This document shows positions 1 to 64,000 of a stretch of DNA of 64,000 nucleotides, one piece after another. The stretch is from a virus (lineage: Duplodnaviria > Caudoviricetes): positions 2,725 to 66,724 of the IMG/VR virus record IMGVR_UViG_3300029305_011549. The stretch is one strand, 5' to 3'. Within the stretch, counting starts at the first letter, position 1, and each line of letters begins with the position of its first letter. Made by a program: the position numbers and the translations under genes. The notes under the pieces were generated by a model. It was not told the DNA's origin. It searched no databases and saw nothing but the letters and a program-made list of their open reading frames with translations.

Positions 1-20
1 TCCGCTGCTATAGAGAGGAG

Positions 21-335
21 TTGGTTTATATTATCAGTGTAAATAAAGACGATGTTGTCCGCATCGTATGCCGCAAAACCAATTACCGCGCTTCAGTAAT
101 CGAAGATGTAATCAACGAAACCCTCGATTCGATTATTGCATATATGGAGGACGGTATAACTGTTCGATTTTCTGGCTTTGGTGTGTTTGAGCCGAAGCAG
201 AGAGCCGCACGTATCGGACGAAATCCGCACTCTGGCGAACCCGTCCCCATTCCTGCGCGAACCGTCCCGGTTTTTCGCCCGGGAGAGAATATGAAAAAAG
301 CAGTTATCAAAGAAGACAAGGAGAATAATTTATGA
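21..335 (+). CDS. hup: HU-like histone-like DNA-binding protein
   Basis: Motif FSGFGVFEPKQRAARIGRNPHSGEPVPIPARTVPVFRPG matches the HU/IHF signature; exact start uncertain. Confidence 0.9.
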   Translation: MVYIISVNKDDVVRIVCRKTNYRASVIEDVINETLDSIIAYMEDGITVRFSGFGVFEPKQRAARIGRNPHSGEPVPIPARTVPVFRPGENMKKAVIKEDKENNL

Positions 336-934
336 TCAAAATTAACGTTGAGTCCTCTGATGTGTGGGGGTACGCATTACGTAATCGTAATGAATTGATT
401 GAGAGCGAATATCTTATCGCTGAAAATCCAGACTTCGACATCTCTGTCTATGTGACCATCGACTCATATTACCCCGTGATCAAAATTTATGCTGGGGATA
501 TTCTGATCGCCGAGGAGGAGGTTTTTTCCTCATTCACATGCGCAACCACAGTTGAACAGGTATATGACTCCTATCTAACATCGTACACCACAAGTACATA
601 TTCTTCAGACTCCGCACAAGAGGACGAAGATGCAGATGATGGCGATGATTTGGATGAAATCGAATTGATCGAAGACAGAGAGCTTGAGCTTGATATCGCT
701 GTCGAGGATTTTTTCCGTGCCATCAGTGTAGATGATGACCTTGATTTATCCAGCGATAAAGCAAAGGGGATTCTGGACGACTGCAAAGAGCACTTCCTTG
801 AGTACATCGCAAGAAAGCATAACCTCCGGATTTATCGTCCGATGTATCTCGACTATGACTCCAACGTCGAGTTTGAGCTTTTCCCTTACGAAAACATGGC
901 TTTCGACGACGAGACAAATCCGATCTACAAATAA
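332..934 (+). CDS. Acidic hypothetical protein
   Basis: 200-aa ORF overlapping the hup stop; D/E-rich. Confidence 0.7.
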   Translation: MIKINVESSDVWGYALRNRNELIESEYLIAENPDFDISVYVTIDSYYPVIKIYAGDILIAEEEVFSSFTCATTVEQVYDSYLTSYTTSTYSSDSAQEDEDADDGDDLDEIELIEDRELELDIAVEDFFRAISVDDDLDLSSDKAKGILDDCKEHFLEYIARKHNLRIYRPMYLDYDSNVEFELFPYENMAFDDETNPIYK

Positions 935-1060
935 CCATGTTTATGTGATTTCTCGCCCCGGCTTGATAACCCGGGGTTGCTCGCACTGGCTCTGCCTCCC
1001 CGTGGCGCGAGTGGATAACCAACAAAAAGAGTACATAAAGAATAAAAGGAGAAACAACCT

Positions 1061-1465
1061 ATGGCAAAAATTCTCGTAGCAGGTGACGCAATCATCATCA
1101 ACTCCGCACTTTCCCTCGAAGACCTCAAGATGGTCAAGAAGTACCGTCCGGAAGCGCTGAATCTCTACAGCGGCAAGGAAAACGAAAATCTCGAATTTTC
1201 CATCCTCGTCGGCTGCGGCAGCGGTGTTTGCCCGAAGGGTATCGGGTTCGATTCCGAAACCCGCGATGAAGCGAAGCTCGCAACCCTCACCGTCATGCTT
1301 TCCGAAGTTACCGGCGATCTCAAGGAATATGTTGCGGATAAGTTCGGCTGCGTTATGACGAACCTCAACAAGATCGAAGCAACGCTCCCTGCGGTAATCG
1401 AAGAAATCCGTGCGGAAAAGGCTGCGGTTATGTCCGGCATCACCATCTTCGGCGCTGCCGAATAA
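1061..1465 (+). CDS. Hypothetical protein, probably highly expressed
   Basis: Strong RBS (AAAAGGAGA) and strongly biased codons; followed by a hairpin. Confidence 0.75.
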   Translation: MAKILVAGDAIIINSALSLEDLKMVKKYRPEALNLYSGKENENLEFSILVGCGSGVCPKGIGFDSETRDEAKLATLTVMLSEVTGDLKEYVADKFGCVMTNLNKIEATLPAVIEEIRAEKAAVMSGITIFGAAE

Positions 1466-1470
1466 GACAG

Positions 1471-1490
1471 GCGGCTTTATGCCGCTTTCT
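1471..1490 (+). terminator. Hairpin GCGGC-TTTAT-GCCGC plus short T tract
   Basis: Direct inspection; a near-identical hairpin recurs at 1809-1828. Confidence 0.55.
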
Positions 1491-1558
1491 TATCCGGTTT
1501 TCGTCACAAACAGAAGTTCAAACATCCAAAATATTCATGAATTAAAAGGAGAACATCT

Positions 1559-1798
1559 ATGAACATTATCCAGGTAACCGTACGCGACAACGTCAAGACC
1601 AAGCAGATCGCAGTTCCCAACACCGAAACCCTCCGCAACGCTCTGGAAGCAGCGGGCGTTGACTATGCAGCCGCTGGCACCAGCACTACCCTCGACGGTG
1701 CAACCCTGATGCCGGGTATGCTCGATAAGTCCTTCGGCGAACTCGGTATCACCGAAAAGTGTTATCTGATGTCGATCCGTAAGACCGATAACGCCTGA
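1559..1798 (+). CDS. Ubiquitin-like (beta-grasp) small protein, C-terminus ...KTDNA
   Basis: 79 aa with a beta-beta-alpha pattern (IQVTVRDNVKTKQIAV...TLRNALE...LDG...SFGELGI..LMSI); sits upstream of JAB and ThiF/E1 genes. Confidence 0.65.
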   Translation: MNIIQVTVRDNVKTKQIAVPNTETLRNALEAAGVDYAAAGTSTTLDGATLMPGMLDKSFGELGITEKCYLMSIRKTDNA

Positions 1799-1808
1799 TT
1801 TTCTACAT

Positions 1809-1828
1809 ACCGGCTTTATGCCGGTTTT
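1809..1828 (+). terminator. Hairpin ACCGGC-TTTAT-GCCGGT plus T tract, directly before tRNA-Leu
   Basis: Direct inspection. Confidence 0.5.
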
Positions 1829-1916
1829 GGGGAAATGGCGGAATTGGTAGACGCCCGGGACTTAAAATCCTGTGAGCTAATCCCTCGTGCCGGTTCGATC
1901 CCGGTTTTCCCCACCA
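1829..1916 (+). tRNA. tRNA-Leu (UAA)
   Basis: GGGGAAA/TTTCCCC acceptor stem, anticodon loop CTTAAAA, long variable arm, GGTTCGATCC T-loop, encoded CCA. Confidence 0.93.
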
Positions 1917-1945
1917 AACATTTTTTGAGGAGGTATCAGTAAGTA

Positions 1946-3370
1946 ATGTTCAATGATTATGTCACCACAGAGTTGTCATCTCGTACAGCAGACGTGGTTT
2001 TTGGTATGAAGATCAAATCCGCGTCATACGACGGAGACACTACCTTCGTGTCTACACTCCGAGCGCTCGTTTACCCGAGACTTGGGGACGATGATTGTCT
2101 GAACGTGAGCTTCGATTCAAGCAACTTCACCAGAAACAATCTGGCGGATGTGCCAATTCGTAGATGCGTCGGCGCTGTTTGCGGCGATCCTGATCCGGGG
2201 AGTATCAGAATTCACAACTTCAGAGCGAGAAATCACGACGATAATGTCGCATGGATTGAAGCGGTCAGAGCCAATCTTACGAGTGTGTATCCGCAGTGGG
2301 AACTGCTTGAAAAAGTATCTGATTTTTATCAAAAGGTCTTCAATGTAGTTTGTTTTATCGACGCTGAATCGAAAAGAACACTTATCTATGTCGCAGATCT
2401 TGATCTTCCAAAGCTGCATTATCTGCAATGCAGTATTCCTGCATTTCTGCCTTGGTACTTCGACCCAAAGGACGGATTGACGGAACTCGAAATGGAACTG
2501 ATTAAGTCACTTCGTGAAAAGACATCAGCCAGATACCTCGAATGCATTTCCGAGTTTGCAAAGCAGTACAACTTCCGTGAAATGGCAATCAGAGATTCCT
2601 TGCGCGGTTTTGAAGCAAAGGTGTATGACGCAGAGATCCAGACTGCAAATTCTAATCTTCGCAGCATCAGAGACGATATTGATAACTACCAGAGCCAGAT
2701 CGTCAATCTTCTCTCACGTAAGTCCGACTTTGAAATCAGACTGGCCGGACTGTTGAAAAAGCAGTCTGAAGTTACTGATTCATCGGAACTGATGGATTAT
2801 TTTCTCTGCAACAAATCTCTGGAAGTGCTCGGTGTTGAGGGTCAGTATGTCAGTTTTATGGTAAATACATACTTCGACTACTTTGATGAAGAGTTTGCAA
2901 AAACCTGCATCGAAAACGACAGAAGTGCAATCTACAGCTGCAGCAGATTCAAAAAAGAAAGCATCCGTCTCCTGATGGAAGCAATTTTCGTAAAAAGATC
3001 CGTTCGTATGCGTGTTTGCGCTGCGTATAAATTTCAGCTTGGCAGGAGTTTAACCGCACTTTCAGAAGATAGTTGTGAGTATCCGGATATGTCGCGTCTT
3101 CCTAACCCTCATATTTACCACTACTCGTGTCTCGGAGATTACCGTCCGGTCATGAATGAGATGGTTATGAACAATGACTATATCGGCGCTGTTGAACAGT
3201 GCTGTGCTTCGGCGAAGTCTTTGAATTTTGGTGATGGAATCGTAATGGAGAAGTTCTCATACGATCTCCAGAACAGAGAAGGAAAATTTATTGAACTTCC
3301 GGATGGTACTATGGTAACCGTCGAATCTGCAATTAAATGGCTGAAAGAACAGGAGGAAACCAATGAGTAA
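1946..3370 (+). CDS. Large protein with central coiled coil and putative C-terminal E2/UBC-like domain
   Basis: C-terminal LPNPHIYHYSCLGDY resembles the prokaryotic E2 HPH...CLG active-site motif; flanked by Ubl, JAB and E1 genes. Confidence 0.5.
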   Translation: MFNDYVTTELSSRTADVVFGMKIKSASYDGDTTFVSTLRALVYPRLGDDDCLNVSFDSSNFTRNNLADVPIRRCVGAVCGDPDPGSIRIHNFRARNHDDNVAWIEAVRANLTSVYPQWELLEKVSDFYQKVFNVVCFIDAESKRTLIYVADLDLPKLHYLQCSIPAFLPWYFDPKDGLTELEMELIKSLREKTSARYLECISEFAKQYNFREMAIRDSLRGFEAKVYDAEIQTANSNLRSIRDDIDNYQSQIVNLLSRKSDFEIRLAGLLKKQSEVTDSSELMDYFLCNKSLEVLGVEGQYVSFMVNTYFDYFDEEFAKTCIENDRSAIYSCSRFKKESIRLLMEAIFVKRSVRMRVCAAYKFQLGRSLTALSEDSCEYPDMSRLPNPHIYHYSCLGDYRPVMNEMVMNNDYIGAVEQCCASAKSLNFGDGIVMEKFSYDLQNREGKFIELPDGTMVTVESAIKWLKEQEETNE

Positions 3371-4283
3371 GATTATCAGAGTCACAGAAGAACACAAAGA
3401 AGCACTTCGAACACAGTTCGAGGCGGCCTTGGCAAAGATGAAGATTGCGGACGGAAAGTTCAGCTTTAACCGTTCGTTCTCTGATACGGGGAAAAGGGCA
3501 AAGCTGTATTTTACAGAGACTGCGTGGCTCAAGATGCAGACGCTGATTCGTGAGTATCAGATCGAGATCGGTTGGTATGGCGTCGCTTCCCGTATGGAAG
3601 ACGAAGAAAACGCCTATATCGTGTCCGATATTCTCGTGTATCCACAGAGTGTTACCGGTACAACCGTTGATATGGATGCGGAAAAGACCAACGAGTGGAT
3701 TTTTGAAAACCGCGAAGACGACCGTTTCAATAACATCCGCGCTCAGGGACACTCCCACGTCAATATGCAGACCAGCCCATCCGGTGTCGATCTCGGACAT
3801 CAGGAGGACATCCTCGAAATGCTCGATGACGGGTTCTATATCTTTATGATCTGGAACAAGAGAGGAGAGAAGAACGTCAAGATTTACGATCTTGATCAGA
3901 ATATCCTCTTTGAAACCGCAGACATCACGGTTTCTGTCAAGAACGAAATCGGACTTGATGATTTCCTTGCCGACGCTAAGAAAAAGGCAGTTTCAAAATC
4001 GTATTCGGCCGGATATAATGCCTATGGCAACGCCTACAATGGCTACAGCAGCTATAACAAGGAGTCCGGTAAAACCAACACTCCTGCGTACACACAGCCC
4101 ACAACAACATCTGTAGCCCCTGCAGCAAAAACAGAGCCGAAACCCGCTGCTTCTCCCTCAACTCCCGAGCCGAAGCCGGTAAACGGCAAGTATACCAAAA
4201 AAGGAAAACCCGTATCGCATTCCGGGAAAGCGTATCAACCCCGCATTTCGGATTATGATGCGTATGATTCTGATGTGTACTGA
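3363..4283 (+). CDS. JAB/MPN (Mov34) metallo-isopeptidase with low-complexity C-terminal tail
   Basis: EIGWYG ... GHSHVNMQTSPSGVD matches the E...HxH-x7-S-xx-D JAMM motif. Confidence 0.85.
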   Translation: MSKIIRVTEEHKEALRTQFEAALAKMKIADGKFSFNRSFSDTGKRAKLYFTETAWLKMQTLIREYQIEIGWYGVASRMEDEENAYIVSDILVYPQSVTGTTVDMDAEKTNEWIFENREDDRFNNIRAQGHSHVNMQTSPSGVDLGHQEDILEMLDDGFYIFMIWNKRGEKNVKIYDLDQNILFETADITVSVKNEIGLDDFLADAKKKAVSKSYSAGYNAYGNAYNGYSSYNKESGKTNTPAYTQPTTTSVAPAAKTEPKPAASPSTPEPKPVNGKYTKKGKPVSHSGKAYQPRISDYDAYDSDVY

Positions 4284-4300
4284 TAACTGGAGGTGTCCAA

Positions 4301-4900
4301 ATGACAAGGCAGGAATTCATCGATAGTATAACGGAGTGGAATGAACTTATCGACTTCTGTAACGATTATGACATCTATTCGTATGTTCAAGATATATACA
4401 CTGACGATCAAATGGCAGAGCATATCGAATATAATGCCGAGGACTTCATCTGCGAAAACGGCTGGGTGTGTTTCCGTGATTACTTGAATGACATAAGAGA
4501 AGGTCATTACTTCTATAAAAAGACAGGCGAGATGGAATTTGAATACATGGATGATAATGATCTTGCACGTCTTAAAAATGAAATCCTTGAAAACGAAGAA
4601 GAAATTTTCGACGAAGAGGATGACGAGGAAGAGCCGGAGGCTATAGCAGAGGAAGAAACCTCCGTTGATGCAGAACCAACGCCGGATGAGCCGATCGGAA
4701 TCGATGCACTTTTCTCAGAATGCAGTGCGGTGTTCCAGAGCGCACAGCAGGAGATTGACCGCCGAAACGAGGAAGCCAGAGCAAGAGAATCCGCCGCTGC
4801 AGAAGAAGCAAAGAAACGGTCGGAAGCCGAAGAATCAGAAGACGCTGGTTTCGAAGACTTGCTCCATATGTATTATGAAACCCAGAGCAGATACGCATAA
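4301..4900 (+). CDS. Acidic hypothetical protein within the Ubl cluster
   Basis: RBS GGAGG; E/D-rich C-terminal half. Confidence 0.7.
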   Translation: MTRQEFIDSITEWNELIDFCNDYDIYSYVQDIYTDDQMAEHIEYNAEDFICENGWVCFRDYLNDIREGHYFYKKTGEMEFEYMDDNDLARLKNEILENEEEIFDEEDDEEEPEAIAEEETSVDAEPTPDEPIGIDALFSECSAVFQSAQQEIDRRNEEARARESAAAEEAKKRSEAEESEDAGFEDLLHMYYETQSRYA

Positions 4901-4914
4901 AAGGAGGATTTTGT

Positions 4915-5586
4915 ATGAACCTGAATAAATCTTATGATTTTTTTCAGCCCGAAATGATTGGTGCAAAGATCCATATCATCGGATGCGGCTCCGTCGGATC
5001 GACGGTAGCCGAAAATCTCGCACGGTGTGGGGTTAAGAACATGACCCTGTACGATTTCGATACTGTCGAATCCCACAATATCGTAAACCAAATGTATATC
5101 GAGCGACAGATCGGTATGCCGAAAGTCGAGGCACTGAAGCAGCTGCTTTGCGAAATCAACAGCGACCTGAATGACACCGTCGAAACCGTCGGCGAGGGTT
5201 GGCAGGGTAAGACCCTTTCCGGATACATCTTCCTCTGTGTAGATAATATCGATATCCGCCGTGATTTTGTCGAGAAGCACTTCGATAGCCCGTATGTCAA
5301 GGCGGTTTTTGATTTCCGAACCGCACTGACCGATGCGCAGCACTACGCCGCAGATTGGAAAGACCGCAAGATGAAGCAGGATCTTCTGAACTCCATGCAG
5401 TTCTCCCATGAAGAAGCCGTCGCGGAAACTCCCGTCTCCGCTTGCGGTACCACACTCGGCGTGGCAACCACAGTACGTGTGATTTGCGCACTCGGTGTCA
5501 ATAATTTCATCAACTATGTAAAAGGCGAAGGTTTGAAAAAGCTGGTCGTACCCGAAGTATTCAAATTTTTGCTGGACGCATTCTGA
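4915..5586 (+). CDS. ThiF/MoeB/E1-like adenylating enzyme
   Basis: IIGCGSVGS nucleotide-binding motif, LYDFDTVESHNIVNQ, FLCVDNIDIR; candidate catalytic Cys in SACG. Confidence 0.9.
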   Translation: MNLNKSYDFFQPEMIGAKIHIIGCGSVGSTVAENLARCGVKNMTLYDFDTVESHNIVNQMYIERQIGMPKVEALKQLLCEINSDLNDTVETVGEGWQGKTLSGYIFLCVDNIDIRRDFVEKHFDSPYVKAVFDFRTALTDAQHYAADWKDRKMKQDLLNSMQFSHEEAVAETPVSACGTTLGVATTVRVICALGVNNFINYVKGEGLKKLVVPEVFKFLLDAF

Positions 5587-5601
5587 TAATCTGAAATTTT
5601 T

Positions 5602-5898
5602 TAACTGTAATGCAATGTATCTCATTCGAGATAGCTCCTCGCTTTCAGCAGGAGTAACACTTTGAAGGGACAACGAAGGCCGGCAGCTGCCGGCATCCCC
5701 AGGGTCCGACCGCAAAATAAGCCAGAAAATAGAACGGCACACCCAAAGAAATAAAATAAACCCACAAACACAACTCGAAACAACCAAAAAAAAACCCGAC
5801 CTTCAGACATCCCAATCTACCATCAACCAGCTCCACTCACGACGTACGCTTTCAGGAGGCTCTCCAGCGCCTGCAACAACATAAAAAGATTACAGTTA
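5602..5898 (+). ncRNA. Retron-like msr/msd RNA, copy 1 (adjacent to the RT)
   Basis: Terminal inverted repeat TAACTGTAAT (5602-5611)/ATTACAGTTA (5889-5898), G at 5612 just after the 5' arm, hairpins at 5618-5633 and 5634-5655, A/C-rich body; ends 16 nt before the RT ATG. Confidence 0.8.
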
Positions 5899-5914
5899 TT
5901 ACGAGGAAGTACAT

Positions 5915-7081
5915 ATGACAACCTACATCACATTCAAACAATCCCCGCATTTCCACCAAATGACGTTGGAAGAACTGCTTTTCTCCACAGATGCAAGATC
6001 ATATATGATCAGCGCTAATACCGCCAACACAAGAACGTATATCACAGAGCATCCGCAGAGAAAACTGCTCGAACAGATCAATGTTGCCGATTTGATCGCA
6101 AAGCTCAACGCATTCAACGAAGAAAACGAATGTCTCCATTATGTCGATGATAAGAGAAAGCTGTATCATACATTCCATATTCCAAAAAAATCCGGTGGTT
6201 TGCGCCGTATCGACGCACCGAATGACGCTCTTATGGAAGCACTTCGGAATCTCAAGCAGATTTTCGAGGTTGATTTTCATGCGCTTTACCATACAAGTGC
6301 ATTTGCGTATGTCAAAAACAGAAGCACGATTGACGCAGTAAAGCGGCATCAGCAGAATGAAAGCAAGTGGTTTGCAAAGTATGATCTGTCCGATTTTTTC
6401 GGAAGCACAACCCTTGATTTCGTTATGAAGATGCTGTCTATGGTTTTCCCGTTCTCCGAGGTCATGATGTATAAGAGCGGAGAGGAAGCGCTCAGAAAAG
6501 CGCTCGATCTTGCGTTCTTAAATGGCGGTCTCCCGCAGGGTACGCCGATTTCTCCGCTGATTACCAACCTCGTTATGATCCCGATCGACTATAAGCTTTC
6601 CAATACTCTGCGTGATTTTGATAAACAACACTTTGTTTATACAAGATACGCGGACGATTTTTTGATTTCCAGTAAGTACGACTTCGATCATAAAAAGATC
6701 GAATCTTTGATTTCCGATACGCTCCGTGAATTCGGCGCTCCGTTTTCCCTGAAGCCGCAGAAGACACGTTACGGTTCTGCTGCAGGCTCCAACTGGAACC
6801 TCGGTGTTATGCTCAACAAGGATAACGAAATCACCGTCGGTCATAAGAAAAAGCGGCAGTTTCAGGCGATGCTGCATCAGTATATCATGGATAAAAAGAA
6901 TGGCTGCGGCTGGGAATTCCACGATATCATGACGCTGCATGGGTATTATGCATACTACCGCATGGTTGAGGGCGAGACCATTGATAAGATCGTCGCCCAT
7001 ATCGATGAAAAACACGGCGTGAACGTCCTTGATATGATTAAGGCAGACCTGGCCGCGATAGCGAAAGGAGAATATAAATGA
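5915..7081 (+). CDS. Retron-like reverse transcriptase
   Basis: IPKKSGGLRRIDAP, KYDLSDFFGS, LPQGTPISP, YTRYADD; region X/Y equivalents are atypical (AVKRH instead of NAxxH, NLG instead of VTG); no endonuclease domain. Confidence 0.9.
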   Translation: MTTYITFKQSPHFHQMTLEELLFSTDARSYMISANTANTRTYITEHPQRKLLEQINVADLIAKLNAFNEENECLHYVDDKRKLYHTFHIPKKSGGLRRIDAPNDALMEALRNLKQIFEVDFHALYHTSAFAYVKNRSTIDAVKRHQQNESKWFAKYDLSDFFGSTTLDFVMKMLSMVFPFSEVMMYKSGEEALRKALDLAFLNGGLPQGTPISPLITNLVMIPIDYKLSNTLRDFDKQHFVYTRYADDFLISSKYDFDHKKIESLISDTLREFGAPFSLKPQKTRYGSAAGSNWNLGVMLNKDNEITVGHKKKRQFQAMLHQYIMDKKNGCGWEFHDIMTLHGYYAYYRMVEGETIDKIVAHIDEKHGVNVLDMIKADLAAIAKGEYK

Positions 7082-8166
7082 AAATTGTAAATTCCGGTGA
7101 AACATATGATATCTACGGCGATTCCCTCTGTACATACGACCGACTTCCCACACTCACGTATTACGTGCGGTTCGCTGAAAGAAAGGGTTTCTTCCTTGAG
7201 AGAGGTCACGATATGAACGTCGGCGAATCAAAGGTATACGGCGTTCATATGGACAAGGTTCATAAGGTTTTGCGTGCGTTCAATGTGTTCGAGCGTAATC
7301 TCGGCGTAATTCTTTCCGGAGACAAGGGTATCGGTAAATCCCTGTTTGTAAGATGCCTGTCTGTTATGGCGGGATTGCAGAGCATCCCGACGATCATCGT
7401 AGATACGCATTACAACGGTATCGCCTCGTTCTTGGAAAGCATCGAGCAGGAAGTTCTTGTCGTGTTTGATGAATTTGACAAGACTTTCAATAAGGAAGAA
7501 TATCAAACAGAATTGCTCGGTCTTTTCGATGGCATCTCCAGCGGAAAGAAGCTGTTCGTAATTACATGCAATATGTATCAAAGATTGAACGAATACCTTC
7601 TGAACCGTCCCGGAAGATTCCACTATCACCTCCGATTCAATTATCCGAACCGCGAAGAAATCCAAGAGTATCTTTTGGATAAGGTCGAGGAGCAGTATCA
7701 CGATCAGATTCCCGGTGTGATTTCGTTTGCTCATAAGATCAGATTGAATTACGACTGTCTGCGTGCGATCGCATTCGAGCTGAACACAGGCATCAATTAT
7801 AAGGAAGCTTTGCTTGATCTGAATATCTTGAGCGTAGGTCGCTCGCTTGGGTATGAAGTTAAACTACTTTTCGAAAATGGGGTTGTCGCAACTGATACGA
7901 TCCATATCGATGATGACGACATGGACAATATGTACTGCGCTTATCTTGAAGATCCTGTCTCGAAAAAGAATTGGGTCGACGTAACTTTCTCTTTTTCCGA
8001 TGCTGTCTTCGGCGAAGACGGAGACGATACGTACATCCCGATCGAAAAGGTTCATATCGGTTTTGACGGTCGGTATGAGGAGCTTACAAAGGCTGTCGAA
8101 AATGTTCCCGCAAAGCGCTTGATCCTGAAGCGCGTCTCCGATAAGAGTATTCACTACGCTCTGTAA
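7078..8166 (+). CDS. AAA+ ATPase, translationally coupled to the RT
   Basis: Walker A GDKGIGKS, Walker B VVFDEFD, NRPGRF arginine finger; ATGA overlap with the RT stop. Confidence 0.88.
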   Translation: MKIVNSGETYDIYGDSLCTYDRLPTLTYYVRFAERKGFFLERGHDMNVGESKVYGVHMDKVHKVLRAFNVFERNLGVILSGDKGIGKSLFVRCLSVMAGLQSIPTIIVDTHYNGIASFLESIEQEVLVVFDEFDKTFNKEEYQTELLGLFDGISSGKKLFVITCNMYQRLNEYLLNRPGRFHYHLRFNYPNREEIQEYLLDKVEEQYHDQIPGVISFAHKIRLNYDCLRAIAFELNTGINYKEALLDLNILSVGRSLGYEVKLLFENGVVATDTIHIDDDDMDNMYCAYLEDPVSKKNWVDVTFSFSDAVFGEDGDDTYIPIEKVHIGFDGRYEELTKAVENVPAKRLILKRVSDKSIHYAL

Positions 8167-8171
8167 GTTTG

Positions 8172-8201
8172 TTTGTGACCGACAGAAATGTCGGTCACAA
8201 A
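8172..8201. terminator. Perfect 13-bp hairpin with GAAA loop ending the Ubl-RT-ATPase unit
   Basis: TTTGTGACCGACA-GAAA-TGTCGGTCACAAA. Confidence 0.75.
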
Positions 8202-8226
8202 AGGATAATTTTATAGGGAGGTTGCT

Positions 8227-8475
8227 ATGGACAACAGAACTATATTTTTTAATGGAAATACTGTTATTATAACAGAAAATGCATACGGAGAAATCTATTT
8301 GATTGAAGCAAGGTATATTCAAGATATTGTGGATGATTGGATGGGAGACTGCAACTTTGTTCCGTCGAACGATGCAAAAGTATTCTTTGCAAGTTGGAAT
8401 AACGAACCTATTAACCCTTATGAATACACAGACTTTGAATCTTTGATTAGATATTTGCAGAGTTTGACAAGATAA
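8227..8475 (+). CDS. Hypothetical protein (AT-rich)
   Basis: ORF with RBS GGGAGG. Confidence 0.6.
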   Translation: MDNRTIFFNGNTVIITENAYGEIYLIEARYIQDIVDDWMGDCNFVPSNDAKVFFASWNNEPINPYEYTDFESLIRYLQSLTR

Positions 8476-8476
8476 A

Positions 8477-8743
8477 ATGAAAGACGATTTTATAGAGGAT
8501 TTAATTATGTATTACGATGTAGTTTGTAATGTTTACGAAAAAAGCGAAGATGGATTAGATTGCAGAGTCGATTCTCATTTACTTTGTGGTGGATTTGAAA
8601 CAGAAGACGATGCAATGAAATACATTTATACACACGATTGTACGGAATATAATGATGTTAGGAAAACCAACTTATACGCTTGTGTTGAGATTGAAGGACA
8701 CGACGAAGACGGAAGCGTTGTAAGCGTAATTACAGTTGGTTAA
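8477..8743 (+). CDS. Hypothetical protein (AT-rich)
   Basis: ORF adjacent to the previous one. Confidence 0.55.
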   Translation: MKDDFIEDLIMYYDVVCNVYEKSEDGLDCRVDSHLLCGGFETEDDAMKYIYTHDCTEYNDVRKTNLYACVEIEGHDEDGSVVSVITVG

Positions 8744-8904
8744 ACAAATAAAAGAGTGATTTGGGTGGTGTTTTTGCACCACAAAAACATCAAGCCTACC
8801 ATAAATCGTTACGAATACGACATGGCAGGCCTGATGAATGTGTTTGTTTTTAGAAATCGATTCCAAAATCGGTTTCGTCGGATAGACGATCGAAATGATT
8901 TACT

Positions 8905-9309
8905 TCACTTGATGGATGAAAACAGCGGGATTGCAATCGAGTTATTCCATCTCCGGATGTTTCCTCTTTCATACTCCTGTTTGTAGATATACAAGAACTG
9001 AGCCATTGTCGGTTTTTGAACCGGCGTTGTGGAATGGTAAAACAGCATTGCGCATTCCGATTCATAATCCTTCCACATAGAATTCAGCATATACCGAAGT
9101 GAACGCTCTACTGCTTTCCATTTGCAGTGATCCATTTTGGCAACATCGACATACAGTTCGATAACCTGCATGTTCAGAATATCATCATGCTGAACCACAT
9201 ACCGCATGGCATATTCCATCCGGCGGCTCGACTTTGTCCAGCGTATAACACCCAGGTGAAGCAGCGATAAGTATATCGTTTCTTTGTCGTCTTCTGTCAA
9301 TTCTCTCAT
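8905..9309 (-). CDS. Spo0A C-terminal-like DNA-binding protein (no receiver domain)
   Basis: LLHLGV...LYVDVAK...WKAVERSLRYML...W...KPTMAQFL aligns by eye with Spo0A-C (LYPDIAK...VERAIRHAI...W...KPTNSEFI). Confidence 0.7.
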   Translation of the reverse strand: MRELTEDDKETIYLSLLHLGVIRWTKSSRRMEYAMRYVVQHDDILNMQVIELYVDVAKMDHCKWKAVERSLRYMLNSMWKDYESECAMLFYHSTTPVQKPTMAQFLYIYKQEYERGNIRRWNNSIAIPLFSSIK

Positions 9310-9719
9310 GAGATGCTGTGATCGAAAACAGATGTTTTGGCGTCGCTGATGGTTTCCGTTACACCGTTTCGATGTACGTCTGCACTGAACTCAAGACGGT
9401 ATGTATGGTACCGATACACATTTTCAACCGTTTCAGTCCAGTGGAAGACAAAGTCATTTACAGACAAATCGTCCCATGAAGCTACTAACACCTCGGAGCC
9501 AGTTGTGGCTACCCGATAAAATCGAATGTCGACATTATCAATAGTGTCAGTTTCGGGCAGTGCGTTGATGGTAATCCGTAATTTTGCATCGCCGTTATCA
9601 TATGCATTTTCCATTGTGACACCCATAGTGTTGATCCACCGTGGCTGTACCGCATATGCAGTCATTGAGAGTGCCATGACAACAAGCAAAAATACAGATA
9701 TAAGTCTTCGGGTTTTCAT
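9306..9719 (-). CDS. Secreted/signal-peptide protein
   Basis: N-terminal KTRRLISVFLLVVMALSMTAYA signal peptide. Confidence 0.7.
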   Translation of the reverse strand: MKTRRLISVFLLVVMALSMTAYAVQPRWINTMGVTMENAYDNGDAKLRITINALPETDTIDNVDIRFYRVATTGSEVLVASWDDLSVNDFVFHWTETVENVYRYHTYRLEFSADVHRNGVTETISDAKTSVFDHSIS

Positions 9720-9798
9720 TTCGAGACCTCCGTTAAAAAATTTCCGGATAATTACTCCGGTATCTATATAACGGTGTAGATCAAATAATTACTGCATA

Positions 9799-10485
9799 TT
9801 ATTCCAGTTTTTTAACGTTTTCAGCAATTTTTACTATTTCATGTTCTGGGATGTTACTGTAAATCGCAAAGAAGTGATATCCGTTGTACCAGAAAAGTAT
9901 ATAATTATCGTCAAAATAATTCAAGTGTGCGTCTGTGCCATTAATATCTACAATTGTTGCTACCGTATTTTCGGAGTTGAAACTCATACGGCTGAAATCT
10001 TCGTCTGAAATATTGATTAAAATATATTTATCGCCTTGATTGAGTTCATCAAAACGTAGATAGGTTTCTTCTTTCTGCGTTAACTCAAACCTTTCCGGGA
10101 TATATCCAATCTCATATTCTCTTGTAGTTACAGCAGTACGATTGTTTTTTGTTGTCTCAAACGACACATATTTCTCAAACAAATCTGCAAATACATTTTT
10201 CACTTCTGCATTGACCGACGGAACCATAAGAATACCTATCAAGCCCAAATTCAGCATCACAACAAGGACAACCGACGCAATACGAAGAACGGTTCGCGTC
10301 AGTTTCCGTTGATCTGCCTTCCCGGCTTTTGCAATCATTTTCCTGATTTTCAGATCTGTTTCAGATGAAATCGTACAGGATTCCGATTCGCTTTTAAGCT
10401 TTTCAAAATCTTCCTCAATAACATCTGAAAATGCCTGCTCCAGAATGGCATCGAATACAGCTTCATCTACTTTTCTATTAACCAC
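9799..10485 (-). CDS. Single-TM putative anti-sigma factor (DUF4367-like)
   Basis: Central TM helix; C-terminal YEIGYIPERFEL...LFWYNG...EIVKIAENVK; directly follows an ECF sigma gene. Confidence 0.65.
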   Translation of the reverse strand: MVNRKVDEAVFDAILEQAFSDVIEEDFEKLKSESESCTISSETDLKIRKMIAKAGKADQRKLTRTVLRIASVVLVVMLNLGLIGILMVPSVNAEVKNVFADLFEKYVSFETTKNNRTAVTTREYEIGYIPERFELTQKEETYLRFDELNQGDKYILINISDEDFSRMSFNSENTVATIVDINGTDAHLNYFDDNYILFWYNGYHFFAIYSNIPEHEIVKIAENVKKLE

Positions 10486-11041
10486 GATCGTAATTCTCCT
10501 GTATCATTTTCCGCAGCACTTGTTTACCCCTGAATATACGCGCATTCACCGACTTCTCCGATAATCCCAACGCCTGTGCGATTTCCCATTCTTTCATGCG
10601 CAGTACATATTTCAGTTCACATACTTCTCGGTAGGTATCGCTCATTTTTCGAATGCAGGATTTCAGAAATTCGTATCCTTCTTGGTCGATAATCTTATCA
10701 ATAACAGTCGGAGAATCTTCGCTCAATATCTGTATATATTCTTCGTCAATGTGAGTATATTTCTGTTCTATGCGGAGAATATCATAAGAACATGAGCGGA
10801 TGGTCGCCAGTAGGTAAGCCCGTCTCTTTTCCGGACATAATTCTTTCAAAAGATCGATTTTCGGAATCAGCTTTATGAAGGTGTTATGCAGCACATCTTC
10901 CGCAAACCGTTCGTTTACCAGCGACCGTGCGTACAGTTTCATATCATTGCTGTATGCTATGTATAACTGTTCGAAGAAGTCTCGGTCGTTCTCATTTTCG
11001 ATCGCCGACAAATATAACGTCAAAGATATCAAAACTTGCAC
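10478..11041 (-). CDS. ECF-type RNA polymerase sigma-70 factor
   Basis: FEQLY...AEDVLHNTFIKL (region 2) and YREVCELKY...EIAQALGLSEKSVNARIFRGKQVLR (region 4). Confidence 0.88.
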   Translation of the reverse strand: MQVLISLTLYLSAIENENDRDFFEQLYIAYSNDMKLYARSLVNERFAEDVLHNTFIKLIPKIDLLKELCPEKRRAYLLATIRSCSYDILRIEQKYTHIDEEYIQILSEDSPTVIDKIIDQEGYEFLKSCIRKMSDTYREVCELKYVLRMKEWEIAQALGLSEKSVNARIFRGKQVLRKMIQENYDRG

Positions 11042-11187
11042 CTCGCATTGTTTATATAGTCATATTATATCATATATTTCACCAGATGGCAAGTCTTGAT
11101 TGTTTTTTGGGAGGGAAAACATTTTATGGAAAACAGGAGATGAAACACGATATGTAAAATATAAATCCAAACGGTAAAGAATTAAAT

Positions 11188-11466
11188 ATCTGCAATGCAT
11201 TATATTCTTCGGAATATGCTCCTCGCTGTCAGCGGGAGTAACATTTTGTCAGGACAACCAAGCACCGGCGGGCACGTCGACTTGCATCTTGGTGCCGGCA
11301 GCTGAGCTGCGACCTCCCAGTCGCACACCCAAAAACTCATTGCGCTACAACACAACACTGACAAAACACCATCCAACACGAGTCATCCTGCAACAAATAA
11401 ATCTTATAAAATTAAATCTTATAAAATCAGATCCAACGCGCAGCTTTACTTACAAAGATTGCAGAT
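11188..11466 (+). ncRNA. Retron-like msr/msd RNA, copy 2 (orphan, at the head of the tRNA cluster)
   Basis: Terminal IR ATCTGCAAT (11188-11196)/ATTGCAGAT (11458-11466), G at 11197; 38/45 gapless identity to 5634-5678 at 11218-11262; UUCG hairpin at 11202-11217; A/C-rich body. Confidence 0.8.
11398..11427 (+). repeat. Tandem 15-bp direct repeat TAAATCTTATAAAAT x2 inside ncRNA copy 2
   Basis: Exact copies at 11398-11412 and 11413-11427. Confidence 0.9.
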
Positions 11467-11501
11467 TACATCATCGGAGTGGCAGTCATACCGCTCCATA
11501 C

Positions 11502-11578
11502 GCACCGGTAACTCAGTTTGGCAGAGTATGCGACCTTTAATCGCAGAGTCGGAGGTTCGAATCCTCTTCGGTGCACCA
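11502..11578 (+). tRNA. tRNA-Lys (UUU)
   Basis: Cloverleaf; anticodon arm TGCGA-CCTTTAA-TCGCA; encoded CCA. Confidence 0.92.
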
Positions 11579-11581
11579 TAC

Positions 11582-11668
11582 GGGGAGTTGGCCGAATTGG
11601 CAAGGCAGCGGTCTTGAAAACCGCCGATCCGAAAGGTTCTGTGGGTTCGAATCCCACACTCCCCGCCA
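11582..11668 (+). tRNA. tRNA-Ser (UGA)
   Basis: GCGGT-CTTGAAA-ACCGC anticodon arm, long variable arm, encoded CCA. Confidence 0.93.
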
Positions 11669-11671
11669 TAT

Positions 11672-11748
11672 GCCGCAGTCGCTCAGAGGTCGAGAGCACC
11701 TGCCTTCCAAGCAGGAAACCGCGGGTTCGAATCCCGTCTGCGGCTCCA
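11672..11748 (+). tRNA. tRNA-Gly (UCC)
   Basis: CCTGC-CTTCCAA-GCAGG anticodon arm, encoded CCA. Confidence 0.93.
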
Positions 11749-11751
11749 TGC

Positions 11752-11828
11752 GGGTCGATAGCTCAGTTGGTAAGAGCATCCGGCTCATAACCGGACGGTC
11801 TTGGGTTCAAGTCCCAAACGACCCACCA
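11752..11828 (+). tRNA. tRNA with CAU anticodon (elongator Met or Ile2)
   Basis: TCCGG-CTCATAA-CCGGA anticodon arm, encoded CCA; identity not resolvable by eye. Confidence 0.9.
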
Positions 11829-11962
11829 CCGACGATAATAGGTAAGTCGAGTTCCATGTTGTGTTTCCCAAGAGTTGTTGTGTGAAAATAGTTTATGTTT
11901 CGGTGTTCTCCGTTTCCTATTGACGGAGTGGCACCGATATTTTATTGAATTGGAGGCTTTGT

Positions 11963-12232
11963 ATGAAAGGGACAAGAAGCATTGAAGCGCGTCAGTCCGA
12001 CTTTATCCGCGAGCTGCTCAAAAAGCAGAAGGAAGCGGAGGATGCACTGGAAAGGGAACGTGCTTCGCACAAACAGGACGTAGCTTTCCTGACCCGGGTA
12101 GTAATCGCCGCACTTCTGGATATCCCGGGAAACAGAGTTACTCTTTCAAAATATACCCCGCAAGATGCGGATTTCACGCTTGATGAAAACATCTCCGGTG
12201 AGATGATTATCATTCTCGGCAATACCCATTGA
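11963..12232 (+). CDS. Hypothetical protein
   Basis: RBS GGAGG; N-terminal coiled coil. Confidence 0.6.
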   Translation: MKGTRSIEARQSDFIRELLKKQKEAEDALERERASHKQDVAFLTRVVIAALLDIPGNRVTLSKYTPQDADFTLDENISGEMIIILGNTH

Positions 12233-12258
12233 TTTTTTTATATCAGGAGGATTTTCCA

Positions 12259-12828
12259 ATGAAAGCACTTGTAATCGTTGATATGCAGAATGACTTTGTG
12301 ACCGGTCCGCTCGGAAGCGCCGAGGCACAGGCGGTGGTTCCACGCATCGTGGATAAACTGCGGTCGCTCTCCGACCTTGATACCGTTGTTCTTCTGACAA
12401 AGGACACACATCATGAAAACTACCTCGAAACAGAGGAGGGAAAGCATCTCCCCGTTCCGCACTGTATCGAGGGAACCCACGGATGGAGTATCTGCCGTGA
12501 TATTTCGCAGGAGGTCGACCATGGCATGTATATTACATACAGTGCGGATGATGTCGTGAAGAGCAGGGTTCTCAAAAATACATTCGGCTCTGTCGAGCTT
12601 GCGGAAATTTTGCAAAACATCCATGAAAACCACGGGCTTGAGGAAATCATCTTCGTCGGTGTCTGTACCGGAATCTGTGTGATTTCCAACGTCCTTTTGA
12701 CAAAGGCGTTTCTGCCCGAAATTCCGATTACCGTAGATGCGTCCTGCTGTGCCTGCGTAACCCCGCAGTCCCATAAGACAGCACTCGATGCAATGCGTCT
12801 TTGCCAGATCAATATTGAGGGGGAATAA
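12259..12828 (+). CDS. pncA: Nicotinamidase (isochorismatase family)
   Basis: LVIVDMQNDF, TKDTH, PHC...GW, GVCTGICV catalytic motifs. Confidence 0.88.
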   Translation: MKALVIVDMQNDFVTGPLGSAEAQAVVPRIVDKLRSLSDLDTVVLLTKDTHHENYLETEEGKHLPVPHCIEGTHGWSICRDISQEVDHGMYITYSADDVVKSRVLKNTFGSVELAEILQNIHENHGLEEIIFVGVCTGICVISNVLLTKAFLPEIPITVDASCCACVTPQSHKTALDAMRLCQINIEGE

Positions 12829-12830
12829 CG

Positions 12831-13631
12831 ATGATCTTAATCAACGGAGAACCTTATACAACAGACGTCTTCCCGGACTCCACAAGGAAGTATACGCTTC
12901 TGAAAAACTATGATCCCGGTGTGATAGATGTCACGTGGTGCTTTGATGACGACAGTGAGACGCTCACACTGTATTACATCTGCCGTCATCTGCGCGAAAT
13001 CGGATGTATTCTCGATCACCTCTGGATGCCCTATGTCCCGAACGCCAGAATGGATCGCGTGAAAACCGATGAGGAAGTGTTCATGCTGAAGTATTTCGCA
13101 GAACTGATTAACTACCTCGGATTCAATAGTGTCGTGATTTTGGATCCGCACTCCAATGTAACCCCGGCTCTGATCAGAAACGTCAGGGTTTTGTCTCCGA
13201 AGCCGTATATCCAAACTGCGGTCGACGAGATTGATGCGGAGAACCTTGTGTTGTTCTATCCGGACGAGGGCGCAATGAAGCGGTATAGCGAGATGGTAAA
13301 GCACCCGTATCTGTTCGGTGTCAAGAACAGAGACTGGAGTACCGGTGTTATCAGAAGCCTTGATGTTATTGGCGATACTTCGCTCGTCCGTGATAATCCC
13401 GTTCTGATCGTCGATGATATCTGCTGTCGCGGCGGTACGTTTCTCTCCTCTGCGGTGAAGCTCAGAGAGCTTGGCGCAAGCAAAGTGTACCTGTATGTCA
13501 CACACTGCGAGAATACCATGCTCGACGGTTTGATTCCGAAGTCCGATCTGATCGATCGTGTATATACAACCGACAGTCTGTTTACAAAACAGCATGAGAA
13601 AGTGAGGGTTCTGCAAATTGTTTCACATTAA
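12831..13631 (+). CDS. PRPP-synthetase-like protein (possibly ADPR-PP synthetase)
   Basis: MPYVPNARMDR, LDPHS, YPDEGA, LIVDDICCRGGTF PRT motif. Confidence 0.85.
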   Translation: MILINGEPYTTDVFPDSTRKYTLLKNYDPGVIDVTWCFDDDSETLTLYYICRHLREIGCILDHLWMPYVPNARMDRVKTDEEVFMLKYFAELINYLGFNSVVILDPHSNVTPALIRNVRVLSPKPYIQTAVDEIDAENLVLFYPDEGAMKRYSEMVKHPYLFGVKNRDWSTGVIRSLDVIGDTSLVRDNPVLIVDDICCRGGTFLSSAVKLRELGASKVYLYVTHCENTMLDGLIPKSDLIDRVYTTDSLFTKQHEKVRVLQIVSH

Positions 13632-15105
13632 TCCGATGCTCTTAATTGACTTCTATAAAGCCGTACACGCGGAAATGCTTCCCGACGGTATCACAAAGTC
13701 AGTGTCGTACTTCACACCTCGTATGAGCCGCGTAAACCGCTGGAATCACATCGTGTTCTTCGGTCTTCAGGCGTTTATCAAAACCTACTTAATCGATTAT
13801 TTCAACACAGAGTTTTTTGAAAAGCCGTTCGATGAGGTAATCGGTGAATACAGCCGCGTCATGGATGCGGCACTCGGTTCCGATGCTTATAAGATTGGAA
13901 AAATCGAGCGTCTTCATAAACTCGGCTATCTTCCGATCGAGATTTTTGCACTACCCGAGGGAACCGAGGTTCCGATGCATGTCCCGATGTTCGGTATTAC
14001 AAACACACACCCGGACTTTGCGTGGCTCCCGCAGTCTCTGGAATCCCTGATTTCGGCTGAGATGTGGCATCCGATGCTCGCCGCAACCGTCGGCAAGACT
14101 TACCGCGATATCGTAAATCACTTCTACAACCTCACCTGCGACGATCATCTTCCGAGAGCAAAGGCGCTCGGCGCGTTCGATTTCCGAGGCGAGGAATGCC
14201 TGCAATCGGCAGTCAAAGCCGGCGCCGGCTGGTGTCTGTCGTTTCTGAATACAGCCACTGTTCCGACCGTTCCGTTCCTTGAACAGATGTATAACTGCGA
14301 CTGCACAAAAGAGCCTGTCGCTTTCGGCTCGCCGAGTACCGAGCACGCTGTCATGTGTTCTAATTATGCTGTCGACGGAGATGAAGAAACGCTTCTGCGC
14401 AGACTCCTGACAGAAATCTATCCGAATACGAGTTTTTCCGCCGTCCTCGATTCTTACGATTACTGGAATGTTATCGACAACATCCTCCCGAAGTTGAAGC
14501 CGGAAATCATGGCACACAAAGGCTGTATGCTGATGCGCGGCGATTCCGGAGATTGCGTGGAAGTCGTATATAAGACGGTTCTGAAGCTCTGGGAGCAGTT
14601 CGGCGGAACGGTCAACTCCAAGGGTTATAAGGTGCTCGACCCGCACGTCAAGGCCATCTACGGCGACAGTATTACGGTTCAGAGATGCGAGCGCATCTAT
14701 CAGCTCCTTGAGGATGCTGGGTTTGCGGCGTGCAACGTCGCGCTTGGTGTAGGCTCTTTCTCGTTCCAGTGCATCGAGGAAGACGGTGTTCTCAAACCCT
14801 TCACCAGAGATACATTCTCGTCCTGTATCAAGGCAACCTACTGTGAGATCAACGGAACGCCGACTCCGATTTTCAAAGACCCCAAGGACGGCGGTTTCAA
14901 AAAATCGCAAAAGGGCTGCTGTATTGTGTCAAGAGATACCGCAACGGGTGAGCTTTTCTACACCGACGGGCATGACTTCAACGAGGCAAAAATCGCGTGC
15001 TGCACCGGAGTTAATCTACTGCAGACAATTTTTGCAGATGGTGTTCTGATCGAGGAAGCAACACTTTCTGATATCAGAAACAGACTGCACGGAGGAAATT
15101 TCTAA
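13618..15105 (+). CDS. Nicotinamide/nicotinate phosphoribosyltransferase-like (NAMPT family)
   Basis: LLIDFYKAVH, FDFRG, STEHAVM, SAVLDSYD, MRGDSGD, IYGDSIT, FKDPK. Confidence 0.9.
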   Translation: MFHINPMLLIDFYKAVHAEMLPDGITKSVSYFTPRMSRVNRWNHIVFFGLQAFIKTYLIDYFNTEFFEKPFDEVIGEYSRVMDAALGSDAYKIGKIERLHKLGYLPIEIFALPEGTEVPMHVPMFGITNTHPDFAWLPQSLESLISAEMWHPMLAATVGKTYRDIVNHFYNLTCDDHLPRAKALGAFDFRGEECLQSAVKAGAGWCLSFLNTATVPTVPFLEQMYNCDCTKEPVAFGSPSTEHAVMCSNYAVDGDEETLLRRLLTEIYPNTSFSAVLDSYDYWNVIDNILPKLKPEIMAHKGCMLMRGDSGDCVEVVYKTVLKLWEQFGGTVNSKGYKVLDPHVKAIYGDSITVQRCERIYQLLEDAGFAACNVALGVGSFSFQCIEEDGVLKPFTRDTFSSCIKATYCEINGTPTPIFKDPKDGGFKKSQKGCCIVSRDTATGELFYTDGHDFNEAKIACCTGVNLLQTIFADGVLIEEATLSDIRNRLHGGNF

Positions 15106-15881
15106 TGAGTAACTTTGAACCGAAACACACAAAAGACCGTATTGTTACATGGATTCGTGATTGGTTTTCCAAAAACGGACCGGAGTGCCGTGCGGTAATC
15201 GGAATTTCCGGCGGTAAGGATTCCACCGTTGTTGCTGCACTCTGTGTGGAAGCGCTCGGCGCAGACAGGGTTTTCGGTGTGCTGATGCCCAATGGTGAGC
15301 AGCCAGACATCGACATCGCCGAGTTTGTCGTAAACACACTCGGTATTCATAGCATCACGGTAAACATCGAGGATATCGTGTCGTCCGTATACCAGTCAGT
15401 CACCTGCGGCATTTATGATCTATACCGTCAGGGCGGTGACAGATTCAACTTTTCCGAACAAACCCGTATCAATCTTCCTCCGAGAATCAGAATGTCTGTA
15501 CTGTATGCGATTTCCCAGTCCATCGGCGGGCGTGTAGCCTGTACCTGTAACCTTTCGGAGGAATATATCGGATACTCCACAAGATGGGGCGACAGCGTCG
15601 GCGATTTCGCACCGATTGCAGATCTGACAACCGCAGAGGTAATCGAGGTTGGTGAGGCACTCGGACTCCCGCGACTCCTCACAAGAAAGATTCCGATCGA
15701 CGGCTTGTGCGGAAAGACAGATGAGGAAAATTTCGGATTCACCTACCGTGCTTTGAACGGTGTGATTCGCGGAAACGATTCCGTTGTGTCAGACGAAGAC
15801 CGTCTCGCAATTAACATCCTGCATAAAACTTCGGAGTTTAAGAGAAACCCGATTCCGTATTTCCATCTGGAGGAATCATGA
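15105..15881 (+). CDS. nadE: NH3-dependent NAD+ synthetase
   Basis: IGISGGKDS, RIRMSVLY, GYSTRWGDSVGDFAPI, DGLCGKTDE. Confidence 0.92.
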   Translation: MSNFEPKHTKDRIVTWIRDWFSKNGPECRAVIGISGGKDSTVVAALCVEALGADRVFGVLMPNGEQPDIDIAEFVVNTLGIHSITVNIEDIVSSVYQSVTCGIYDLYRQGGDRFNFSEQTRINLPPRIRMSVLYAISQSIGGRVACTCNLSEEYIGYSTRWGDSVGDFAPIADLTTAEVIEVGEALGLPRLLTRKIPIDGLCGKTDEENFGFTYRALNGVIRGNDSVVSDEDRLAINILHKTSEFKRNPIPYFHLEES

Positions 15882-16324
15882 GCCATATATGCAAAGCCTG
15901 CGGGGTATCTACGGAGTATTACGTAAACGGTATGTGCGGCGCATGTTATCGGTATTTCCGCCTCGGCGGTACACAAAATCCGATTCCGCCGCCCGGTACC
16001 ATCGCATACGATATTCGAGGTATGGTAATTTGTCATATCTGCGGACGTGCTTATAAGCGGCTCGGAAGTCACTCCAGAGAAAGTCATGATATGACAATCG
16101 AGGCGTATAAGGAAATGTTCGGCTTGTGCAGAAGCGCAAAAACAACAGAGGAGCTGTATCACCTCCGGATGAGAACACATGCCATCGAAAACAATATGCC
16201 CAAACGGCTGGAGGAGGTCGGACGGAACACAAGAATTCAGCCCGGAGACAACAGCTACAGAAAAGATAAACCGGTCAGATTGCAGGAAATTCTCGATAAG
16301 AGAAACCGCGGCAATCCGGTTTGA
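15878..16324 (+). CDS. Zinc-finger protein with MucR/Ros-like domain
   Basis: VICHICGRAYKRLGSH...HDMTIEAYKEMFGL. Confidence 0.65.
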   Translation: MSHICKACGVSTEYYVNGMCGACYRYFRLGGTQNPIPPPGTIAYDIRGMVICHICGRAYKRLGSHSRESHDMTIEAYKEMFGLCRSAKTTEELYHLRMRTHAIENNMPKRLEEVGRNTRIQPGDNSYRKDKPVRLQEILDKRNRGNPV

Positions 16325-16577
16325 TTTATAAAAACGATCTTGGCTCAATTTACAATGAAAATGGACTACTGTATCGTACGGTTTACATATCAGATACTGC
16401 AGTCACTCCTCGCGGTTCGCAGGAGTTCGGATGCGACAATCAGGTTCGTTCTGACGAGTTTACGGAGAAGAGAAATCAGGGATTTCTCTTCGCACGTAAA
16501 CCGCAGAACAGAGAGGCGAACCAGTTCGACCCTTATTCGGATTGTAAATCAGGATCGAAAAAGAAAGGATGATACAT

Positions 16578-17069
16578 ATGAGGAAAGTTCTGACGGTGAT
16601 AAACATTGACGAGGCTTTTGCAGAGGCATATGCCGAAACAAACGGCTTTGAATACCCTGGTCCGGGTGATTACCTTGAGCGGGAATTCAAATGGCTTAAT
16701 GGCAGCGGTATTACCCTTGATGCATATCTCATTGCTGACGCAGACGACGAGTATGAGCGCGACGCGTATCTTGCATATCTGGCAGAGTGGATTTTTGTAC
16801 ATCCGGATGTGGAGGATACGGAAAGTCCGCTTTCGTACGAGGCATGGAGGATAAGAACGCATATAGATAATGCGTTGATTTCTGAATATACGGCTGCTAT
16901 CATTGACGTGTTTGAGGATGTACTTACCGAGCACGATATGTATATTCCGGACGATTTCCGGGAAGGAGAGGAAGGCGAGGCTTGTATTTACGGTGATACC
17001 TATTATCAGCTGGAAGAAAAAATCAAGAAACTGCTTGGAGGAGTGAGTGCAGATGTTAAAAATCGTTGA
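16578..17069 (+). CDS. Hypothetical protein
   Basis: ORF with RBS AAGGA. Confidence 0.6.
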   Translation: MRKVLTVINIDEAFAEAYAETNGFEYPGPGDYLEREFKWLNGSGITLDAYLIADADDEYERDAYLAYLAEWIFVHPDVEDTESPLSYEAWRIRTHIDNALISEYTAAIIDVFEDVLTEHDMYIPDDFREGEEGEACIYGDTYYQLEEKIKKLLGGVSADVKNR

Positions 17070-17517
17070 GGGAGATATCTTTGAAAGCGGTGCGGATGCC
17101 ATTCTGCATCAGGTCAACTGTCAGGGCGTAATGGGAAGCGGAGTAGCAAAGCAGGTAAGAGACCGATACCCGTGGGTTTTTGCCGAATACCGCGACATGT
17201 GCTTTCCGGCCAAAATTGGTATCAAAAAGACAAGTGATCTTCTGGGACGTATTCAGTCTGTGTATATCAATGAGACACAAAAGATCGTAAATCTGTTCGC
17301 GCAGGATCACTTCGGCTATGACGGGAAATGCTACACGGACTACGACAGTCTGAAGGAATGTCTGCGTGTGGTTGATATTCTGTTTGCCGGAAGCACGGTT
17401 GCGATCCCTTATCTGATGGGATGCCACAGAGGCGGAGGTGATTGGGAGATTGTCTCCAAGATGATCGAGGATACCCTGCAGGACTGCAATGTTACGCTGT
17501 ATAAATATACAAAGTAA
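17053..17517 (+). CDS. Macro domain (ADP-ribose hydrolase/binding) protein
   Basis: VEGDIFESGADAILHQVNCQGVMGSGVAKQ ... IPYLMGCHRGGGDW. Confidence 0.9.
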   Translation: MLKIVEGDIFESGADAILHQVNCQGVMGSGVAKQVRDRYPWVFAEYRDMCFPAKIGIKKTSDLLGRIQSVYINETQKIVNLFAQDHFGYDGKCYTDYDSLKECLRVVDILFAGSTVAIPYLMGCHRGGGDWEIVSKMIEDTLQDCNVTLYKYTK

Positions 17518-17529
17518 AGGAGAAATTGT

Positions 17530-18660
17530 ATGAATTATCGTGTTGTCAACGATCGCCGCTATTATAAACTGCTCGATATCGAGACAAAGCTGCATTATAC
17601 CGGTGTCCGGTATGCACTCTCCAAGACCGATTTTCTGATCTCGATGAAAAGCGATAAGAATAAGCGCAGTGTTTTCTATGTCAGCGAAGACGGTATCGAC
17701 TATCTTGTACAGTACCTCAAAGAACATAAGCACGGTCAGGATGCGAATATTCTCGAAAGAGTCAAACGGGTGGCCGTACCTATGGAAGAGCCGAGCCTTG
17801 ATACCGGCACGGTTTCCGAAACCGAATCTGTCGAAACTGCAGAGGAGATGCCTGCCATGGAGGAGATAGCCGTTCCCAATGGCAGCTCACTTTATGCGCT
17901 CGAAGACCTTTATAAGACGTTCCTTTACGGAAACGCGCCTGTCCGTATGATCCTCCGTGGTGATGATATCTGGTTTGTCGCATCCGATATCTGCGCAATT
18001 CTGGAAATTAAGAACAGCCGTGACGCGATTGAGCGTTTAGAATCCGACGAAAAGGATGTCGCTTTAACCGACACCCCCGGCGGTATTCAAAAAACAACGA
18101 TCATCAATGAACCCGGACTTTATACCATCGTCCTCTCAAGCCGTAAGCGCGAAGCAAAGAACTTCAAGCGCTGGGTTACACACGACGTCATTCCGACCAT
18201 CCGGAATACCGGCGGTTATATGCACAACCCGGATCAGATGCTCGACCATTATTTCTCCCATCTGGATGATGCTACAAAGACGGTTGTACGCGAGGCTTTT
18301 CAAACCATCGACACCATGCAGCGTGAAAATACCGCACTCAAAGCCGCAAACCGTGCAATGGCGCGTGATATTCAGACATGGGATAGCCGCGCCGTTGTAA
18401 CCTCGCTTGTCCGTAAGCTTTCGTCCGCCCGGTATGGAGGGAACTTCCAGCTCGGATGGGGAAAGTTCTATAAAGAACTCCGGTATAAGAGCAATATCGG
18501 TCTTGCACAGAGAGAACCGCTCGGTGTTCCGCTGATGGATAAGGTGCTTGACGAAGAGTGGCCGATACTGATTTCTGTCGCGGCTGCCATGTGCGAGGAT
18601 GTCGGCATCGATGTTGCCGAAACCATCAATGAAATCAACTCCGAACGTGTGACGGTTTAA
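17530..18660 (+). CDS. Bro-N domain antirepressor-like protein
   Basis: WFVASDICAILEIKNSRDAIERL...TPGGIQKTTIINEPGLYTIVLSSRKREAKNFKRWVTHDVIPTIR. Confidence 0.9.
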   Translation: MNYRVVNDRRYYKLLDIETKLHYTGVRYALSKTDFLISMKSDKNKRSVFYVSEDGIDYLVQYLKEHKHGQDANILERVKRVAVPMEEPSLDTGTVSETESVETAEEMPAMEEIAVPNGSSLYALEDLYKTFLYGNAPVRMILRGDDIWFVASDICAILEIKNSRDAIERLESDEKDVALTDTPGGIQKTTIINEPGLYTIVLSSRKREAKNFKRWVTHDVIPTIRNTGGYMHNPDQMLDHYFSHLDDATKTVVREAFQTIDTMQRENTALKAANRAMARDIQTWDSRAVVTSLVRKLSSARYGGNFQLGWGKFYKELRYKSNIGLAQREPLGVPLMDKVLDEEWPILISVAAAMCEDVGIDVAETINEINSERVTV

Positions 18661-18677
18661 GAAAGGGGGAGTGAGAT

Positions 18678-18833
18678 TTGCCGATACGCGGAGTGATTCT
18701 GATCCTGCTGATTGGATGCCTTGTTGCATTCGTCTTCAGACGCAGGATTTACCATGAGACCCAGAAGTTCCTCGCGTCTGACGAGGAGTATGACAAAAAT
18801 GCAAAGAATGAAAAGGAGAATGAAAATGAATAA
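18678..18833 (+). CDS. Small single-TM protein (51 aa; not in the ORF track)
   Basis: Translated by hand from TTG: MPIRGVILILLIGCLVAFVFRRR...; overlaps the SPFH start. Confidence 0.55.
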   Translation: MPIRGVILILLIGCLVAFVFRRRIYHETQKFLASDEEYDKNAKNEKENENE

Positions 18834-19890
18834 GTTTATCGCGGCGCTTGTCGCAGTTGCAGTCCTGTGTGTCGGATTCCTGATCGGATATAACGTAACG
18901 CACGAAACAATTCCCGCAGGCTATGTCGGTTATGTGTACGACAGAAATGCAAGCCAGTCGGATAATGTCATCCCCGGAACCTCCGTCATCAATGCGGAAC
19001 GCACCGGCAGAATTATGATCAATCCGATTACACAGAATGTTCTTACATACCCGACCACCATCGTTTCCAAGAACTGGACGGGGCTTGCAGAAGGCGACAA
19101 TAAAAAGGATATGTCCATGCAGATCGCGTCACAGGAAGGTAAGAATATCGATGCGGATATTTATATCTCTGTCCGTCCGATCGATATTGCAAAAATCATC
19201 AAGTCATTCGGGACAAAGTCGTTTGATTCCATTATCGACAACGATATTTACGGCCTGACCAAGGGTAAATTATCCACGGTTTCCCAGAAATATTCCGTTT
19301 ATGATGTGCAGTCATCCAGATCCGAAATCCAGAATGAGGTTTTTGAAATCCTTTCTGGAAATCTTGAGGACGTATACGGTGTTGAATTGATCCGATTTGA
19401 AATCGGTACGCTGATTCTTCCGACCGATATTCAGACAAAGATTGACCAGAAAACGCAGGCACAGAACGAAGTCGAGCTTGCAAAGCTGGAGCGTGAAAAG
19501 CAGGATGAGGTTAACCAGCAGATTGTCGATCAGCAGAAGGCGCAGTCTGAAAAAGAACTGATTCAGAGACAGACAGAAGCGGATGCGGCGGCGTACGAAA
19601 AGACGAGAGCGGCAGAAGCAGATCTTGCAGCGCAGGAAGCAAAACTGGAAATCGCAAAACTTCAGGTAGAGCAGGCGAAGCTTGAGAAAGAAGCGGAACT
19701 TGAAAAGCAAAAGGCATACACACAGTCCTATTTCAAGGATAAGGAACTTGATGTTCAGCTCGCGGCGGTAAAAGCGATCAATCCGTCTATCCAGACCATC
19801 GTCACGTCCGGTGACGGTGAAGGCTACAGCGCAATCGTAGGTCTTGATAAGATCCTTGACACGCTGAACGGAGAGAATTCCGCCAAGTAA
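18826..19890 (+). CDS. SPFH/band-7 (prohibitin-like) membrane protein
   Basis: N-terminal TM, TIPAGYVGYVY, band-7 core and long coiled coil. Confidence 0.85.
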   Translation: MNKFIAALVAVAVLCVGFLIGYNVTHETIPAGYVGYVYDRNASQSDNVIPGTSVINAERTGRIMINPITQNVLTYPTTIVSKNWTGLAEGDNKKDMSMQIASQEGKNIDADIYISVRPIDIAKIIKSFGTKSFDSIIDNDIYGLTKGKLSTVSQKYSVYDVQSSRSEIQNEVFEILSGNLEDVYGVELIRFEIGTLILPTDIQTKIDQKTQAQNEVELAKLEREKQDEVNQQIVDQQKAQSEKELIQRQTEADAAAYEKTRAAEADLAAQEAKLEIAKLQVEQAKLEKEAELEKQKAYTQSYFKDKELDVQLAAVKAINPSIQTIVTSGDGEGYSAIVGLDKILDTLNGENSAK

Positions 19891-19986
19891 AATTTGAAAA
19901 ATAGAGGGTGAAAAACCGTTGCGCCGCATCGTGTTTCGCCCTCTTGCAACATCTTATATCATTGCATAATACAGGAGGTTTTCGAT

Positions 19987-20274
19987 ATGGATAACGAGGT
20001 AAACGCCTTTATAGAGCGGTTTCACGAGTCAAGAGATGTGGACATCGTCTTTACAAAAGGCTGCTGTTATTGGTTTTCTAATATTTTACATATAAGATTT
20101 CCCGAAAGCACGATCATGTATGACCCTGTCGCAAATCATTTCGTTACAAAAATCGGAGACCGCCTGTTTGATATCACGGGAGATGTGACAGATGTATACC
20201 GGACAGAGCCGTGGGATACGTTCTCGGACTCTCTGGAACGCGAGCGCATCATCCGTGATTGTATCATGTTTTGA
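19987..20274 (+). CDS. Hypothetical phage protein
   Basis: RBS GGAGG; FTKGCCYWF motif. Confidence 0.7.
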   Translation: MDNEVNAFIERFHESRDVDIVFTKGCCYWFSNILHIRFPESTIMYDPVANHFVTKIGDRLFDITGDVTDVYRTEPWDTFSDSLERERIIRDCIMF

Positions 20275-20289
20275 AATTGGAGGAAGAAT

Positions 20290-22548
20290 TTGAGAGTTTT
20301 ACTGTTGCTCAGAGGCTCCGCAGGGTGCGGAAAATCCACATGGATTGAACAGAACGGGCTGAAACCCTACACTTTGTCATCGGACGATATCCGTCTGATG
20401 TACTGTGCGCCGGAAATGAATGCTGCCGGCGATACGCAGATCTCCCAGCATTGCGACCGTGCTGTCTGGGATACGCTGTTCCATATTCTGGAATCCAGAA
20501 TGGAACGTGGTGAGTTTACCGTCATCGATGCCTGTAACTCCAAAACCTCGGAGCTGACCCGCTACCGTGATCTTTGCGCCGAGTACCGATACCGGATCTA
20601 CTGCGTTGATTTTACGGATGTCCCGATTGAGGAAACCAAGCGCCGCAACCGGATGCGCCCTGCCTATAAACAGGTTCCAGACGAGGCAATCGATAAGATG
20701 TACGCCAGATTTGAAACGCAGGGTATCCCGAGCCGGATCACAGTAATCAAGCCGGATGAGCTGGATACCATCTGGTATAAAAAGAGCCGTGTGCAGTATC
20801 GCAAAATCCATGTCATCGGTGATGTGCACGGATGCAATACCGCACTACAGACATACCTCTCCGCTCATGGCGGTATCAAGGATAATGAGCTGTATATCTT
20901 TGTGGGCGACTACATTGACCGCGGTATCGAAAACGCAGATACACTGGAATTCCTTCTGTCGATTTATCAAAAGCCCAACGTCATGCTGCTGGAGGGCAAC
21001 CATGAGCGCCGCCTTTGGGAGTGGGCAAACGATGTCGTAACGGACTCTGTGGAATTTGAAACACAAACCGTATCGGACTTCCGTAAGAAGGGGATTGATA
21101 AGTCTGCTGTACGGCAACTCTACAGAAAATTCTGTCAGTGTGCTTATTTTGCATACGGTGATAAAACGTATTTCATCTCCCATGGCGGCATCAGCAAAAT
21201 TCCCGATAATTTAACCCTGATGTCAACCAAGCAGCTGATTCGCGGTACCGGCGGCTATTCCGAGTCCGTGGCGGCGGATGCGGCGTTTGCCAAATACGCC
21301 GAAACATCCGGTGATTACACCGTGCAGATTCACGGTCACAGAAATTCGTCGCATGAGGATGTGCGGATTAACAAGTATGCGTACAATCTTGAGGGCGGTG
21401 TCGAGTTCGGAGGCTGCCTGCGCTGTCTGCAGATCGATGAATACGGCGAGATCACAGTTTTTGAAACCAAAAACGAGATCGTCTCCCAGCGGTATGTCAA
21501 AACTACAGAAGAAGATAAAGCGTGTGAACAGCTCGATGCCGATCTTGGAAAAATCATCATCGAAATGCGCAAAAACAGCCTTATCAAAGAGTCGAATTTC
21601 GGCGATGTGTCCAGTTTTAACTTCACAAAACGAGCATTTTATGATAAAGCATGGGACGATATGACCATGCGTGCAAGAGGTCTTTATATCAATGTTCCAA
21701 AAACAAAGGTTGTCGCCCGTGCGTATGAGAAATTCTTCAATATCAACGAGCGCCCGGAAACCAAGCTGGATGTCCTGATGCATACGCTGTCCTTTCCGGT
21801 TCGCGCTTATGTCAAGGAGAACGGATTCCTCGGTATCGTTTCCTATAACGAGGAGGATGACTCGCTGTTCATCACGACAAAATCCGCACCGAACGGTCCG
21901 ATGGCAGAGATCCTGCGCGATATGCTCTATAAGACGGTTTCTGGTGAAATCCTTGATGAAATCAAGGCGTTTGTCAAAGCAAATGATGTTTCCATGGTTT
22001 TTGAGTGTATCGACATGGAGCGTGACCCGCATATCATTGAGTATCCGGAAAGCAAGCTCGTCCTGCTCGATATTATTAAAAACAGTATGCGCTTTGAAAA
22101 GCTGCCGTATGAGGATGTTCAAAAATACGCCGCAGCATTCCGCCTCCCGTGCAAGGAGTTTGCGTATGTCATCGAGGACAGTCAGGAGTTCTACGACTGG
22201 TACCGCATGGTGCTTGAAGAAGACTATACATACAATGGCCGCAGAATCGAGGGCTTCGTCATCGAAGATCAGCGCGGTATGCAGGTAAAGCTGAAGCTTG
22301 CGTACTACAATTTCTGGAAATTCATGAGAGGTCTTTCTTATGAAATTCTCAAATGCGGCAGCATCGACGGAAAAAAGACAGCCGCGCTTACCACGCCGCT
22401 TGCTAACCATTACTATGCATGGATTCAGACGCAGTATAATCCGGAAACAAGACTTGAAAACCCGGAGAATATCTGCTCTCTGCGCAGAAGATTTTTTGCA
22501 TCGGAGGACGGTGCAAAATTCGCTGATAAAAAAGGAGAAACTACATGA
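20290..22548 (+). CDS. Polynucleotide kinase-phosphatase-RNA ligase fusion (Pnkp/Rnl1-like)
   Basis: N-terminal LRGSAGCGKS kinase, central GDVHG/GDYIDRG/GNHE metallophosphoesterase, C-terminal KENG...EGFVI...KLK ligase motifs. Confidence 0.88.
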   Translation: MRVLLLLRGSAGCGKSTWIEQNGLKPYTLSSDDIRLMYCAPEMNAAGDTQISQHCDRAVWDTLFHILESRMERGEFTVIDACNSKTSELTRYRDLCAEYRYRIYCVDFTDVPIEETKRRNRMRPAYKQVPDEAIDKMYARFETQGIPSRITVIKPDELDTIWYKKSRVQYRKIHVIGDVHGCNTALQTYLSAHGGIKDNELYIFVGDYIDRGIENADTLEFLLSIYQKPNVMLLEGNHERRLWEWANDVVTDSVEFETQTVSDFRKKGIDKSAVRQLYRKFCQCAYFAYGDKTYFISHGGISKIPDNLTLMSTKQLIRGTGGYSESVAADAAFAKYAETSGDYTVQIHGHRNSSHEDVRINKYAYNLEGGVEFGGCLRCLQIDEYGEITVFETKNEIVSQRYVKTTEEDKACEQLDADLGKIIIEMRKNSLIKESNFGDVSSFNFTKRAFYDKAWDDMTMRARGLYINVPKTKVVARAYEKFFNINERPETKLDVLMHTLSFPVRAYVKENGFLGIVSYNEEDDSLFITTKSAPNGPMAEILRDMLYKTVSGEILDEIKAFVKANDVSMVFECIDMERDPHIIEYPESKLVLLDIIKNSMRFEKLPYEDVQKYAAAFRLPCKEFAYVIEDSQEFYDWYRMVLEEDYTYNGRRIEGFVIEDQRGMQVKLKLAYYNFWKFMRGLSYEILKCGSIDGKKTAALTTPLANHYYAWIQTQYNPETRLENPENICSLRRRFFASEDGAKFADKKGETT

Positions 22549-23180
22549 ACTTAAAGGAAGCATTTCGATACCAGACTTATCTTGATACCCTCATGAACGG
22601 CTGTCAGTTATACATTACCACACCCGATCACTGTCTGAAAACCACGGAATTCCATCATAAATCCGTAAGAAATCCGGACGCCGCAGACGAAGAAAAGGTA
22701 GTGGAGAAAGAAAATCCGTACCATATCTCAGATGTCATCGCGTTCGCACAGTGGCTGATTGAGCAGAAGATAACGCTGACCGAGGCGATTTCCATCGCAA
22801 AATCCTATCTTCCGCATAATGTCGACGCGCTCGTCGAGTCCAATAAGTTCAGACAGCGGATCGCAGGATCCATGAACGCCATGCTTGGGCAGTTAAAGGC
22901 ACGGAAAGTGACTACCCATCGTCAGGATTACAAATTCAACGCCGAGGGAAACCAAATGGCGTATAATTACGACGTCGATATTGTAAACGAGGAGCTGTTT
23001 GACCGCTCTGTTGTTAAGCGAATGGTTATCCAGATGATGGCAGCCGCTGATGAGACGTCCGCGGAGATCGATTCTATCATGGTAAATACCGATGTCCTCT
23101 ATGCACCGAGACTGAGTGTAAACGGTACATTTGAGGATGCCATGGATGCCTATCTGACATTCAGCAAAGACGAAACCTGA
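22545..23180 (+). CDS. Conserved-looking hypothetical helical protein (MNLKEAFRYQ...)
   Basis: RBS AAAGGAG; overlaps the Pnkp stop. Confidence 0.75.
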   Translation: MNLKEAFRYQTYLDTLMNGCQLYITTPDHCLKTTEFHHKSVRNPDAADEEKVVEKENPYHISDVIAFAQWLIEQKITLTEAISIAKSYLPHNVDALVESNKFRQRIAGSMNAMLGQLKARKVTTHRQDYKFNAEGNQMAYNYDVDIVNEELFDRSVVKRMVIQMMAAADETSAEIDSIMVNTDVLYAPRLSVNGTFEDAMDAYLTFSKDET

Positions 23181-23194
23181 CAGACAGAGAGCAT

Positions 23195-23642
23195 TGCAGC
23201 TCTCTGTTTCGGGTGAAATTTTCAAGTGTGATTCCGGATTCTGTATGATTTTCATACATCCCGATGATAAACGGCAGCACAATCTGACTCAACCTGTCCT
23301 CCTCCCCTGACAGAAATCAGAAAGTGTTCTGTGTATCGTCAAAAAAACTAAAAGATCGATGTTCGCCCCCGTCCGCAAGTTTGCATGCAGATGGTTGCGT
23401 TCGGATCATGAGATAAAAAGATTCTATACTATTCAATATAGTACTTAATGCCGCTGCGCTACACACAATTCTCAAGCCACTCTTCATTATCTCGCTTCAA
23501 CATCATTCAAAAGTTCGACAAGCGCTTCGCCAACAATCTATTAAAGACAAGCAGCTTGAAATGCTTTCTTGAAAAACAGCATTAACAGACAATTTGTATT
23601 CCGGATAATATAAGAGATTTTCACCTGAAACAGAGAGCTGCA
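23195..23642 (+). ncRNA. Putative ~450-nt structured non-coding RNA closed by a 24-bp inverted repeat
   Basis: 23195-23218 pairs with 23619-23642 (23 Watson-Crick pairs plus one G-U); internal hairpins; no credible ORF. Confidence 0.6.
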
Positions 23643-23652
23643 CAAAGAAAGG

Positions 23653-24435
23653 ATGATCTTTATCAAAAAGCATCACAAGATTTTTATTACCGGCGACTGC
23701 CACGCCGATTTCCGAAAGTTTTCAACCGAGAATTTTCCGGAACAGATAAATATGACACGCGACGACTTTGTCATTGTATGCGGGGATTTCGGAATCTGGC
23801 ATGATACCGCGTCAGAGCGCTGGTGGTTCGATTGGCTTTCGGAAAAGCCGTTTACCGTGCTGTTCGTTGACGGCAACCATGAAAACTTCGACCGTCTGAT
23901 GGGCGGAGAATTCGAAGTTGTTGATTTCCACGGCGGAAAGGCGCACAAGATCCGCGAGAATATATACCATCTGATGCGCGGTTATGTATTCGAGCTTTGC
24001 GGAAAGCACTTCTTTGCGTTCGGAGGTGCACAGAGCCATGATATTGGAGACGGGATCGTCAATGAATCCGATTATCCGACGCACCGCGATTTCCTGAATG
24101 CCATCAGACGAATGACGGATCAGGGAAAGATGTTCCGTATTAACCATCTCTCATGGTGGAAGGAGGAAATGCCGTCCGGCGAGGAGTACAGCACCGGAGA
24201 TCAGAGCCTGCAGGCGTGCGGATGGAACGTGGATTATATCATTACGCACTGCGCACCGACTCGCTTTCTCCGGGATATTTCGGATGACTATGAGCCGGAC
24301 GAATTGACAACCTATCTTGATGTGATTGAGAAAAACACCAAGTATAAGGGATGGTTCTGCGGTCATTACCATCAGAACAGAAGCATCAGTAAAAAATTCC
24401 ATATCTTATACCATACAATCGAGGCGGTGATGTGA
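23653..24435 (+). CDS. Calcineurin-like metallophosphoesterase
   Basis: TGDCH, GDFG, DGNHE, THCAP, GHYH. Confidence 0.88.
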   Translation: MIFIKKHHKIFITGDCHADFRKFSTENFPEQINMTRDDFVIVCGDFGIWHDTASERWWFDWLSEKPFTVLFVDGNHENFDRLMGGEFEVVDFHGGKAHKIRENIYHLMRGYVFELCGKHFFAFGGAQSHDIGDGIVNESDYPTHRDFLNAIRRMTDQGKMFRINHLSWWKEEMPSGEEYSTGDQSLQACGWNVDYIITHCAPTRFLRDISDDYEPDELTTYLDVIEKNTKYKGWFCGHYHQNRSISKKFHILYHTIEAVM

Positions 24436-24438
24436 GCT

Positions 24439-25059
24439 GTGAACATTAAGATTTCACAAGGAAATTCCAAATTGGGTTCGATCCCAAGCGTCTCATTACC
24501 TGCAGGTGTAACCTGTACGCAAGGCTGCGAATGCGGTGTCAAGTGTTACGCCAAGAAGCTGGAGCGTCTGCGTCCGGCCGTCCGGGCGGCGTACGCACGG
24601 AACCTCAGCGTTCTGCATGAGAATCCGGATACATATTGGAGAGAGGTCGAGGCATCAATTATGATGTCTCGCTTTTTCCGTTTTCACGTCTCCGGTGATA
24701 TCCCGGACGATACATATTTTGCGCAAATGATCGATGTCGCAAGCCGCAATTCACACTGTCAGATTCTTTGCTTTACGAAAAAGTACGATATTGTCAACAG
24801 ATACATCAGTCATGGAATTCGCACGGACGTCAGCGACGTGATTCCTGATAATTTGCAGGTGGTTTTCAGCGTCTGGAGAAACTTCCCGTGCCATAATCCG
24901 TTTGCGTTGCCGCAGGCACACGTCAGATACCGCGACGGAACCACAACCGCACCGAACGGCGCGAGGGAGTGCGGCGGCAACTGCTCGGAATGCGCGGTCA
25001 CGGACGGCGGCTGCTGGTCGCTCGGACTTGGCGAGCACGTGGTATTCAACGAGCATTAA
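24439..25059 (+). CDS. Cys-rich phage protein (GP88-like, radical-SAM-related)
   Basis: GNSKLG...SLPAGVTC...C..KCYA...FRFHVSGDI. Confidence 0.55.
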   Translation: MNIKISQGNSKLGSIPSVSLPAGVTCTQGCECGVKCYAKKLERLRPAVRAAYARNLSVLHENPDTYWREVEASIMMSRFFRFHVSGDIPDDTYFAQMIDVASRNSHCQILCFTKKYDIVNRYISHGIRTDVSDVIPDNLQVVFSVWRNFPCHNPFALPQAHVRYRDGTTTAPNGARECGGNCSECAVTDGGCWSLGLGEHVVFNEH

Positions 25060-25210
25060 CTCCAATAAGAAAGGACAAATATATGTATTACAGATGCCTT
25101 GCACTCATCGGTATGATGATGGTTTATCTGACCGTGCTTTTTTCCGGTGCTGTGGTCTACGCTTTAGGATGTTTTATTTGGAATTTTTGTCATAAGAAGG
25201 AGCGCGATTT

Positions 25211-25423
25211 ATGATCGAGATATTTGTAGTATTCATCGTTTTAGTTCCGCTGTTTTTCGGATTGTTTTGTACTGCGATTGGTTTGTGCTATATCATCGGA
25301 TACGCGACAGCGAAAGCGGTGGATTATATGGAGAACAGACTTAGAGAATACTACGCACAAGCAATCAAAAACAGAGAAGAAAAGAGAAAATCGAAGGGGA
25401 AAATTGACAAATGGCATACATAG
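25211..25423 (+). CDS. Small membrane protein
   Basis: Hydrophobic N-terminal half. Confidence 0.55.
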   Translation: MIEIFVVFIVLVPLFFGLFCTAIGLCYIIGYATAKAVDYMENRLREYYAQAIKNREEKRKSKGKIDKWHT

Positions 25424-25983
25424 ACCGGTATTTTTCGTGCATAAAAGAGCAGTTTGATTTGCTTGAAACGATTGTAAATTCAGCCGAGCGCGGCGATCTT
25501 TCCGGAATTATTCCATGCAAAAGAGCATCAGGATGTGACAGCTATCAGGGAGCCTCGCCTCTTAGAAGAAAGGTCGACGAGCTGCTGGAAAAATACGAGG
25601 ACGTGATCAATATCTCTGCAAAGTATACAGAGCACGACGACAGCAGGGAGAAACTGATTTTTCTGCCGTTGTCGATCGGTGATCCTGTGTATAAGATTGA
25701 TAAGTATGAAATTGTTTATACACCAAACGAAAATCCCACATGGAAACGGGTGCTGCAACCTCATATCGAGGAACTTTTTGTCACAAACCTGATGATTTCG
25801 CAAAATAAAAAGGGCGAATGGACGAAAAAGTACAGAGCGTGTAATGGAGTAATTCGTTGCGACTTTTCGTTTGATGATATCGGGCGTGCGGTTTTTACCA
25901 CAGAGTACGATGCGGAATATGCAATAGAGGAGATGAAAAAGAATGAGTTATCACGCAACCTTTCAGCTTCAGATTCTGAATAA
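25411..25983 (+). CDS. Hypothetical phage protein
   Basis: ORF within a co-oriented overlapping run. Confidence 0.65.
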   Translation: MAYIDRYFSCIKEQFDLLETIVNSAERGDLSGIIPCKRASGCDSYQGASPLRRKVDELLEKYEDVINISAKYTEHDDSREKLIFLPLSIGDPVYKIDKYEIVYTPNENPTWKRVLQPHIEELFVTNLMISQNKKGEWTKKYRACNGVIRCDFSFDDIGRAVFTTEYDAEYAIEEMKKNELSRNLSASDSE

Positions 25984-26308
25984 AGATGAGCTTGAAAAAG
26001 AAACCATCGACAGAATCAAAGAAGAAATCGAGAACTTAAACATATTTGAACAGTATTATGATGATGTATGGTCTGCCTGTAGCATGAGTTGGACGTATTG
26101 CGTTGAAGATATGTGTGATATTTCGGCGAAAATTCCTGAGGCAATTTTCCATCTGAGTGTATATGGCGAAGATTCATACGAGGATATCTGGGACGCATAT
26201 TTTCTCGGAGGGAAATATCAGATTGTCATAGCGGAGATTGTTCGTGGGGAATTCGACCCGGAAAAATTATTCGATCCGAAGGAGCAAAATAATGGAAGTG
26301 TTAAATGA
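25943..26308 (+). CDS. Hypothetical phage protein
   Basis: RBS GAGGAG. Confidence 0.65.
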   Translation: MSYHATFQLQILNKDELEKETIDRIKEEIENLNIFEQYYDDVWSACSMSWTYCVEDMCDISAKIPEAIFHLSVYGEDSYEDIWDAYFLGGKYQIVIAEIVRGEFDPEKLFDPKEQNNGSVK

Positions 26309-26837
26309 TCATAGAACCGTTGTTGTCAATCTCTTTGGTGTCCCGGGAGCCGGGAAGTCAACGGGCGCGGCATACATTTTCAGTAAGCTGAAGATGCTTG
26401 GATATGACGCAGAGCTGGTGACAGAATTTGCAAAAGATAAGGTTTGGGAAGAGAGTGTCGAGGTTTTCAAGAACCAGGCATACATCTTTGGAAAACAGTA
26501 TTTCCGAATGACACGATGTGCGGAAAAAGTAAATCTCATTATAACAGACAGCCCACTTCTTCTTTGCAGATTTTATAACAGATCGGAGACACTCGGAGAT
26601 ACATTTAACGCTCTTGTTACAAAAGTTTTTCATTCATTTGAAAATGTGAACTTCTTAATCAACCGTGTAAAGAAATATAACCCATCGGGAAGATTCCAGA
26701 ATGAAGAGCAGAGTGATGCGCTTGCCGCTCCGATGAAGGAGTTGTTGCGATCGTCTGGGGTGGAATATACAGAGGTTGATGGATGTGAGGACGGATATAA
26801 CGAAATCGTCAGTACTATTGTAAATTATTTATCTTAA
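26292..26837 (+). CDS. P-loop kinase (NadR/Ttd14-type AAA domain-like)
   Basis: NLFGVPGAGKST...VTEFAKD...ITDSPLL. Confidence 0.7.
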   Translation: MEVLNDHRTVVVNLFGVPGAGKSTGAAYIFSKLKMLGYDAELVTEFAKDKVWEESVEVFKNQAYIFGKQYFRMTRCAEKVNLIITDSPLLLCRFYNRSETLGDTFNALVTKVFHSFENVNFLINRVKKYNPSGRFQNEEQSDALAAPMKELLRSSGVEYTEVDGCEDGYNEIVSTIVNYLS

Positions 26838-26853
26838 AGGAGGTCGAACCGCT

Positions 26854-28110
26854 TTGATTTACGTGTGCGATGCCATTATGGGTTCCGGCAAATCCAGTGC
26901 TGCCATTCAGTATATGAATGACCACCAAAACGAAAAATTCATTTACGTGACACCGTATCTTGAAGAAGACGACCGTATTAAAGAGAATTGTCCGGCGTTA
27001 CATTTTGTCAAGCCGAGCGCGGCCTACAGCAAATATAACCACAAGAAAATACAGCATACGGCCGCGTTGATCAAGCAGGGAAAAAATATCGCTACGACAC
27101 ATCAGGCGTTTGGTCTGTATACCGACCAAATGTTAGACGATATCAGAGAGCATGGGTATAACCTGATTATCGATGAAGCTATCAGTATTTTTGCGAAGTG
27201 TGAATTCAACGTCGGTGATATTCAAACGCTTGCTGAGTCCGGGTATATTCGAAAAGATGAAAACGGCTCATATATTGCAACCGGAAAAGAATATACCGGA
27301 TCGAGACTGCGTGATGCGGTGTGTATGGTTCAATCCAAAAATTTAGTTCGTGTGCGGGATTATAAAAGCCTGTATTATTGGGAGATGCCCATCGAGCTGA
27401 TAAAATCGTTTCAGAATGTTTTCATATTGACATATTTATTTGAAGGACAGAGTATGTGTTATCATCTGAAGATACACAACATTGAGTATACGTATATTCA
27501 TGTTCAGAAAGATAACGGTTGTTACAGATTCAGTTCCGACAATAAGTATATTCCAGAATACGTTCAGAATATCAAAAGCAAGATCCATATTCTCGATCAT
27601 GAATATTTGAATCAGGCAGATCTTGATTGGAGATCGCAGAAGCATAGCGAAAAGGCTTTGTCAAAAGGATGGTTTGAATCAACAAAAAACGAAGAACGCA
27701 TTCAGGAACTCAAAGACGATCTGCATATGCTGTTCAATAAGTTATGGCCGGAAGCAACCGCGAAAAATTCAATGTGGGGTACATTCAAAACAGCGGAACG
27801 TAAGCTGCGCGGTAAGGGATATTCCAACGGTTTTGTCGTTTTCAATGAGAGGGCGACCAATAAATACAGAAATAAAAAATATCTCGCTTATCTTGCAAAC
27901 ATCTTCATGAATGTACCGGAAAAATTGCATTACCAGAGTTCTGGTCTTTATGTAAATGAAGATGCCTACGCCCTTTCTGTACTCGTTCAATGGATTTGGC
28001 GCTCCGCCATTCGAGACGGTGAGGAAATCTGGCTTTACCTCCCGAGTATCCGTATGCGGAGACTTCTCACGGAATGGATGGACAGACTGGAGAGCGGACA
28101 GACACAGTGA
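26854..28110 (+). CDS. Divergent SF2 helicase-like protein
   Basis: DAIMGSGKS Walker A, IIDEA Walker B, QWIWRSAIR motif VI-like. Confidence 0.65.
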   Translation: MIYVCDAIMGSGKSSAAIQYMNDHQNEKFIYVTPYLEEDDRIKENCPALHFVKPSAAYSKYNHKKIQHTAALIKQGKNIATTHQAFGLYTDQMLDDIREHGYNLIIDEAISIFAKCEFNVGDIQTLAESGYIRKDENGSYIATGKEYTGSRLRDAVCMVQSKNLVRVRDYKSLYYWEMPIELIKSFQNVFILTYLFEGQSMCYHLKIHNIEYTYIHVQKDNGCYRFSSDNKYIPEYVQNIKSKIHILDHEYLNQADLDWRSQKHSEKALSKGWFESTKNEERIQELKDDLHMLFNKLWPEATAKNSMWGTFKTAERKLRGKGYSNGFVVFNERATNKYRNKKYLAYLANIFMNVPEKLHYQSSGLYVNEDAYALSVLVQWIWRSAIRDGEEIWLYLPSIRMRRLLTEWMDRLESGQTQ

Positions 28111-28527
28111 AAAACAGAACCGGTCAAGACTCTCAACGATGCTCAAACCGACCGGACTTTCAGGAGAGGCTGGTTCCAGTCTCTCCTATTAAATTAACAC
28201 CTAAGAGGAGATATAAAGTTTTGTTAAACAGATTTCAAAATGGGACAATCGTGGATTTTCAGGCCGGTGAAGATCTGGAAAATAACGATCTTTACATTGT
28301 AGATCCGGAAACGAGGAAAATTCGTAAACCGAGGGACTGTGATGAGTGGCTGACATGTCAGTTGGTTTATGTAAATAACGTAGCTCCATACGGTGACAAT
28401 ATCATTATAAAGGATGAGTGGTGCCGCTGTTGGATTGGATATCTGGTGATATAAATGCTCTGGATTGCAGAAATGATAAAAAGAGCAAGATGTGCTCATG
28501 TAAGATTGTAAATGATGAGGTGAAGTT

Positions 28528-28887
28528 TTGATTAGGAAAATAAATAGAATGATCTCCATACTGCTGGTGGTGGGTTTCACAATTACGCTTGTCGGCTGTG
28601 CTTCCGTCATCAGTGTCGAGTACGAAGATGTAAGTGTAACCATCGTGGATGAATATCACAGAGGTGCGTGGGCACAACCTGTTTTTATCGGAAAAATAAT
28701 AACCGTTGTTAGACATCCTGCTACATGGCAAATCACCGTCGAGTATAATGGTGTTGAATATACGGTTAGTGGCAGCGATACATACAATAAGTATAAAGAT
28801 AAGATTGGTCAGACCGTAATTGGCGAATTAGAAACAAAGACTTACGATGACGGCACGAAAAAATACGATATTGTGTCTCTGAAATGA
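28528..28887 (+). CDS. Putative lipoprotein
   Basis: Signal peptide with LVGC lipobox. Confidence 0.6.
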   Translation: MIRKINRMISILLVVGFTITLVGCASVISVEYEDVSVTIVDEYHRGAWAQPVFIGKIITVVRHPATWQITVEYNGVEYTVSGSDTYNKYKDKIGQTVIGELETKTYDDGTKKYDIVSLK

Positions 28888-29083
28888 TAACTATAATGGT
28901 TTTTGAGGTTAACATATGAACACATTTTCTGGAAAGATTCTATGCTGGATTAACTATTATAGAAATAGAAATCATCATATGAGAAACTTTTTATCTCCGC
29001 AAGATTTTGGTGCATATTGTGGCATTCAAGATAAATGGTGGTATATTTAACAATTATAAAAAGCGTATTTTTTGAGGTAGATT

Positions 29084-29428
29084 ATGTACTTTATTAAAGA
29101 CGATGTGAGATTAAAAAATCTGGAGAAATACGGATTCAAAATTGGCAGAGAAATTCCCGATAACGAAAGATGCATTTGTAATGATTCTGAAAGAGATGAT
29201 TATTGGTTGATTCCAATGAATCCCGATGAGCCTGAGAAAGTTTACTATGCAGATGCTGATTTTGACCAGCCCATTTGGAGTATCCATATTCAGAGCAGTA
29301 GAAGAATGTGGATTGAGTGTGTTCCCAGTTGTACTTATCATATTGATAACATGGATATGGATAAAATGTTCTTTGTTCTTAAGTGTATGATTGAAGACGG
29401 TCTTATTACAGATGATTATATAGGTTAA
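29084..29428 (+). CDS. Hypothetical protein (AT-rich)
   Basis: RBS GAGG. Confidence 0.6.
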   Translation: MYFIKDDVRLKNLEKYGFKIGREIPDNERCICNDSERDDYWLIPMNPDEPEKVYYADADFDQPIWSIHIQSSRRMWIECVPSCTYHIDNMDMDKMFFVLKCMIEDGLITDDYIG

Positions 29429-29452
29429 AAGCATATTTTATTAGGTAAAGAT

Positions 29453-29815
29453 ATGGAACTTGTTTATTTTGAACTAAATGATTGGTTTGCTGGCAGTGAC
29501 TATCCAAATGATGAACCTTTTCTTTCTTGGATGGCAAGATACTTGTTTAGAGATGAAGATTGGGTAAAAGAAAACAAATTGGTAGTTGTGGAATCTCATG
29601 TTGATATGTCTCTAAATTATTGTATTACAGCTACGAAAGAATGGGTGCAGCAAAATTGTTCTGAGTTGTTAACTAAGTATAGTCAATTTGTTAGATATGG
29701 CGAAGAAGATGACGAGCTGCCTGAAGGAAGATTTGGATGTCCATTTTTAGAATATAATGAAGATAATATAGGCTGGCATTATGCCGAAGAAAAGGAAGAT
29801 GGCTTTTTGTTATGA
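29453..29815 (+). CDS. Hypothetical protein (AT-rich)
   Basis: ORF in co-oriented run. Confidence 0.6.
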   Translation: MELVYFELNDWFAGSDYPNDEPFLSWMARYLFRDEDWVKENKLVVVESHVDMSLNYCITATKEWVQQNCSELLTKYSQFVRYGEEDDELPEGRFGCPFLEYNEDNIGWHYAEEKEDGFLL

Positions 29816-29917
29816 AAAACCAACAGATTTTTGTCACAGACATTTGGTTGCTAAATGGCTTCGTGAGAATGGTTTCAAGTGCGAAGAGTTGCAATTTTGA
29901 GAGGAGGTGTGGGATCC

Positions 29918-30133
29918 GTGGTTACAAAAGAATATCAGTTTCCCAAAATAACCGAAGAGATGCACAATAAGATAGCTGTCTGGTATGAAACGCACAATGA
30001 CGGCAAGTGCGCAACAGGTTATCACGGAGCCATCGGCGGAGACGTCGTGTTTGAAATTGTATCAACAAGCATCGGTGACTTTTTGACCGTGAAATGCTCC
30101 TGTGGTGCATCCATTCACTTTGAAGAATTATAA
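29918..30133 (+). CDS. Small hypothetical protein
   Basis: RBS GAGGAGG, GTG start. Confidence 0.55.
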   Translation: MVTKEYQFPKITEEMHNKIAVWYETHNDGKCATGYHGAIGGDVVFEIVSTSIGDFLTVKCSCGASIHFEEL

Positions 30134-30144
30134 AAGGAGTTCGT

Positions 30145-30570
30145 ATGAAAAGATCTATATTGTTTTTCATCACGGTATGTATTTGTTTTTCCGTCCTCGG
30201 ATGCGATATGAAAAAGGATATTCTGAATGAGGAAATCCAAACCCTCGAAGGGCAGATTGCCGCACTGCAGTCGGAAAAGAAACAGATTGAACAGGACATT
30301 CAAAATCTGAAGGGCGTAAAAGTCGAAATGGGTATCGCCAAATATATCGTAACATTTGAAATCAAGCAGAAGCATTATAATCTGAGTCTTGGGGAATATT
30401 TCAAAGATCAGATGAATGCGTTCACAATTCAAATTCCCGTAGACAAAGAGTTTTACGACAGCGTTGCGATTGGCGACGTGATTACCAATAAGTTCAGAGT
30501 AGGCTCATGGGTTTTATACGGTTCATTCGGCGGTTGGAATATTACCGTAGATGATAAATACATCCAGTAA
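30145..30570 (+). CDS. Putative lipoprotein with coiled coil
   Basis: VLGC lipobox after a hydrophobic stretch. Confidence 0.6.
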   Translation: MKRSILFFITVCICFSVLGCDMKKDILNEEIQTLEGQIAALQSEKKQIEQDIQNLKGVKVEMGIAKYIVTFEIKQKHYNLSLGEYFKDQMNAFTIQIPVDKEFYDSVAIGDVITNKFRVGSWVLYGSFGGWNITVDDKYIQ

Positions 30571-30599
30571 TCAATCAGAACAAGAAAGGAATAGCAGAC

Positions 30600-30830
30600 A
30601 TGAAAGTTTCGGAAATGATCAAAAACCTCCGGAAGTTCGAAGAGGAACACGGCGATCTCGATTGCTACTACGGCATCGACGACGAGGGTAACGCTTTCTA
30701 CGAAGTGTTCTTCGCGCCTTCGCTGTACTACATCGATTCATTCGGCGAGATTTTTCACTACGACCCGAGTGACAGCGAATATACGGAAGAAGAAGTGGCA
30801 TCCTTTGAGAAAATCTGTGTTGTGAATTAA
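30600..30830 (+). CDS. Small hypothetical protein
   Basis: ORF with phage-like codon use. Confidence 0.6.
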   Translation: MKVSEMIKNLRKFEEEHGDLDCYYGIDDEGNAFYEVFFAPSLYYIDSFGEIFHYDPSDSEYTEEEVASFEKICVVN

Positions 30831-30859
30831 CACGGTTTTTCCAAAATTCTCCAAAACGA

Positions 30860-30888
30860 TTGAAATATACAGAAAGGTGTGGTATAAT
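30860..30888 (+). promoter_or_regulatory. SigA-type promoter TTGAAA-N17-TATAAT with extended TG
   Basis: Direct match upstream of 30919. Confidence 0.7.
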
Positions 30889-30918
30889 TATTAAAAATCA
30901 AAAGGTGGTATTACGGCA

Positions 30919-31299
30919 ATGAGTGAAGAAGTACGTAGCCCGCAGGACGAGCTTTCCGACGAACTGAGTGAGATTGCGGAAATATACGATAATTACCTGA
31001 AAGCGTTTTCGGAAAGCGACACAGAACTCGATGTGCGGCAGATGGAAAAATTGCAGTTCTGCGAGTCTGTCATGAGAAAGATCACACACGGAGATAACGT
31101 GGAAATCCATACGGAAACATCCCCGGATTTTCCTGATGGATCTGTTATTATCAGAGGAAATAATCTTCGCTTTACAAATCCGGAGTGGTTTTCCCGTGCG
31201 GCGCAGTTCTCTGACGAATTTGAAGTTGAAGCGCTCGCAGATAATGCTGTTCGTATGGAATTTGTTTTCCGTGATGTGTATAAAGAGACGGAGGCATAA
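30919..31299 (+). CDS. Hypothetical protein (putative paralog family A)
   Basis: Similar length and C-terminal pattern to 31303, 37890 and 38279. Confidence 0.65.
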   Translation: MSEEVRSPQDELSDELSEIAEIYDNYLKAFSESDTELDVRQMEKLQFCESVMRKITHGDNVEIHTETSPDFPDGSVIIRGNNLRFTNPEWFSRAAQFSDEFEVEALADNAVRMEFVFRDVYKETEA

Positions 31300-31302
31300 A
31301 GA

Positions 31303-31644
31303 GTGCTGAATATATTCGAACAGGCGGTTAATACGGTGCATATGTATGCCGCCATCAAACATATTAACAGAAAGTCCACACTCGAAGTAAGCGACCGTTT
31401 TCTTCTCACCTGTAAGGAAATTTCAGACTTCGCTCGAAAAAACGATGTAGAGCAGTGCTTTTTCAGCGTGAATCCGAAAACAAGTTCTCTGGTTATTCAG
31501 ATGCATATGTTTGAAATGTATGCAAAGAGAGGGAGGACGGATTTGTTCTTCAACATCATCAGAGAAACAAGCGAATTTGTTTTCAGAAAAATTGACGGTG
31601 AAACCATTTGCCTGGAACTTTCTTTCCCGTTCCAGTGGATCTGA
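31303..31644 (+). CDS. Hypothetical protein (putative paralog family A)
   Basis: Same length class and C-terminal pattern as 30919. Confidence 0.65.
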   Translation: MLNIFEQAVNTVHMYAAIKHINRKSTLEVSDRFLLTCKEISDFARKNDVEQCFFSVNPKTSSLVIQMHMFEMYAKRGRTDLFFNIIRETSEFVFRKIDGETICLELSFPFQWI

Positions 31645-31709
31645 ACATAATAATAAACCAAGCTGTCGTGCTTTTCAGTACGGCAGTTTTTCTATTCTGT
31701 GGAGGTTAT

Positions 31710-31964
31710 ATGAAAGTAAAGGATTTTTTACAGTACATAAAAGATAACGATATTTCAGAGGATGCCGATATTCTGATCGAGGCAGACTACGCGCAGAGTG
31801 AGGAGTTCGCAAACCATCTGATTGTATCCCGCTCTCCGGCAGGCTATCACCCGGACTCTATGATTTTTGAGTTTGATGGATACGAGCGCGTATACGACGA
31901 TGACGCATTGAATGCGTACGATCGGGACGCCGCCATCACATCGGTTCTGATCTCGTCTCTTTGA
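31710..31964 (+). CDS. Hypothetical protein
   Basis: RBS GGAGG. Confidence 0.6.
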   Translation: MKVKDFLQYIKDNDISEDADILIEADYAQSEEFANHLIVSRSPAGYHPDSMIFEFDGYERVYDDDALNAYDRDAAITSVLISSL

Positions 31965-32170
31965 GGAGGAATGCTTATGAGGTGGCACAACCCGCAAAGA
32001 GGAGATTACAGAATCATCGTAACATTTCTGCTTTTGCCAAGAACCATAGATGAGGAAACACGGTGGCTTGAGGTTTGTTATATCAAACAAAGATACAGCG
32101 GCTGGTCATGGGATGACTGGTCGTTTGTCGAAAAGTGTGATTACGAAAATTATAAGAAAACAAGGGAGGC

Positions 32171-32716
32171 GTGAGTATGACAGAGCGTTTAATTTCTCTG
32201 CTCCGGGAGAAAAACATGAAGATCGCAACAGCAGAGTCGTGTACCGGCGGTCTTCTTGCATCCAAGCTCACATCCGTTCCCGGCGCGTCCCGGGTTTTTG
32301 AGTACGGGTTTGTTACATATTCCGAGGGCGCAAAGCAGAAGCTGATCGGTGTAAATGAGGAGACACTCCGCCGGCATTCCGTATACTCGTCCGCCGTCGC
32401 CGAGGAAATGGCAGTAGGATGTATGGAGGCGGCAGGCGCCGATGTCGGTATCGGTATCACAGGCGTCGCCGGAACCGAGCCGGAGATCGTCATGGTTGAC
32501 GGCGTCCCGACCACAGTTGATCCCGGTACTGTGTATATTGCATGCTGCTGTAAGCGAGATGGATGTACGACAGTGAAAGTACAGCGATTCATGAAGAGCG
32601 CCTGCGCACGCATCGGTGACGGTTTCAGGGAAATCATCAGAGAAAATGCATCCGACTTTGCGATCGAAATCGCAATCGAGGAGATTGAGAGGTGTACCAA
32701 TGACACAAAGTCTTGA
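32171..32716 (+). CDS. CinA C-terminal / NMN deamidase (PncC-like)
   Basis: IATAESCTGGLLA...PGAS...GFVTYS..K...GIGITGVAG. Confidence 0.88.
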   Translation: MSMTERLISLLREKNMKIATAESCTGGLLASKLTSVPGASRVFEYGFVTYSEGAKQKLIGVNEETLRRHSVYSSAVAEEMAVGCMEAAGADVGIGITGVAGTEPEIVMVDGVPTTVDPGTVYIACCCKRDGCTTVKVQRFMKSACARIGDGFREIIRENASDFAIEIAIEEIERCTNDTKS

Positions 32717-33515
32717 CGACAGAATGAAACAGTATGAGTATGTCACACGGACATACTTGACAAGAAAAATCCCGGCGATCATCCGTATCGACGGTAAGGC
32801 ATTTCGTACCTTCACCCGTGGCTTTCAGAAGCCGTTTGACAGGGTTTTCATGACGGCAATGCAGATGACTATGAAGTCGCTTTGCGAGCAAATCCAGGGC
32901 TGTGTGTTCGGTTATACACAGTCTGATGAGATCACGCTCGTTCTGACGGATTACGCAAACGAAGAAACAGACGCATGGTTTGGCTATAACATCCAGAAGA
33001 TGGCAAGTATCGCAGCATCCATGGCAACGATGTATTTCAACAAACACTTCAAGGATGCTGTCTCTCTCTGGCGATCGGAGAACGCCGAAACAGCGTCCGA
33101 GAACGGAGATTACCTGACAGCGCTTTGTAAGAGATATGACTGTGCCATGTTTGATGCAAGGGTTTTCAGCCTTCCGAAAGAGGAGGTTTGCAACTGTCTG
33201 ATCTGGCGTCAGCGTGATGCGGTCCGCAACAGCGTGCAGGCAGTCGGCCAGGCGTATTTCAGCGCAAAGCAAATGGAAGGAAAATCCAACGCCGAGGTAA
33301 AAGAAATGCTTTCCAGAGAACACGGCGTTGAGTGGGAGCGGTTTTTCAATGACTGCAAAAGAGGTGCGTGCTGCCGGAGAGAGGTAAGACGGGTGGAGAT
33401 GGATAATCCGAGATGTCCCGGCATGAGAATCACGGTTGAGCGCAGCGTGTGGGTGATCGACCGTGACACACCGCTATTCTCGGAGTGCAGAGCTTATGTG
33501 GAAGGGAGACTGTAA
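32700..33515 (+). CDS. tRNA(His) guanylyltransferase Thg1-like
   Basis: IIRIDGKAF, GYTQSDEITLV, FDARVF, WRQRDAVRNS. Confidence 0.9.
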   Translation: MTQSLDDRMKQYEYVTRTYLTRKIPAIIRIDGKAFRTFTRGFQKPFDRVFMTAMQMTMKSLCEQIQGCVFGYTQSDEITLVLTDYANEETDAWFGYNIQKMASIAASMATMYFNKHFKDAVSLWRSENAETASENGDYLTALCKRYDCAMFDARVFSLPKEEVCNCLIWRQRDAVRNSVQAVGQAYFSAKQMEGKSNAEVKEMLSREHGVEWERFFNDCKRGACCRREVRRVEMDNPRCPGMRITVERSVWVIDRDTPLFSECRAYVEGRL

Positions 33516-33518
33516 GGT

Positions 33519-34106
33519 ATGAATAAGAATAAGATTTTTTATATCGCCGATCTGCATTTCGGACATAAGAACATTATCCGATATGATAACAGACCGTTTT
33601 CCACAGTGGAGGAAATGGATCAGGCGCTGATCGAAAACTGGAATGCGCGTGTCTCGAATAACGATGAGGTATACGTACTCGGTGATATCGGATGGTATGA
33701 CGACAATAAGCTCGCAGAAATTTTCTCTGGATTAAACGGCATCAAAACATTGATTCGCGGCAATCACGACAGAGGTGCAACACCGATTCTGTACAGAGCG
33801 CACTGCTTCGACGCATATAAGGATTATCTTGAAATTGAGGATAACGGAACCAGGGTCATCATGTCTCATTACCCGATTCCGTTCTGGAACGGGCAGTTCC
33901 GTAATTCCGTGCATCTGTACGGTCATGTGCATAATTCTCATCAGTGGAATTATATGGAGAATATCAGACGTGAGCTTTCCGAACTGCAGGATATTCCGAT
34001 GCGGATGTATAATGTCGGATGTATGATGCCGTATATGAATTACACACCGATGACACTTAACGAAGTCATCGCCGGTTATAATGCCTATAAGGAGACAAAT
34101 GTGTGA
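33519..34106 (+). CDS. Metallophosphoesterase
   Basis: IADLHFGH, LGDI, RGNHD, HYP, HLYGHVH. Confidence 0.88.
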   Translation: MNKNKIFYIADLHFGHKNIIRYDNRPFSTVEEMDQALIENWNARVSNNDEVYVLGDIGWYDDNKLAEIFSGLNGIKTLIRGNHDRGATPILYRAHCFDAYKDYLEIEDNGTRVIMSHYPIPFWNGQFRNSVHLYGHVHNSHQWNYMENIRRELSELQDIPMRMYNVGCMMPYMNYTPMTLNEVIAGYNAYKETNV

Positions 34107-35245
34107 TATATCTTGACAACGCCGCGACTACGCAGATACATCCGAAGGTGTTAAAAGCCATGCTTCCGTTTTTGCTGGAGCAGTACGGGAATGCAGGCAC
34201 AAAATACCGTCTCGGCCGTGATGCGGCAGATGGTATCCGCCGAGCCAGAGAACACGTGGCACAGTTTTTGAACTGTGAGCCGGAACAGATCATCTTCACA
34301 TCCGGCGGAACCGAGGCAAATAACCTTGCACTCGCAGGGTCTTATGATTACCTTGCATCAAACGGAAAAAGCACCATTATGTCGTCACATGAGGAGCACG
34401 ACTCCGTTCTGAGGACACTCGATTATCTCGCAGAAAAACGAGGCGCGACCATACTGTACAGACATATCCACAATGACGGTATTCCAACACCGGAGTCCTT
34501 GCAGAACGTCGGCCTTGCTTCGTTTATGTATGTCAATAACGAAACAGGAGATGAAACCGACGTTGAGATGATCGGGCATTACTGCAAGCAGCTCGGTGTG
34601 CTTTTTCATACCGACTGCACCCAGGCAGCAGCTTCGAAACGGCTTGATGTCAATCAGATCGGATGTGATCTTTTGACCATCTCCTCTCATAAGATTTTCG
34701 GTCCGAAGGGAATCGGCGCTTTGTATGTCCGGGATAAATCAAAGCTGTCACCGATTCTCCATGGCGGCAGCGGACAGGAGTTCGGTGTCCGTGCCGGTAC
34801 GGAAAACGTCGCCGCAATCCTCGGATTTGCAGAGGCATGTGATATCATCCGGTATGAAACGGATTATACTACTGCCGGTAAACTCATGTCGCATTTTCTG
34901 AAACACCTCCATACGATGCTTGAATCAAAAGGTCTCTCGGATCGTATGAAAATCAACAGCGACGGATGCGCACAAAGCATCGTCAATATCGGATTTGAGG
35001 GAGTTGATGCAGAAACCCTGCTGTATGCGCTGGACAACCGCGGTGTCTGCGTGTCTGCCGGTGCGGCGTGTTCTTCGGGTGAGTCAAAACCGAGCCATGT
35101 CCTGCTTGCAAAGGGGATTTCACCGGAGCTTGCGAGAAGCTCCATCCGTATTTCACTTTCTGTCCTCAGCAGATTTGAAGATGTTATGAGGGCAGCAGAA
35201 ATTATCGCAGATACAGTAGAATCACTATATTCAATCAATCGATAA
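34103..35245 (+). CDS. iscS: Cysteine desulfurase (IscS/NifS)
   Basis: YLDNAATT, FTSGGTEANN, HTDCTQ, SSHKIFGPKG, GTENV, SAGAACSS. Confidence 0.92.
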   Translation: MIYLDNAATTQIHPKVLKAMLPFLLEQYGNAGTKYRLGRDAADGIRRAREHVAQFLNCEPEQIIFTSGGTEANNLALAGSYDYLASNGKSTIMSSHEEHDSVLRTLDYLAEKRGATILYRHIHNDGIPTPESLQNVGLASFMYVNNETGDETDVEMIGHYCKQLGVLFHTDCTQAAASKRLDVNQIGCDLLTISSHKIFGPKGIGALYVRDKSKLSPILHGGSGQEFGVRAGTENVAAILGFAEACDIIRYETDYTTAGKLMSHFLKHLHTMLESKGLSDRMKINSDGCAQSIVNIGFEGVDAETLLYALDNRGVCVSAGAACSSGESKPSHVLLAKGISPELARSSIRISLSVLSRFEDVMRAAEIIADTVESLYSINR

Positions 35246-35263
35246 AACAGGAGGGATTACATC

Positions 35264-36286
35264 TTGACAGTCGAACAAATCAAATCCATGATCGCAGAAC
35301 CGCAGTACGATTTTCTTCGAACCAACGAGCACGTCAAAAACCGTCTGATCTTTCTGACGCTTGGTGGGAGCCATGCTTACGGAACCAACGTAGAATCATC
35401 TGATGTCGATATTCGTGGCTGTGCACTTAACCGTGCTTCCGACTTAATCGGCCTGTCGAATTTCGAACAGCTGGTAAATGAAGAAACAGATACCACAGTT
35501 TATGCGTTCAATAAGCTGATTTCGCTTCTTCTAAGCTGTAATCCAAACACCATCGAAATGCTTGGCTGCAAACCGGAGCATTATCTCGTCATGACAGAGA
35601 TTGGACAGCAGATGATCGAGAACCGCGGGTTGTTTTTGTCACAGCGAGCAATCAATGCGTTCGGTGGATATGCTACACAGCAGCTGCGCCGTCTGGAAAA
35701 CGCACTCGCAAGAGGTAATATGGAACAGGCGAGAAAGGAAGAGCATATCCGAAACTCCATGGAGCGTGCGGTTTTCGCGTTTGAGCAGAAATACACAAAC
35801 TTCGAGAACGGCAGTATCGTGCTGTATACAGACAAGAGTACGCGGCCTGAGCTGGAACGTGAGGTTTTTGCCGATATCCGTCTTACACACTATCCCGCAA
35901 GAGAGTTGAACGGTATGCTGAATGAGATGGCAAATATTATCAAGGATTATGATAAGCTGAACGGCAGGAACAAAAAGAAAGACGATGCACATCTGAATAA
36001 ACATGCCATGCACCTGATCCGGTTGTATCTTATGTGTCTGGATATATTGGAGCGCGGGGAGATCCGAACGTACAGAGAGCATGACAGAGAGCAGCTCTTA
36101 AAGATCAGACAAGGTCAATTCCAAAAAGAAGACGGCACATTCCGTCCGGAATTCTTTGAGATGGTTTCCGCTTTTGAAAGAGCGCTTGATTATGCAAAAA
36201 AGAATACGAGCCTCCCGGAGCATCCGGACACGAAGCGCGTCGAGGAATTTGTCATGTCGGTAAACAGGAGGGTAATCTGTGAATGA
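35264..36286 (+). CDS. Pol-beta superfamily nucleotidyltransferase (RlaP/YcgL-like)
   Basis: GGSHAYGTNVESSDVDIRG, NPNTIEML, KHAMHLIRL. Confidence 0.8.
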   Translation: MTVEQIKSMIAEPQYDFLRTNEHVKNRLIFLTLGGSHAYGTNVESSDVDIRGCALNRASDLIGLSNFEQLVNEETDTTVYAFNKLISLLLSCNPNTIEMLGCKPEHYLVMTEIGQQMIENRGLFLSQRAINAFGGYATQQLRRLENALARGNMEQARKEEHIRNSMERAVFAFEQKYTNFENGSIVLYTDKSTRPELEREVFADIRLTHYPARELNGMLNEMANIIKDYDKLNGRNKKKDDAHLNKHAMHLIRLYLMCLDILERGEIRTYREHDREQLLKIRQGQFQKEDGTFRPEFFEMVSAFERALDYAKKNTSLPEHPDTKRVEEFVMSVNRRVICE

Positions 36287-37640
36287 AATCAGACTTCCGA
36301 ATGAAGTAAAGCTCATCATCAATACGCTGACCACACACGGTTTTTCCGCTTATGCGGTCGGCGGTTGTGTCAGAGACGCCCTGCGCGGCACAGAGCCTCA
36401 TGATTGGGATATCTGTACGTCGGCTCCTCCCGAAAAAATCAAGGAGGTTTTCGCCAAATACAGAACCGTCGATACCGGAATCCGTCACGGTACCATCACC
36501 GTCGTGATGTCCTGCGGTTCGTATGAGGTGACAACCTTCCGTATTGACGGTGTGTATTCGGACGGTCGTCATCCGGATACGGTTACCTTTACAGACAGCA
36601 TCGTCGAAGATCTCTCCCGCCGCGATTTTACCATCAATGCCATGGCGTACAATCCGGACAAAGGTCTGTTCGACCCGTTCGGCGGCAGACACGATCTTGC
36701 ACATGGAATCATCCGCTGCGTCGGATGTTCGACAGACAGATTCAATGAAGACCCGCTGCGCATCCTGCGTGCAATGCGTTTCGCCTCGGTTTTTAACTTC
36801 GATATTCATCCGGACACAAAAGATGCGATCCGCTTTTGCAGAGGGCGGCTATGCGAGGTGTCAAAGGAACGGATTGCGGCAGAGCTTTCCAGGATGCTCG
36901 TCGGATGTAATATTGCATCGGTCATGCTGGACTTCCCGGATGTGTTCTCCGAGATCATCCCGGAGCTTGGAGGATGTGTCGGATTCGACCAGAAGAATCC
37001 GCATCATAAGTATGATGTATATACACATATCGCTTACGCCGTTTTTTCATACGGCGAAGACGATTTATCTGTGAAGCTTGCGCTGTTCCTGCATGATATC
37101 GCAAAACCGATAATGTATACAGAGACAGATGACGGAATAAGAAGGTTTTTGGGTCATGAGCTGATCGGGGCGAAGATGGCAGAGAATATTCTGCGTCGTC
37201 TTCGGTATGATAACAAAACCATTGATGAAGTTGTCAGTCTGATCTTACATCATGACAGTAATATCGCAGATACCAATAAGTGTGTCAGACGCTGGATGAA
37301 CCGGATTGGCGAGCGGAGATTCGGGCAGCTTCTTGATGTCATGGAATCTGATGCGTGTGCAAAATCGGACGATGTATATATAAAAAAACGCGAACATCTT
37401 TCAAAAGTCAGATGTATTTATGAGGATATTTTGCTGAGCGGGATGTGTTTTTCCTTAAAAGATCTGAAGATTGACGGCAATGATATTCTGTATATCGGTC
37501 TGCCGCAGGGCAAGGCCATCGGCGAAATTCTCCGCTTTCTGCTCGACCGTGTGATTTCCGGTGAGATTGAAAACGACAGAGATGTGTTATTAAAGGAGGC
37601 TGGATTCCTTGTCGGGCAGTATCTTGATTCCAAAGAATGA
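36279..37640 (+). CDS. cca: CCA-adding tRNA nucleotidyltransferase with HD domain
   Basis: AVGGCVRD, HDWDI, EVTTFR, DLSRRDFTINAMA, EDPLRILR, LHDIAKP. Confidence 0.92.
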   Translation: MNEIRLPNEVKLIINTLTTHGFSAYAVGGCVRDALRGTEPHDWDICTSAPPEKIKEVFAKYRTVDTGIRHGTITVVMSCGSYEVTTFRIDGVYSDGRHPDTVTFTDSIVEDLSRRDFTINAMAYNPDKGLFDPFGGRHDLAHGIIRCVGCSTDRFNEDPLRILRAMRFASVFNFDIHPDTKDAIRFCRGRLCEVSKERIAAELSRMLVGCNIASVMLDFPDVFSEIIPELGGCVGFDQKNPHHKYDVYTHIAYAVFSYGEDDLSVKLALFLHDIAKPIMYTETDDGIRRFLGHELIGAKMAENILRRLRYDNKTIDEVVSLILHHDSNIADTNKCVRRWMNRIGERRFGQLLDVMESDACAKSDDVYIKKREHLSKVRCIYEDILLSGMCFSLKDLKIDGNDILYIGLPQGKAIGEILRFLLDRVISGEIENDRDVLLKEAGFLVGQYLDSKE

Positions 37641-37893
37641 ACAGCTGTGGACGACCTATAGAGACGAAGCAGGAAACGTGCGGTTCTTTGTGACATCTAC
37701 CGCACTCCGTGATTCATATATCATGTACCAGACAGAGGAAGGAGAATGCAAGAAGCTCGGGCGTGCATCATCTCCGACCGAGCTTGAAAATAAATACAGT
37801 ATATGGGGAAAACTTCGTGAGCAGACATTGCCAAAGAAAGAAAAACATGATATAATAAAAGAAAAACGAAGAAAACAGAGGAGCAAAGCATGA
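37609..37893 (+). CDS. Hypothetical protein
   Basis: ORF in run; start uncertain. Confidence 0.5.
   Translation: MSGSILIPKNEQLWTTYRDEAGNVRFFVTSTALRDSYIMYQTEEGECKKLGRASSPTELENKYSIWGKLREQTLPKKEKHDIIKEKRRKQRSKA
37828..37856 (+). promoter_or_regulatory. SigA-type promoter TTGCCA-N17-TATAAT with extended TG
   Basis: Direct match upstream of 37890. Confidence 0.65.
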
Positions 37894-38276
37894 ATAAAGA
37901 ATCATTTTCCGCATGGGAATTTCTCGCACTCATCGAGGACATCGAGAAGAACGGAGCCGCATCCGGAAATTACGCAGAGATCATCAATGACGAAAGAATG
38001 AAGGAGTTCTGCACAGCTGTAGAAATCGCAAAAAAGATTTCCGAAGAAACAGGCATGAAGATGTCAGTGAGGCCAGGTTCAGTTTTCAAAAATATTCCGT
38101 GTATCAGATTGACTGGTAAGCAGCTTGTTATGAGCGATTGCGAGGAATTTCTGAATCTTATGTCGGCGGCGTCAAATATTGATGTTTATCCGAAAACAGA
38201 TAAAACTATCACAATCGATTTTACATTTCACGGGTTAACCGAAGTTTTTGACCTCAACATCAAGGAGGAGAAATAA
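37890..38276 (+). CDS. Hypothetical protein (putative paralog family A)
   Basis: Same length class and C-terminal pattern as 30919. Confidence 0.65.
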   Translation: MNKESFSAWEFLALIEDIEKNGAASGNYAEIINDERMKEFCTAVEIAKKISEETGMKMSVRPGSVFKNIPCIRLTGKQLVMSDCEEFLNLMSAASNIDVYPKTDKTITIDFTFHGLTEVFDLNIKEEK

Positions 38277-38278
38277 TC

Positions 38279-38665
38279 ATGAAATTATTCGACATTGTAT
38301 CGTGCGTGGTGGAAGAAGGATGTACACAATTCAACGATGCCGCAGCACTCGTCGGTGCTTATGAATGGGTGATTCACGAGCAGCGGTACGAGATTCTTGC
38401 AACGTATTGTGATGCCATTGATAAGATTTCCGAGGAATTTGACGGAATTTCCTATGACGTCGAAATGGACGAAGCGACAGGAGAAATCACAATTTCTCTT
38501 GAATGTGCGGATTTTTCTGCAACTACATCAGAACATGTTTTCTTTGAACTGATCAAGCATACCGTAAAATGGGGTTTTTCCGTATCAGAGGACGGTAATC
38601 TGCTTATGACATTCCGGTTTCCGTCTGTGTTTGAGCATTGCAGTGGAGGAGGCGCGTCGTTATAA
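38279..38665 (+). CDS. Hypothetical protein (putative paralog family A)
   Basis: Same length class and C-terminal pattern as 31303. Confidence 0.65.
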   Translation: MKLFDIVSCVVEEGCTQFNDAAALVGAYEWVIHEQRYEILATYCDAIDKISEEFDGISYDVEMDEATGEITISLECADFSATTSEHVFFELIKHTVKWGFSVSEDGNLLMTFRFPSVFEHCSGGGASL

Positions 38666-38892
38666 ACAAGAATCGAAGAGATCGATTGAAACAGGCGCTG
38701 ATCCTGCTTGAGCGGGCACGCGATATTGTATCCGATGTTGAAGATGACGAATCTGACGCTCTTGATAATATGCCTGAAAATCTGCAGGATAGCGAACGAT
38801 GTGAGAAAATGCAGAATGCAATAGATATGCTTTCTTGTGCCATCGAACATATAGACGATGCATGTGAGTGCATTGATCGCTTGGTTTGCTGA
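38638..38892 (+). CDS. Small helical phage protein
   Basis: NKNRRDRL...ENLQDSER pattern. Confidence 0.6.
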   Translation: MQWRRRVVINKNRRDRLKQALILLERARDIVSDVEDDESDALDNMPENLQDSERCEKMQNAIDMLSCAIEHIDDACECIDRLVC

Positions 38893-38944
38893 CAACAGCC
38901 GAAGCACATATACAATAATGGCAGAACAAATTTTCTAAAAACTA

Positions 38945-38973
38945 TTGACAACATAACGATAATATGATATTAT
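38945..38973 (+). promoter_or_regulatory. SigA-type promoter TTGACA-N17-TATTAT with extended TG
   Basis: Direct match upstream of 39020. Confidence 0.7.
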
Positions 38974-39019
38974 ATTATCGAAAAAGAACAAATGAGCTAT
39001 AATGTCGGGTGGTGCGTAA

Positions 39020-39715
39020 ATGTGGAGTTTGTTTATCGTCTTATTCGGAGGGCTGTACTGGATGTTCAAACTGCTTGATGAGAGTGCAAAGAAAGCAGAA
39101 ACGGAAAAAATGATAGCCGAATGGGATGCTTTGGATCAAATATTATCCGGAGGGGAAAAGAATGGGATGGAGAAAGCGATCTATAAAAAAATCTGGGATT
39201 GCATACTGAAGGGAAGAGTTCAAAGTAACGGGTATAGTGATATCATGGATCTGATTGGTGAAGACCTTCTGCTGATATTCGGTGATATCAATTTTGCTGA
39301 ATTTATCGATCGAAACTACCGACAAAAATCTGATCATATGCGATGTAGTTTTGTTCGTTCGCTTGTTAACTTAGCACTGTCCAAGAATGGATGGAAAGGT
39401 TATATATCATCATTATCAATAGATGTACCCGATTTTTATGGATACAAATATGAAAATAGCTGGAGGTCAATCAGAGATACCGTATCGTATAAAGATCGAG
39501 TTGATTTACGCTTTTGTAAAAGGATGGAAGAAAACCTGTTACAATTCAGCAAGGAATTTCAGTTGGTCGTAGTCGCCTATGACACAGGATTTGGTACGTA
39601 TTTGGAGTATAAATTCCGAAATAGAACACACGAGACGCTTCGTCTCTGGGACGACACTCCGTTATCACCGGACACCGCACCAAAACCAGACATTGAAGCA
39701 TATCTGAAAAAATAA
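39020..39715 (+). CDS. N-terminally membrane-anchored hypothetical protein, tandem paralog 1
   Basis: MWSLFIVLFGGLYWMFKLL...; C-terminus PLSPDTAPKPDIEAYLKK identical to the next gene. Confidence 0.8.
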   Translation: MWSLFIVLFGGLYWMFKLLDESAKKAETEKMIAEWDALDQILSGGEKNGMEKAIYKKIWDCILKGRVQSNGYSDIMDLIGEDLLLIFGDINFAEFIDRNYRQKSDHMRCSFVRSLVNLALSKNGWKGYISSLSIDVPDFYGYKYENSWRSIRDTVSYKDRVDLRFCKRMEENLLQFSKEFQLVVVAYDTGFGTYLEYKFRNRTHETLRLWDDTPLSPDTAPKPDIEAYLKK

Positions 39716-39752
39716 CATTGGTTCTTTTACTTTTACATAAACGAGGTAAACT

Positions 39753-40442
39753 ATGTGGAGTTTTTTTATCGTCTTCTTCGGCGGTCTTTACTGGCTATTC
39801 AAGCTGCTTGGTGAGAGTGCACGGAAGGCTGAAGCGGAAAAGGAGCATGCTGAACATGAAGCTTTGGATCAGATGCTGATGAAAGGGTGGAATGACGGGA
39901 CAAAGAGAAATATCAGAAAAAGAATTCAAGATTGTTTACAGCAGGGTAGAATCCAAAGCAACGGGTATCGTGATATTATGGAATTGATAGGTGAGGATCT
40001 TCTATTGATATTTGGAGATATCGACTTTGCTGAATTCATCGAACGCAACTATAATCATCTATCCAAAGATGATCGTTGGTATTTTGTCCAAATCCTGCTC
40101 AATCTCGCGTTATCAAAAATTGGTTGCGTAGACTCAATATTGGGTATGAAAGTACCGATATTTTACGGATACAGATACGATATAAGTTGGATGAAAATCA
40201 GAGATTCTCTTTCATATAAAAAAAGGGTGGATTTGCGGTTCTGCAAAAGAATAGAGGAAAACCTGACGAAATTTGACCCACGGTTCAAAATGGTCAGAAG
40301 AATCAGTGATCATTATATAACAGATACCTTAGAATTTGAATATTCATGTTCATTTTCCGATACTATTCGTCTATGGAATAGCATACCGTTATCTCCTGAT
40401 ACTGCACCAAAACCTGATATTGAAGCTTATTTGAAAAAGTAA
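39753..40442 (+). CDS. N-terminally membrane-anchored hypothetical protein, tandem paralog 2
   Basis: MWSFFIVFFGGLYWLFKLL...; clearly paralogous to 39020. Confidence 0.8.
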   Translation: MWSFFIVFFGGLYWLFKLLGESARKAEAEKEHAEHEALDQMLMKGWNDGTKRNIRKRIQDCLQQGRIQSNGYRDIMELIGEDLLLIFGDIDFAEFIERNYNHLSKDDRWYFVQILLNLALSKIGCVDSILGMKVPIFYGYRYDISWMKIRDSLSYKKRVDLRFCKRIEENLTKFDPRFKMVRRISDHYITDTLEFEYSCSFSDTIRLWNSIPLSPDTAPKPDIEAYLKK

Positions 40443-40444
40443 AG

Positions 40445-40577
40445 AAGCGGCCCGCTGACCCCTCAGCAGACCGCTTAACGAACCGTACAACACAACACAA
40501 CACACAAAACCAAGTTTACACAACAAACAATAGCGGAATGGTTGATACAGCTCGATACGATATGACCCCTCATATCG
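40445..40577. repeat. Two hairpins sharing a TGA-CCCC-TCA apex, separated by a (CAACA)n A/C-rich linker
   Basis: 40445-40476 and 40558-40577 (CGATATGA-CCCC-TCATATCG). Confidence 0.6.
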
Positions 40578-40627
40578 CAGTAGTAGTATACCATACCTTT
40601 CCAGAAAAATCAAGAGGAAACGCAAAA

Positions 40628-40987
40628 ATGACAAAAGAAAAACATACTACTACCATATTAAGCCAAATTCAACTGAGCATCAGAGAATTCCAACTTCTTT
40701 ACGGAACAGGTAATTTAATAGCTACATATGACTCTGATTTTCAGCCAAACAGTTCTGTATATGACACACTTCGATTTCGACATATATTTAATAAGATACA
40801 AACAGATTTCAATCCAGCTACAATTCTGCTCAGTGATGAAAATAACCACCTTATGAGATTTGATCGTATAAAGTATATCTATCATATGACAGCAAATACC
40901 GATCACTCTGATATAAAAATTATTTGCGGCGACAGATATAATGACGATCATGATGTAGAATATCGAATTTTCATTGATGCTTGTTAA
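40628..40987 (+). CDS. Hypothetical protein (AT-rich)
   Basis: RBS GAGGA before the ATG. Confidence 0.55.
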   Translation: MTKEKHTTTILSQIQLSIREFQLLYGTGNLIATYDSDFQPNSSVYDTLRFRHIFNKIQTDFNPATILLSDENNHLMRFDRIKYIYHMTANTDHSDIKIICGDRYNDDHDVEYRIFIDAC

Positions 40988-41019
40988 CAGATTGTTTACA
41001 AAAACCGTGTAGAATTGAC

Positions 41020-41048
41020 TTGACAAACACCTTGATGCGTGATATAAT
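41020..41048 (+). promoter_or_regulatory. Perfect consensus SigA promoter TTGACA-N17-TATAAT for the mazF-mrpR operon
   Basis: TTGACA 41020-41025, TATAAT 41043-41048. Confidence 0.85.
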
Positions 41049-41089
41049 TGAGTTGGTAAACAAAAATATATCAATTGAGGTGAGTTTTA

Positions 41090-41524
41090 TTGAAGGGTGA
41101 AAACAGAACAATACTAATCGGAGAAGTATATTATATTGACTTCGGCATTCATGAAAATAACGAACAGGGAGGATGGAGGCCGGGTGTTATATTCCAGAAT
41201 AATACGGGAAATCGTTACAGTCCGAATGTAATTGCACTTCCGTTAACAACCGCACTGAAAAGACAGGATATGCCAACGCACGTTGTTCTTCCGTCTCAAA
41301 AAACAGGTCTTCCGAAGGATAGTATGGTTTTATGTGAAAATCCGGTATGCGTGTCCAAAGCTTTGATCGGCGAACGTATCACGACTCTACCGGAAGAATA
41401 TATGGAGCAAATCGCCATTGCACACCTGTACGCTACAGCTGCGATTACATTTATAGACCCGTCTGCACTTATGTATATCCAGAAAAAAGCTGCACAGCTA
41501 AACGCCACAGGAGGTAATAAGTGA
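41090..41524 (+). CDS. mazF: MazF/PemK family endoribonuclease (no adjacent antitoxin)
   Basis: EQGGWRPGVIFQNNTGNRYSPNVIALPLTT...PTHV...SMVLCE matches EndoA; catalytic Arg and Thr retained. Confidence 0.85.
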   Translation: MKGENRTILIGEVYYIDFGIHENNEQGGWRPGVIFQNNTGNRYSPNVIALPLTTALKRQDMPTHVVLPSQKTGLPKDSMVLCENPVCVSKALIGERITTLPEEYMEQIAIAHLYATAAITFIDPSALMYIQKKAAQLNATGGNK

Positions 41525-41525
41525 T

Positions 41526-42488
41526 ATGTATAATGAGGATAAAAAAATAGCATTTATCGAAAGTATAACATCATCGGAAAGTGTACGTGTCAATCTGATC
41601 AATATGTTTAATGCCATTGAGAAGTATGAGGAAGCATGGGGATCTGACATCTATACAAAGACTTTCGATGAAATCAAACCGGTTCTGGAACAAATTACCG
41701 GGTTCCGCTCAAGCTCATCAAAACTACGAATCAAGGCATTGAAGGATTATTCAAAATGGTGCACAGATCGAGGGTTTGCTGGCGCTGTGGACGGGATGGC
41801 AGATTTCGAATCGCTTTCTGGGCTTGAAAAATTCAAAACGCACACACTGTCAAGTCCGATGCATCTGCAGTCATATCTCGATGCATGTATGACAGCGGTA
41901 GACGCAAATACCGTTGACAATACATTACGATGTTTTTACTGGCTTGCATATGGAGGTATGGCAGAACAGGATATATTCAAAACAACTTGTGGTGATGTTG
42001 ATTTCCGTACAATGTCGGTCCGATACTTTGCGTCAGAGATACCAATCTATAGAGAGGCGGTTTCTGTGTTTCGGTATTGCGTAGAATCGGAGGTGTTTAA
42101 TTATGAACATCCGACGTATACTACCAAAGATTATGCTGTAATACCAAGAATTGCAGGCAGCTTGCTCGTTAGAGGATGTAAGGCACAACCGGATATGTAC
42201 TCGTTCAGATCTACATTATCACGACGATCAAAAAAGGCGTTGGATTCCGGTAAGACAAATCTTGAAATGAGTTACTATCGCGTTTGGTTGTCAGGTGTGT
42301 TCTACAGAATGTACGAGCTTGAGCAGATCGGAAGGGACGTTGATTTTCGCCCCATTGTAACACAGTATATGGAGGCAAAGGTTCCAAAAGAAGAATTCCG
42401 AGAGGAAAAAACAAAAAAGAAAATCCTCAGCCTTATCAGAGATTATAAAAAGGATTATACGAAGTGGAAAGAGGTTTATAGAAAGTAA
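41526..42488 (+). CDS. MrpR/YopR-like lysogeny repressor (degenerate tyrosine-recombinase fold)
   Basis: MYNEDKKIAFI..., LAYGG, YYRVWLSGVFYRMYELE; no complete RHRY tetrad seen. Confidence 0.65.
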   Translation: MYNEDKKIAFIESITSSESVRVNLINMFNAIEKYEEAWGSDIYTKTFDEIKPVLEQITGFRSSSSKLRIKALKDYSKWCTDRGFAGAVDGMADFESLSGLEKFKTHTLSSPMHLQSYLDACMTAVDANTVDNTLRCFYWLAYGGMAEQDIFKTTCGDVDFRTMSVRYFASEIPIYREAVSVFRYCVESEVFNYEHPTYTTKDYAVIPRIAGSLLVRGCKAQPDMYSFRSTLSRRSKKALDSGKTNLEMSYYRVWLSGVFYRMYELEQIGRDVDFRPIVTQYMEAKVPKEEFREEKTKKKILSLIRDYKKDYTKWKEVYRK

Positions 42489-42490
42489 AA

Positions 42491-42521
42491 AATGGGATTC
42501 CTGCGAATGCAGGTTTCCGTT
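42491..42521 (+). terminator. Hairpin after the repressor gene
   Basis: AATGGGATTCCTGC-GAAT-GCAGGTTTCCGTT. Confidence 0.55.
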
Positions 42522-42601
42522 ACATAAGCGAAGTCAATTATACACTCCCTGCAAACACTTTTATTTTTATGTTCGATCAAATCAATTATACACCGTTATA
42601 T

Positions 42602-42676
42602 TGCGCCATAGCCAAACGGTAAGGCAGGGGACTTTGAATCCCATACGTACAGGTTCGAATCCTGTTGGCGCAGCCA
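42602..42676 (+). tRNA. tRNA-Gln (UUG)
   Basis: TGCGCCA/TGGCGCA acceptor stem, CTTTGAA loop, encoded CCA. Confidence 0.9.
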
Positions 42677-42721
42677 GGGCGTCGCCCAAATTCTATTAAC
42701 AGAAATGAAAGGAGAACGGTT

Positions 42722-43285
42722 TTGGATAATAAAGAACGATTTCTGTCGCTTTGCAAAGCAATCGACAGACCGGGAATCGACGAGCTGCTTGCGTGGCTTG
42801 AAGAGAACCGATTCTTTACCGGACCCGCAAGCACACGATTTCACGGTTCCTATCCGGGAGGCCTTCTTGAACACTCGCTCAATGTGTATGACGAGTTAAA
42901 GAGGCTTCTTTCCATTTACCCTGAAATCACACCCGGCGAGGACACGATTGTCATCGCATCCCTGTTCCACGACCTGTGTAAGGTCAACCTTTATGCATCG
43001 GAGACGAGAAACCGAAAGAACGCATCGGGGCAGTGGGAAAGCTATGAGGCATATGTCACAGACGAGCGGTTTTGCTTTGGAGGACATGGCAGCAAATCGG
43101 TTTTTCTCATTCAGCACTTTATCAAGCTGACACCGGAGGAGGCCGTTGCAGTCAATTGTCATATGGGTTCGTGGGACGGAAACACAAGTGTTGGTTCCGC
43201 GTACGAGCAGTTTCCGTTTGCATGGCTTGTCCATGTGGCAGACGAAGCGGCAACTTATATTGATGAAAAGGGAGAGAAGAAATGA
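42722..43285 (+). CDS. HD-domain phosphohydrolase
   Basis: PASTRFH...GGLLEHS, FHDLCK, HMG, HVAD. Confidence 0.85.
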   Translation: MDNKERFLSLCKAIDRPGIDELLAWLEENRFFTGPASTRFHGSYPGGLLEHSLNVYDELKRLLSIYPEITPGEDTIVIASLFHDLCKVNLYASETRNRKNASGQWESYEAYVTDERFCFGGHGSKSVFLIQHFIKLTPEEAVAVNCHMGSWDGNTSVGSAYEQFPFAWLVHVADEAATYIDEKGEKK

Positions 43286-43575
43286 TCGGATTCAGAAAAC
43301 TTGGATTTTTCAAAAAGAAAGAGCATGATGTGCTCAAAACCAAGGAAGAAAGATTACGCGGCTACATACACACGTTCGATACGGTTGTGTCTACTGTAAA
43401 CAGAACCATTGATATTCTGACCGCGACGAGCGATCAGATCGCGTCTGAAATTGAAGAAATCGAAGCGTATCAGGCAGGTTTGAATGCAACCATCGACGGT
43501 TTGAAGGACGCAAGAGGCAAAAATGATAAGGTAATCCGCAATTTCCGCACGTTAATCGGCGAAGAATGTGAATAA
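43282..43575 (+). CDS. Coiled-coil hypothetical protein
   Basis: ORF in run. Confidence 0.6.
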   Translation: MIGFRKLGFFKKKEHDVLKTKEERLRGYIHTFDTVVSTVNRTIDILTATSDQIASEIEEIEAYQAGLNATIDGLKDARGKNDKVIRNFRTLIGEECE

Positions 43576-43587
43576 AAGGGAGATTTC

Positions 43588-44280
43588 ATGTCAGAAGAAA
43601 AGCTTAATATTTATCAGAAGCTTGCAAAGATCCGCAAGCAGGTTGAGGTCATGAAGAAAGATACCAAGGCGTACGGATATAACTACGTCAAGGAAGAAGA
43701 TATCCTCGCAAAAATCACAGCTTTTATGGAGAAGTACGACCTGTCTCTGATTCCGGGAATTGTCCCCGGCAGTACCGTCGTCGCGCCGTATAACGCAAAG
43801 AAAACGAAGGTAACCAAAGACGGCGAGATTTACGAGGAGAACGTCAATGAGGTTTTGGTGTCCGCCGATACAACGTGGACATGGGTCAATAACGTAAATC
43901 CGGAGGAAAACATCGTTGTTCCGTGGACGATGGTCGGACAGCAGGCAGATGCATCACAGTCGTTCGGTTCAGGTCTTACATATTCATCAAGATATTTTCT
44001 GCTCAAATACTTCAATGTTTCCACGTCCAACGACGATCCGGATAACTGGAGATCGAAGCAGAAGGAGGCAGAGCTGGCAGAAGATCGCGCAATCGCAGGC
44101 GGCATTATCAGTACCTTCGATGCGGCAATCAGAAAGTACCTCGGCGATCACCCGGATAAATCAGACGACGTTAAGAAGTATGTTTCCAAGTTCGTAAAGA
44201 ACGGCGATTATTTTTCCATCAAGGAATCCAGATTGGCATCGAAGCTGCTTGAAGGATTCAACGAAAATTTCAAAGAGTAA
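43588..44280 (+). CDS. ERF-family ssDNA-annealing protein
   Basis: NIYQKLAKIRKQV...YNY...QSFGSGLTYSSRYFL...DDPD. Confidence 0.85.
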   Translation: MSEEKLNIYQKLAKIRKQVEVMKKDTKAYGYNYVKEEDILAKITAFMEKYDLSLIPGIVPGSTVVAPYNAKKTKVTKDGEIYEENVNEVLVSADTTWTWVNNVNPEENIVVPWTMVGQQADASQSFGSGLTYSSRYFLLKYFNVSTSNDDPDNWRSKQKEAELAEDRAIAGGIISTFDAAIRKYLGDHPDKSDDVKKYVSKFVKNGDYFSIKESRLASKLLEGFNENFKE

Positions 44281-44292
44281 GGAGAACAGAAA

Positions 44293-44670
44293 ATGGGTTT
44301 CAGAAAAGACAGTTACGCAAAGGTGTGGAGTGTTGAGACTGTGTCCGACACCATGACGAAGATCAGAATTTCCACCAGCAGAAAGAATAAGCAGACAGGC
44401 GAGTATGAGCAGGATTTCTCCGGCTTTGTTGCCTGTGTCGGCTCTCAGGCGGCATCCGCTGCGGCAGCCCTGAAGGAGGGCGACAGAATCAAGCTCGGAG
44501 ATGTGGATGTCACCAATAAGTATGATAAAGAAAAGAAGGTTACCTATACCAACTTCACGGTTTTCTCCTTCGATGTTGAGTCCGGCGGCAATTCCGCAGC
44601 GCCGCAGCTGGCAGAACCGCAGCCGACGGTGGATTCCGGCGAGGTCGATGACGACAGACTGCCGTTCTGA
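44293..44670 (+). CDS. ssb: Single-stranded DNA-binding protein
   Basis: OB-fold-like body with acidic tail ending DDDRLPF. Confidence 0.8.
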   Translation: MGFRKDSYAKVWSVETVSDTMTKIRISTSRKNKQTGEYEQDFSGFVACVGSQAASAAAALKEGDRIKLGDVDVTNKYDKEKKVTYTNFTVFSFDVESGGNSAAPQLAEPQPTVDSGEVDDDRLPF

Positions 44671-45449
44671 TGGGCAACATCAGTTATAAACCGCTGATTG
44701 AGGACATGACATGGAGCTTTTCCAGAGTGGAATCGTTCTGCGACTGTCCGTACAGATGGTATCTGAAATATCTGCGGGATTTCCCGGATGAAGATCGATT
44801 TTTCACCACATACGGCTCCTTTATGCATAGGCTGCTTGAGGGGTATTATAAGGGAGAGATGACAAAGGAGGATATGCTGCTGCGGTTTCTGACGGATTTC
44901 TCGTCGGAGGTTCGCGGCAGCCGTCCGGCTCCGACAACGCTCGAAAACTATATCGAGGCCGGTCGGCAGTATCTTGAGAGCTTTGAGCCATTCCTATACC
45001 GCATGGTTTCGGTGGAAGAGGAGATTCATTTTTCTCTTGACGGTATCCCGTTTGTCGGATATATCGACTACCTTGGCGAGCTGGACGGTGAATATTTTAT
45101 CATCGACCATAAGTCCAGAAACTTAAAACCGAGATCGCACCGAAAAAAACCAACGCTGTCGGATATGGAGCTTGATGAAAAGCTGCGGCAGTTGTATCTG
45201 TATTCCACAGCGGTGAAGGAACGGTATGGGGTTTTCCCAAAATCGCTCTGCTTCAACTGCTTCCGCGACCATGTGTTTATCGAAGAGCCGTTTTCGGAGG
45301 ATGCATATCATGCGGCGGTTTCGTGGGCAGTCTCGACCATCCGGGAAATTGAGAACGAAGAATCATTCTCCGCAAATCCCGAATTTTTCAAATGCAGATA
45401 TATCTGCGGTGTCAGTGATTACTGTGACAGAAAGGATGATATTTCTTGA
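44670..45449 (+). CDS. PD-(D/E)XK RecB/Cas4-like nuclease
   Basis: WSFSRVES..CP..W, GYID..IIDHKS, QLYLY, C..C..C. Confidence 0.85.
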   Translation: MGNISYKPLIEDMTWSFSRVESFCDCPYRWYLKYLRDFPDEDRFFTTYGSFMHRLLEGYYKGEMTKEDMLLRFLTDFSSEVRGSRPAPTTLENYIEAGRQYLESFEPFLYRMVSVEEEIHFSLDGIPFVGYIDYLGELDGEYFIIDHKSRNLKPRSHRKKPTLSDMELDEKLRQLYLYSTAVKERYGVFPKSLCFNCFRDHVFIEEPFSEDAYHAAVSWAVSTIREIENEESFSANPEFFKCRYICGVSDYCDRKDDIS

Positions 45450-46774
45450 GAGCTGAAGACATCGACAGCATTGACAGTGAATCCGGTATAATCGCCACAT
45501 TGATTCACAATCCAGAGTTTTCATTTTACTCGGAACATCTCTTGCCAAACCATTTCACAGACGAGGAAAACCGATACGTTTATGCGGCAATTTGTGAGCT
45601 GGCAAGAAAAGGCATTTCCACAATCGATCCTTATAATATCGTCGAGGTTCTGAACGCATCGGAGGCGACACGGCGGTACGCCGAACGACTAACCGTCGAT
45701 AAGCTGAATGAGCTGATTGACATGAGCGATATTCTGGCACGGAAAACCGTTGAGGAATATAAGATGCTCGTGGATAACGTCATGGATTGCTCGTTCCGCC
45801 GGGATACCTTCCGTATGCTGCGGGAGTGTCAGGCATTGTGCTATGACAGAACCGTTGATGACGTGGAGCAGAAAATCTATGATATGATCGACGATGTCAT
45901 GATGGAATTTTCCACGACCAATGAGATTCCGCAGTATAAGGACGTGGTCGATCAGTATTGGGAGGAAGTCAGAGCAAGACAGGGCGAGGGATACGCCGGT
46001 ATTCCGTTCAAATTCCCGACATTGAATGAATATGCAACCATTGAGCCTGGCGAGCTTTTCATCTTCGCGGCAGAAGCAAAGCAGGGTAAATCCATGATGC
46101 TGCTCAACTGCGCGGTGGATTTGTTGAGGCAGGATAAGGCGGTGTTGTATCTGGACAGCGAGCTGAACACCAGAATGTTTACCGCGAGAATTCTTGCACA
46201 CCTGACCGGCATTGAGTATAAGCGCCTCAAGGCAGGTAATTATACAGAGGAAGAATCCCAGAAAATCGAAGACGCACTTGCATGGATCAAGACGCGCAAA
46301 TTCACACATATCTACATCCCGATGTTTGACCCGCAGAGCATTTATACCGCAGTGAAAAAGGTATCTCATACACAGGGTGTGGATGTGCTGATTGTGGACT
46401 ATTTCAAGGGATCCGGGGACGGCGATGCGTTCAATACGTATCAGGAACTCGGAAAGTTTGTGGATCTTGTCAAGAACCGTATCTGCGGTGAGATGGGGAT
46501 CTGCGGAATCGGAGCCGCACAGGCAACCGTCGCCGGAAAAGTAGCGGACTCCGCAAAGATCGGCAGAAACGCCAGTACCATTGCGATCATACAGGATAAA
46601 ACGCCGGAGGAGATCGCAGAGGACGGACCGAAGTGCGGCAATAAAAAACTCAGGGTAATCCTGAACAGAAACGGAATGCAGCATGCGTCCGATGAGTACA
46701 TAGACCTGAATTTCGACGGAAATCACATATTATATGAAGAAGCGGCACAGCATACACCGCAGGTGCCGTACTGA
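45446..46774 (+). CDS. dnaB: Replicative DNA helicase
   Basis: AEAKQGKS, YLDSEL, LIVDY, DSAKI. Confidence 0.85.
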   Translation: MRAEDIDSIDSESGIIATLIHNPEFSFYSEHLLPNHFTDEENRYVYAAICELARKGISTIDPYNIVEVLNASEATRRYAERLTVDKLNELIDMSDILARKTVEEYKMLVDNVMDCSFRRDTFRMLRECQALCYDRTVDDVEQKIYDMIDDVMMEFSTTNEIPQYKDVVDQYWEEVRARQGEGYAGIPFKFPTLNEYATIEPGELFIFAAEAKQGKSMMLLNCAVDLLRQDKAVLYLDSELNTRMFTARILAHLTGIEYKRLKAGNYTEEESQKIEDALAWIKTRKFTHIYIPMFDPQSIYTAVKKVSHTQGVDVLIVDYFKGSGDGDAFNTYQELGKFVDLVKNRICGEMGICGIGAAQATVAGKVADSAKIGRNASTIAIIQDKTPEEIAEDGPKCGNKKLRVILNRNGMQHASDEYIDLNFDGNHILYEEAAQHTPQVPY

Positions 46775-46794
46775 TACAGAGAGGAGATGACGGT

Positions 46795-47778
46795 GTGGAT
46801 TTGATTGAAATGGTACAGTCCGCTGATATCGTAGAATACATATCACAGTATGTGGAGCTTGAGCAGCGGGGAGAGGAGTACTGGGGTTTAAGCCCGTTCA
46901 AGGATGAGAGAACGCCGTCATTTTCTGTCCGTGCCGATCCGCCGTTTTTCTACGATTATTCGTCCGGTATCGGAGGAAACATCCATACATTTATCAAGGA
47001 GTATCACGGCGTAACGGGGAAGGAAGCCGCTGAGATTCTCCAAAAATATATCGGGTGTGACGGCGAGACGACAAAGCCGCGTGAGAAAATGACAGCGGCA
47101 ATCGTCAGCCGAAAATTCCAGAAACCAAAGGTGACAACAAAGGTGAACACTTCCGTTGTACTTCCCGATACCGTTATGGAGCGATATGAAAAACGGCAGG
47201 AGATGCTCGATGTCTGGAGAGCAGAAGGGATTTCCGACGCAGCGCTTGATCATTTCAAGGTGTATTACGATGCGTTCTCGAATCGCCTTGTCTATCCGAT
47301 ATATAACATGAACGGACAGATTGTCAACATCGGCGGACGAACACTCGACCCGGATTTCAAGGAAAAGGGTCTTCGAAAATATACGTATTTTTATCCGTGG
47401 GGAAGTATGAATACGGTTTACGGCTTGTATGAAAACATGCAGGCAATTCTTGAGAAAAAAGAGGTTATCGTATTCGAGGGATGCAAGAGCGTTCTGCTTG
47501 CTTATTCTTGGGGCGTGCAGAATACCTGCGCACTTCTGACATCCCATGTCAATCCCAATCAAATGAAATTATTTGCAAGGCTCGGATGCCGTGTGGTTTT
47601 TGCGCTTGACCGCGACGTTGATATTCTCGCAGATAAGCACATTCAAACATTAAAACGATATACAAGAGTGGAGTATTTACATGACACAGAAGGACTGCTC
47701 GGTGAAAAGGATGCACCGGTAGACCGGGGACAGGAGGTGTTCCGGAGATTATATGAAAGCAGACGACGCTATCGCTAA
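46795..47778 (+). CDS. dnaG: DNA primase (zinc-binding region plus TOPRIM)
   Basis: SPFKDERTPSFSV, FGGR-like IGGRT, VFEGCKSV, ALDRD. Confidence 0.85.
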   Translation: MDLIEMVQSADIVEYISQYVELEQRGEEYWGLSPFKDERTPSFSVRADPPFFYDYSSGIGGNIHTFIKEYHGVTGKEAAEILQKYIGCDGETTKPREKMTAAIVSRKFQKPKVTTKVNTSVVLPDTVMERYEKRQEMLDVWRAEGISDAALDHFKVYYDAFSNRLVYPIYNMNGQIVNIGGRTLDPDFKEKGLRKYTYFYPWGSMNTVYGLYENMQAILEKKEVIVFEGCKSVLLAYSWGVQNTCALLTSHVNPNQMKLFARLGCRVVFALDRDVDILADKHIQTLKRYTRVEYLHDTEGLLGEKDAPVDRGQEVFRRLYESRRRYR

Positions 47779-48301
47779 ATTATCAGAAAAGATTTATCGG
47801 GATTTTCTTTTACGATACGATCACTTGCACGATGCGCCCTCTTTGACAAGACGGGCGTTGGCTGATGCCAAAAGACAACAGATATATGTTTCTTCTCGCG
47901 GAGTTAAAACAAGCGCATGGATAGACGCATGGCTTGATCATGCATTGCCTTACTTCAGGTCGTTCAGAGATGGAATGGAAGAGCAGGGTTTTTGGAAAAC
48001 AAAACTCGAACACGCCGAACCTGTAAACAATCATACTTCTCGTAACCAGGCATGGGTCGAGGATGGTTGCGGGGTTCCCGAATGGCTCAAAGACGCTCAT
48101 CAGGAATGGTTAAAAAACCGTGATAAATCATACAACCCATACGATTATGATTACGATCTTGATTCCTGTCCCGCACAAGAGAATTACGGATGCTGTGATA
48201 CGCAGGAAATCGTTTCGGTGACGCATGTTGATGATAATATAGGAGACGACGCACTCGATCTTTTCCTTGCACAGTTCAAAATCACAGCAGAAAAGGAGTG
48301 A
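47753..48301 (+). CDS. Hypothetical protein
   Basis: ORF; C-terminal DALDLFLAQFKI resembles the next ORF's DELDLFYSQFKI and that of 52553. Confidence 0.55.
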   Translation: MKADDAIAKLSEKIYRDFLLRYDHLHDAPSLTRRALADAKRQQIYVSSRGVKTSAWIDAWLDHALPYFRSFRDGMEEQGFWKTKLEHAEPVNNHTSRNQAWVEDGCGVPEWLKDAHQEWLKNRDKSYNPYDYDYDLDSCPAQENYGCCDTQEIVSVTHVDDNIGDDALDLFLAQFKITAEKE

Positions 48302-48302
48302 G

Positions 48303-48554
48303 ATGATGCCGATATCATTTGAGCGCGAATATATGTGTAAATTTCCACCGGAAGACGTCTTCGATTTCAAAATGAATGGGAAAATGTATCGAGGCGTGAT
48401 TACATCTGCAGCATTACACGGGTGTGGTATAGATATTCCTTTGTTTTTGGCAGAAGAAGCGGACGAACCAAGTCATGATACAGAAATCTCCGACGAGCTT
48501 GATCTGTTTTACAGTCAGTTCAAAATCATCAAAGAAAGGGATGGTGCGGTATAG
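48303..48554 (+). CDS. Small hypothetical protein
   Basis: ORF ending DELDLFYSQFKIIKE. Confidence 0.55.
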   Translation: MMPISFEREYMCKFPPEDVFDFKMNGKMYRGVITSAALHGCGIDIPLFLAEEADEPSHDTEISDELDLFYSQFKIIKERDGAV

Positions 48555-48565
48555 GCTCATACATC

Positions 48566-51500
48566 ATGTATCACTGTCATTCAGACTACAGTTTGCTTGA
48601 CAGCTGCACAAAATATCAGGATTATATCGAACTTGCCGTCAGAGATGGCGCAAAGGCGCTGTCGATTTCCGAGCACGGAAAACCCCTGAACTGGACAGAA
48701 AAATGGAACGCATGTAAGCAGGCAGGACTTCGGTATATCCACTCCGTTGAAATATATCTGACGGAAACGCTTGATGAGAAGGTAAGAGACAATTACCATA
48801 CCGTCCTGATGGCGCGAAATATGGACGGTTTGCGGGAATTAAACACACTTGTCACAAAATCCTGCGACAGTGAACATTTCTATTATACCAACCGTATTTC
48901 CTTCGATGAGTTTCTTGCAATGTCAGATAATATCATCTCTACAAGCGCGTGTCTTGCATCGCCTCTGAATAAACTGCCGGATGACCACCCGCGGTATATG
49001 GAGCTTGCGAGGAAATACACCTTTCTGGAGGTACAACCACACGATAATCTGGATCAGATCAGATTTAATATGCGCCTTGCAAAGCTCTCGCAGGAGATCG
49101 GAACGCCGCTGATCGCAGGAACCGATACGCATAGCTCCAATGCTTATAAGGCGGAGTGTAGAAAGGTTTTGCTGTCCTCCAAAAACAAATCATATGGGGA
49201 CGAGGACTCCCTTGATCTGACATATAAAACCTATAGTGAGCTTGTCGCCATGTTTGCAAAGCAGGGCGCACTCTCAAGGGATGCGTATATGCAGGCAATC
49301 GAGAATACGAATCTGCTTTATGATATGACAGAGGAAATCGAACTTGATGTAGGCATCAAGTATCCGATTCTGTACGGAACACGGGAGAGGGACTCCGAGA
49401 TGTTCTCGCAGACCGTAGAGCGGAAGTTCAGAGAAAAGTTGGAGTCCGGCGTGATTCCGAGAGAGCAGGAGAATGCATTCCGCGAGGCAATCGATGAGGA
49501 AATGCGTGTCTTCCGAAAGGTTAAGATGGACGGTTTTATGCTGTCCATGAGTGAGTTTATCACATGGTGTAAGGAAAATGACATCGCCATCGGACCGGCA
49601 AGAGGCTCTGTCGGCGGTTCCAGAGTAGCCTATGTGACGGATATCATTGACTTGAATCCGGAAACATGGCATACGGTTTTCTCGCGCTTTTGCAACGAAG
49701 ACCGGGTTGAAATTGGTAAAAGATATTGCCAGCTCGCACAGCAATGTGCTTGAAAAAGCATCCATTGAATTGCTGGAAACCCCTAAAGACTATGCAGCTA
49801 CAGCGTACTTATGAAAGAAAAAGAAGCGCGAATGCGGCGAAAGCAGAAAAAATGCATAGTATGACATATGGTTAAATCCTAAGTGTTTTTCATGGGCAAT
49901 CAGCAGCCAAGCCTCGAACAGAGGAAGGTTCAACGACTATCCGATAGGAGTAGGGATATTCCCGAAGTAGTGGACTCCCAAAAATGGGATGAAGATATAG
50001 TCTTGTCTCTATTGAAAGATAGAGTGTAACGGATATCGATATAGACTGTGTGGAATCCGATCGCCCCGCAATCTTCAAACACATCATCGATCGGTTCGGA
50101 ACAGAAAAGACAGCACGTGTTGCCTCGTACGGAACGATACAGGCAAAAGGCGTCATTGACGATGTCGGACGGCATCTTGCAAAGCAGTGGAGTGCAGAGC
50201 ATCCCGGAGAAGAAGATAAAAACCCGTGGTCGCTGAAAAACATTGCGGCAATCAAAGAGGAGTACGACAAAGACCCGGAGAAAACAAGCAGAAAATATAC
50301 AGAGCTGTTCTATTATTTCGACGGTCTGAACGATACAAAGGTGTCGCAGTCCGTGCATCCGGCAGGCATGGTCATCAGCCCGATAACGCTGTATGATAAT
50401 TACGGCGTGTTTGATAAAGACGGCGATTTGTGTCTGATGCTGGATATGGAAAATATCCATGATTTCACAGGCCTTGCCAAGTATGACTTTCTTGTTCTGA
50501 AAACAGTACAGGTCATCCGCGATACATGCCGGTATATCGGAATCCCATATCCGAAATCGCACGAAATCGATTGGTTCGATGAAGAGGTATGGGATGATAT
50601 CACAACCGATCCGTCCGGTATCTTCCAGTTTGAGGGTGCATTTGCATTCGATAGCTTAAAGAAATTCCGCCCGAAGAGCATCTTCGATATGTCGATCGTC
50701 ACCGCGTGTATCCGCCCGTCCGGTGCGTCGTACAGAGACGATTTGCTTGCGAGAAAACCGCATTCCAATCCGTCCGCGATCATCGACGAGCTTCTTCGGG
50801 ACAATCTCGGATTAGAAATAGTCCCCTCATGCAGAAATGCATGTTGATAACCCATTGAATTGCTGGGAAATCCTTAGAGCTATGTTACCAAAACGGAGCA
50901 GCGAATAGCTGCAAACGGAAATGGTTTGAAAAAACATGGATTGGGTAATCAGCAGCCAAGCCTCGAATAGAGGAAGGTTCAACGACTATCCCGGAAGGGA
51001 GTAGGACTGAAGCCAGTCCGAAGTGGTGGGTACCCCATGAGGGTAATGATATAGTCTGCGCTTTATCGAAATGATAAAGGGTTTAACCGACGGCGTAGCG
51101 AGCCGTTACGAACAAAACGGATTTAATATATCAGGAGGACACGATTAAATTCCTGCAATTGATTTGCGGCCTGTCCGGAAGTGAATCGGATAATATCCGG
51201 CGTGCAATCGGACGAAAGCAGAAAGAAAGACTTGATGCTGCAATGCCGTCTATTCTGGAGGGGTATTGCGAAAAATCTCCGCAGCCGAGAGAGATTGCGG
51301 AGTCAGAGGCAAAAGAATTCTTACAAATCATTGAGGATAGTGCCTCTTATCAATTTGGTTACAACCATTCAATCGCCTACTGTCTGCTCGGATATCTGTG
51401 CGCATATTACCGCCACTACTATCCGCTCGAATTTATCACATCGTTTCTGAATAACGCGGCAAACGATGACGATATCAAAAACGGAACGGCGTACGCAAAC

Positions 51501-52307
51501 AAAGTCGGCATCAAAATCACAATGCCGAGATGGGGACTTTCCAAAGGAGAATACTTCTTCGACCGCGAACGAAGAATCATCGCAAAAGGTCTTACCTCAA
51601 TCAAGTATATGGGTAAGAACGTCGCGGAAGAACTGTACGATATCGCACATAACACCAAAGCCGAGCGATTTGTCGATGTTCTGTCGGCGCTGAACACATC
51701 GTCGCTTGATACACGTCAGCTCGATATTCTGATCAAGCTTGATTTCTTCTCCGAATTTGGAAATCAGAGAGAGTTGCTCCGGATTACGGAGATGTATACG
51801 GAGCTGTTCCGGTGCGGTGAGGCAAAGAAAATCAGCCGTGATAAGGTGGACGGAACGCCGCTCGAACCGATTGTAACAAAGTACGCAGTCGGTGTTACCA
51901 AGGCTGGCGGTATCGCAAAATCCTATACACTGCTCGATGTGTCATCTATCCTCCGGGAAACCGAGGACGCAATCAAAGCATCCGGCGTTGCCGACCTCAG
52001 CGACCTGACAAAAGTAAGGAACTTTGAAAGCATTATGGGTTACGCAGGATATGTCACAGACCGTGAGGAAGACAGACGAAAGCTGTATGTGCTCAATGTC
52101 TATCCGCTTGTCCGAAAAGCAGACGATAAGCAGTTTGGCTATTCCGTCGTGACAAAGAGTATCGGCTCCGGGAAAGAAAGCCGCTTCACCGTGGTGAACC
52201 GCGTGTACGATACCAATCCAATACATAAAGGCGATATCATTTATTGTAAATCCTATGAAAAAAACGGCCAGTATTACAGACTGACCGGATTTGATAAAAT
52301 CTATTGA
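48566..52307 (+). CDS. dnaE: DNA polymerase III alpha subunit, three exons (48566-49717, 50032-50812, 51121-52307; 1039 aa spliced)
   Basis: PHP motif HCHSDYSLLD, RGSVGGS; splicing restores EIG|DIDID and NLG-Y-LIYQED in frame (1152+781+1187=3120 nt). Confidence 0.92.
49718..50031 (+). mobile_element. Group I self-splicing intron 1 (314 nt, no ORF)
   Basis: Exon ends in U (GGT), intron ends in G; IGS GCCAG; P/Q/R/S elements AATTGCTGGAAA, AATCAGCAGCC, TCAACGACTA, GATATAGTC. Confidence 0.9.
50813..51120 (+). mobile_element. Group I self-splicing intron 2 (308 nt, no ORF)
   Basis: Exon ends in U, terminal G; IGS GTCC; same P/Q/R/S elements as intron 1. Confidence 0.9.
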
Positions 52308-52543
52308 AAGAGGTGATCGATATATTCAAACATAAGATCGAGCTTGTAACCGTCGGCGACATTTATGAGTTTGTCAGCGTAGCGACAAAGGCGTCCGGCA
52401 AGGTTCTGCTCACAGACGAAACAGGGTTCTGCGTCAGCGGCAAAAGCCTGCTCGGTGCGACTGCCGCAATTGAGTGGGATTCGCTCTACTGTCTGTCCGA
52501 GAACGATATTTACACAAGCATTCAGAAATTTTGCGTGGGGTGA
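52304..52543 (+). CDS. HPr-like protein lacking the His15 motif
   Basis: VSGKSLLG aligns with the HPr NAKSIMG (Ser46) motif; no HARP motif. Confidence 0.65.
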   Translation: MKEVIDIFKHKIELVTVGDIYEFVSVATKASGKVLLTDETGFCVSGKSLLGATAAIEWDSLYCLSENDIYTSIQKFCVG

Positions 52544-52552
52544 TGATAGAAA

Positions 52553-53071
52553 ATGAAAGTATTGACAGCAAAAAATCTTGAGGATATCCTTGTCAGGTGT
52601 AATGAAGACCGTAGAATACAGGCATGCATTTATACATCGTGCGAACAAGAAGCAGTTGAACTATCCGAAGCTCTTTTGAGCACACTCCACAGAGGTATGG
52701 TCGTTGCTTATTACGATCCACGCGGATCTGAGCGTTGCGGAAAGATTCGATTCAAAGATGGAGACATCTTTAGACCTCATGAACAAATTCAGATCATCGG
52801 CATTACGAATACGGAACGTGTAAAGGGCGGCGTGTATAATGAAATCTTTGTAACACCCGGTGTTCTTGGAGATCAGCCGGCTTCGGACGAGCAAATATAT
52901 CAGTTTTACTGTCCTATTTGTAAACAAAATATTACGGAGATAACAGTCGATAAAAACAAGCATTGTTTGTCGTTTTCTTCAGCAAAAAACGCTGATTTTG
53001 GAGCAAAAACAGAAGAAATCGACCCGCTTGAAGCGTTTTTGAGCACTTTTCAGATCAAAAAATGTGAATAA
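52553..53071 (+). CDS. Hypothetical protein
   Basis: ORF in run. Confidence 0.55.
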   Translation: MKVLTAKNLEDILVRCNEDRRIQACIYTSCEQEAVELSEALLSTLHRGMVVAYYDPRGSERCGKIRFKDGDIFRPHEQIQIIGITNTERVKGGVYNEIFVTPGVLGDQPASDEQIYQFYCPICKQNITEITVDKNKHCLSFSSAKNADFGAKTEEIDPLEAFLSTFQIKKCE

Positions 53072-53106
53072 AAGTATAGTTTCATACACATAGGAGGACT
53101 ACAAAA

Positions 53107-53316
53107 ATGAACCAGAAAGCATGCAGGTGTAATAAGTGCGGACGCGAGATGCAGGTGTTTGATCTGCACAACAATTTCTCAATACATAAAACAATCGGGT
53201 ATGGAAGCGTACACGATGGGGACGAGCTTCATATCGCGTTCTGCTGTGACTGTATGGATGAGATCATTTCATCCTGTGTTATCTCCCCGATTTCCGAAAA
53301 AACATGGAGGGCGTAA
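53107..53316 (+). CDS. Small zinc-binding protein
   Basis: CNKC...CCDC. Confidence 0.6.
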   Translation: MNQKACRCNKCGREMQVFDLHNNFSIHKTIGYGSVHDGDELHIAFCCDCMDEIISSCVISPISEKTWRA

Positions 53317-53322
53317 ATACAT

Positions 53323-53964
53323 ATGGAAGCAATCAACCGTGAGATTACAAATCTCGATGTGGATGTCATCATCGCCGATGAATGCGAGTGTGTGAAGCAC
53401 GCGCATGTATACGGCCTTGAAAACAGCATTCGCCGTGCAAAATTCCCGATGTCGGTGGATACCGATACATTAAACAGTACCCTGACGCTCGGCATCTCAT
53501 CTCTTGCAAGAAGTCACGCAGGGGAGGGACACGACCAGTGGCTGACAGGTGTTATCGTACAGTTCGACCTGACATTTTCCAATAAGGTATGGGTAGAGGC
53601 GGAGCGGTATCACTTCTTTGACTTCATCAGCTCACAGAGTACCATGCACCGTATCGCAAAGTTTGATTTCGATCAGACCTATAACGAATACGTTGACGGC
53701 CGGATTGTCGAAATCATGAAGGAAAAGCTGGATGCGTACAACAACGAAACAGATGAGGATATGCGCCGTGAGATGTATCTCGGTCTGCTGTACAGCAACC
53801 CCGCAGGCTGCATGATCACAGCGGGTATGACCACCAACTACAGACAGCTCAAAACAATTTACCACCAGCGCAAAAACCACAGACTTCCGGAATGGCGAGC
53901 TTTCTGCCGTTGGATTGAATCGCTTCCGTACAGCGATCTGATTACAGGAGAACCGATCGAATGA
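53323..53964 (+). CDS. ThyX/Thy1-like protein
   Basis: GHDQWL..V.VQFDL...E.ERYHF...SQST...TNYRQL..IY.QR..HRLPEW. Confidence 0.55.
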   Translation: MEAINREITNLDVDVIIADECECVKHAHVYGLENSIRRAKFPMSVDTDTLNSTLTLGISSLARSHAGEGHDQWLTGVIVQFDLTFSNKVWVEAERYHFFDFISSQSTMHRIAKFDFDQTYNEYVDGRIVEIMKEKLDAYNNETDEDMRREMYLGLLYSNPAGCMITAGMTTNYRQLKTIYHQRKNHRLPEWRAFCRWIESLPYSDLITGEPIE

Positions 53965-54494
53965 AAGTAATTCTGATATCAGGCAAGGCAAGACACGGCA
54001 AGGATACAGCGGCTGAAATCCTTGAGCGGCACTTAAAGAACGCAGGATACCGTGTTCTTGTCGCACATTACGCAGATTTACTGAAGTATATCTGCAAGAC
54101 GTTCTTCGGGTGGGACGGAAATAAGGATGAGTCCGGACGTAATCTTCTGCAGACAGTCGGAACAAACACCATCAGAAAAGTTCGCCCGGATTATTGGGCG
54201 GACTTCATCGCAGATGTCCTTTCGTTCTTTCCGGATGCATGGGATTATGTGCTGATTCCGGACTGCCGATTCCCGAATGAAGTCGAGCGCATGAAGGATA
54301 AGATCGCAGATACAACGCTCGTCCGCGTTGTCCGTCATAACTTTGACTCCGGACTCACAGAGGAGCAGTTAAACCACCCGTCCGAAACGGCACTGGACGA
54401 TTATCCTGCGGATCAGTATTTTGATAACGACGGAACGGTAGAGGCACTCGAAAACAAAATCAAAACATGGATTGGAGAAATTACATATGAATAA
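53961..54494 (+). CDS. Deoxynucleoside monophosphate kinase
   Basis: ISGKARHGKDT, LLQTVGT, IPDCRFPNE, HPSE. Confidence 0.8.
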   Translation: MKVILISGKARHGKDTAAEILERHLKNAGYRVLVAHYADLLKYICKTFFGWDGNKDESGRNLLQTVGTNTIRKVRPDYWADFIADVLSFFPDAWDYVLIPDCRFPNEVERMKDKIADTTLVRVVRHNFDSGLTEEQLNHPSETALDDYPADQYFDNDGTVEALENKIKTWIGEITYE

Positions 54495-55125
54495 GGAAAA
54501 GAATTTATATAACATCGATATCGACCTCGGCGAAATTCTGGAGGAAACCTCCAATGTTGATGATTATTTCTATATTCAGGATCTGAAGCAGAGAAAGCTT
54601 TATCTGAATACGGATATCGACCAGTTTGCCGTCGCCGGTGTCGTAAGACATATCCTGCAAATCAACCGAGAGGACAAGGAACTTCCGGTTGAGCAGAGAG
54701 CCCCGATTATTCTGTATGTCGCCTCCAACGGCGGCGAGGCAAACTCCGGTTTTGAGCTGATCGATGTTATCGCAGCAAGCAAGACTCCTGTTTATACCGT
54801 CAATCTCGGGTATCAATTCAGTATGGGCTTTCTGATCGGACTCGCAGGACATAAGCGGTTTGCCATGAAGAATGCGAAGTTCTTGATGCACGACGGTTCC
54901 AATTTCGTGTATAACTCCGGCACAAAGGCACAGGATCAGATGGAATTCTATCGCCGTGCCGAGGAAAGAATCAGACAGTATGTCATCGAGCATAGCCGTC
55001 TGACCGAGGAAGAATACGACAATAAGCTCCGCGTAGAATGGTATCTGTTCGCGGACGAAGCAAAGGAGAAGGGCTTTGTCGATGCCATCATCGGCGTTGA
55101 CTGCGACATCGATGAGATCATTTGA
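54487..55125 (+). CDS. clpP: ClpP-like protease subunit
   Basis: LYVASNGGE, FSMGFLI (catalytic Ser), FLMHD, EAKEKGFVD. Confidence 0.8.
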   Translation: MNKEKNLYNIDIDLGEILEETSNVDDYFYIQDLKQRKLYLNTDIDQFAVAGVVRHILQINREDKELPVEQRAPIILYVASNGGEANSGFELIDVIAASKTPVYTVNLGYQFSMGFLIGLAGHKRFAMKNAKFLMHDGSNFVYNSGTKAQDQMEFYRRAEERIRQYVIEHSRLTEEEYDNKLRVEWYLFADEAKEKGFVDAIIGVDCDIDEII

Positions 55126-55138
55126 GGAGGACTCTGCA

Positions 55139-55966
55139 ATGACAGAATATCTTGGATATAAAGAGGTTGTACCAACCGATGAGGAACTTGGTGTGATATA
55201 CGGCAAAACGCCGGAAAACATTTATAACTGCCACCAGAATGAATATCTGATTCTCAGAGACGCAGAGGAAAATGTGATTGAGACATTCCGCTGCTCGGAT
55301 AATCAGTATACGAAGGTTGGTTATAAGACCGTGAACAGCCGGTTTCTCGGAAGGGTAAAGCCGCGAAATATCCATCAGCGACTTGCTATGGATATGCTGT
55401 ACAGACCGGATATCACCGTAAAGATCATCACCGGTAAGTTCGGTACCGGCAAGGACTTCCTTATGTGTTCGGCAGCGGTTGATATGATCGAGGGAGGAAA
55501 GTTCGACCGTATTGTATATGTAAGAAATAACATTGAGGTAAAGAACTCCAAGCCGATCGGGTTCCTGCCCGGCTCGTATAACGAAAAACTGCTTCCGTTT
55601 GCAATGCCGCTCGCCGACCATCTCGGCGGCGTGGACGGCTTGAACCTGATGGTGAGCAGCGGGAAAATCGACATCGTGCATCTCGGATTTATCCGCGGAC
55701 GTGATATCAAGAATTCGATCATCATCTGCTCGGAAGCAGAGAATATGACAAAGGAGCATGTGCAGCTTTTGCTCGGACGTGTCGGGGAGGGTTCCGAGCT
55801 GTGGCTGAACGGTGACTTCAGACAGTGCGACGCAGAGGTTTTCCGCTCCAACAGCGGACTTATGACAGCGGTGGAACGCCTCAAGGGACATCCGCGATTC
55901 GGCTATGTCAACCTGCAGATCACAGAAAGGAGCGAAACTGCCGCTATGGCAGACTTACTCGATTGA
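55139..55966 (+). CDS. phoH: PhoH family ATPase
   Basis: GKFGTGKD, IRGRDI, EAENMT, LNGDFRQCD, RSE. Confidence 0.88.
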   Translation: MTEYLGYKEVVPTDEELGVIYGKTPENIYNCHQNEYLILRDAEENVIETFRCSDNQYTKVGYKTVNSRFLGRVKPRNIHQRLAMDMLYRPDITVKIITGKFGTGKDFLMCSAAVDMIEGGKFDRIVYVRNNIEVKNSKPIGFLPGSYNEKLLPFAMPLADHLGGVDGLNLMVSSGKIDIVHLGFIRGRDIKNSIIICSEAENMTKEHVQLLLGRVGEGSELWLNGDFRQCDAEVFRSNSGLMTAVERLKGHPRFGYVNLQITERSETAAMADLLD

Positions 55967-55973
55967 ATCACTC

Positions 55974-57464
55974 ATGAAAGAATTATTCGTAGATAATTTT
56001 GCCGGAGGCGGAGGTGCATCAACCGGCATTGAAACTGCGATCGGAAGAAGTGTTGATATTGCAATCAATCATGACCCCGATGCTATAGCAATGCACAAAG
56101 TCAATCATCCCGGTACAAGGCATTACTGTGAGGATGTATGGGAGGTTGATCCTGTAGAAGCATGCGGCGGCAATCCGGTAGCTCTCGCTTGGTTTTCGCC
56201 TGACTGCAGGCATTTTTCCAGAGCCAAGGGTGGTAAACCTGTTGATAAAAACATCCGTGGACTTGCGTGGGTTTCGGTTCGCTGGGCGTATCTTGTCAGA
56301 CCGAGATGCATCATGCTTGAAAATGTGCCTGAAATACAGACATGGGGTCCGCTCGACAAAAACAGCAAACCAATCAAGGAGCGGATCGGAGAAACATTTG
56401 ATGGGTTTATCAAATGCCTGTCTACAGGTATTCCGAGCAGTCATCCGGCATTCAAAGAAATGTGTGTTTCACTTGGTATCGAGCAGGATTCCGAGATGGC
56501 ATACGCATTGCAGTGCGGTCTTGGATATCATATCGAATACCGTGTACTTCGTTCATGTGATTACGGTGCACCGACAACACGGACAAGATTCTATATGATT
56601 GCAAGGTGTGACGGCAAGCCGGTCGTATGGCCGGTACCGACACACGGAGATAAGTATAGCAAAGAAGTCAGAATGGGACTCAGAGAGCCATACAGAACTG
56701 CGGCAGACTGTATTGACTGGAGTATTCCGGCACAAAGTATTTTTGAAAGGGAAAAGCCGCTTGCAGACAATACGCTTCGCAGGATCGCAATGGGAATCAA
56801 ACGGTTTGTTATCGATAATCAGGAGCCGTTTATCCTCCATTACAAATTTGACAATCAACCGGAAAGTGTAGAGAAGCCGCTTTCAACCGTAACCGCTGTC
56901 AACAGTCATTATATCGTAGCACCAAGCCTGATTCAGTATCACAGTGAGACATCAGACAATGAAGTGAGAGGTCAGGAGCTTACCGATCCGATTATGACCA
57001 TCGATACGAGTCCAAGATACGCATTATCTGTTGCATATCTAATGAAGAAATACGCCGGGATTGAAACAAATAATGAGTCGATCATAGACGAACACGATTA
57101 TAAGGATGAGGTACAGGCTTTTCTTGTGAAGTATTTTTCAAACGGCATCGCAAAATCCGTGAATGAACCGCTTGATACTGTAACAACAAAGGACAGATTT
57201 GCGCTTGTTACGATACATGGCGAGAAGTATATCATCTCAGATATAAAAATGCGTATGCTCCAGCCAAGAGAATTGTTTAACGCACAGGGCTTCCCGCAGG
57301 ATTATATTATTGATACTGATATGAATGGCAATCCGATAGCTAAAACCAAACAGATTGCACGATGCGGAAACGCAGTAACGCCTCCTGTACCGGCAGCTCT
57401 GGTTCGTGCAAATCTTCCGGAGTACTGCACGGATGTAAATGAGGCGATGAAGAAAGGAGCATAA
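55974..57464 (+). CDS. Orphan C5-cytosine DNA methyltransferase
   Basis: DNFAGGGGAS, FSPDC, LENV, R.R, GNAV. Confidence 0.88.
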   Translation: MKELFVDNFAGGGGASTGIETAIGRSVDIAINHDPDAIAMHKVNHPGTRHYCEDVWEVDPVEACGGNPVALAWFSPDCRHFSRAKGGKPVDKNIRGLAWVSVRWAYLVRPRCIMLENVPEIQTWGPLDKNSKPIKERIGETFDGFIKCLSTGIPSSHPAFKEMCVSLGIEQDSEMAYALQCGLGYHIEYRVLRSCDYGAPTTRTRFYMIARCDGKPVVWPVPTHGDKYSKEVRMGLREPYRTAADCIDWSIPAQSIFEREKPLADNTLRRIAMGIKRFVIDNQEPFILHYKFDNQPESVEKPLSTVTAVNSHYIVAPSLIQYHSETSDNEVRGQELTDPIMTIDTSPRYALSVAYLMKKYAGIETNNESIIDEHDYKDEVQAFLVKYFSNGIAKSVNEPLDTVTTKDRFALVTIHGEKYIISDIKMRMLQPRELFNAQGFPQDYIIDTDMNGNPIAKTKQIARCGNAVTPPVPAALVRANLPEYCTDVNEAMKKGA

Positions 57465-58027
57465 TGAAACAACTAACCATACTTATAGATATGGACGATA
57501 CCATTGAAAACTTCTGCGAAACTTTGGTAGAAGTTCTCAATGAGCGCCATGGATTGAAAGTAAAAACAGATGACATCAGGGAGTGGGATCTGACAAAGGC
57601 ATTTCCGTCGTTGGCACCGCGTGATATTTTCGCACCGACGTATGAGGAGGATTTCTGGAAGAGGGTAAAACCTCTTCCGGGTGCCGTTGATTGTCTTCGT
57701 CGTATGACGGATGACGGGCATAGCGTTGTCATCGTGACATCCTCCGCTCCGGAAAGTGTCCCGCTGAAAATTAAGCTGTGTCTGCGCAGATATTTTCCTT
57801 TTATTAAACGAGAAAATATCATTATCGCCTCCAGAAAACAGTTGATCAAAGGTGATATCATGATCGATGACGCTCCGCACAATCTGATCGGCGGTGACTA
57901 TCTGCGTGTGTTAATGCAGGCAAATCACAATCGGGATTATGACGCCGCATCTAACAGCATGGTGCGTGTTGTCGACTGGGAGGGCGCGTATCAGATTGTG
58001 AAGATGTACGCAGATATTTTAGATTAA
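57464..58027 (+). CDS. 5'(3')-deoxyribonucleotidase (HAD family)
   Basis: IDMDDT, MIDDAPHN. Confidence 0.85.
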   Translation: MKQLTILIDMDDTIENFCETLVEVLNERHGLKVKTDDIREWDLTKAFPSLAPRDIFAPTYEEDFWKRVKPLPGAVDCLRRMTDDGHSVVIVTSSAPESVPLKIKLCLRRYFPFIKRENIIIASRKQLIKGDIMIDDAPHNLIGGDYLRVLMQANHNRDYDAASNSMVRVVDWEGAYQIVKMYADILD

Positions 58028-58065
58028 ACGTATGCAGATATCAAAGAATAAATGGAGGTTGAGAA

Positions 58066-58293
58066 ATGAACAAAGAAATCATTTTATATTCAACCGGATG
58101 CATTCGATGCAAGACGCTGAAAAAGCGGCTTGACGAATCCGGCATTACATACAGAGAAGTCAACGACGTCGAGCAGATGCTGGCACTTGGTTTTACACAG
58201 GTTCCTGTGCTTGTCGCAGACGGGGAACAAATGGATTATTATAAGGCAGTAAAATGGATTGATACAATGGAGGGAACAAATGAAAAGCAGTAA
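58066..58293 (+). CDS. nrdH: NrdH/glutaredoxin
   Basis: YSTGCIRC, QVPV. Confidence 0.85.
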   Translation: MNKEIILYSTGCIRCKTLKKRLDESGITYREVNDVEQMLALGFTQVPVLVADGEQMDYYKAVKWIDTMEGTNEKQ

Positions 58294-60058
58294 GAGTATT
58301 GTTGAGGACTACCTGAAGCAGGACGACTGGAGAGTCAAGGAAAACTCAAATAACCCGTTCAGTTATGGCGGTATGAATAAGTATATCAACGGAGAAGTAT
58401 GCAAGGACTATTGGCTGCGGGAAATTTATAATGAAGATATCGCACAGGCATATGTCCAGAATTATATCCACATTCATGACCTCGGCGGTTTGACGCTGTA
58501 TTGCTGCGGTTATTCGCTGCGCGATATTCTGACAAAGGGCGTTGTCGGTGTGGATAATATTCCGACATCCTCTCCAGCAAAGCACTTCGACAGCGCACTT
58601 AACCAGATTTCCAATCTTCTGACAGTTTTCCAGAATGAGATTATGGGTGCGGTTGCACTGAACAGCTTCGATACACTCCTCGCGCCGTTCATCAAGAACG
58701 ACCGTCTGGATTACGATGCGGTCAAGCAGTCGATGCAGAACTTCATTTTCTCTATCAACTCCAACAGCAGAATGGGTGCGGAACCGGCATTCAGCAATAT
58801 CACATTCGATTTAACCCCGCCGAGCGACCTGATCGATGATTATGTTCTGATTGGCGGTGAGTTGCAGAGCTTTACATACCGCTCCTGCCAGAGAGAGATG
58901 GACATGCTGAATAAAGCGTTCTTTGAGACAATGCTGGAGGGCGACGCTGCAGGCAAGCTGTTTGCTTATCCGATTCCTACTTATAATATTCATAAGAGAT
59001 TCGACTGGGATAACCCAAACAATAAGCTCCTGTGGGAGCTGACCGGCAAGTTCGGTACACCGTACTTTGCAAACTACATCAGCTCCGATATGAATCCGGA
59101 GGACGCAAGAAGCATGTGCTGCAGACTCCGTCTCGACCTAACCGAGCTTCGCAAGAGAAACGGAGGCCTGTTCGGCAGCGGCGACAGCACAGGTTCCATC
59201 GGTGTTGTTACCATCAACCTGCCGAGAATCGCATATGAAAATAAGGGCGACCGCGCAGGATTCTTTGCAATGCTGGATTACTATCTGGGTATCGCCAAGG
59301 ACAGCCTTGTCATCAAGCGTGCATGGCTTCAGGAAAATATCATTGATACCAATGCAATCAAAGCGTACAACGAATATGTCGGTACCATGGACAACCATTT
59401 CTCGACCATCGGTATTGTCGGTATGAATGAAATGTGTGAGAATTTCTTTGACGACCATGCGGGAATTCTCACAGAAAAAGGAAAGGCGTTCTCGGAGGAG
59501 GTCGGCGAGTATATCAGAAACACGCTGCTTCGCTTCCAGGAAGAAACAGGGAATCTTTTCAATTACGAGGCAACGCCGGCAGAATCCACTTGCTATCGCT
59601 TTGCGCTCAACGATAAGAAGACACATCCGGATATCATCACACAGGGAAGCGGCAAGGACTGCTACTATACCAACAGCTGTCATATCCCCGTAAAGGATAT
59701 TCAGGGCATCGACAGTACCTTCCGTCATCAGGAGACGCTGCAGTCGCAGTTTACAGGCGGTACTGTCATCCATCTGATGATGGAGGGCGCGATTTCCGGC
59801 GATCAGGCAAAGGATATCATTCGTTCCGCGTTTGAAAACTATACCATTCCATATGTCAGTATCTCCCCGATTTCCAGATTCTGTCCCGAACACGGTTATG
59901 TTTACGACCATGTAGATAAGTGTCCGATCTGTAAGGAGAAGCTGAAGAAATACCAGAGAATTACAGGCTATCTGCGCTGCATTGATAACTTCAACCGAGG
60001 CAAGAAAGCCGAATTCCATGACAGAAAGCAGATGATGTATGAAGATAAAGAGAATTGA
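58280..60058 (+). CDS. nrdD: Anaerobic (class III) ribonucleotide reductase
   Basis: HIHDL, LYCC, SMCCRL, EATPAES, C-terminal RITGYL glycyl-radical motif. Confidence 0.92.
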   Translation: MKSSKSIVEDYLKQDDWRVKENSNNPFSYGGMNKYINGEVCKDYWLREIYNEDIAQAYVQNYIHIHDLGGLTLYCCGYSLRDILTKGVVGVDNIPTSSPAKHFDSALNQISNLLTVFQNEIMGAVALNSFDTLLAPFIKNDRLDYDAVKQSMQNFIFSINSNSRMGAEPAFSNITFDLTPPSDLIDDYVLIGGELQSFTYRSCQREMDMLNKAFFETMLEGDAAGKLFAYPIPTYNIHKRFDWDNPNNKLLWELTGKFGTPYFANYISSDMNPEDARSMCCRLRLDLTELRKRNGGLFGSGDSTGSIGVVTINLPRIAYENKGDRAGFFAMLDYYLGIAKDSLVIKRAWLQENIIDTNAIKAYNEYVGTMDNHFSTIGIVGMNEMCENFFDDHAGILTEKGKAFSEEVGEYIRNTLLRFQEETGNLFNYEATPAESTCYRFALNDKKTHPDIITQGSGKDCYYTNSCHIPVKDIQGIDSTFRHQETLQSQFTGGTVIHLMMEGAISGDQAKDIIRSAFENYTIPYVSISPISRFCPEHGYVYDHVDKCPICKEKLKKYQRITGYLRCIDNFNRGKKAEFHDRKQMMYEDKEN

Positions 60059-60524
60059 GGACGAGAATTTCAACCACTACAGACGTCCGTCGATGGTGGT
60101 AGCGTTCCCAAGCTGTACCTTCAAATGCAACCGTGCGTGCGGTGAGCAAGTGTGCCAGAACGGCGCACTTGCAGCCTCACCCGATATTGAGATTACACCG
60201 GAGGAAATCGTTCATAGATATCTTCATAATCATATCTCAAAGGCGATTGTGTGTGCAGGCTTGGAGCCGCTTGACAGCCCGGACGATCTGCTTGCGCTTG
60301 TCAGAGCCGTGCGGATGCGTACAGACGCCGAGATTATCATATATACAGGCTACACAAAGGAAGAGGTGCAGGGGATGAACGGAATACTGGACGCATTGAG
60401 CATGTACTCAAATATGATTGTTAAGTACGGAAGATATATCCCAGGATGCGAGACGCATATGGACGAGATTCTTGGAGTCCCTCTGTATGGGGATCATCAA
60501 TATGCGGAGGTGATCAGTAAATGA
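60039..60524 (+). CDS. nrdG: NrdG-like activating protein (radical SAM)
   Basis: CTFKC...CQN, GLEP, IYTGY, IVKYGRY. Confidence 0.75.
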   Translation: MKIKRIEDENFNHYRRPSMVVAFPSCTFKCNRACGEQVCQNGALAASPDIEITPEEIVHRYLHNHISKAIVCAGLEPLDSPDDLLALVRAVRMRTDAEIIIYTGYTKEEVQGMNGILDALSMYSNMIVKYGRYIPGCETHMDEILGVPLYGDHQYAEVISK

Positions 60525-61111
60525 CAGCAGGAACACATAATACGTTTGTCACACTTGGTGCATCCAACCACTCTCAAAACCAAAGAGAACAGTTTGATTA
60601 TTACGCAACCGACCCTGTAGCAATGGAGCTACTTCTTGATATTGAGCAGTTCTCGGAAAATGTATGGGAATGTGCCTGCGGTGCAGGGCATTTAAGCCGT
60701 GTTCTGGAAGAACGCGGGTATAACGTCAGATCAACCGATCTTGTAGATCGAGGGTATGGTGAGAGCGGTCTTGATTTTCTTGACTGCAAAGATACATATG
60801 ACGGTGATATCATAACAAACCCTCCGTATAAATACGCAAAGGAGTTTGTTGAGCGGGCAATCGAGTGTGTAACAGACGGACACCGTGTTGCGATGTTTCT
60901 GAAGATTCAATTTCTGGAAGGAAAAGGCAGACGGGCATTGTTCGATAAGTATCCGCCAAAAATAATTTATGTAGCAACCGGCAGAATCAACTGCTGCAAA
61001 AACGGTGATTTTAGCTCAAGACAGAGAAGCAATGACAGCGCACAGGCGTATGCATGGTTTATATGGGAAAAGGGCTATACGGGCGATACTGTTGTAAGAT
61101 GGTTTAACTGA
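60521..61111 (+). CDS. Orphan N6-adenine DNA methyltransferase
   Basis: DYYAT, ECACGAGH, ITNPPY, YAWFIW. Confidence 0.8.
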   Translation: MTAGTHNTFVTLGASNHSQNQREQFDYYATDPVAMELLLDIEQFSENVWECACGAGHLSRVLEERGYNVRSTDLVDRGYGESGLDFLDCKDTYDGDIITNPPYKYAKEFVERAIECVTDGHRVAMFLKIQFLEGKGRRALFDKYPPKIIYVATGRINCCKNGDFSSRQRSNDSAQAYAWFIWEKGYTGDTVVRWFN

Positions 61112-61122
61112 AAGGAAGCAAA

Positions 61123-61308
61123 ATGACAATCATACAAAATCAGGATTTGGCATACGCCAAAGAGATCAGAAAGAAACTGAAAGAGAATAACGGGTACTGC
61201 CCGTGCAGTATCGTAAAGAATGAGGACACAAAATGTATGTGCAAAGAGTTCCGTGAGATGGACGAGGGTATGTGTCATTGCGGACTCTATATCAAAATCA
61301 AAGATTAA
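61123..61308 (+). CDS. Ferredoxin-thioredoxin reductase catalytic-subunit-like small protein
   Basis: GYCPC...CMC...CHCGLY. Confidence 0.75.
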   Translation: MTIIQNQDLAYAKEIRKKLKENNGYCPCSIVKNEDTKCMCKEFREMDEGMCHCGLYIKIKD

Positions 61309-61319
61309 GGAGATAAGGT

Positions 61320-61757
61320 ATGACTGTGAAAATTAAGAAGCTTAACGAAGATGCTGTGATCCCTACATACGGCTCCGCAGAAGCCGCAGGATGCGATTTG
61401 TACGCACTCCTTGACACAGATGAGGTAGTGATTCATCCGGGCAGTACGGCGCTTGTACACACCGGAATCAGCGTTGAAATCCCGCACGGATGCTACGGCG
61501 GTATCTACGCAAGAAGCGGTCTTGCCTCCAAGAAAGGATTGCGTCCGGCGAACTGTACCGGTGTCATTGACGCAGACTACCGCGGTGAAATCATGGTGGC
61601 ATTACATAACGATTCTTCAAACATTCAAACGATTTCCAACCATGAAAGAATCGCGCAGATGATTATCGAAAGATACGAAAAGGCTGAGTTCCTCATCGTT
61701 GATGACCTTGTCGAAACAGAAAGAGGAGAGGGCGGCTTCGGAAGCACCGGGAAGTGA
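61320..61757 (+). CDS. dut: Trimeric dUTPase
   Basis: AGCDL, RSGL, GVIDADYRGE, RIAQ, RGEGGFGSTG. Confidence 0.95.
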   Translation: MTVKIKKLNEDAVIPTYGSAEAAGCDLYALLDTDEVVIHPGSTALVHTGISVEIPHGCYGGIYARSGLASKKGLRPANCTGVIDADYRGEIMVALHNDSSNIQTISNHERIAQMIIERYEKAEFLIVDDLVETERGEGGFGSTGK

Positions 61758-61810
61758 TTAAATTCTATATGATTGGTAATAATTATTGTAATAAGTATGG
61801 AGGTGTATAT

Positions 61811-61957
61811 ATGGAAGTTCGAAGATTTGATCTGAGTGGCAAAACCCTTACAAAGGATGATCTTGCAAGAGTCAGGATACCTGAGGATATCGTAGTTCTT
61901 TATAATAAGATTATCGATCGTGTCGCAGATTATAAAAACAGCGGTATACGAAATTGA
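61811..61957 (+). CDS. Small 48-aa protein upstream of the integrase
   Basis: RBS GGAGG; MEVRRFDLSGK... Confidence 0.5.
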   Translation: MEVRRFDLSGKTLTKDDLARVRIPEDIVVLYNKIIDRVADYKNSGIRN

Positions 61958-61982
61958 AAAGTTTGGTAAACAAACAGAAAGT

Positions 61983-62012
61983 CTTGATTTGTTCATATAA
62001 ACGTGTTATAAT
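61983..62012 (+). promoter_or_regulatory. Probable integrase promoter TTGATT-N18-TATAAT with extended TG
   Basis: Direct match upstream of 62066. Confidence 0.55.
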
Positions 62013-62065
62013 GGTCTCGTACAGCATTGTGCGAGACCATTTTAGGCAAGTATAAAGGAGGAAGT

Positions 62066-63487
62066 ATGGCGCGAAGATCGAAAATGGCTAAGGTCTCTCA
62101 TGATGCAGAGAACGAGAAAACAAATATTGCACTGTATATCAGAGTATCTACTGACGCACAAGTAGACGGATATTCTATTGATGTGCAGAAGGAAAGACTG
62201 GAAGCGTATGTAAAGTCTATGTTCAGCGAACCGGACACTGTAACAATGTATATCGACGGAGGATTTACGGGAGCGAATCTTGACAGACCGAGAATGAAAG
62301 ACATGATAGCAGATATCCAGAATGGATTGATTACGCATGTTATTGTCATGAAGCTCGATAGACTCAGCCGTTCTCAAAGAGACACGCTATATCTTATTGA
62401 GGATGTATTCACTCCGAACAATGTCTCTTTTATCTCTATTAATGAAAGCTTCAATACTTCGACATCTTTCGGAAGAACCGCAATATCTATCTTGAGTGCA
62501 TTTGCACAAATGGAGCGCGAAACCATATACGAGAGAACAAGAAGCGGTATGAGAAAGAGAGTTGAGGATGGTTATTGGCCTGGCGGAGGAATGACGCCAT
62601 TCGGATATGATTACGATCAAAACATTGGTTATTTAGTTCCAAACAAAGATGCCGATACGGTGAAGCATATGTATGAACTTTTTCTTTCTGGATATTCAGA
62701 AGGGATGATTGCGAAGAAATTTAATATAAAGTACGACCGACTTGTTCATCAGATCTTAACCAGAAAAAGCAATACAGGAGTTATTGTTTATAATGGGGAA
62801 GAATACCCCGGTAGACATGCTCCAATTATATCCCTTGATATATATAATAAAACAATGAAAATCATGAAAGAAAGATCGTCGAAGAAATTTGTAGCAAAAA
62901 CAAAGCATCTTTTAACAGGTCTTTTTGAATGTGGTATCTGCGGAGCAAAAATGAGATACCAAACATGGACAAACGGAACACATAAGATCATGTGTTACTC
63001 ACAGCAGACATCGAAAGCATATTTAAGGAAGTCAACATGCTGCGATAATCTAAAAATTGACTCACAACTTATAGAGAATGCTGTTTTGAATGATATTTTC
63101 TCTATGACAGACGAGATATCCGAAATTGATCATGAGGCTGGAGAAAAAGAGAAGAAAGGGGTATTGGATGTTTTAACAGAGCAGAAGACAATCGCTGAAA
63201 ATAAACTGAAGAGACTGTATAACCTATTTGCAGGAAGTTCTGATGATTGTCTTCTTGATACAATCAATGAGATTAGAGCAGAGATAGACACCCTGAATAA
63301 GAGTATCAACGAGGAAGTGGAAAAGAATAATAGATTTGCAGAGGCGATATCGACACAACAACAATTCAGGGGGCTAAGAGACGTTTGGGATATAATGACA
63401 AATGAAGAGCGCATATCAGCCATTCGCGCACTTATTGAAAAGATTGTGATTAATAAGGAAAAAATCGATATAGTTTACAAAGTATAA
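62066..63487 (+). CDS. Large serine recombinase (integrase)
   Basis: YIRVST catalytic Ser, SGANxDRP-like TGANLDRP, KLDRLSR, recombinase domain, CGICG...C zinc ribbon, coiled coil. Confidence 0.95.
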   Translation: MARRSKMAKVSHDAENEKTNIALYIRVSTDAQVDGYSIDVQKERLEAYVKSMFSEPDTVTMYIDGGFTGANLDRPRMKDMIADIQNGLITHVIVMKLDRLSRSQRDTLYLIEDVFTPNNVSFISINESFNTSTSFGRTAISILSAFAQMERETIYERTRSGMRKRVEDGYWPGGGMTPFGYDYDQNIGYLVPNKDADTVKHMYELFLSGYSEGMIAKKFNIKYDRLVHQILTRKSNTGVIVYNGEEYPGRHAPIISLDIYNKTMKIMKERSSKKFVAKTKHLLTGLFECGICGAKMRYQTWTNGTHKIMCYSQQTSKAYLRKSTCCDNLKIDSQLIENAVLNDIFSMTDEISEIDHEAGEKEKKGVLDVLTEQKTIAENKLKRLYNLFAGSSDDCLLDTINEIRAEIDTLNKSINEEVEKNNRFAEAISTQQQFRGLRDVWDIMTNEERISAIRALIEKIVINKEKIDIVYKV

Positions 63488-63526
63488 AAATTTCGACATA
63501 TGATAGTCATTCCGATGATCATCGGC
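63488..63526 (+). other. Putative att junction inside sigG
   Basis: AAA ATT TCG ACA TAT G (K-I-S-T-Y, mimicking KFSTYA) lies out of frame with downstream ATT CCG ATG ATC ATC GGC; dyads ATGA-TAG-TCAT (63500-63510) and CCGATGATCATCGG (63512-63525). Confidence 0.6.
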
Positions 63527-64000
63527 GAGATTCGCAGGTATCTGAGGGATAACAACAGCATCCGCGTCAGCCGCGGAACGAGAGATCTTGCCTATCGTGC
63601 ATTGCAAACGCGGGACCGGCTGACAAAGGAACACGGTCGGGAAGCAACTGTTGAGGAGGTTGCCGCCGTCCTCGGAGAATCCCCTGTACAGGTCAGTCGG
63701 GCGATGGAAGCGATCATCGAGCCGATCTCTCTGTATGAACCGGTTTACTCCGACGGTGTGGATTCTGTATACGTGATGGATCAGATCAGCGACAGCGAGA
63801 ATTCCGATGATGTGTGGCTGGAAAACATTGCGCTGCGTGAAGCGATGAAATCGCTTGGCGAGCGGGAACGCCGCATCATTGCACTTCGTTTTTTTGCCAA
63901 CAAAACGCAGATGGAAATTGCCGAACAGATCGGCATCTCGCAGGCGCAGGTATCGCGTCTGGAAAAAGGTGCACTTGCACGGATTCGCCGTCAGATGTGA
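63500..64000 (+). pseudogene. sigG: 3' part of sporulation sigma factor sigma-G (N-terminus and most of region 2 missing)
   Basis: PMIIGEIRRYLRDNNSIRVSR...SLYEPVYSDG.D..YVMDQISD...KTQMEIAEQIGISQAQVSRLEKGAL matches SigG; no RBS before 63500; GC clearly higher than the integrase gene. Confidence 0.85.

Follow-up and report, generated by a model that had tools for sequence, protein, structure and literature searches.

The integrase gene and the sigG piece at the end of the window

The stretch of DNA analyzed here, referred to as the window (64,000 nucleotides), ends with a large serine integrase gene followed by the 3' part of a host sigG gene (Table 1). The integrase shows a resolvase domain (PF00239) at residues 22-170 (E 2.9e-35) that contains the catalytic-serine motif YIRVSTD, followed by a recombinase domain (PF07508) at residues 194-270 and by Zn_ribbon_recom (PF13408) at residues 282-344. 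Its N-terminal domain matches that of the TP901-1 integrase (E 7e-34), and with the C-terminal domain of the A118 integrase the alignment spans residues 160-469 (E 5e-8). The putative sigma-A-type promoter listed ahead of the gene was the top consensus match of this type in the region.

Table 1. Features identified at the right end of the window and the phage DNA that precedes them
Feature	Position	Strand	Basis
Phage DNA, replication and nucleotide-metabolism half of a large temperate phage	1-63511	+	PHROGs, Pfam
Sigma-F-type -10 box GGTAATAAT, 36 nt ahead of the small ORF	61775-61783	+	Fits GGnnAnAnT
48-aa ORF immediately 5' of the integrase, candidate recombination directionality factor	61811-61957	+	Position, conservation
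Putative sigma-A-type promoter for the integrase (TTGATT, 17 nt, TATAAT, upstream TG)	61984-62012	+	Consensus match only, 10/12
7-bp inverted repeat GGTCTCG...CGAGACC in the integrase leader	62013-62038	+	Read from the sequence
Large serine integrase, 473 aa	62066-63487	+	Pfam PF00239, PF07508, PF13408
P half-site of attR, distal motif TTTCGAC at 63491-63497	63488-63511	+	Kept in L168
Inferred crossover dinucleotide CC	63512-63513	+	Analogy with relatives
Host 3' part of sigG, codons 98-260 and stop	63512-64000	+	Profile match, 94% protein identity to intact SigG P0002

A spacer of 24 bp separates the end of the integrase gene from the sigG piece, which comprises the last 163 codons of the gene; the intact SigG to which it was compared (P0002) has 260 aa. 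The frame 63488-63997 scored 236 bits against the NCBIfam SigG equivalog NF006071 (258 model positions), aligning to positions 94-256, whereas the competing profiles scored 184 (SigF), 50 (SigE) and 46 bits (SigK). This SigG score lies under the whole-protein cut-off because 93 model positions are absent. The stop codon TGA (63998-64000) is also the end of the 66,724-bp virus record, and the window stops at the end of sigG because the record was cut at that point. GC content changes from 0.34-0.40 around the integrase to 0.52-0.56 in the sigG piece, and the dN/dS of this 3' half against its relatives is 0.02-0.06.

The first-pass annotation had read the integrase stop as followed at once by a truncated sigG starting at the FSTYA(V/I)PMIIGE motif. 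The truncated gene is present, but homology to sigG begins only at the CC of the Pro codon of VPMIIGE, and the ATG-ATA-GTC-ATT just ahead of this CC is phage DNA. The CC opens a 14-bp perfect palindrome, CCGATGATCATCGG (63512-63525), that encodes PMIIG and occurs once in the window, where 0.06 occurrences are expected. The repeat finder run on the junction gave no match at the site; the palindrome was confirmed through a pattern search of the window.

To the left of sigG the window is phage DNA, to which the virus record adds another 2,724 bp. Searches in PHROGs and Pfam identified genes for a DnaB helicase, a primase, NrdD/NrdG, a dUTPase and an anti-repressor, an RNA-repair cassette and NAD-salvage genes. 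There are also six tRNA genes, and two group I introns interrupt the Pol III alpha gene. The phage encodes, in addition, a protein with the Spo0A C-terminal domain only and an ECF sigma/anti-sigma pair. No structural genes were found in the phage DNA of the window; they are located on the attL contig. The window holds the replication and metabolism modules with attR, and the lysis and tail-like genes accompany attL on other contigs. The phage occupies at least 66 kb of the record and probably measures more than 76 kb overall.

At the N terminus of the 48-aa ORF, a motif resembling M-x-[VI]-x-R-x-[VI]-N-G-K is kept across 14 loci of the integrase clade, and three related contigs have a called gene of 45-62 aa at the same place. 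No usable relative of this ORF was found in Pfam, PHROGs or the protein Atlas, and no similarity to known directionality factors was detectable. On the grounds of its position and conservation, and by comparison with sprB and CD1234, it is a candidate directionality factor. The consensus of sigma-F-type -10 boxes is GGnnAnAnT, and this motif lies 27-51 nt 5' of the homologous small ORF in seven of 11 lineages, the window included; its background is 0.00089 per nt, that is, about 0.03 expected per locus in a 30-nt interval. No convincing -35 box was located next to GGTAATAAT in the window, and the GTYTR-N15 -35 element of six relatives is absent from it.

The junction in other samples and the uninterrupted locus

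The same junction was found in at least five independent metagenome samples. In contig L081 it is 99.9% identical and extends 233 bp beyond the sigG stop, and it was also located on contigs of the JGI samples 3300029705 and 3300032167 and of ENA ERZ27248351. Given this recurrence across independent samples, the junction is not a chimera, an artefact that the first-pass annotation had considered for positions 63488-63510. At three invariant SigG positions the amino acids of L081 and of the window are different. These differences were treated as sequencing error because all four nucleotide differences between the two are N-to-G changes, and relaxed selection on the split gene was rejected on the same grounds.

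The 5' half of sigG expected at the other boundary of the element was found there, on other contigs, as a 108-aa SigG fragment (attL products P0121 and P0241) with phage genes for lysis and tail functions behind it. On one side these fragments are flanked by the host genes for NUDIX, ComEC and GH94 proteins and on the other by the phage genes for GH25, a 1,093-aa Metallophos protein and DUF6558. P0121 comes from the same sample as an identical integrase. The attL product consists of host codons 1-97 plus PMII and a few phage-encoded residues before a stop, and the reading frames of P0121 and of the 3' half in the window agree. The gene order sigE then 5' sigG predicted for this end held for sigG but not for sigE, as the upstream neighbor is a 2,400-aa GH94 gene. 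Another SigG fragment of 161 aa (P0009) was rejected as an insertion, since it is a scaffold-gap artefact.

At the right end, host genes do follow position 64000: homology continues past the sigG stop, and a 10.5-kb contig shows host genes after the sigG piece. An uninterrupted locus was available for comparison in L169, a close relative, with the order GH94 - sigG - 299 aa - abhydrolase - 160 aa - FGGY, which equals the left flank plus the right flank. Judged by this gene order, the arrangement is a simple insertion of the element into sigG, and the sigG concerned is the chromosomal locus of the lineage, since its flanks agree with those of the intact locus in L169. The proposal of an integrase element inside sigG was borne out by the native location, the integrase domains and the SigG profile.

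attL and attR were not found together on one contig, and a degenerate attL pattern gave no match among viral contigs. The virus record begins inside the phage, at a 60-nt sequence repeated three times in tandem, and its first 540 bp showed neither sigG nor any 11-mer in common with the last 700 bp. The sequences compared showed no attB, attP or circular junction of the phage; the best match in the phage collection (MT839977.1) is another attR junction and not a free attP. A metagenome scan with the 3' fragment gave relatives of at most 68% identity among the matches listed. In the scan of the genome collection all 80 loci had an intact sigG with no nearby integrase, and identity reached 72% at most, which means that these genomes do not include the host species. 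No intact host allele above 94% identity was found, and all recorded copies of the host sigG allele are split.

Attachment sites and related split-sigG elements

The P arm of attR is shared with a diverged phage, L168: its integrase reaches just 71% identity, yet the 30 nt around the junction are unchanged. TCGACATATGATAGTCATT plus the core are identical in both in spite of the saturation at synonymous sites of the adjacent integrase gene. Because synonymous sites are saturated on both sides, the comparison between the window and L168 is uninformative about phage-host co-divergence. Related P arms are present in L196 and L200. Between the CC and the distal motif the distance is 14 nt in the P arm and 10 nt in attB or the B arm, both in the window and in L196. 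For this phage the att sequence read as DNA is the P arm only, attL being known as protein and gene lengths. TCGACATATG (63493-63502) repeats the host TCCACATATG, which contains the S-T-Y codons, 4 nt farther from the core. The out-of-frame K-I-S-T-Y mimic pointed out in the first-pass annotation is a real likeness, but it corresponds to a shifted integrase-binding motif in the P half-site and not to a coding relic. The junction is a genuine att site, as the first-pass annotation had proposed.

The CC was assigned as the crossover dinucleotide by analogy with relatives, because the attL/attR overlap of this phage itself is CCGATGATCATC(G). In L196, attL and attR rebuild attP as a perfect inverted repeat centered on CC, and CC lies within the sigG-homology overlap in all six element pairs examined. 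In the zinc-ribbon-motif model of serine integrases, the distal motif is shifted inward by 5 bp for the Listeria phage integrase (PMC3783163). In attB the motif here sits 4 bp farther inward, which fits this model.

Members of the integrase clade were found in 20 of 401 sampled genomes of one order, and 13 of the 20 adjoin a sigG half. Both sigG halves are on one contig, with no other sigG, in five genomes, and on different contigs in a sixth. When the halves were joined at CC in silico, five of the six elements examined yielded a complete SigG; the exception, L197, has a second break within the 3' half. These relatives are reduced to 6-17 kb, and one element of 6.4 kb is common to four species, with dS values of 0.33-0.63 in element genes and sigG halves alike. 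In the same four species dN/dS is 0.008-0.10 for the sigG halves and 0.12-0.26 for the integrase. By these values the 6.4-kb element is one that has co-diverged with its four host species, and its sigG halves are under strong purifying selection, a result that was obtained for both halves in small non-phage elements of other species. The four species retain sigma-G-dependent genes, and SpoVAD, Gpr and SpoIVA are intact in five split genomes.

Proposed reconstitution of sigG and comparison with known systems

A temperate phage is integrated in the chromosomal sigG of an uncultured gut or rumen Clostridia species, by means of its large serine integrase, at the CC of the V-P-M-I-I-G-E proline codon and beside the 14-bp palindrome. 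The window carries attR, made up of the phage P arm, CC and host codons 98-260, and attL is on other contigs. In the integrated state there is no intact sigG in the cell, and the phage supplies no replacement. Sigma-G is the late forespore sigma factor. To our knowledge, all split sporulation genes described to date (sigK, spsM, gerE, spoVFB and spoVR) act in the mother cell, and the accepted explanation is that rearrangement of the terminal mother-cell genome costs nothing. A split sigG breaks this logic because the gene acts in the forespore and not in the terminal mother cell.

Precise excision between attL and attR would rebuild sigG. The integrase would be expressed from its own sigma-A-type promoter, and excision would additionally require the 48-aa protein. 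The gene for this protein could be transcribed through read-through of the long rightward phage operon in lytic growth and also from the sigma-F-type promoter in the young forespore. In this compartment the phage would exit sigG, allowing sigma-G to be made; the circular phage would remain enclosed within the spore, and the integrase alone would reinsert it at germination. Insertion, forespore excision through a directionality factor and reinsertion make up the best overall explanation that we can offer, and its chances of being right or wrong appear to us evenly balanced. The first-pass annotation had proposed either excision in the germ line for sporulation or a 3' sigG borne by the phage. 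The former is favored on comparative grounds: the halves in relatives are under purifying selection, and the candidate factor has a sigma-F-type -10 box. On the other hand, a phage that spreads by infection need not allow its host to sporulate.

We consider it unlikely, if deserving of serious attention, that the lysogeny is plainly disruptive. The PMIIG palindrome would then be targeted merely as a highly conserved sequence, the lysogen would make no sigma-G and no complete spores, no developmental programme would exist, and sigG would be restored only upon induction or loss of the phage. Such a situation would agree with the split state of every recorded copy of the host allele (the best intact protein being 94% identical), with a window devoid of the -35 element of its relatives and with a phage that looks fully active, having replication genes, tRNAs and self-splicing introns. 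The Spo0A-C-terminal protein and the ECF sigma/anti-sigma pair could, besides, disturb host development. However, this phage retains the small ORF with its sigma-F-type -10 box in the way that the co-diverged elements do, in which the split gene clearly still works, and the 3' half is undecayed, the two lysogen alleles differing by the four N-to-G changes only.

Stochastic excision without compartment control seems to us improbable. In some vegetative or pre-divisional cells the phage would leave the chromosome, driven by a directionality factor that is made in small amounts or on stress; sporulation would be confined to these cells, the spores would be mostly cured, and the phage would persist through reinfection, of which it is capable. 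Excision by serine integrase systems takes place whenever the directionality factor is made, and the skin element of C. difficile occasionally excises independently of CD1234 (PMC5025042). Yet this mechanism leaves the vertical persistence of the non-phage 6.4-kb relatives in four species unexplained and gives no reason for a forespore-type -10 box.

The second possibility of the first-pass annotation, a phage-borne 3' sigG that repairs the host gene on integration, has very little chance of being correct and was rejected. Gene-targeting integrases often carry a duplicate of the displaced end, and the piece does lie directly after the integrase, at the end of the record. Nevertheless it is host DNA in host synteny: its GC content is host-like, its homology to the intact loci of relatives runs from the CC past the stop into the next host gene, and the 10.5-kb contig has host genes after it. 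Moreover, what is encoded at attL is a truncated protein of 108 aa that ends in a stop. Equally slight is the chance that the two halves work unjoined, as two polypeptides that assemble on RNA polymerase. Two-subunit sigma factors such as SigO-RsoA exist, and both halves are under purifying selection in relatives, but region 2 is broken within its conserved helix FSTYAVPMIIGEIRRY, no ribosome-binding site precedes the ATG at 63500 in the 3' piece, and the cognate integrase is conserved next to the junction. An assembly chimera at 63488-63512, which metagenomic data and an abrupt change in composition might suggest, is scarcely credible for a junction present in at least five samples with a diverged copy in others.

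Forespore excision, the explanation that we prefer, would make this a programmed reversible rearrangement of the germ line, with sigma-F-driven excision, a circle in the spore, reinsertion and phage carriage tied to sporulation, and the 6-17-kb elements, a widespread family in gut Clostridia, would behave likewise. We put forward this wider proposal tentatively, as falling somewhat short of an even chance. If lysogeny by phages of this family abolishes sporulation in common gut and rumen Clostridia, transmission between hosts would be affected; otherwise, these bacteria carry out a reversible DNA rearrangement in the cell that founds the next generation. In either case the sigG site is used by full-size, apparently active phages and not by small remnants only, and the parts are now defined: the integrase, the 48-aa candidate directionality factor, its putative promoter and the att half-sites. 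No report of a split sigG was found in the literature on sigG (spoIIIG) with prophages, intervening elements, serine recombinases or regulatory switches.

Phage and forespore sigma sequences also meet in Bacillus phages with SigF/SigG-like factors (cited in PMC13492144). Those phages carry a complete sigma gene of their own, whereas the sigG piece described here is host DNA cut by integration. Among the closest known systems is SPbeta in spsM of B. subtilis, also a large active temperate phage with group I introns, nucleotide-metabolism genes and a terminal serine integrase (PMC4191935, PMC5499854). As with its integrase SprA and directionality factor SprB, a small gene lies directly 5' of the integrase; in each case the insertion point is a symmetric sequence within a sporulation gene, and excision would allow the lytic cycle as well as gene reconstitution (PMC4191935, PMC5499854). 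The place of action differs: spsM is a mother-cell gene, and as the DNA of that cell is lost, SPbeta lives on in the copy inside the forespore, whereas sigG acts in the forespore itself. The present integrase also belongs to another clade, nearer to the TP901-1 and A118 types.

As in the skin elements of sigK (SpoIVCA in B. subtilis; CD1231/CD1234 in C. difficile), the gene of a sporulation sigma factor is split and a large serine recombinase is encoded at the junction (PMC5025042). The 6-17-kb relatives of the present element are, like skin, reduced forms. In C. difficile skin the CD1231 recombinase is expressed from a sigma-A promoter and the 72-aa CD1234, which fixes the time and place of excision, from a compartment-specific promoter (PMC5025042), a layout to which the putative sigma-A-type promoter of the integrase and the sigma-F-type box of the small upstream candidate factor would correspond. 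In contrast with skin, the target is sigG instead of sigK and the window contains a full phage and not a skin-type remnant. Since the forespore is the germ line, excision would be no dead end there, and the element must be carried along or reinserted. Reversible active lysogeny is known for phi10403S in comK of Listeria monocytogenes and for SpyCIM1 in mutL of Streptococcus pyogenes (PMC13492144, PMC5025042). Their switches follow growth phase or the phagosome and not a sigma cascade, and sporulation is not involved; still, these elements excise in a surviving cell line, are kept as episomes and later re-integrate, which is the behavior that the forespore-excision model would require (PMC13492144, PMC5025042).

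The right prophage junction and the interrupted sigG locus

The final base of the window is also the final base of the 66,724-bp virus record, and the integrase followed by a 5'-truncated sigG that the first-pass annotation had read there was borne out by domain and SigG model matches. The recombinase resembles TP901-1 integrase in its N-terminal domain and aligns, over residues 160-469, to the A118 integrase C-terminal domain. The start of the sigG fragment, earlier placed at the FSTYA(V/I)PMIIGE motif, needed refinement: homology begins only at the CC dinucleotide 63512-63513, in the proline codon of VPMIIGE, and the ATG at 63500 with the next three codons is phage DNA. GC content changes across the junction from about 0.35-0.40 to about 0.54.

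This junction (attR) is real, since it recurs in other samples, which rules out the assembly chimera once considered at this point. Locus L081, from a different sample, is 99.9% identical to the window over 3,783 bp and extends 233 bp past the sigG stop codon, crossing a hairpin that resembles a terminator and entering a convergent gene. The identical 166-aa product is found on a 10.5-kb contig from a third sample, followed there by a 300-aa gene, an alpha/beta hydrolase, a 160-aa gene and an FGGY kinase; a short contig from a fourth sample has the same product and a contig from a fifth has an identical integrase. The host genes sought beyond position 64000 are thus present in L081 and on the 10.5-kb contig. 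L081 is homologous to the intact sigG loci of the relatives L162 and L169-L171 from TTCCGATG through the stop codon into the next gene (78-80% identity), and the 3' half of sigG is host DNA in host synteny. The end of the record at the sigG stop most probably reflects trimming of the provirus at a gene boundary; an identical product is also recorded on a 77,450-bp contig, which we infer to be the parent of the record.

Close relatives hold an intact 260-aa SigG that is 90-94% identical to the fragment. Searching for the opposite prophage end (attL) with residues 1-97 of the nearest of these, we recovered P0121, a protein of 108 aa (94% identical) that reads ...QLSTYAVPMII and then VSREEY before its stop; its sister P0241 reads ...PMII and then ISREEK.... 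P0121 lies on a 31.9-kb contig, with NUDIX, ComEC and 2,409-aa GH94 genes upstream and phage-type genes downstream (GH25 lysozyme, a 1,093-aa metallophosphoesterase, DUF6558 and a >1,000-aa protein), and occurs also in sample 3300029705, which has the identical integrase too. The 5' sigG half predicted for this end was therefore recovered, but the gene preceding it is GH94 and not the expected sigE. The uninterrupted locus L169 (GH94 of 2,395 aa, sigG, 299-aa gene, hydrolase, 160-aa gene, FGGY) corresponds to the host genes left of attL joined to those right of attR, so by gene order the phage is a simple insertion at the native sigG locus. No attL-proximal gene matched an ORF of the record by size; the prophage must then be larger than the 66.2 kb seen, and its full size is probably >76 kb, attL being known here from proteins and gene calls. 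Three perfect or near-perfect GC-rich 60-nt tandem repeats occupy bases 1-180 of the record, to the left of the window, and are the likely reason why the assembly ended inside the phage.

The proposal that a phage-borne 3' half restores the gene on integration is ruled out by that host synteny and by the truncated product encoded at attL. At the native locus, sigG is split by a large phage, which does not repair it.

Features of the window and its attachment site
Feature	Position	Strand	Details
Reverse transcriptase, then ATPase	5915-8166	+	
Spo0A C-terminal domain ORF	8905-9309	-	134 aa
ECF-type sigma factor/DUF4367 pair	9799-11041	-	187 and 228 aa, overlapping
RNA-repair/tRNA and NAD-salvage sets, jointly	20290-22548, 32616-33515, 35264-37640, 12831-15881		
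Six tRNA genes	1829-1916, 11502-11828, 42602-42676		
abiF RNA family match	28120-28156	+	39.6 bits, gathering score 37
MrpR-type protein	41526-42488	+	320 aa
DNA polymerase III alpha gene	48566-52307	+	three pieces
Group I introns	49708-50024; 50803-51079		86 bits; 71 bits; within Pol III alpha gene
GGnnAnAnT match	61775-61783	+	GGTAATAAT
Small ORF	61811-61957	+	48 aa, directly upstream of integrase; candidate directionality factor
Integrase promoter, sigma-A-type			TTGATT-17-TATAAT, consensus match
Large serine recombinase	62066-63487	+	Resolvase, Recombinase and zinc-ribbon domains
SigG, last 162 residues	63512-63997	+	SigG model positions 94-256 of 258; 236 bits vs SigF 184 bits
P arm end, window			...AGTCATT-CC-GATGA
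P arm end, L196			...GTTCATT-CC-AATGA
P arm end, human-gut record MT839977.1			...TATCATT-CC-GATGA

Attachment sites and related integrases

In all six related elements examined, the CC dinucleotide lies inside the overlap of sigG homology; in one of them, L196, the attP reconstructed from both junctions is a perfect inverted repeat of 23 bp centred on CC. In the window phage attL and attR overlap over a longer stretch, CCGATGATCATC(G), and the P' arm is a copy of the host palindrome. In L169-L171, the closest relatives with intact sigG, attB is CCGATGATTATCGG, and a synonymous C-to-T change disrupts the palindrome copied by the phage. In the P arm the distal motif (TTTCGAC in the window, TTTTCAAC in L196) is 14 nt from CC; the B arm of the host has this motif too (TGTCCAC or TTTTCAAC, S-T codons), but 10 nt away. 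Serine integrases recognise one zinc-ribbon motif in both sites, about 5 bp closer to the centre in attB (PMC3783163). The out-of-frame K-I-S-T-Y described earlier as a mimic is this motif, shifted by 4 nt relative to the B arm. Between L168 and the window the junction is identical over 30 nt in spite of only 71% integrase identity and saturated synonymous sites, so that the half-site is under constraint.

A full-length homologue of the integrase (40-49% identity) is encoded by 20 of 401 genomes sampled from the order to which one sigG-bearing relative belongs, and in 13 of the 20 a sigG half adjoins it. Of six genomes examined, five have the two halves on the same strand of a single contig, with 6.4 to 17.1 kb between them; these five have no second sigG, the next best match being a 40%-identical SigF-like gene, and in the sixth genome the halves are on separate contigs. 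Joining the halves in silico gave a full-length SigG for 5/6 elements examined. The 3' half in the 17.1-kb element (L197) leaves SigG again after ...EIGIS, within the region-4 recognition helix, and its match stops at residue 244, which indicates a second break or a frameshift.

Four sigG-splitting elements of 6.4 kb (L194, L195, L198 and L199) carry metabolic-looking cargo without phage genes: by reading of translations rather than family search, a conserved 400-aa protein, a 4Fe-4S-type ferredoxin-like protein, one of roughly 650-700 aa, and 82-aa and 238-aa proteins resembling a ThiS/ThiF pair. P0183, a 107-aa 5' SigG fragment ending ...FSTYAVPMN (L164-L167), is followed on 12 contigs from different samples by the ordinary-looking host genes Ddl, peptidase U32 and LRR protein, with no obvious element between the sigG halves at these loci. 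Contigs of 130-240 kb encode many further SigG fragments, of 98-109 aa, that end at this codon too.

Gene content of the phage

One ORF encodes the DNA-binding C-terminal domain of Spo0A alone, lacking the receiver (Pfam E 1.4e-14; only weakly similar to solved Spo0A domains, E 1e-3), and could interfere with the sporulation decision of the host. Adjoining it, in the single block of the window whose genes run leftward, are the genes for an ECF-type sigma factor and a DUF4367 protein, its apparent anti-sigma partner. Two group I introns separate the pieces of the DNA polymerase III alpha gene. The reverse transcriptase (RVT_1, E 6e-22) and the ATPase behind it (phrog_2376) may form a phage-carried defence-type RT pair; the abiF match scored just above threshold. 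The protein with an MrpR-type N-terminal core-binding domain (E 5e-13) may be a second, tyrosine-type recombinase, perhaps for multimer resolution. RNA-repair and tRNA functions comprise a 752-aa Pnkp-like kinase/phosphatase/RNA ligase, a Thg1-like tRNA-His guanylyltransferase and two nucleotidyltransferases, one of the CCA-adding type, and those of NAD salvage a PRPP synthetase, NAMPT and NAD synthetase.

Use of the split gene in relatives and proposed control of excision

Four species share a syntenic 6.4-kb element with pairwise dS of 0.33-0.60 for its genes and 0.33-0.63 for the sigG halves, values consistent with an element inherited from their common ancestor. Both halves show dN/dS of 0.008-0.10 (integrase, 0.12-0.26), and SpoVAD, Gpr and SpoIVA are intact in five split genomes; SpoVAD and Gpr serve sigma-G-dependent functions of the forespore. 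Purifying selection together with the retention of these genes implies that sigG still works in those lineages although the DNA they inherit carries it in two halves. This argues for rejoining, as evidence from relatives and not from the host of the window phage. The reading in which the prophage must excise for that host to sporulate requires excision in the forespore, and we give about an even chance to a phage that excises there and rides through the spore. The main rival, that lysogens are simply unable to complete sporulation, is less likely. Unprogrammed excision in a subpopulation, a third possibility, is less likely still.

Excision in the forespore could be directed by the small ORF upstream of the integrase. 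Its counterparts at other clade loci are 41-62 aa long, an N-terminal M-x-[VI]-x-R-x-[VI]-N-G-K-like motif is common to 14 loci of the clade, and a 45-62-aa gene was called at the equivalent place on three related contigs. Six clade members are without the small ORF; a terminase-like gene adjoins instead, with no sigG half within 1.5 kb. A match to GGnnAnAnT, which from the B. subtilis literature we take to be a sigma-F-type -10 box, precedes the start codon by 27-51 nt in 7 of 11 lineages, the window included, against a background of 0.00089 per nt, which gives about 0.03 matches for each locus over that interval. At six loci GTYTR stands exactly 15 nt upstream of the -10 box across a spacer of variable sequence; this element is absent in the window. 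The promoter type would point to the forespore.

We found no description of a split sigG in the literature searched, and for sporulation a 2026 review lists only skin and SPbeta. In the skin element of C. difficile the recombinase is made everywhere and the compartment-specific promoter of a 72-aa factor determines in which compartment the element is excised (PMC5025042). The layout found here, an integrase with a sigma-A-type promoter and a small candidate factor with a putative promoter of its own, is like that of C. difficile skin.
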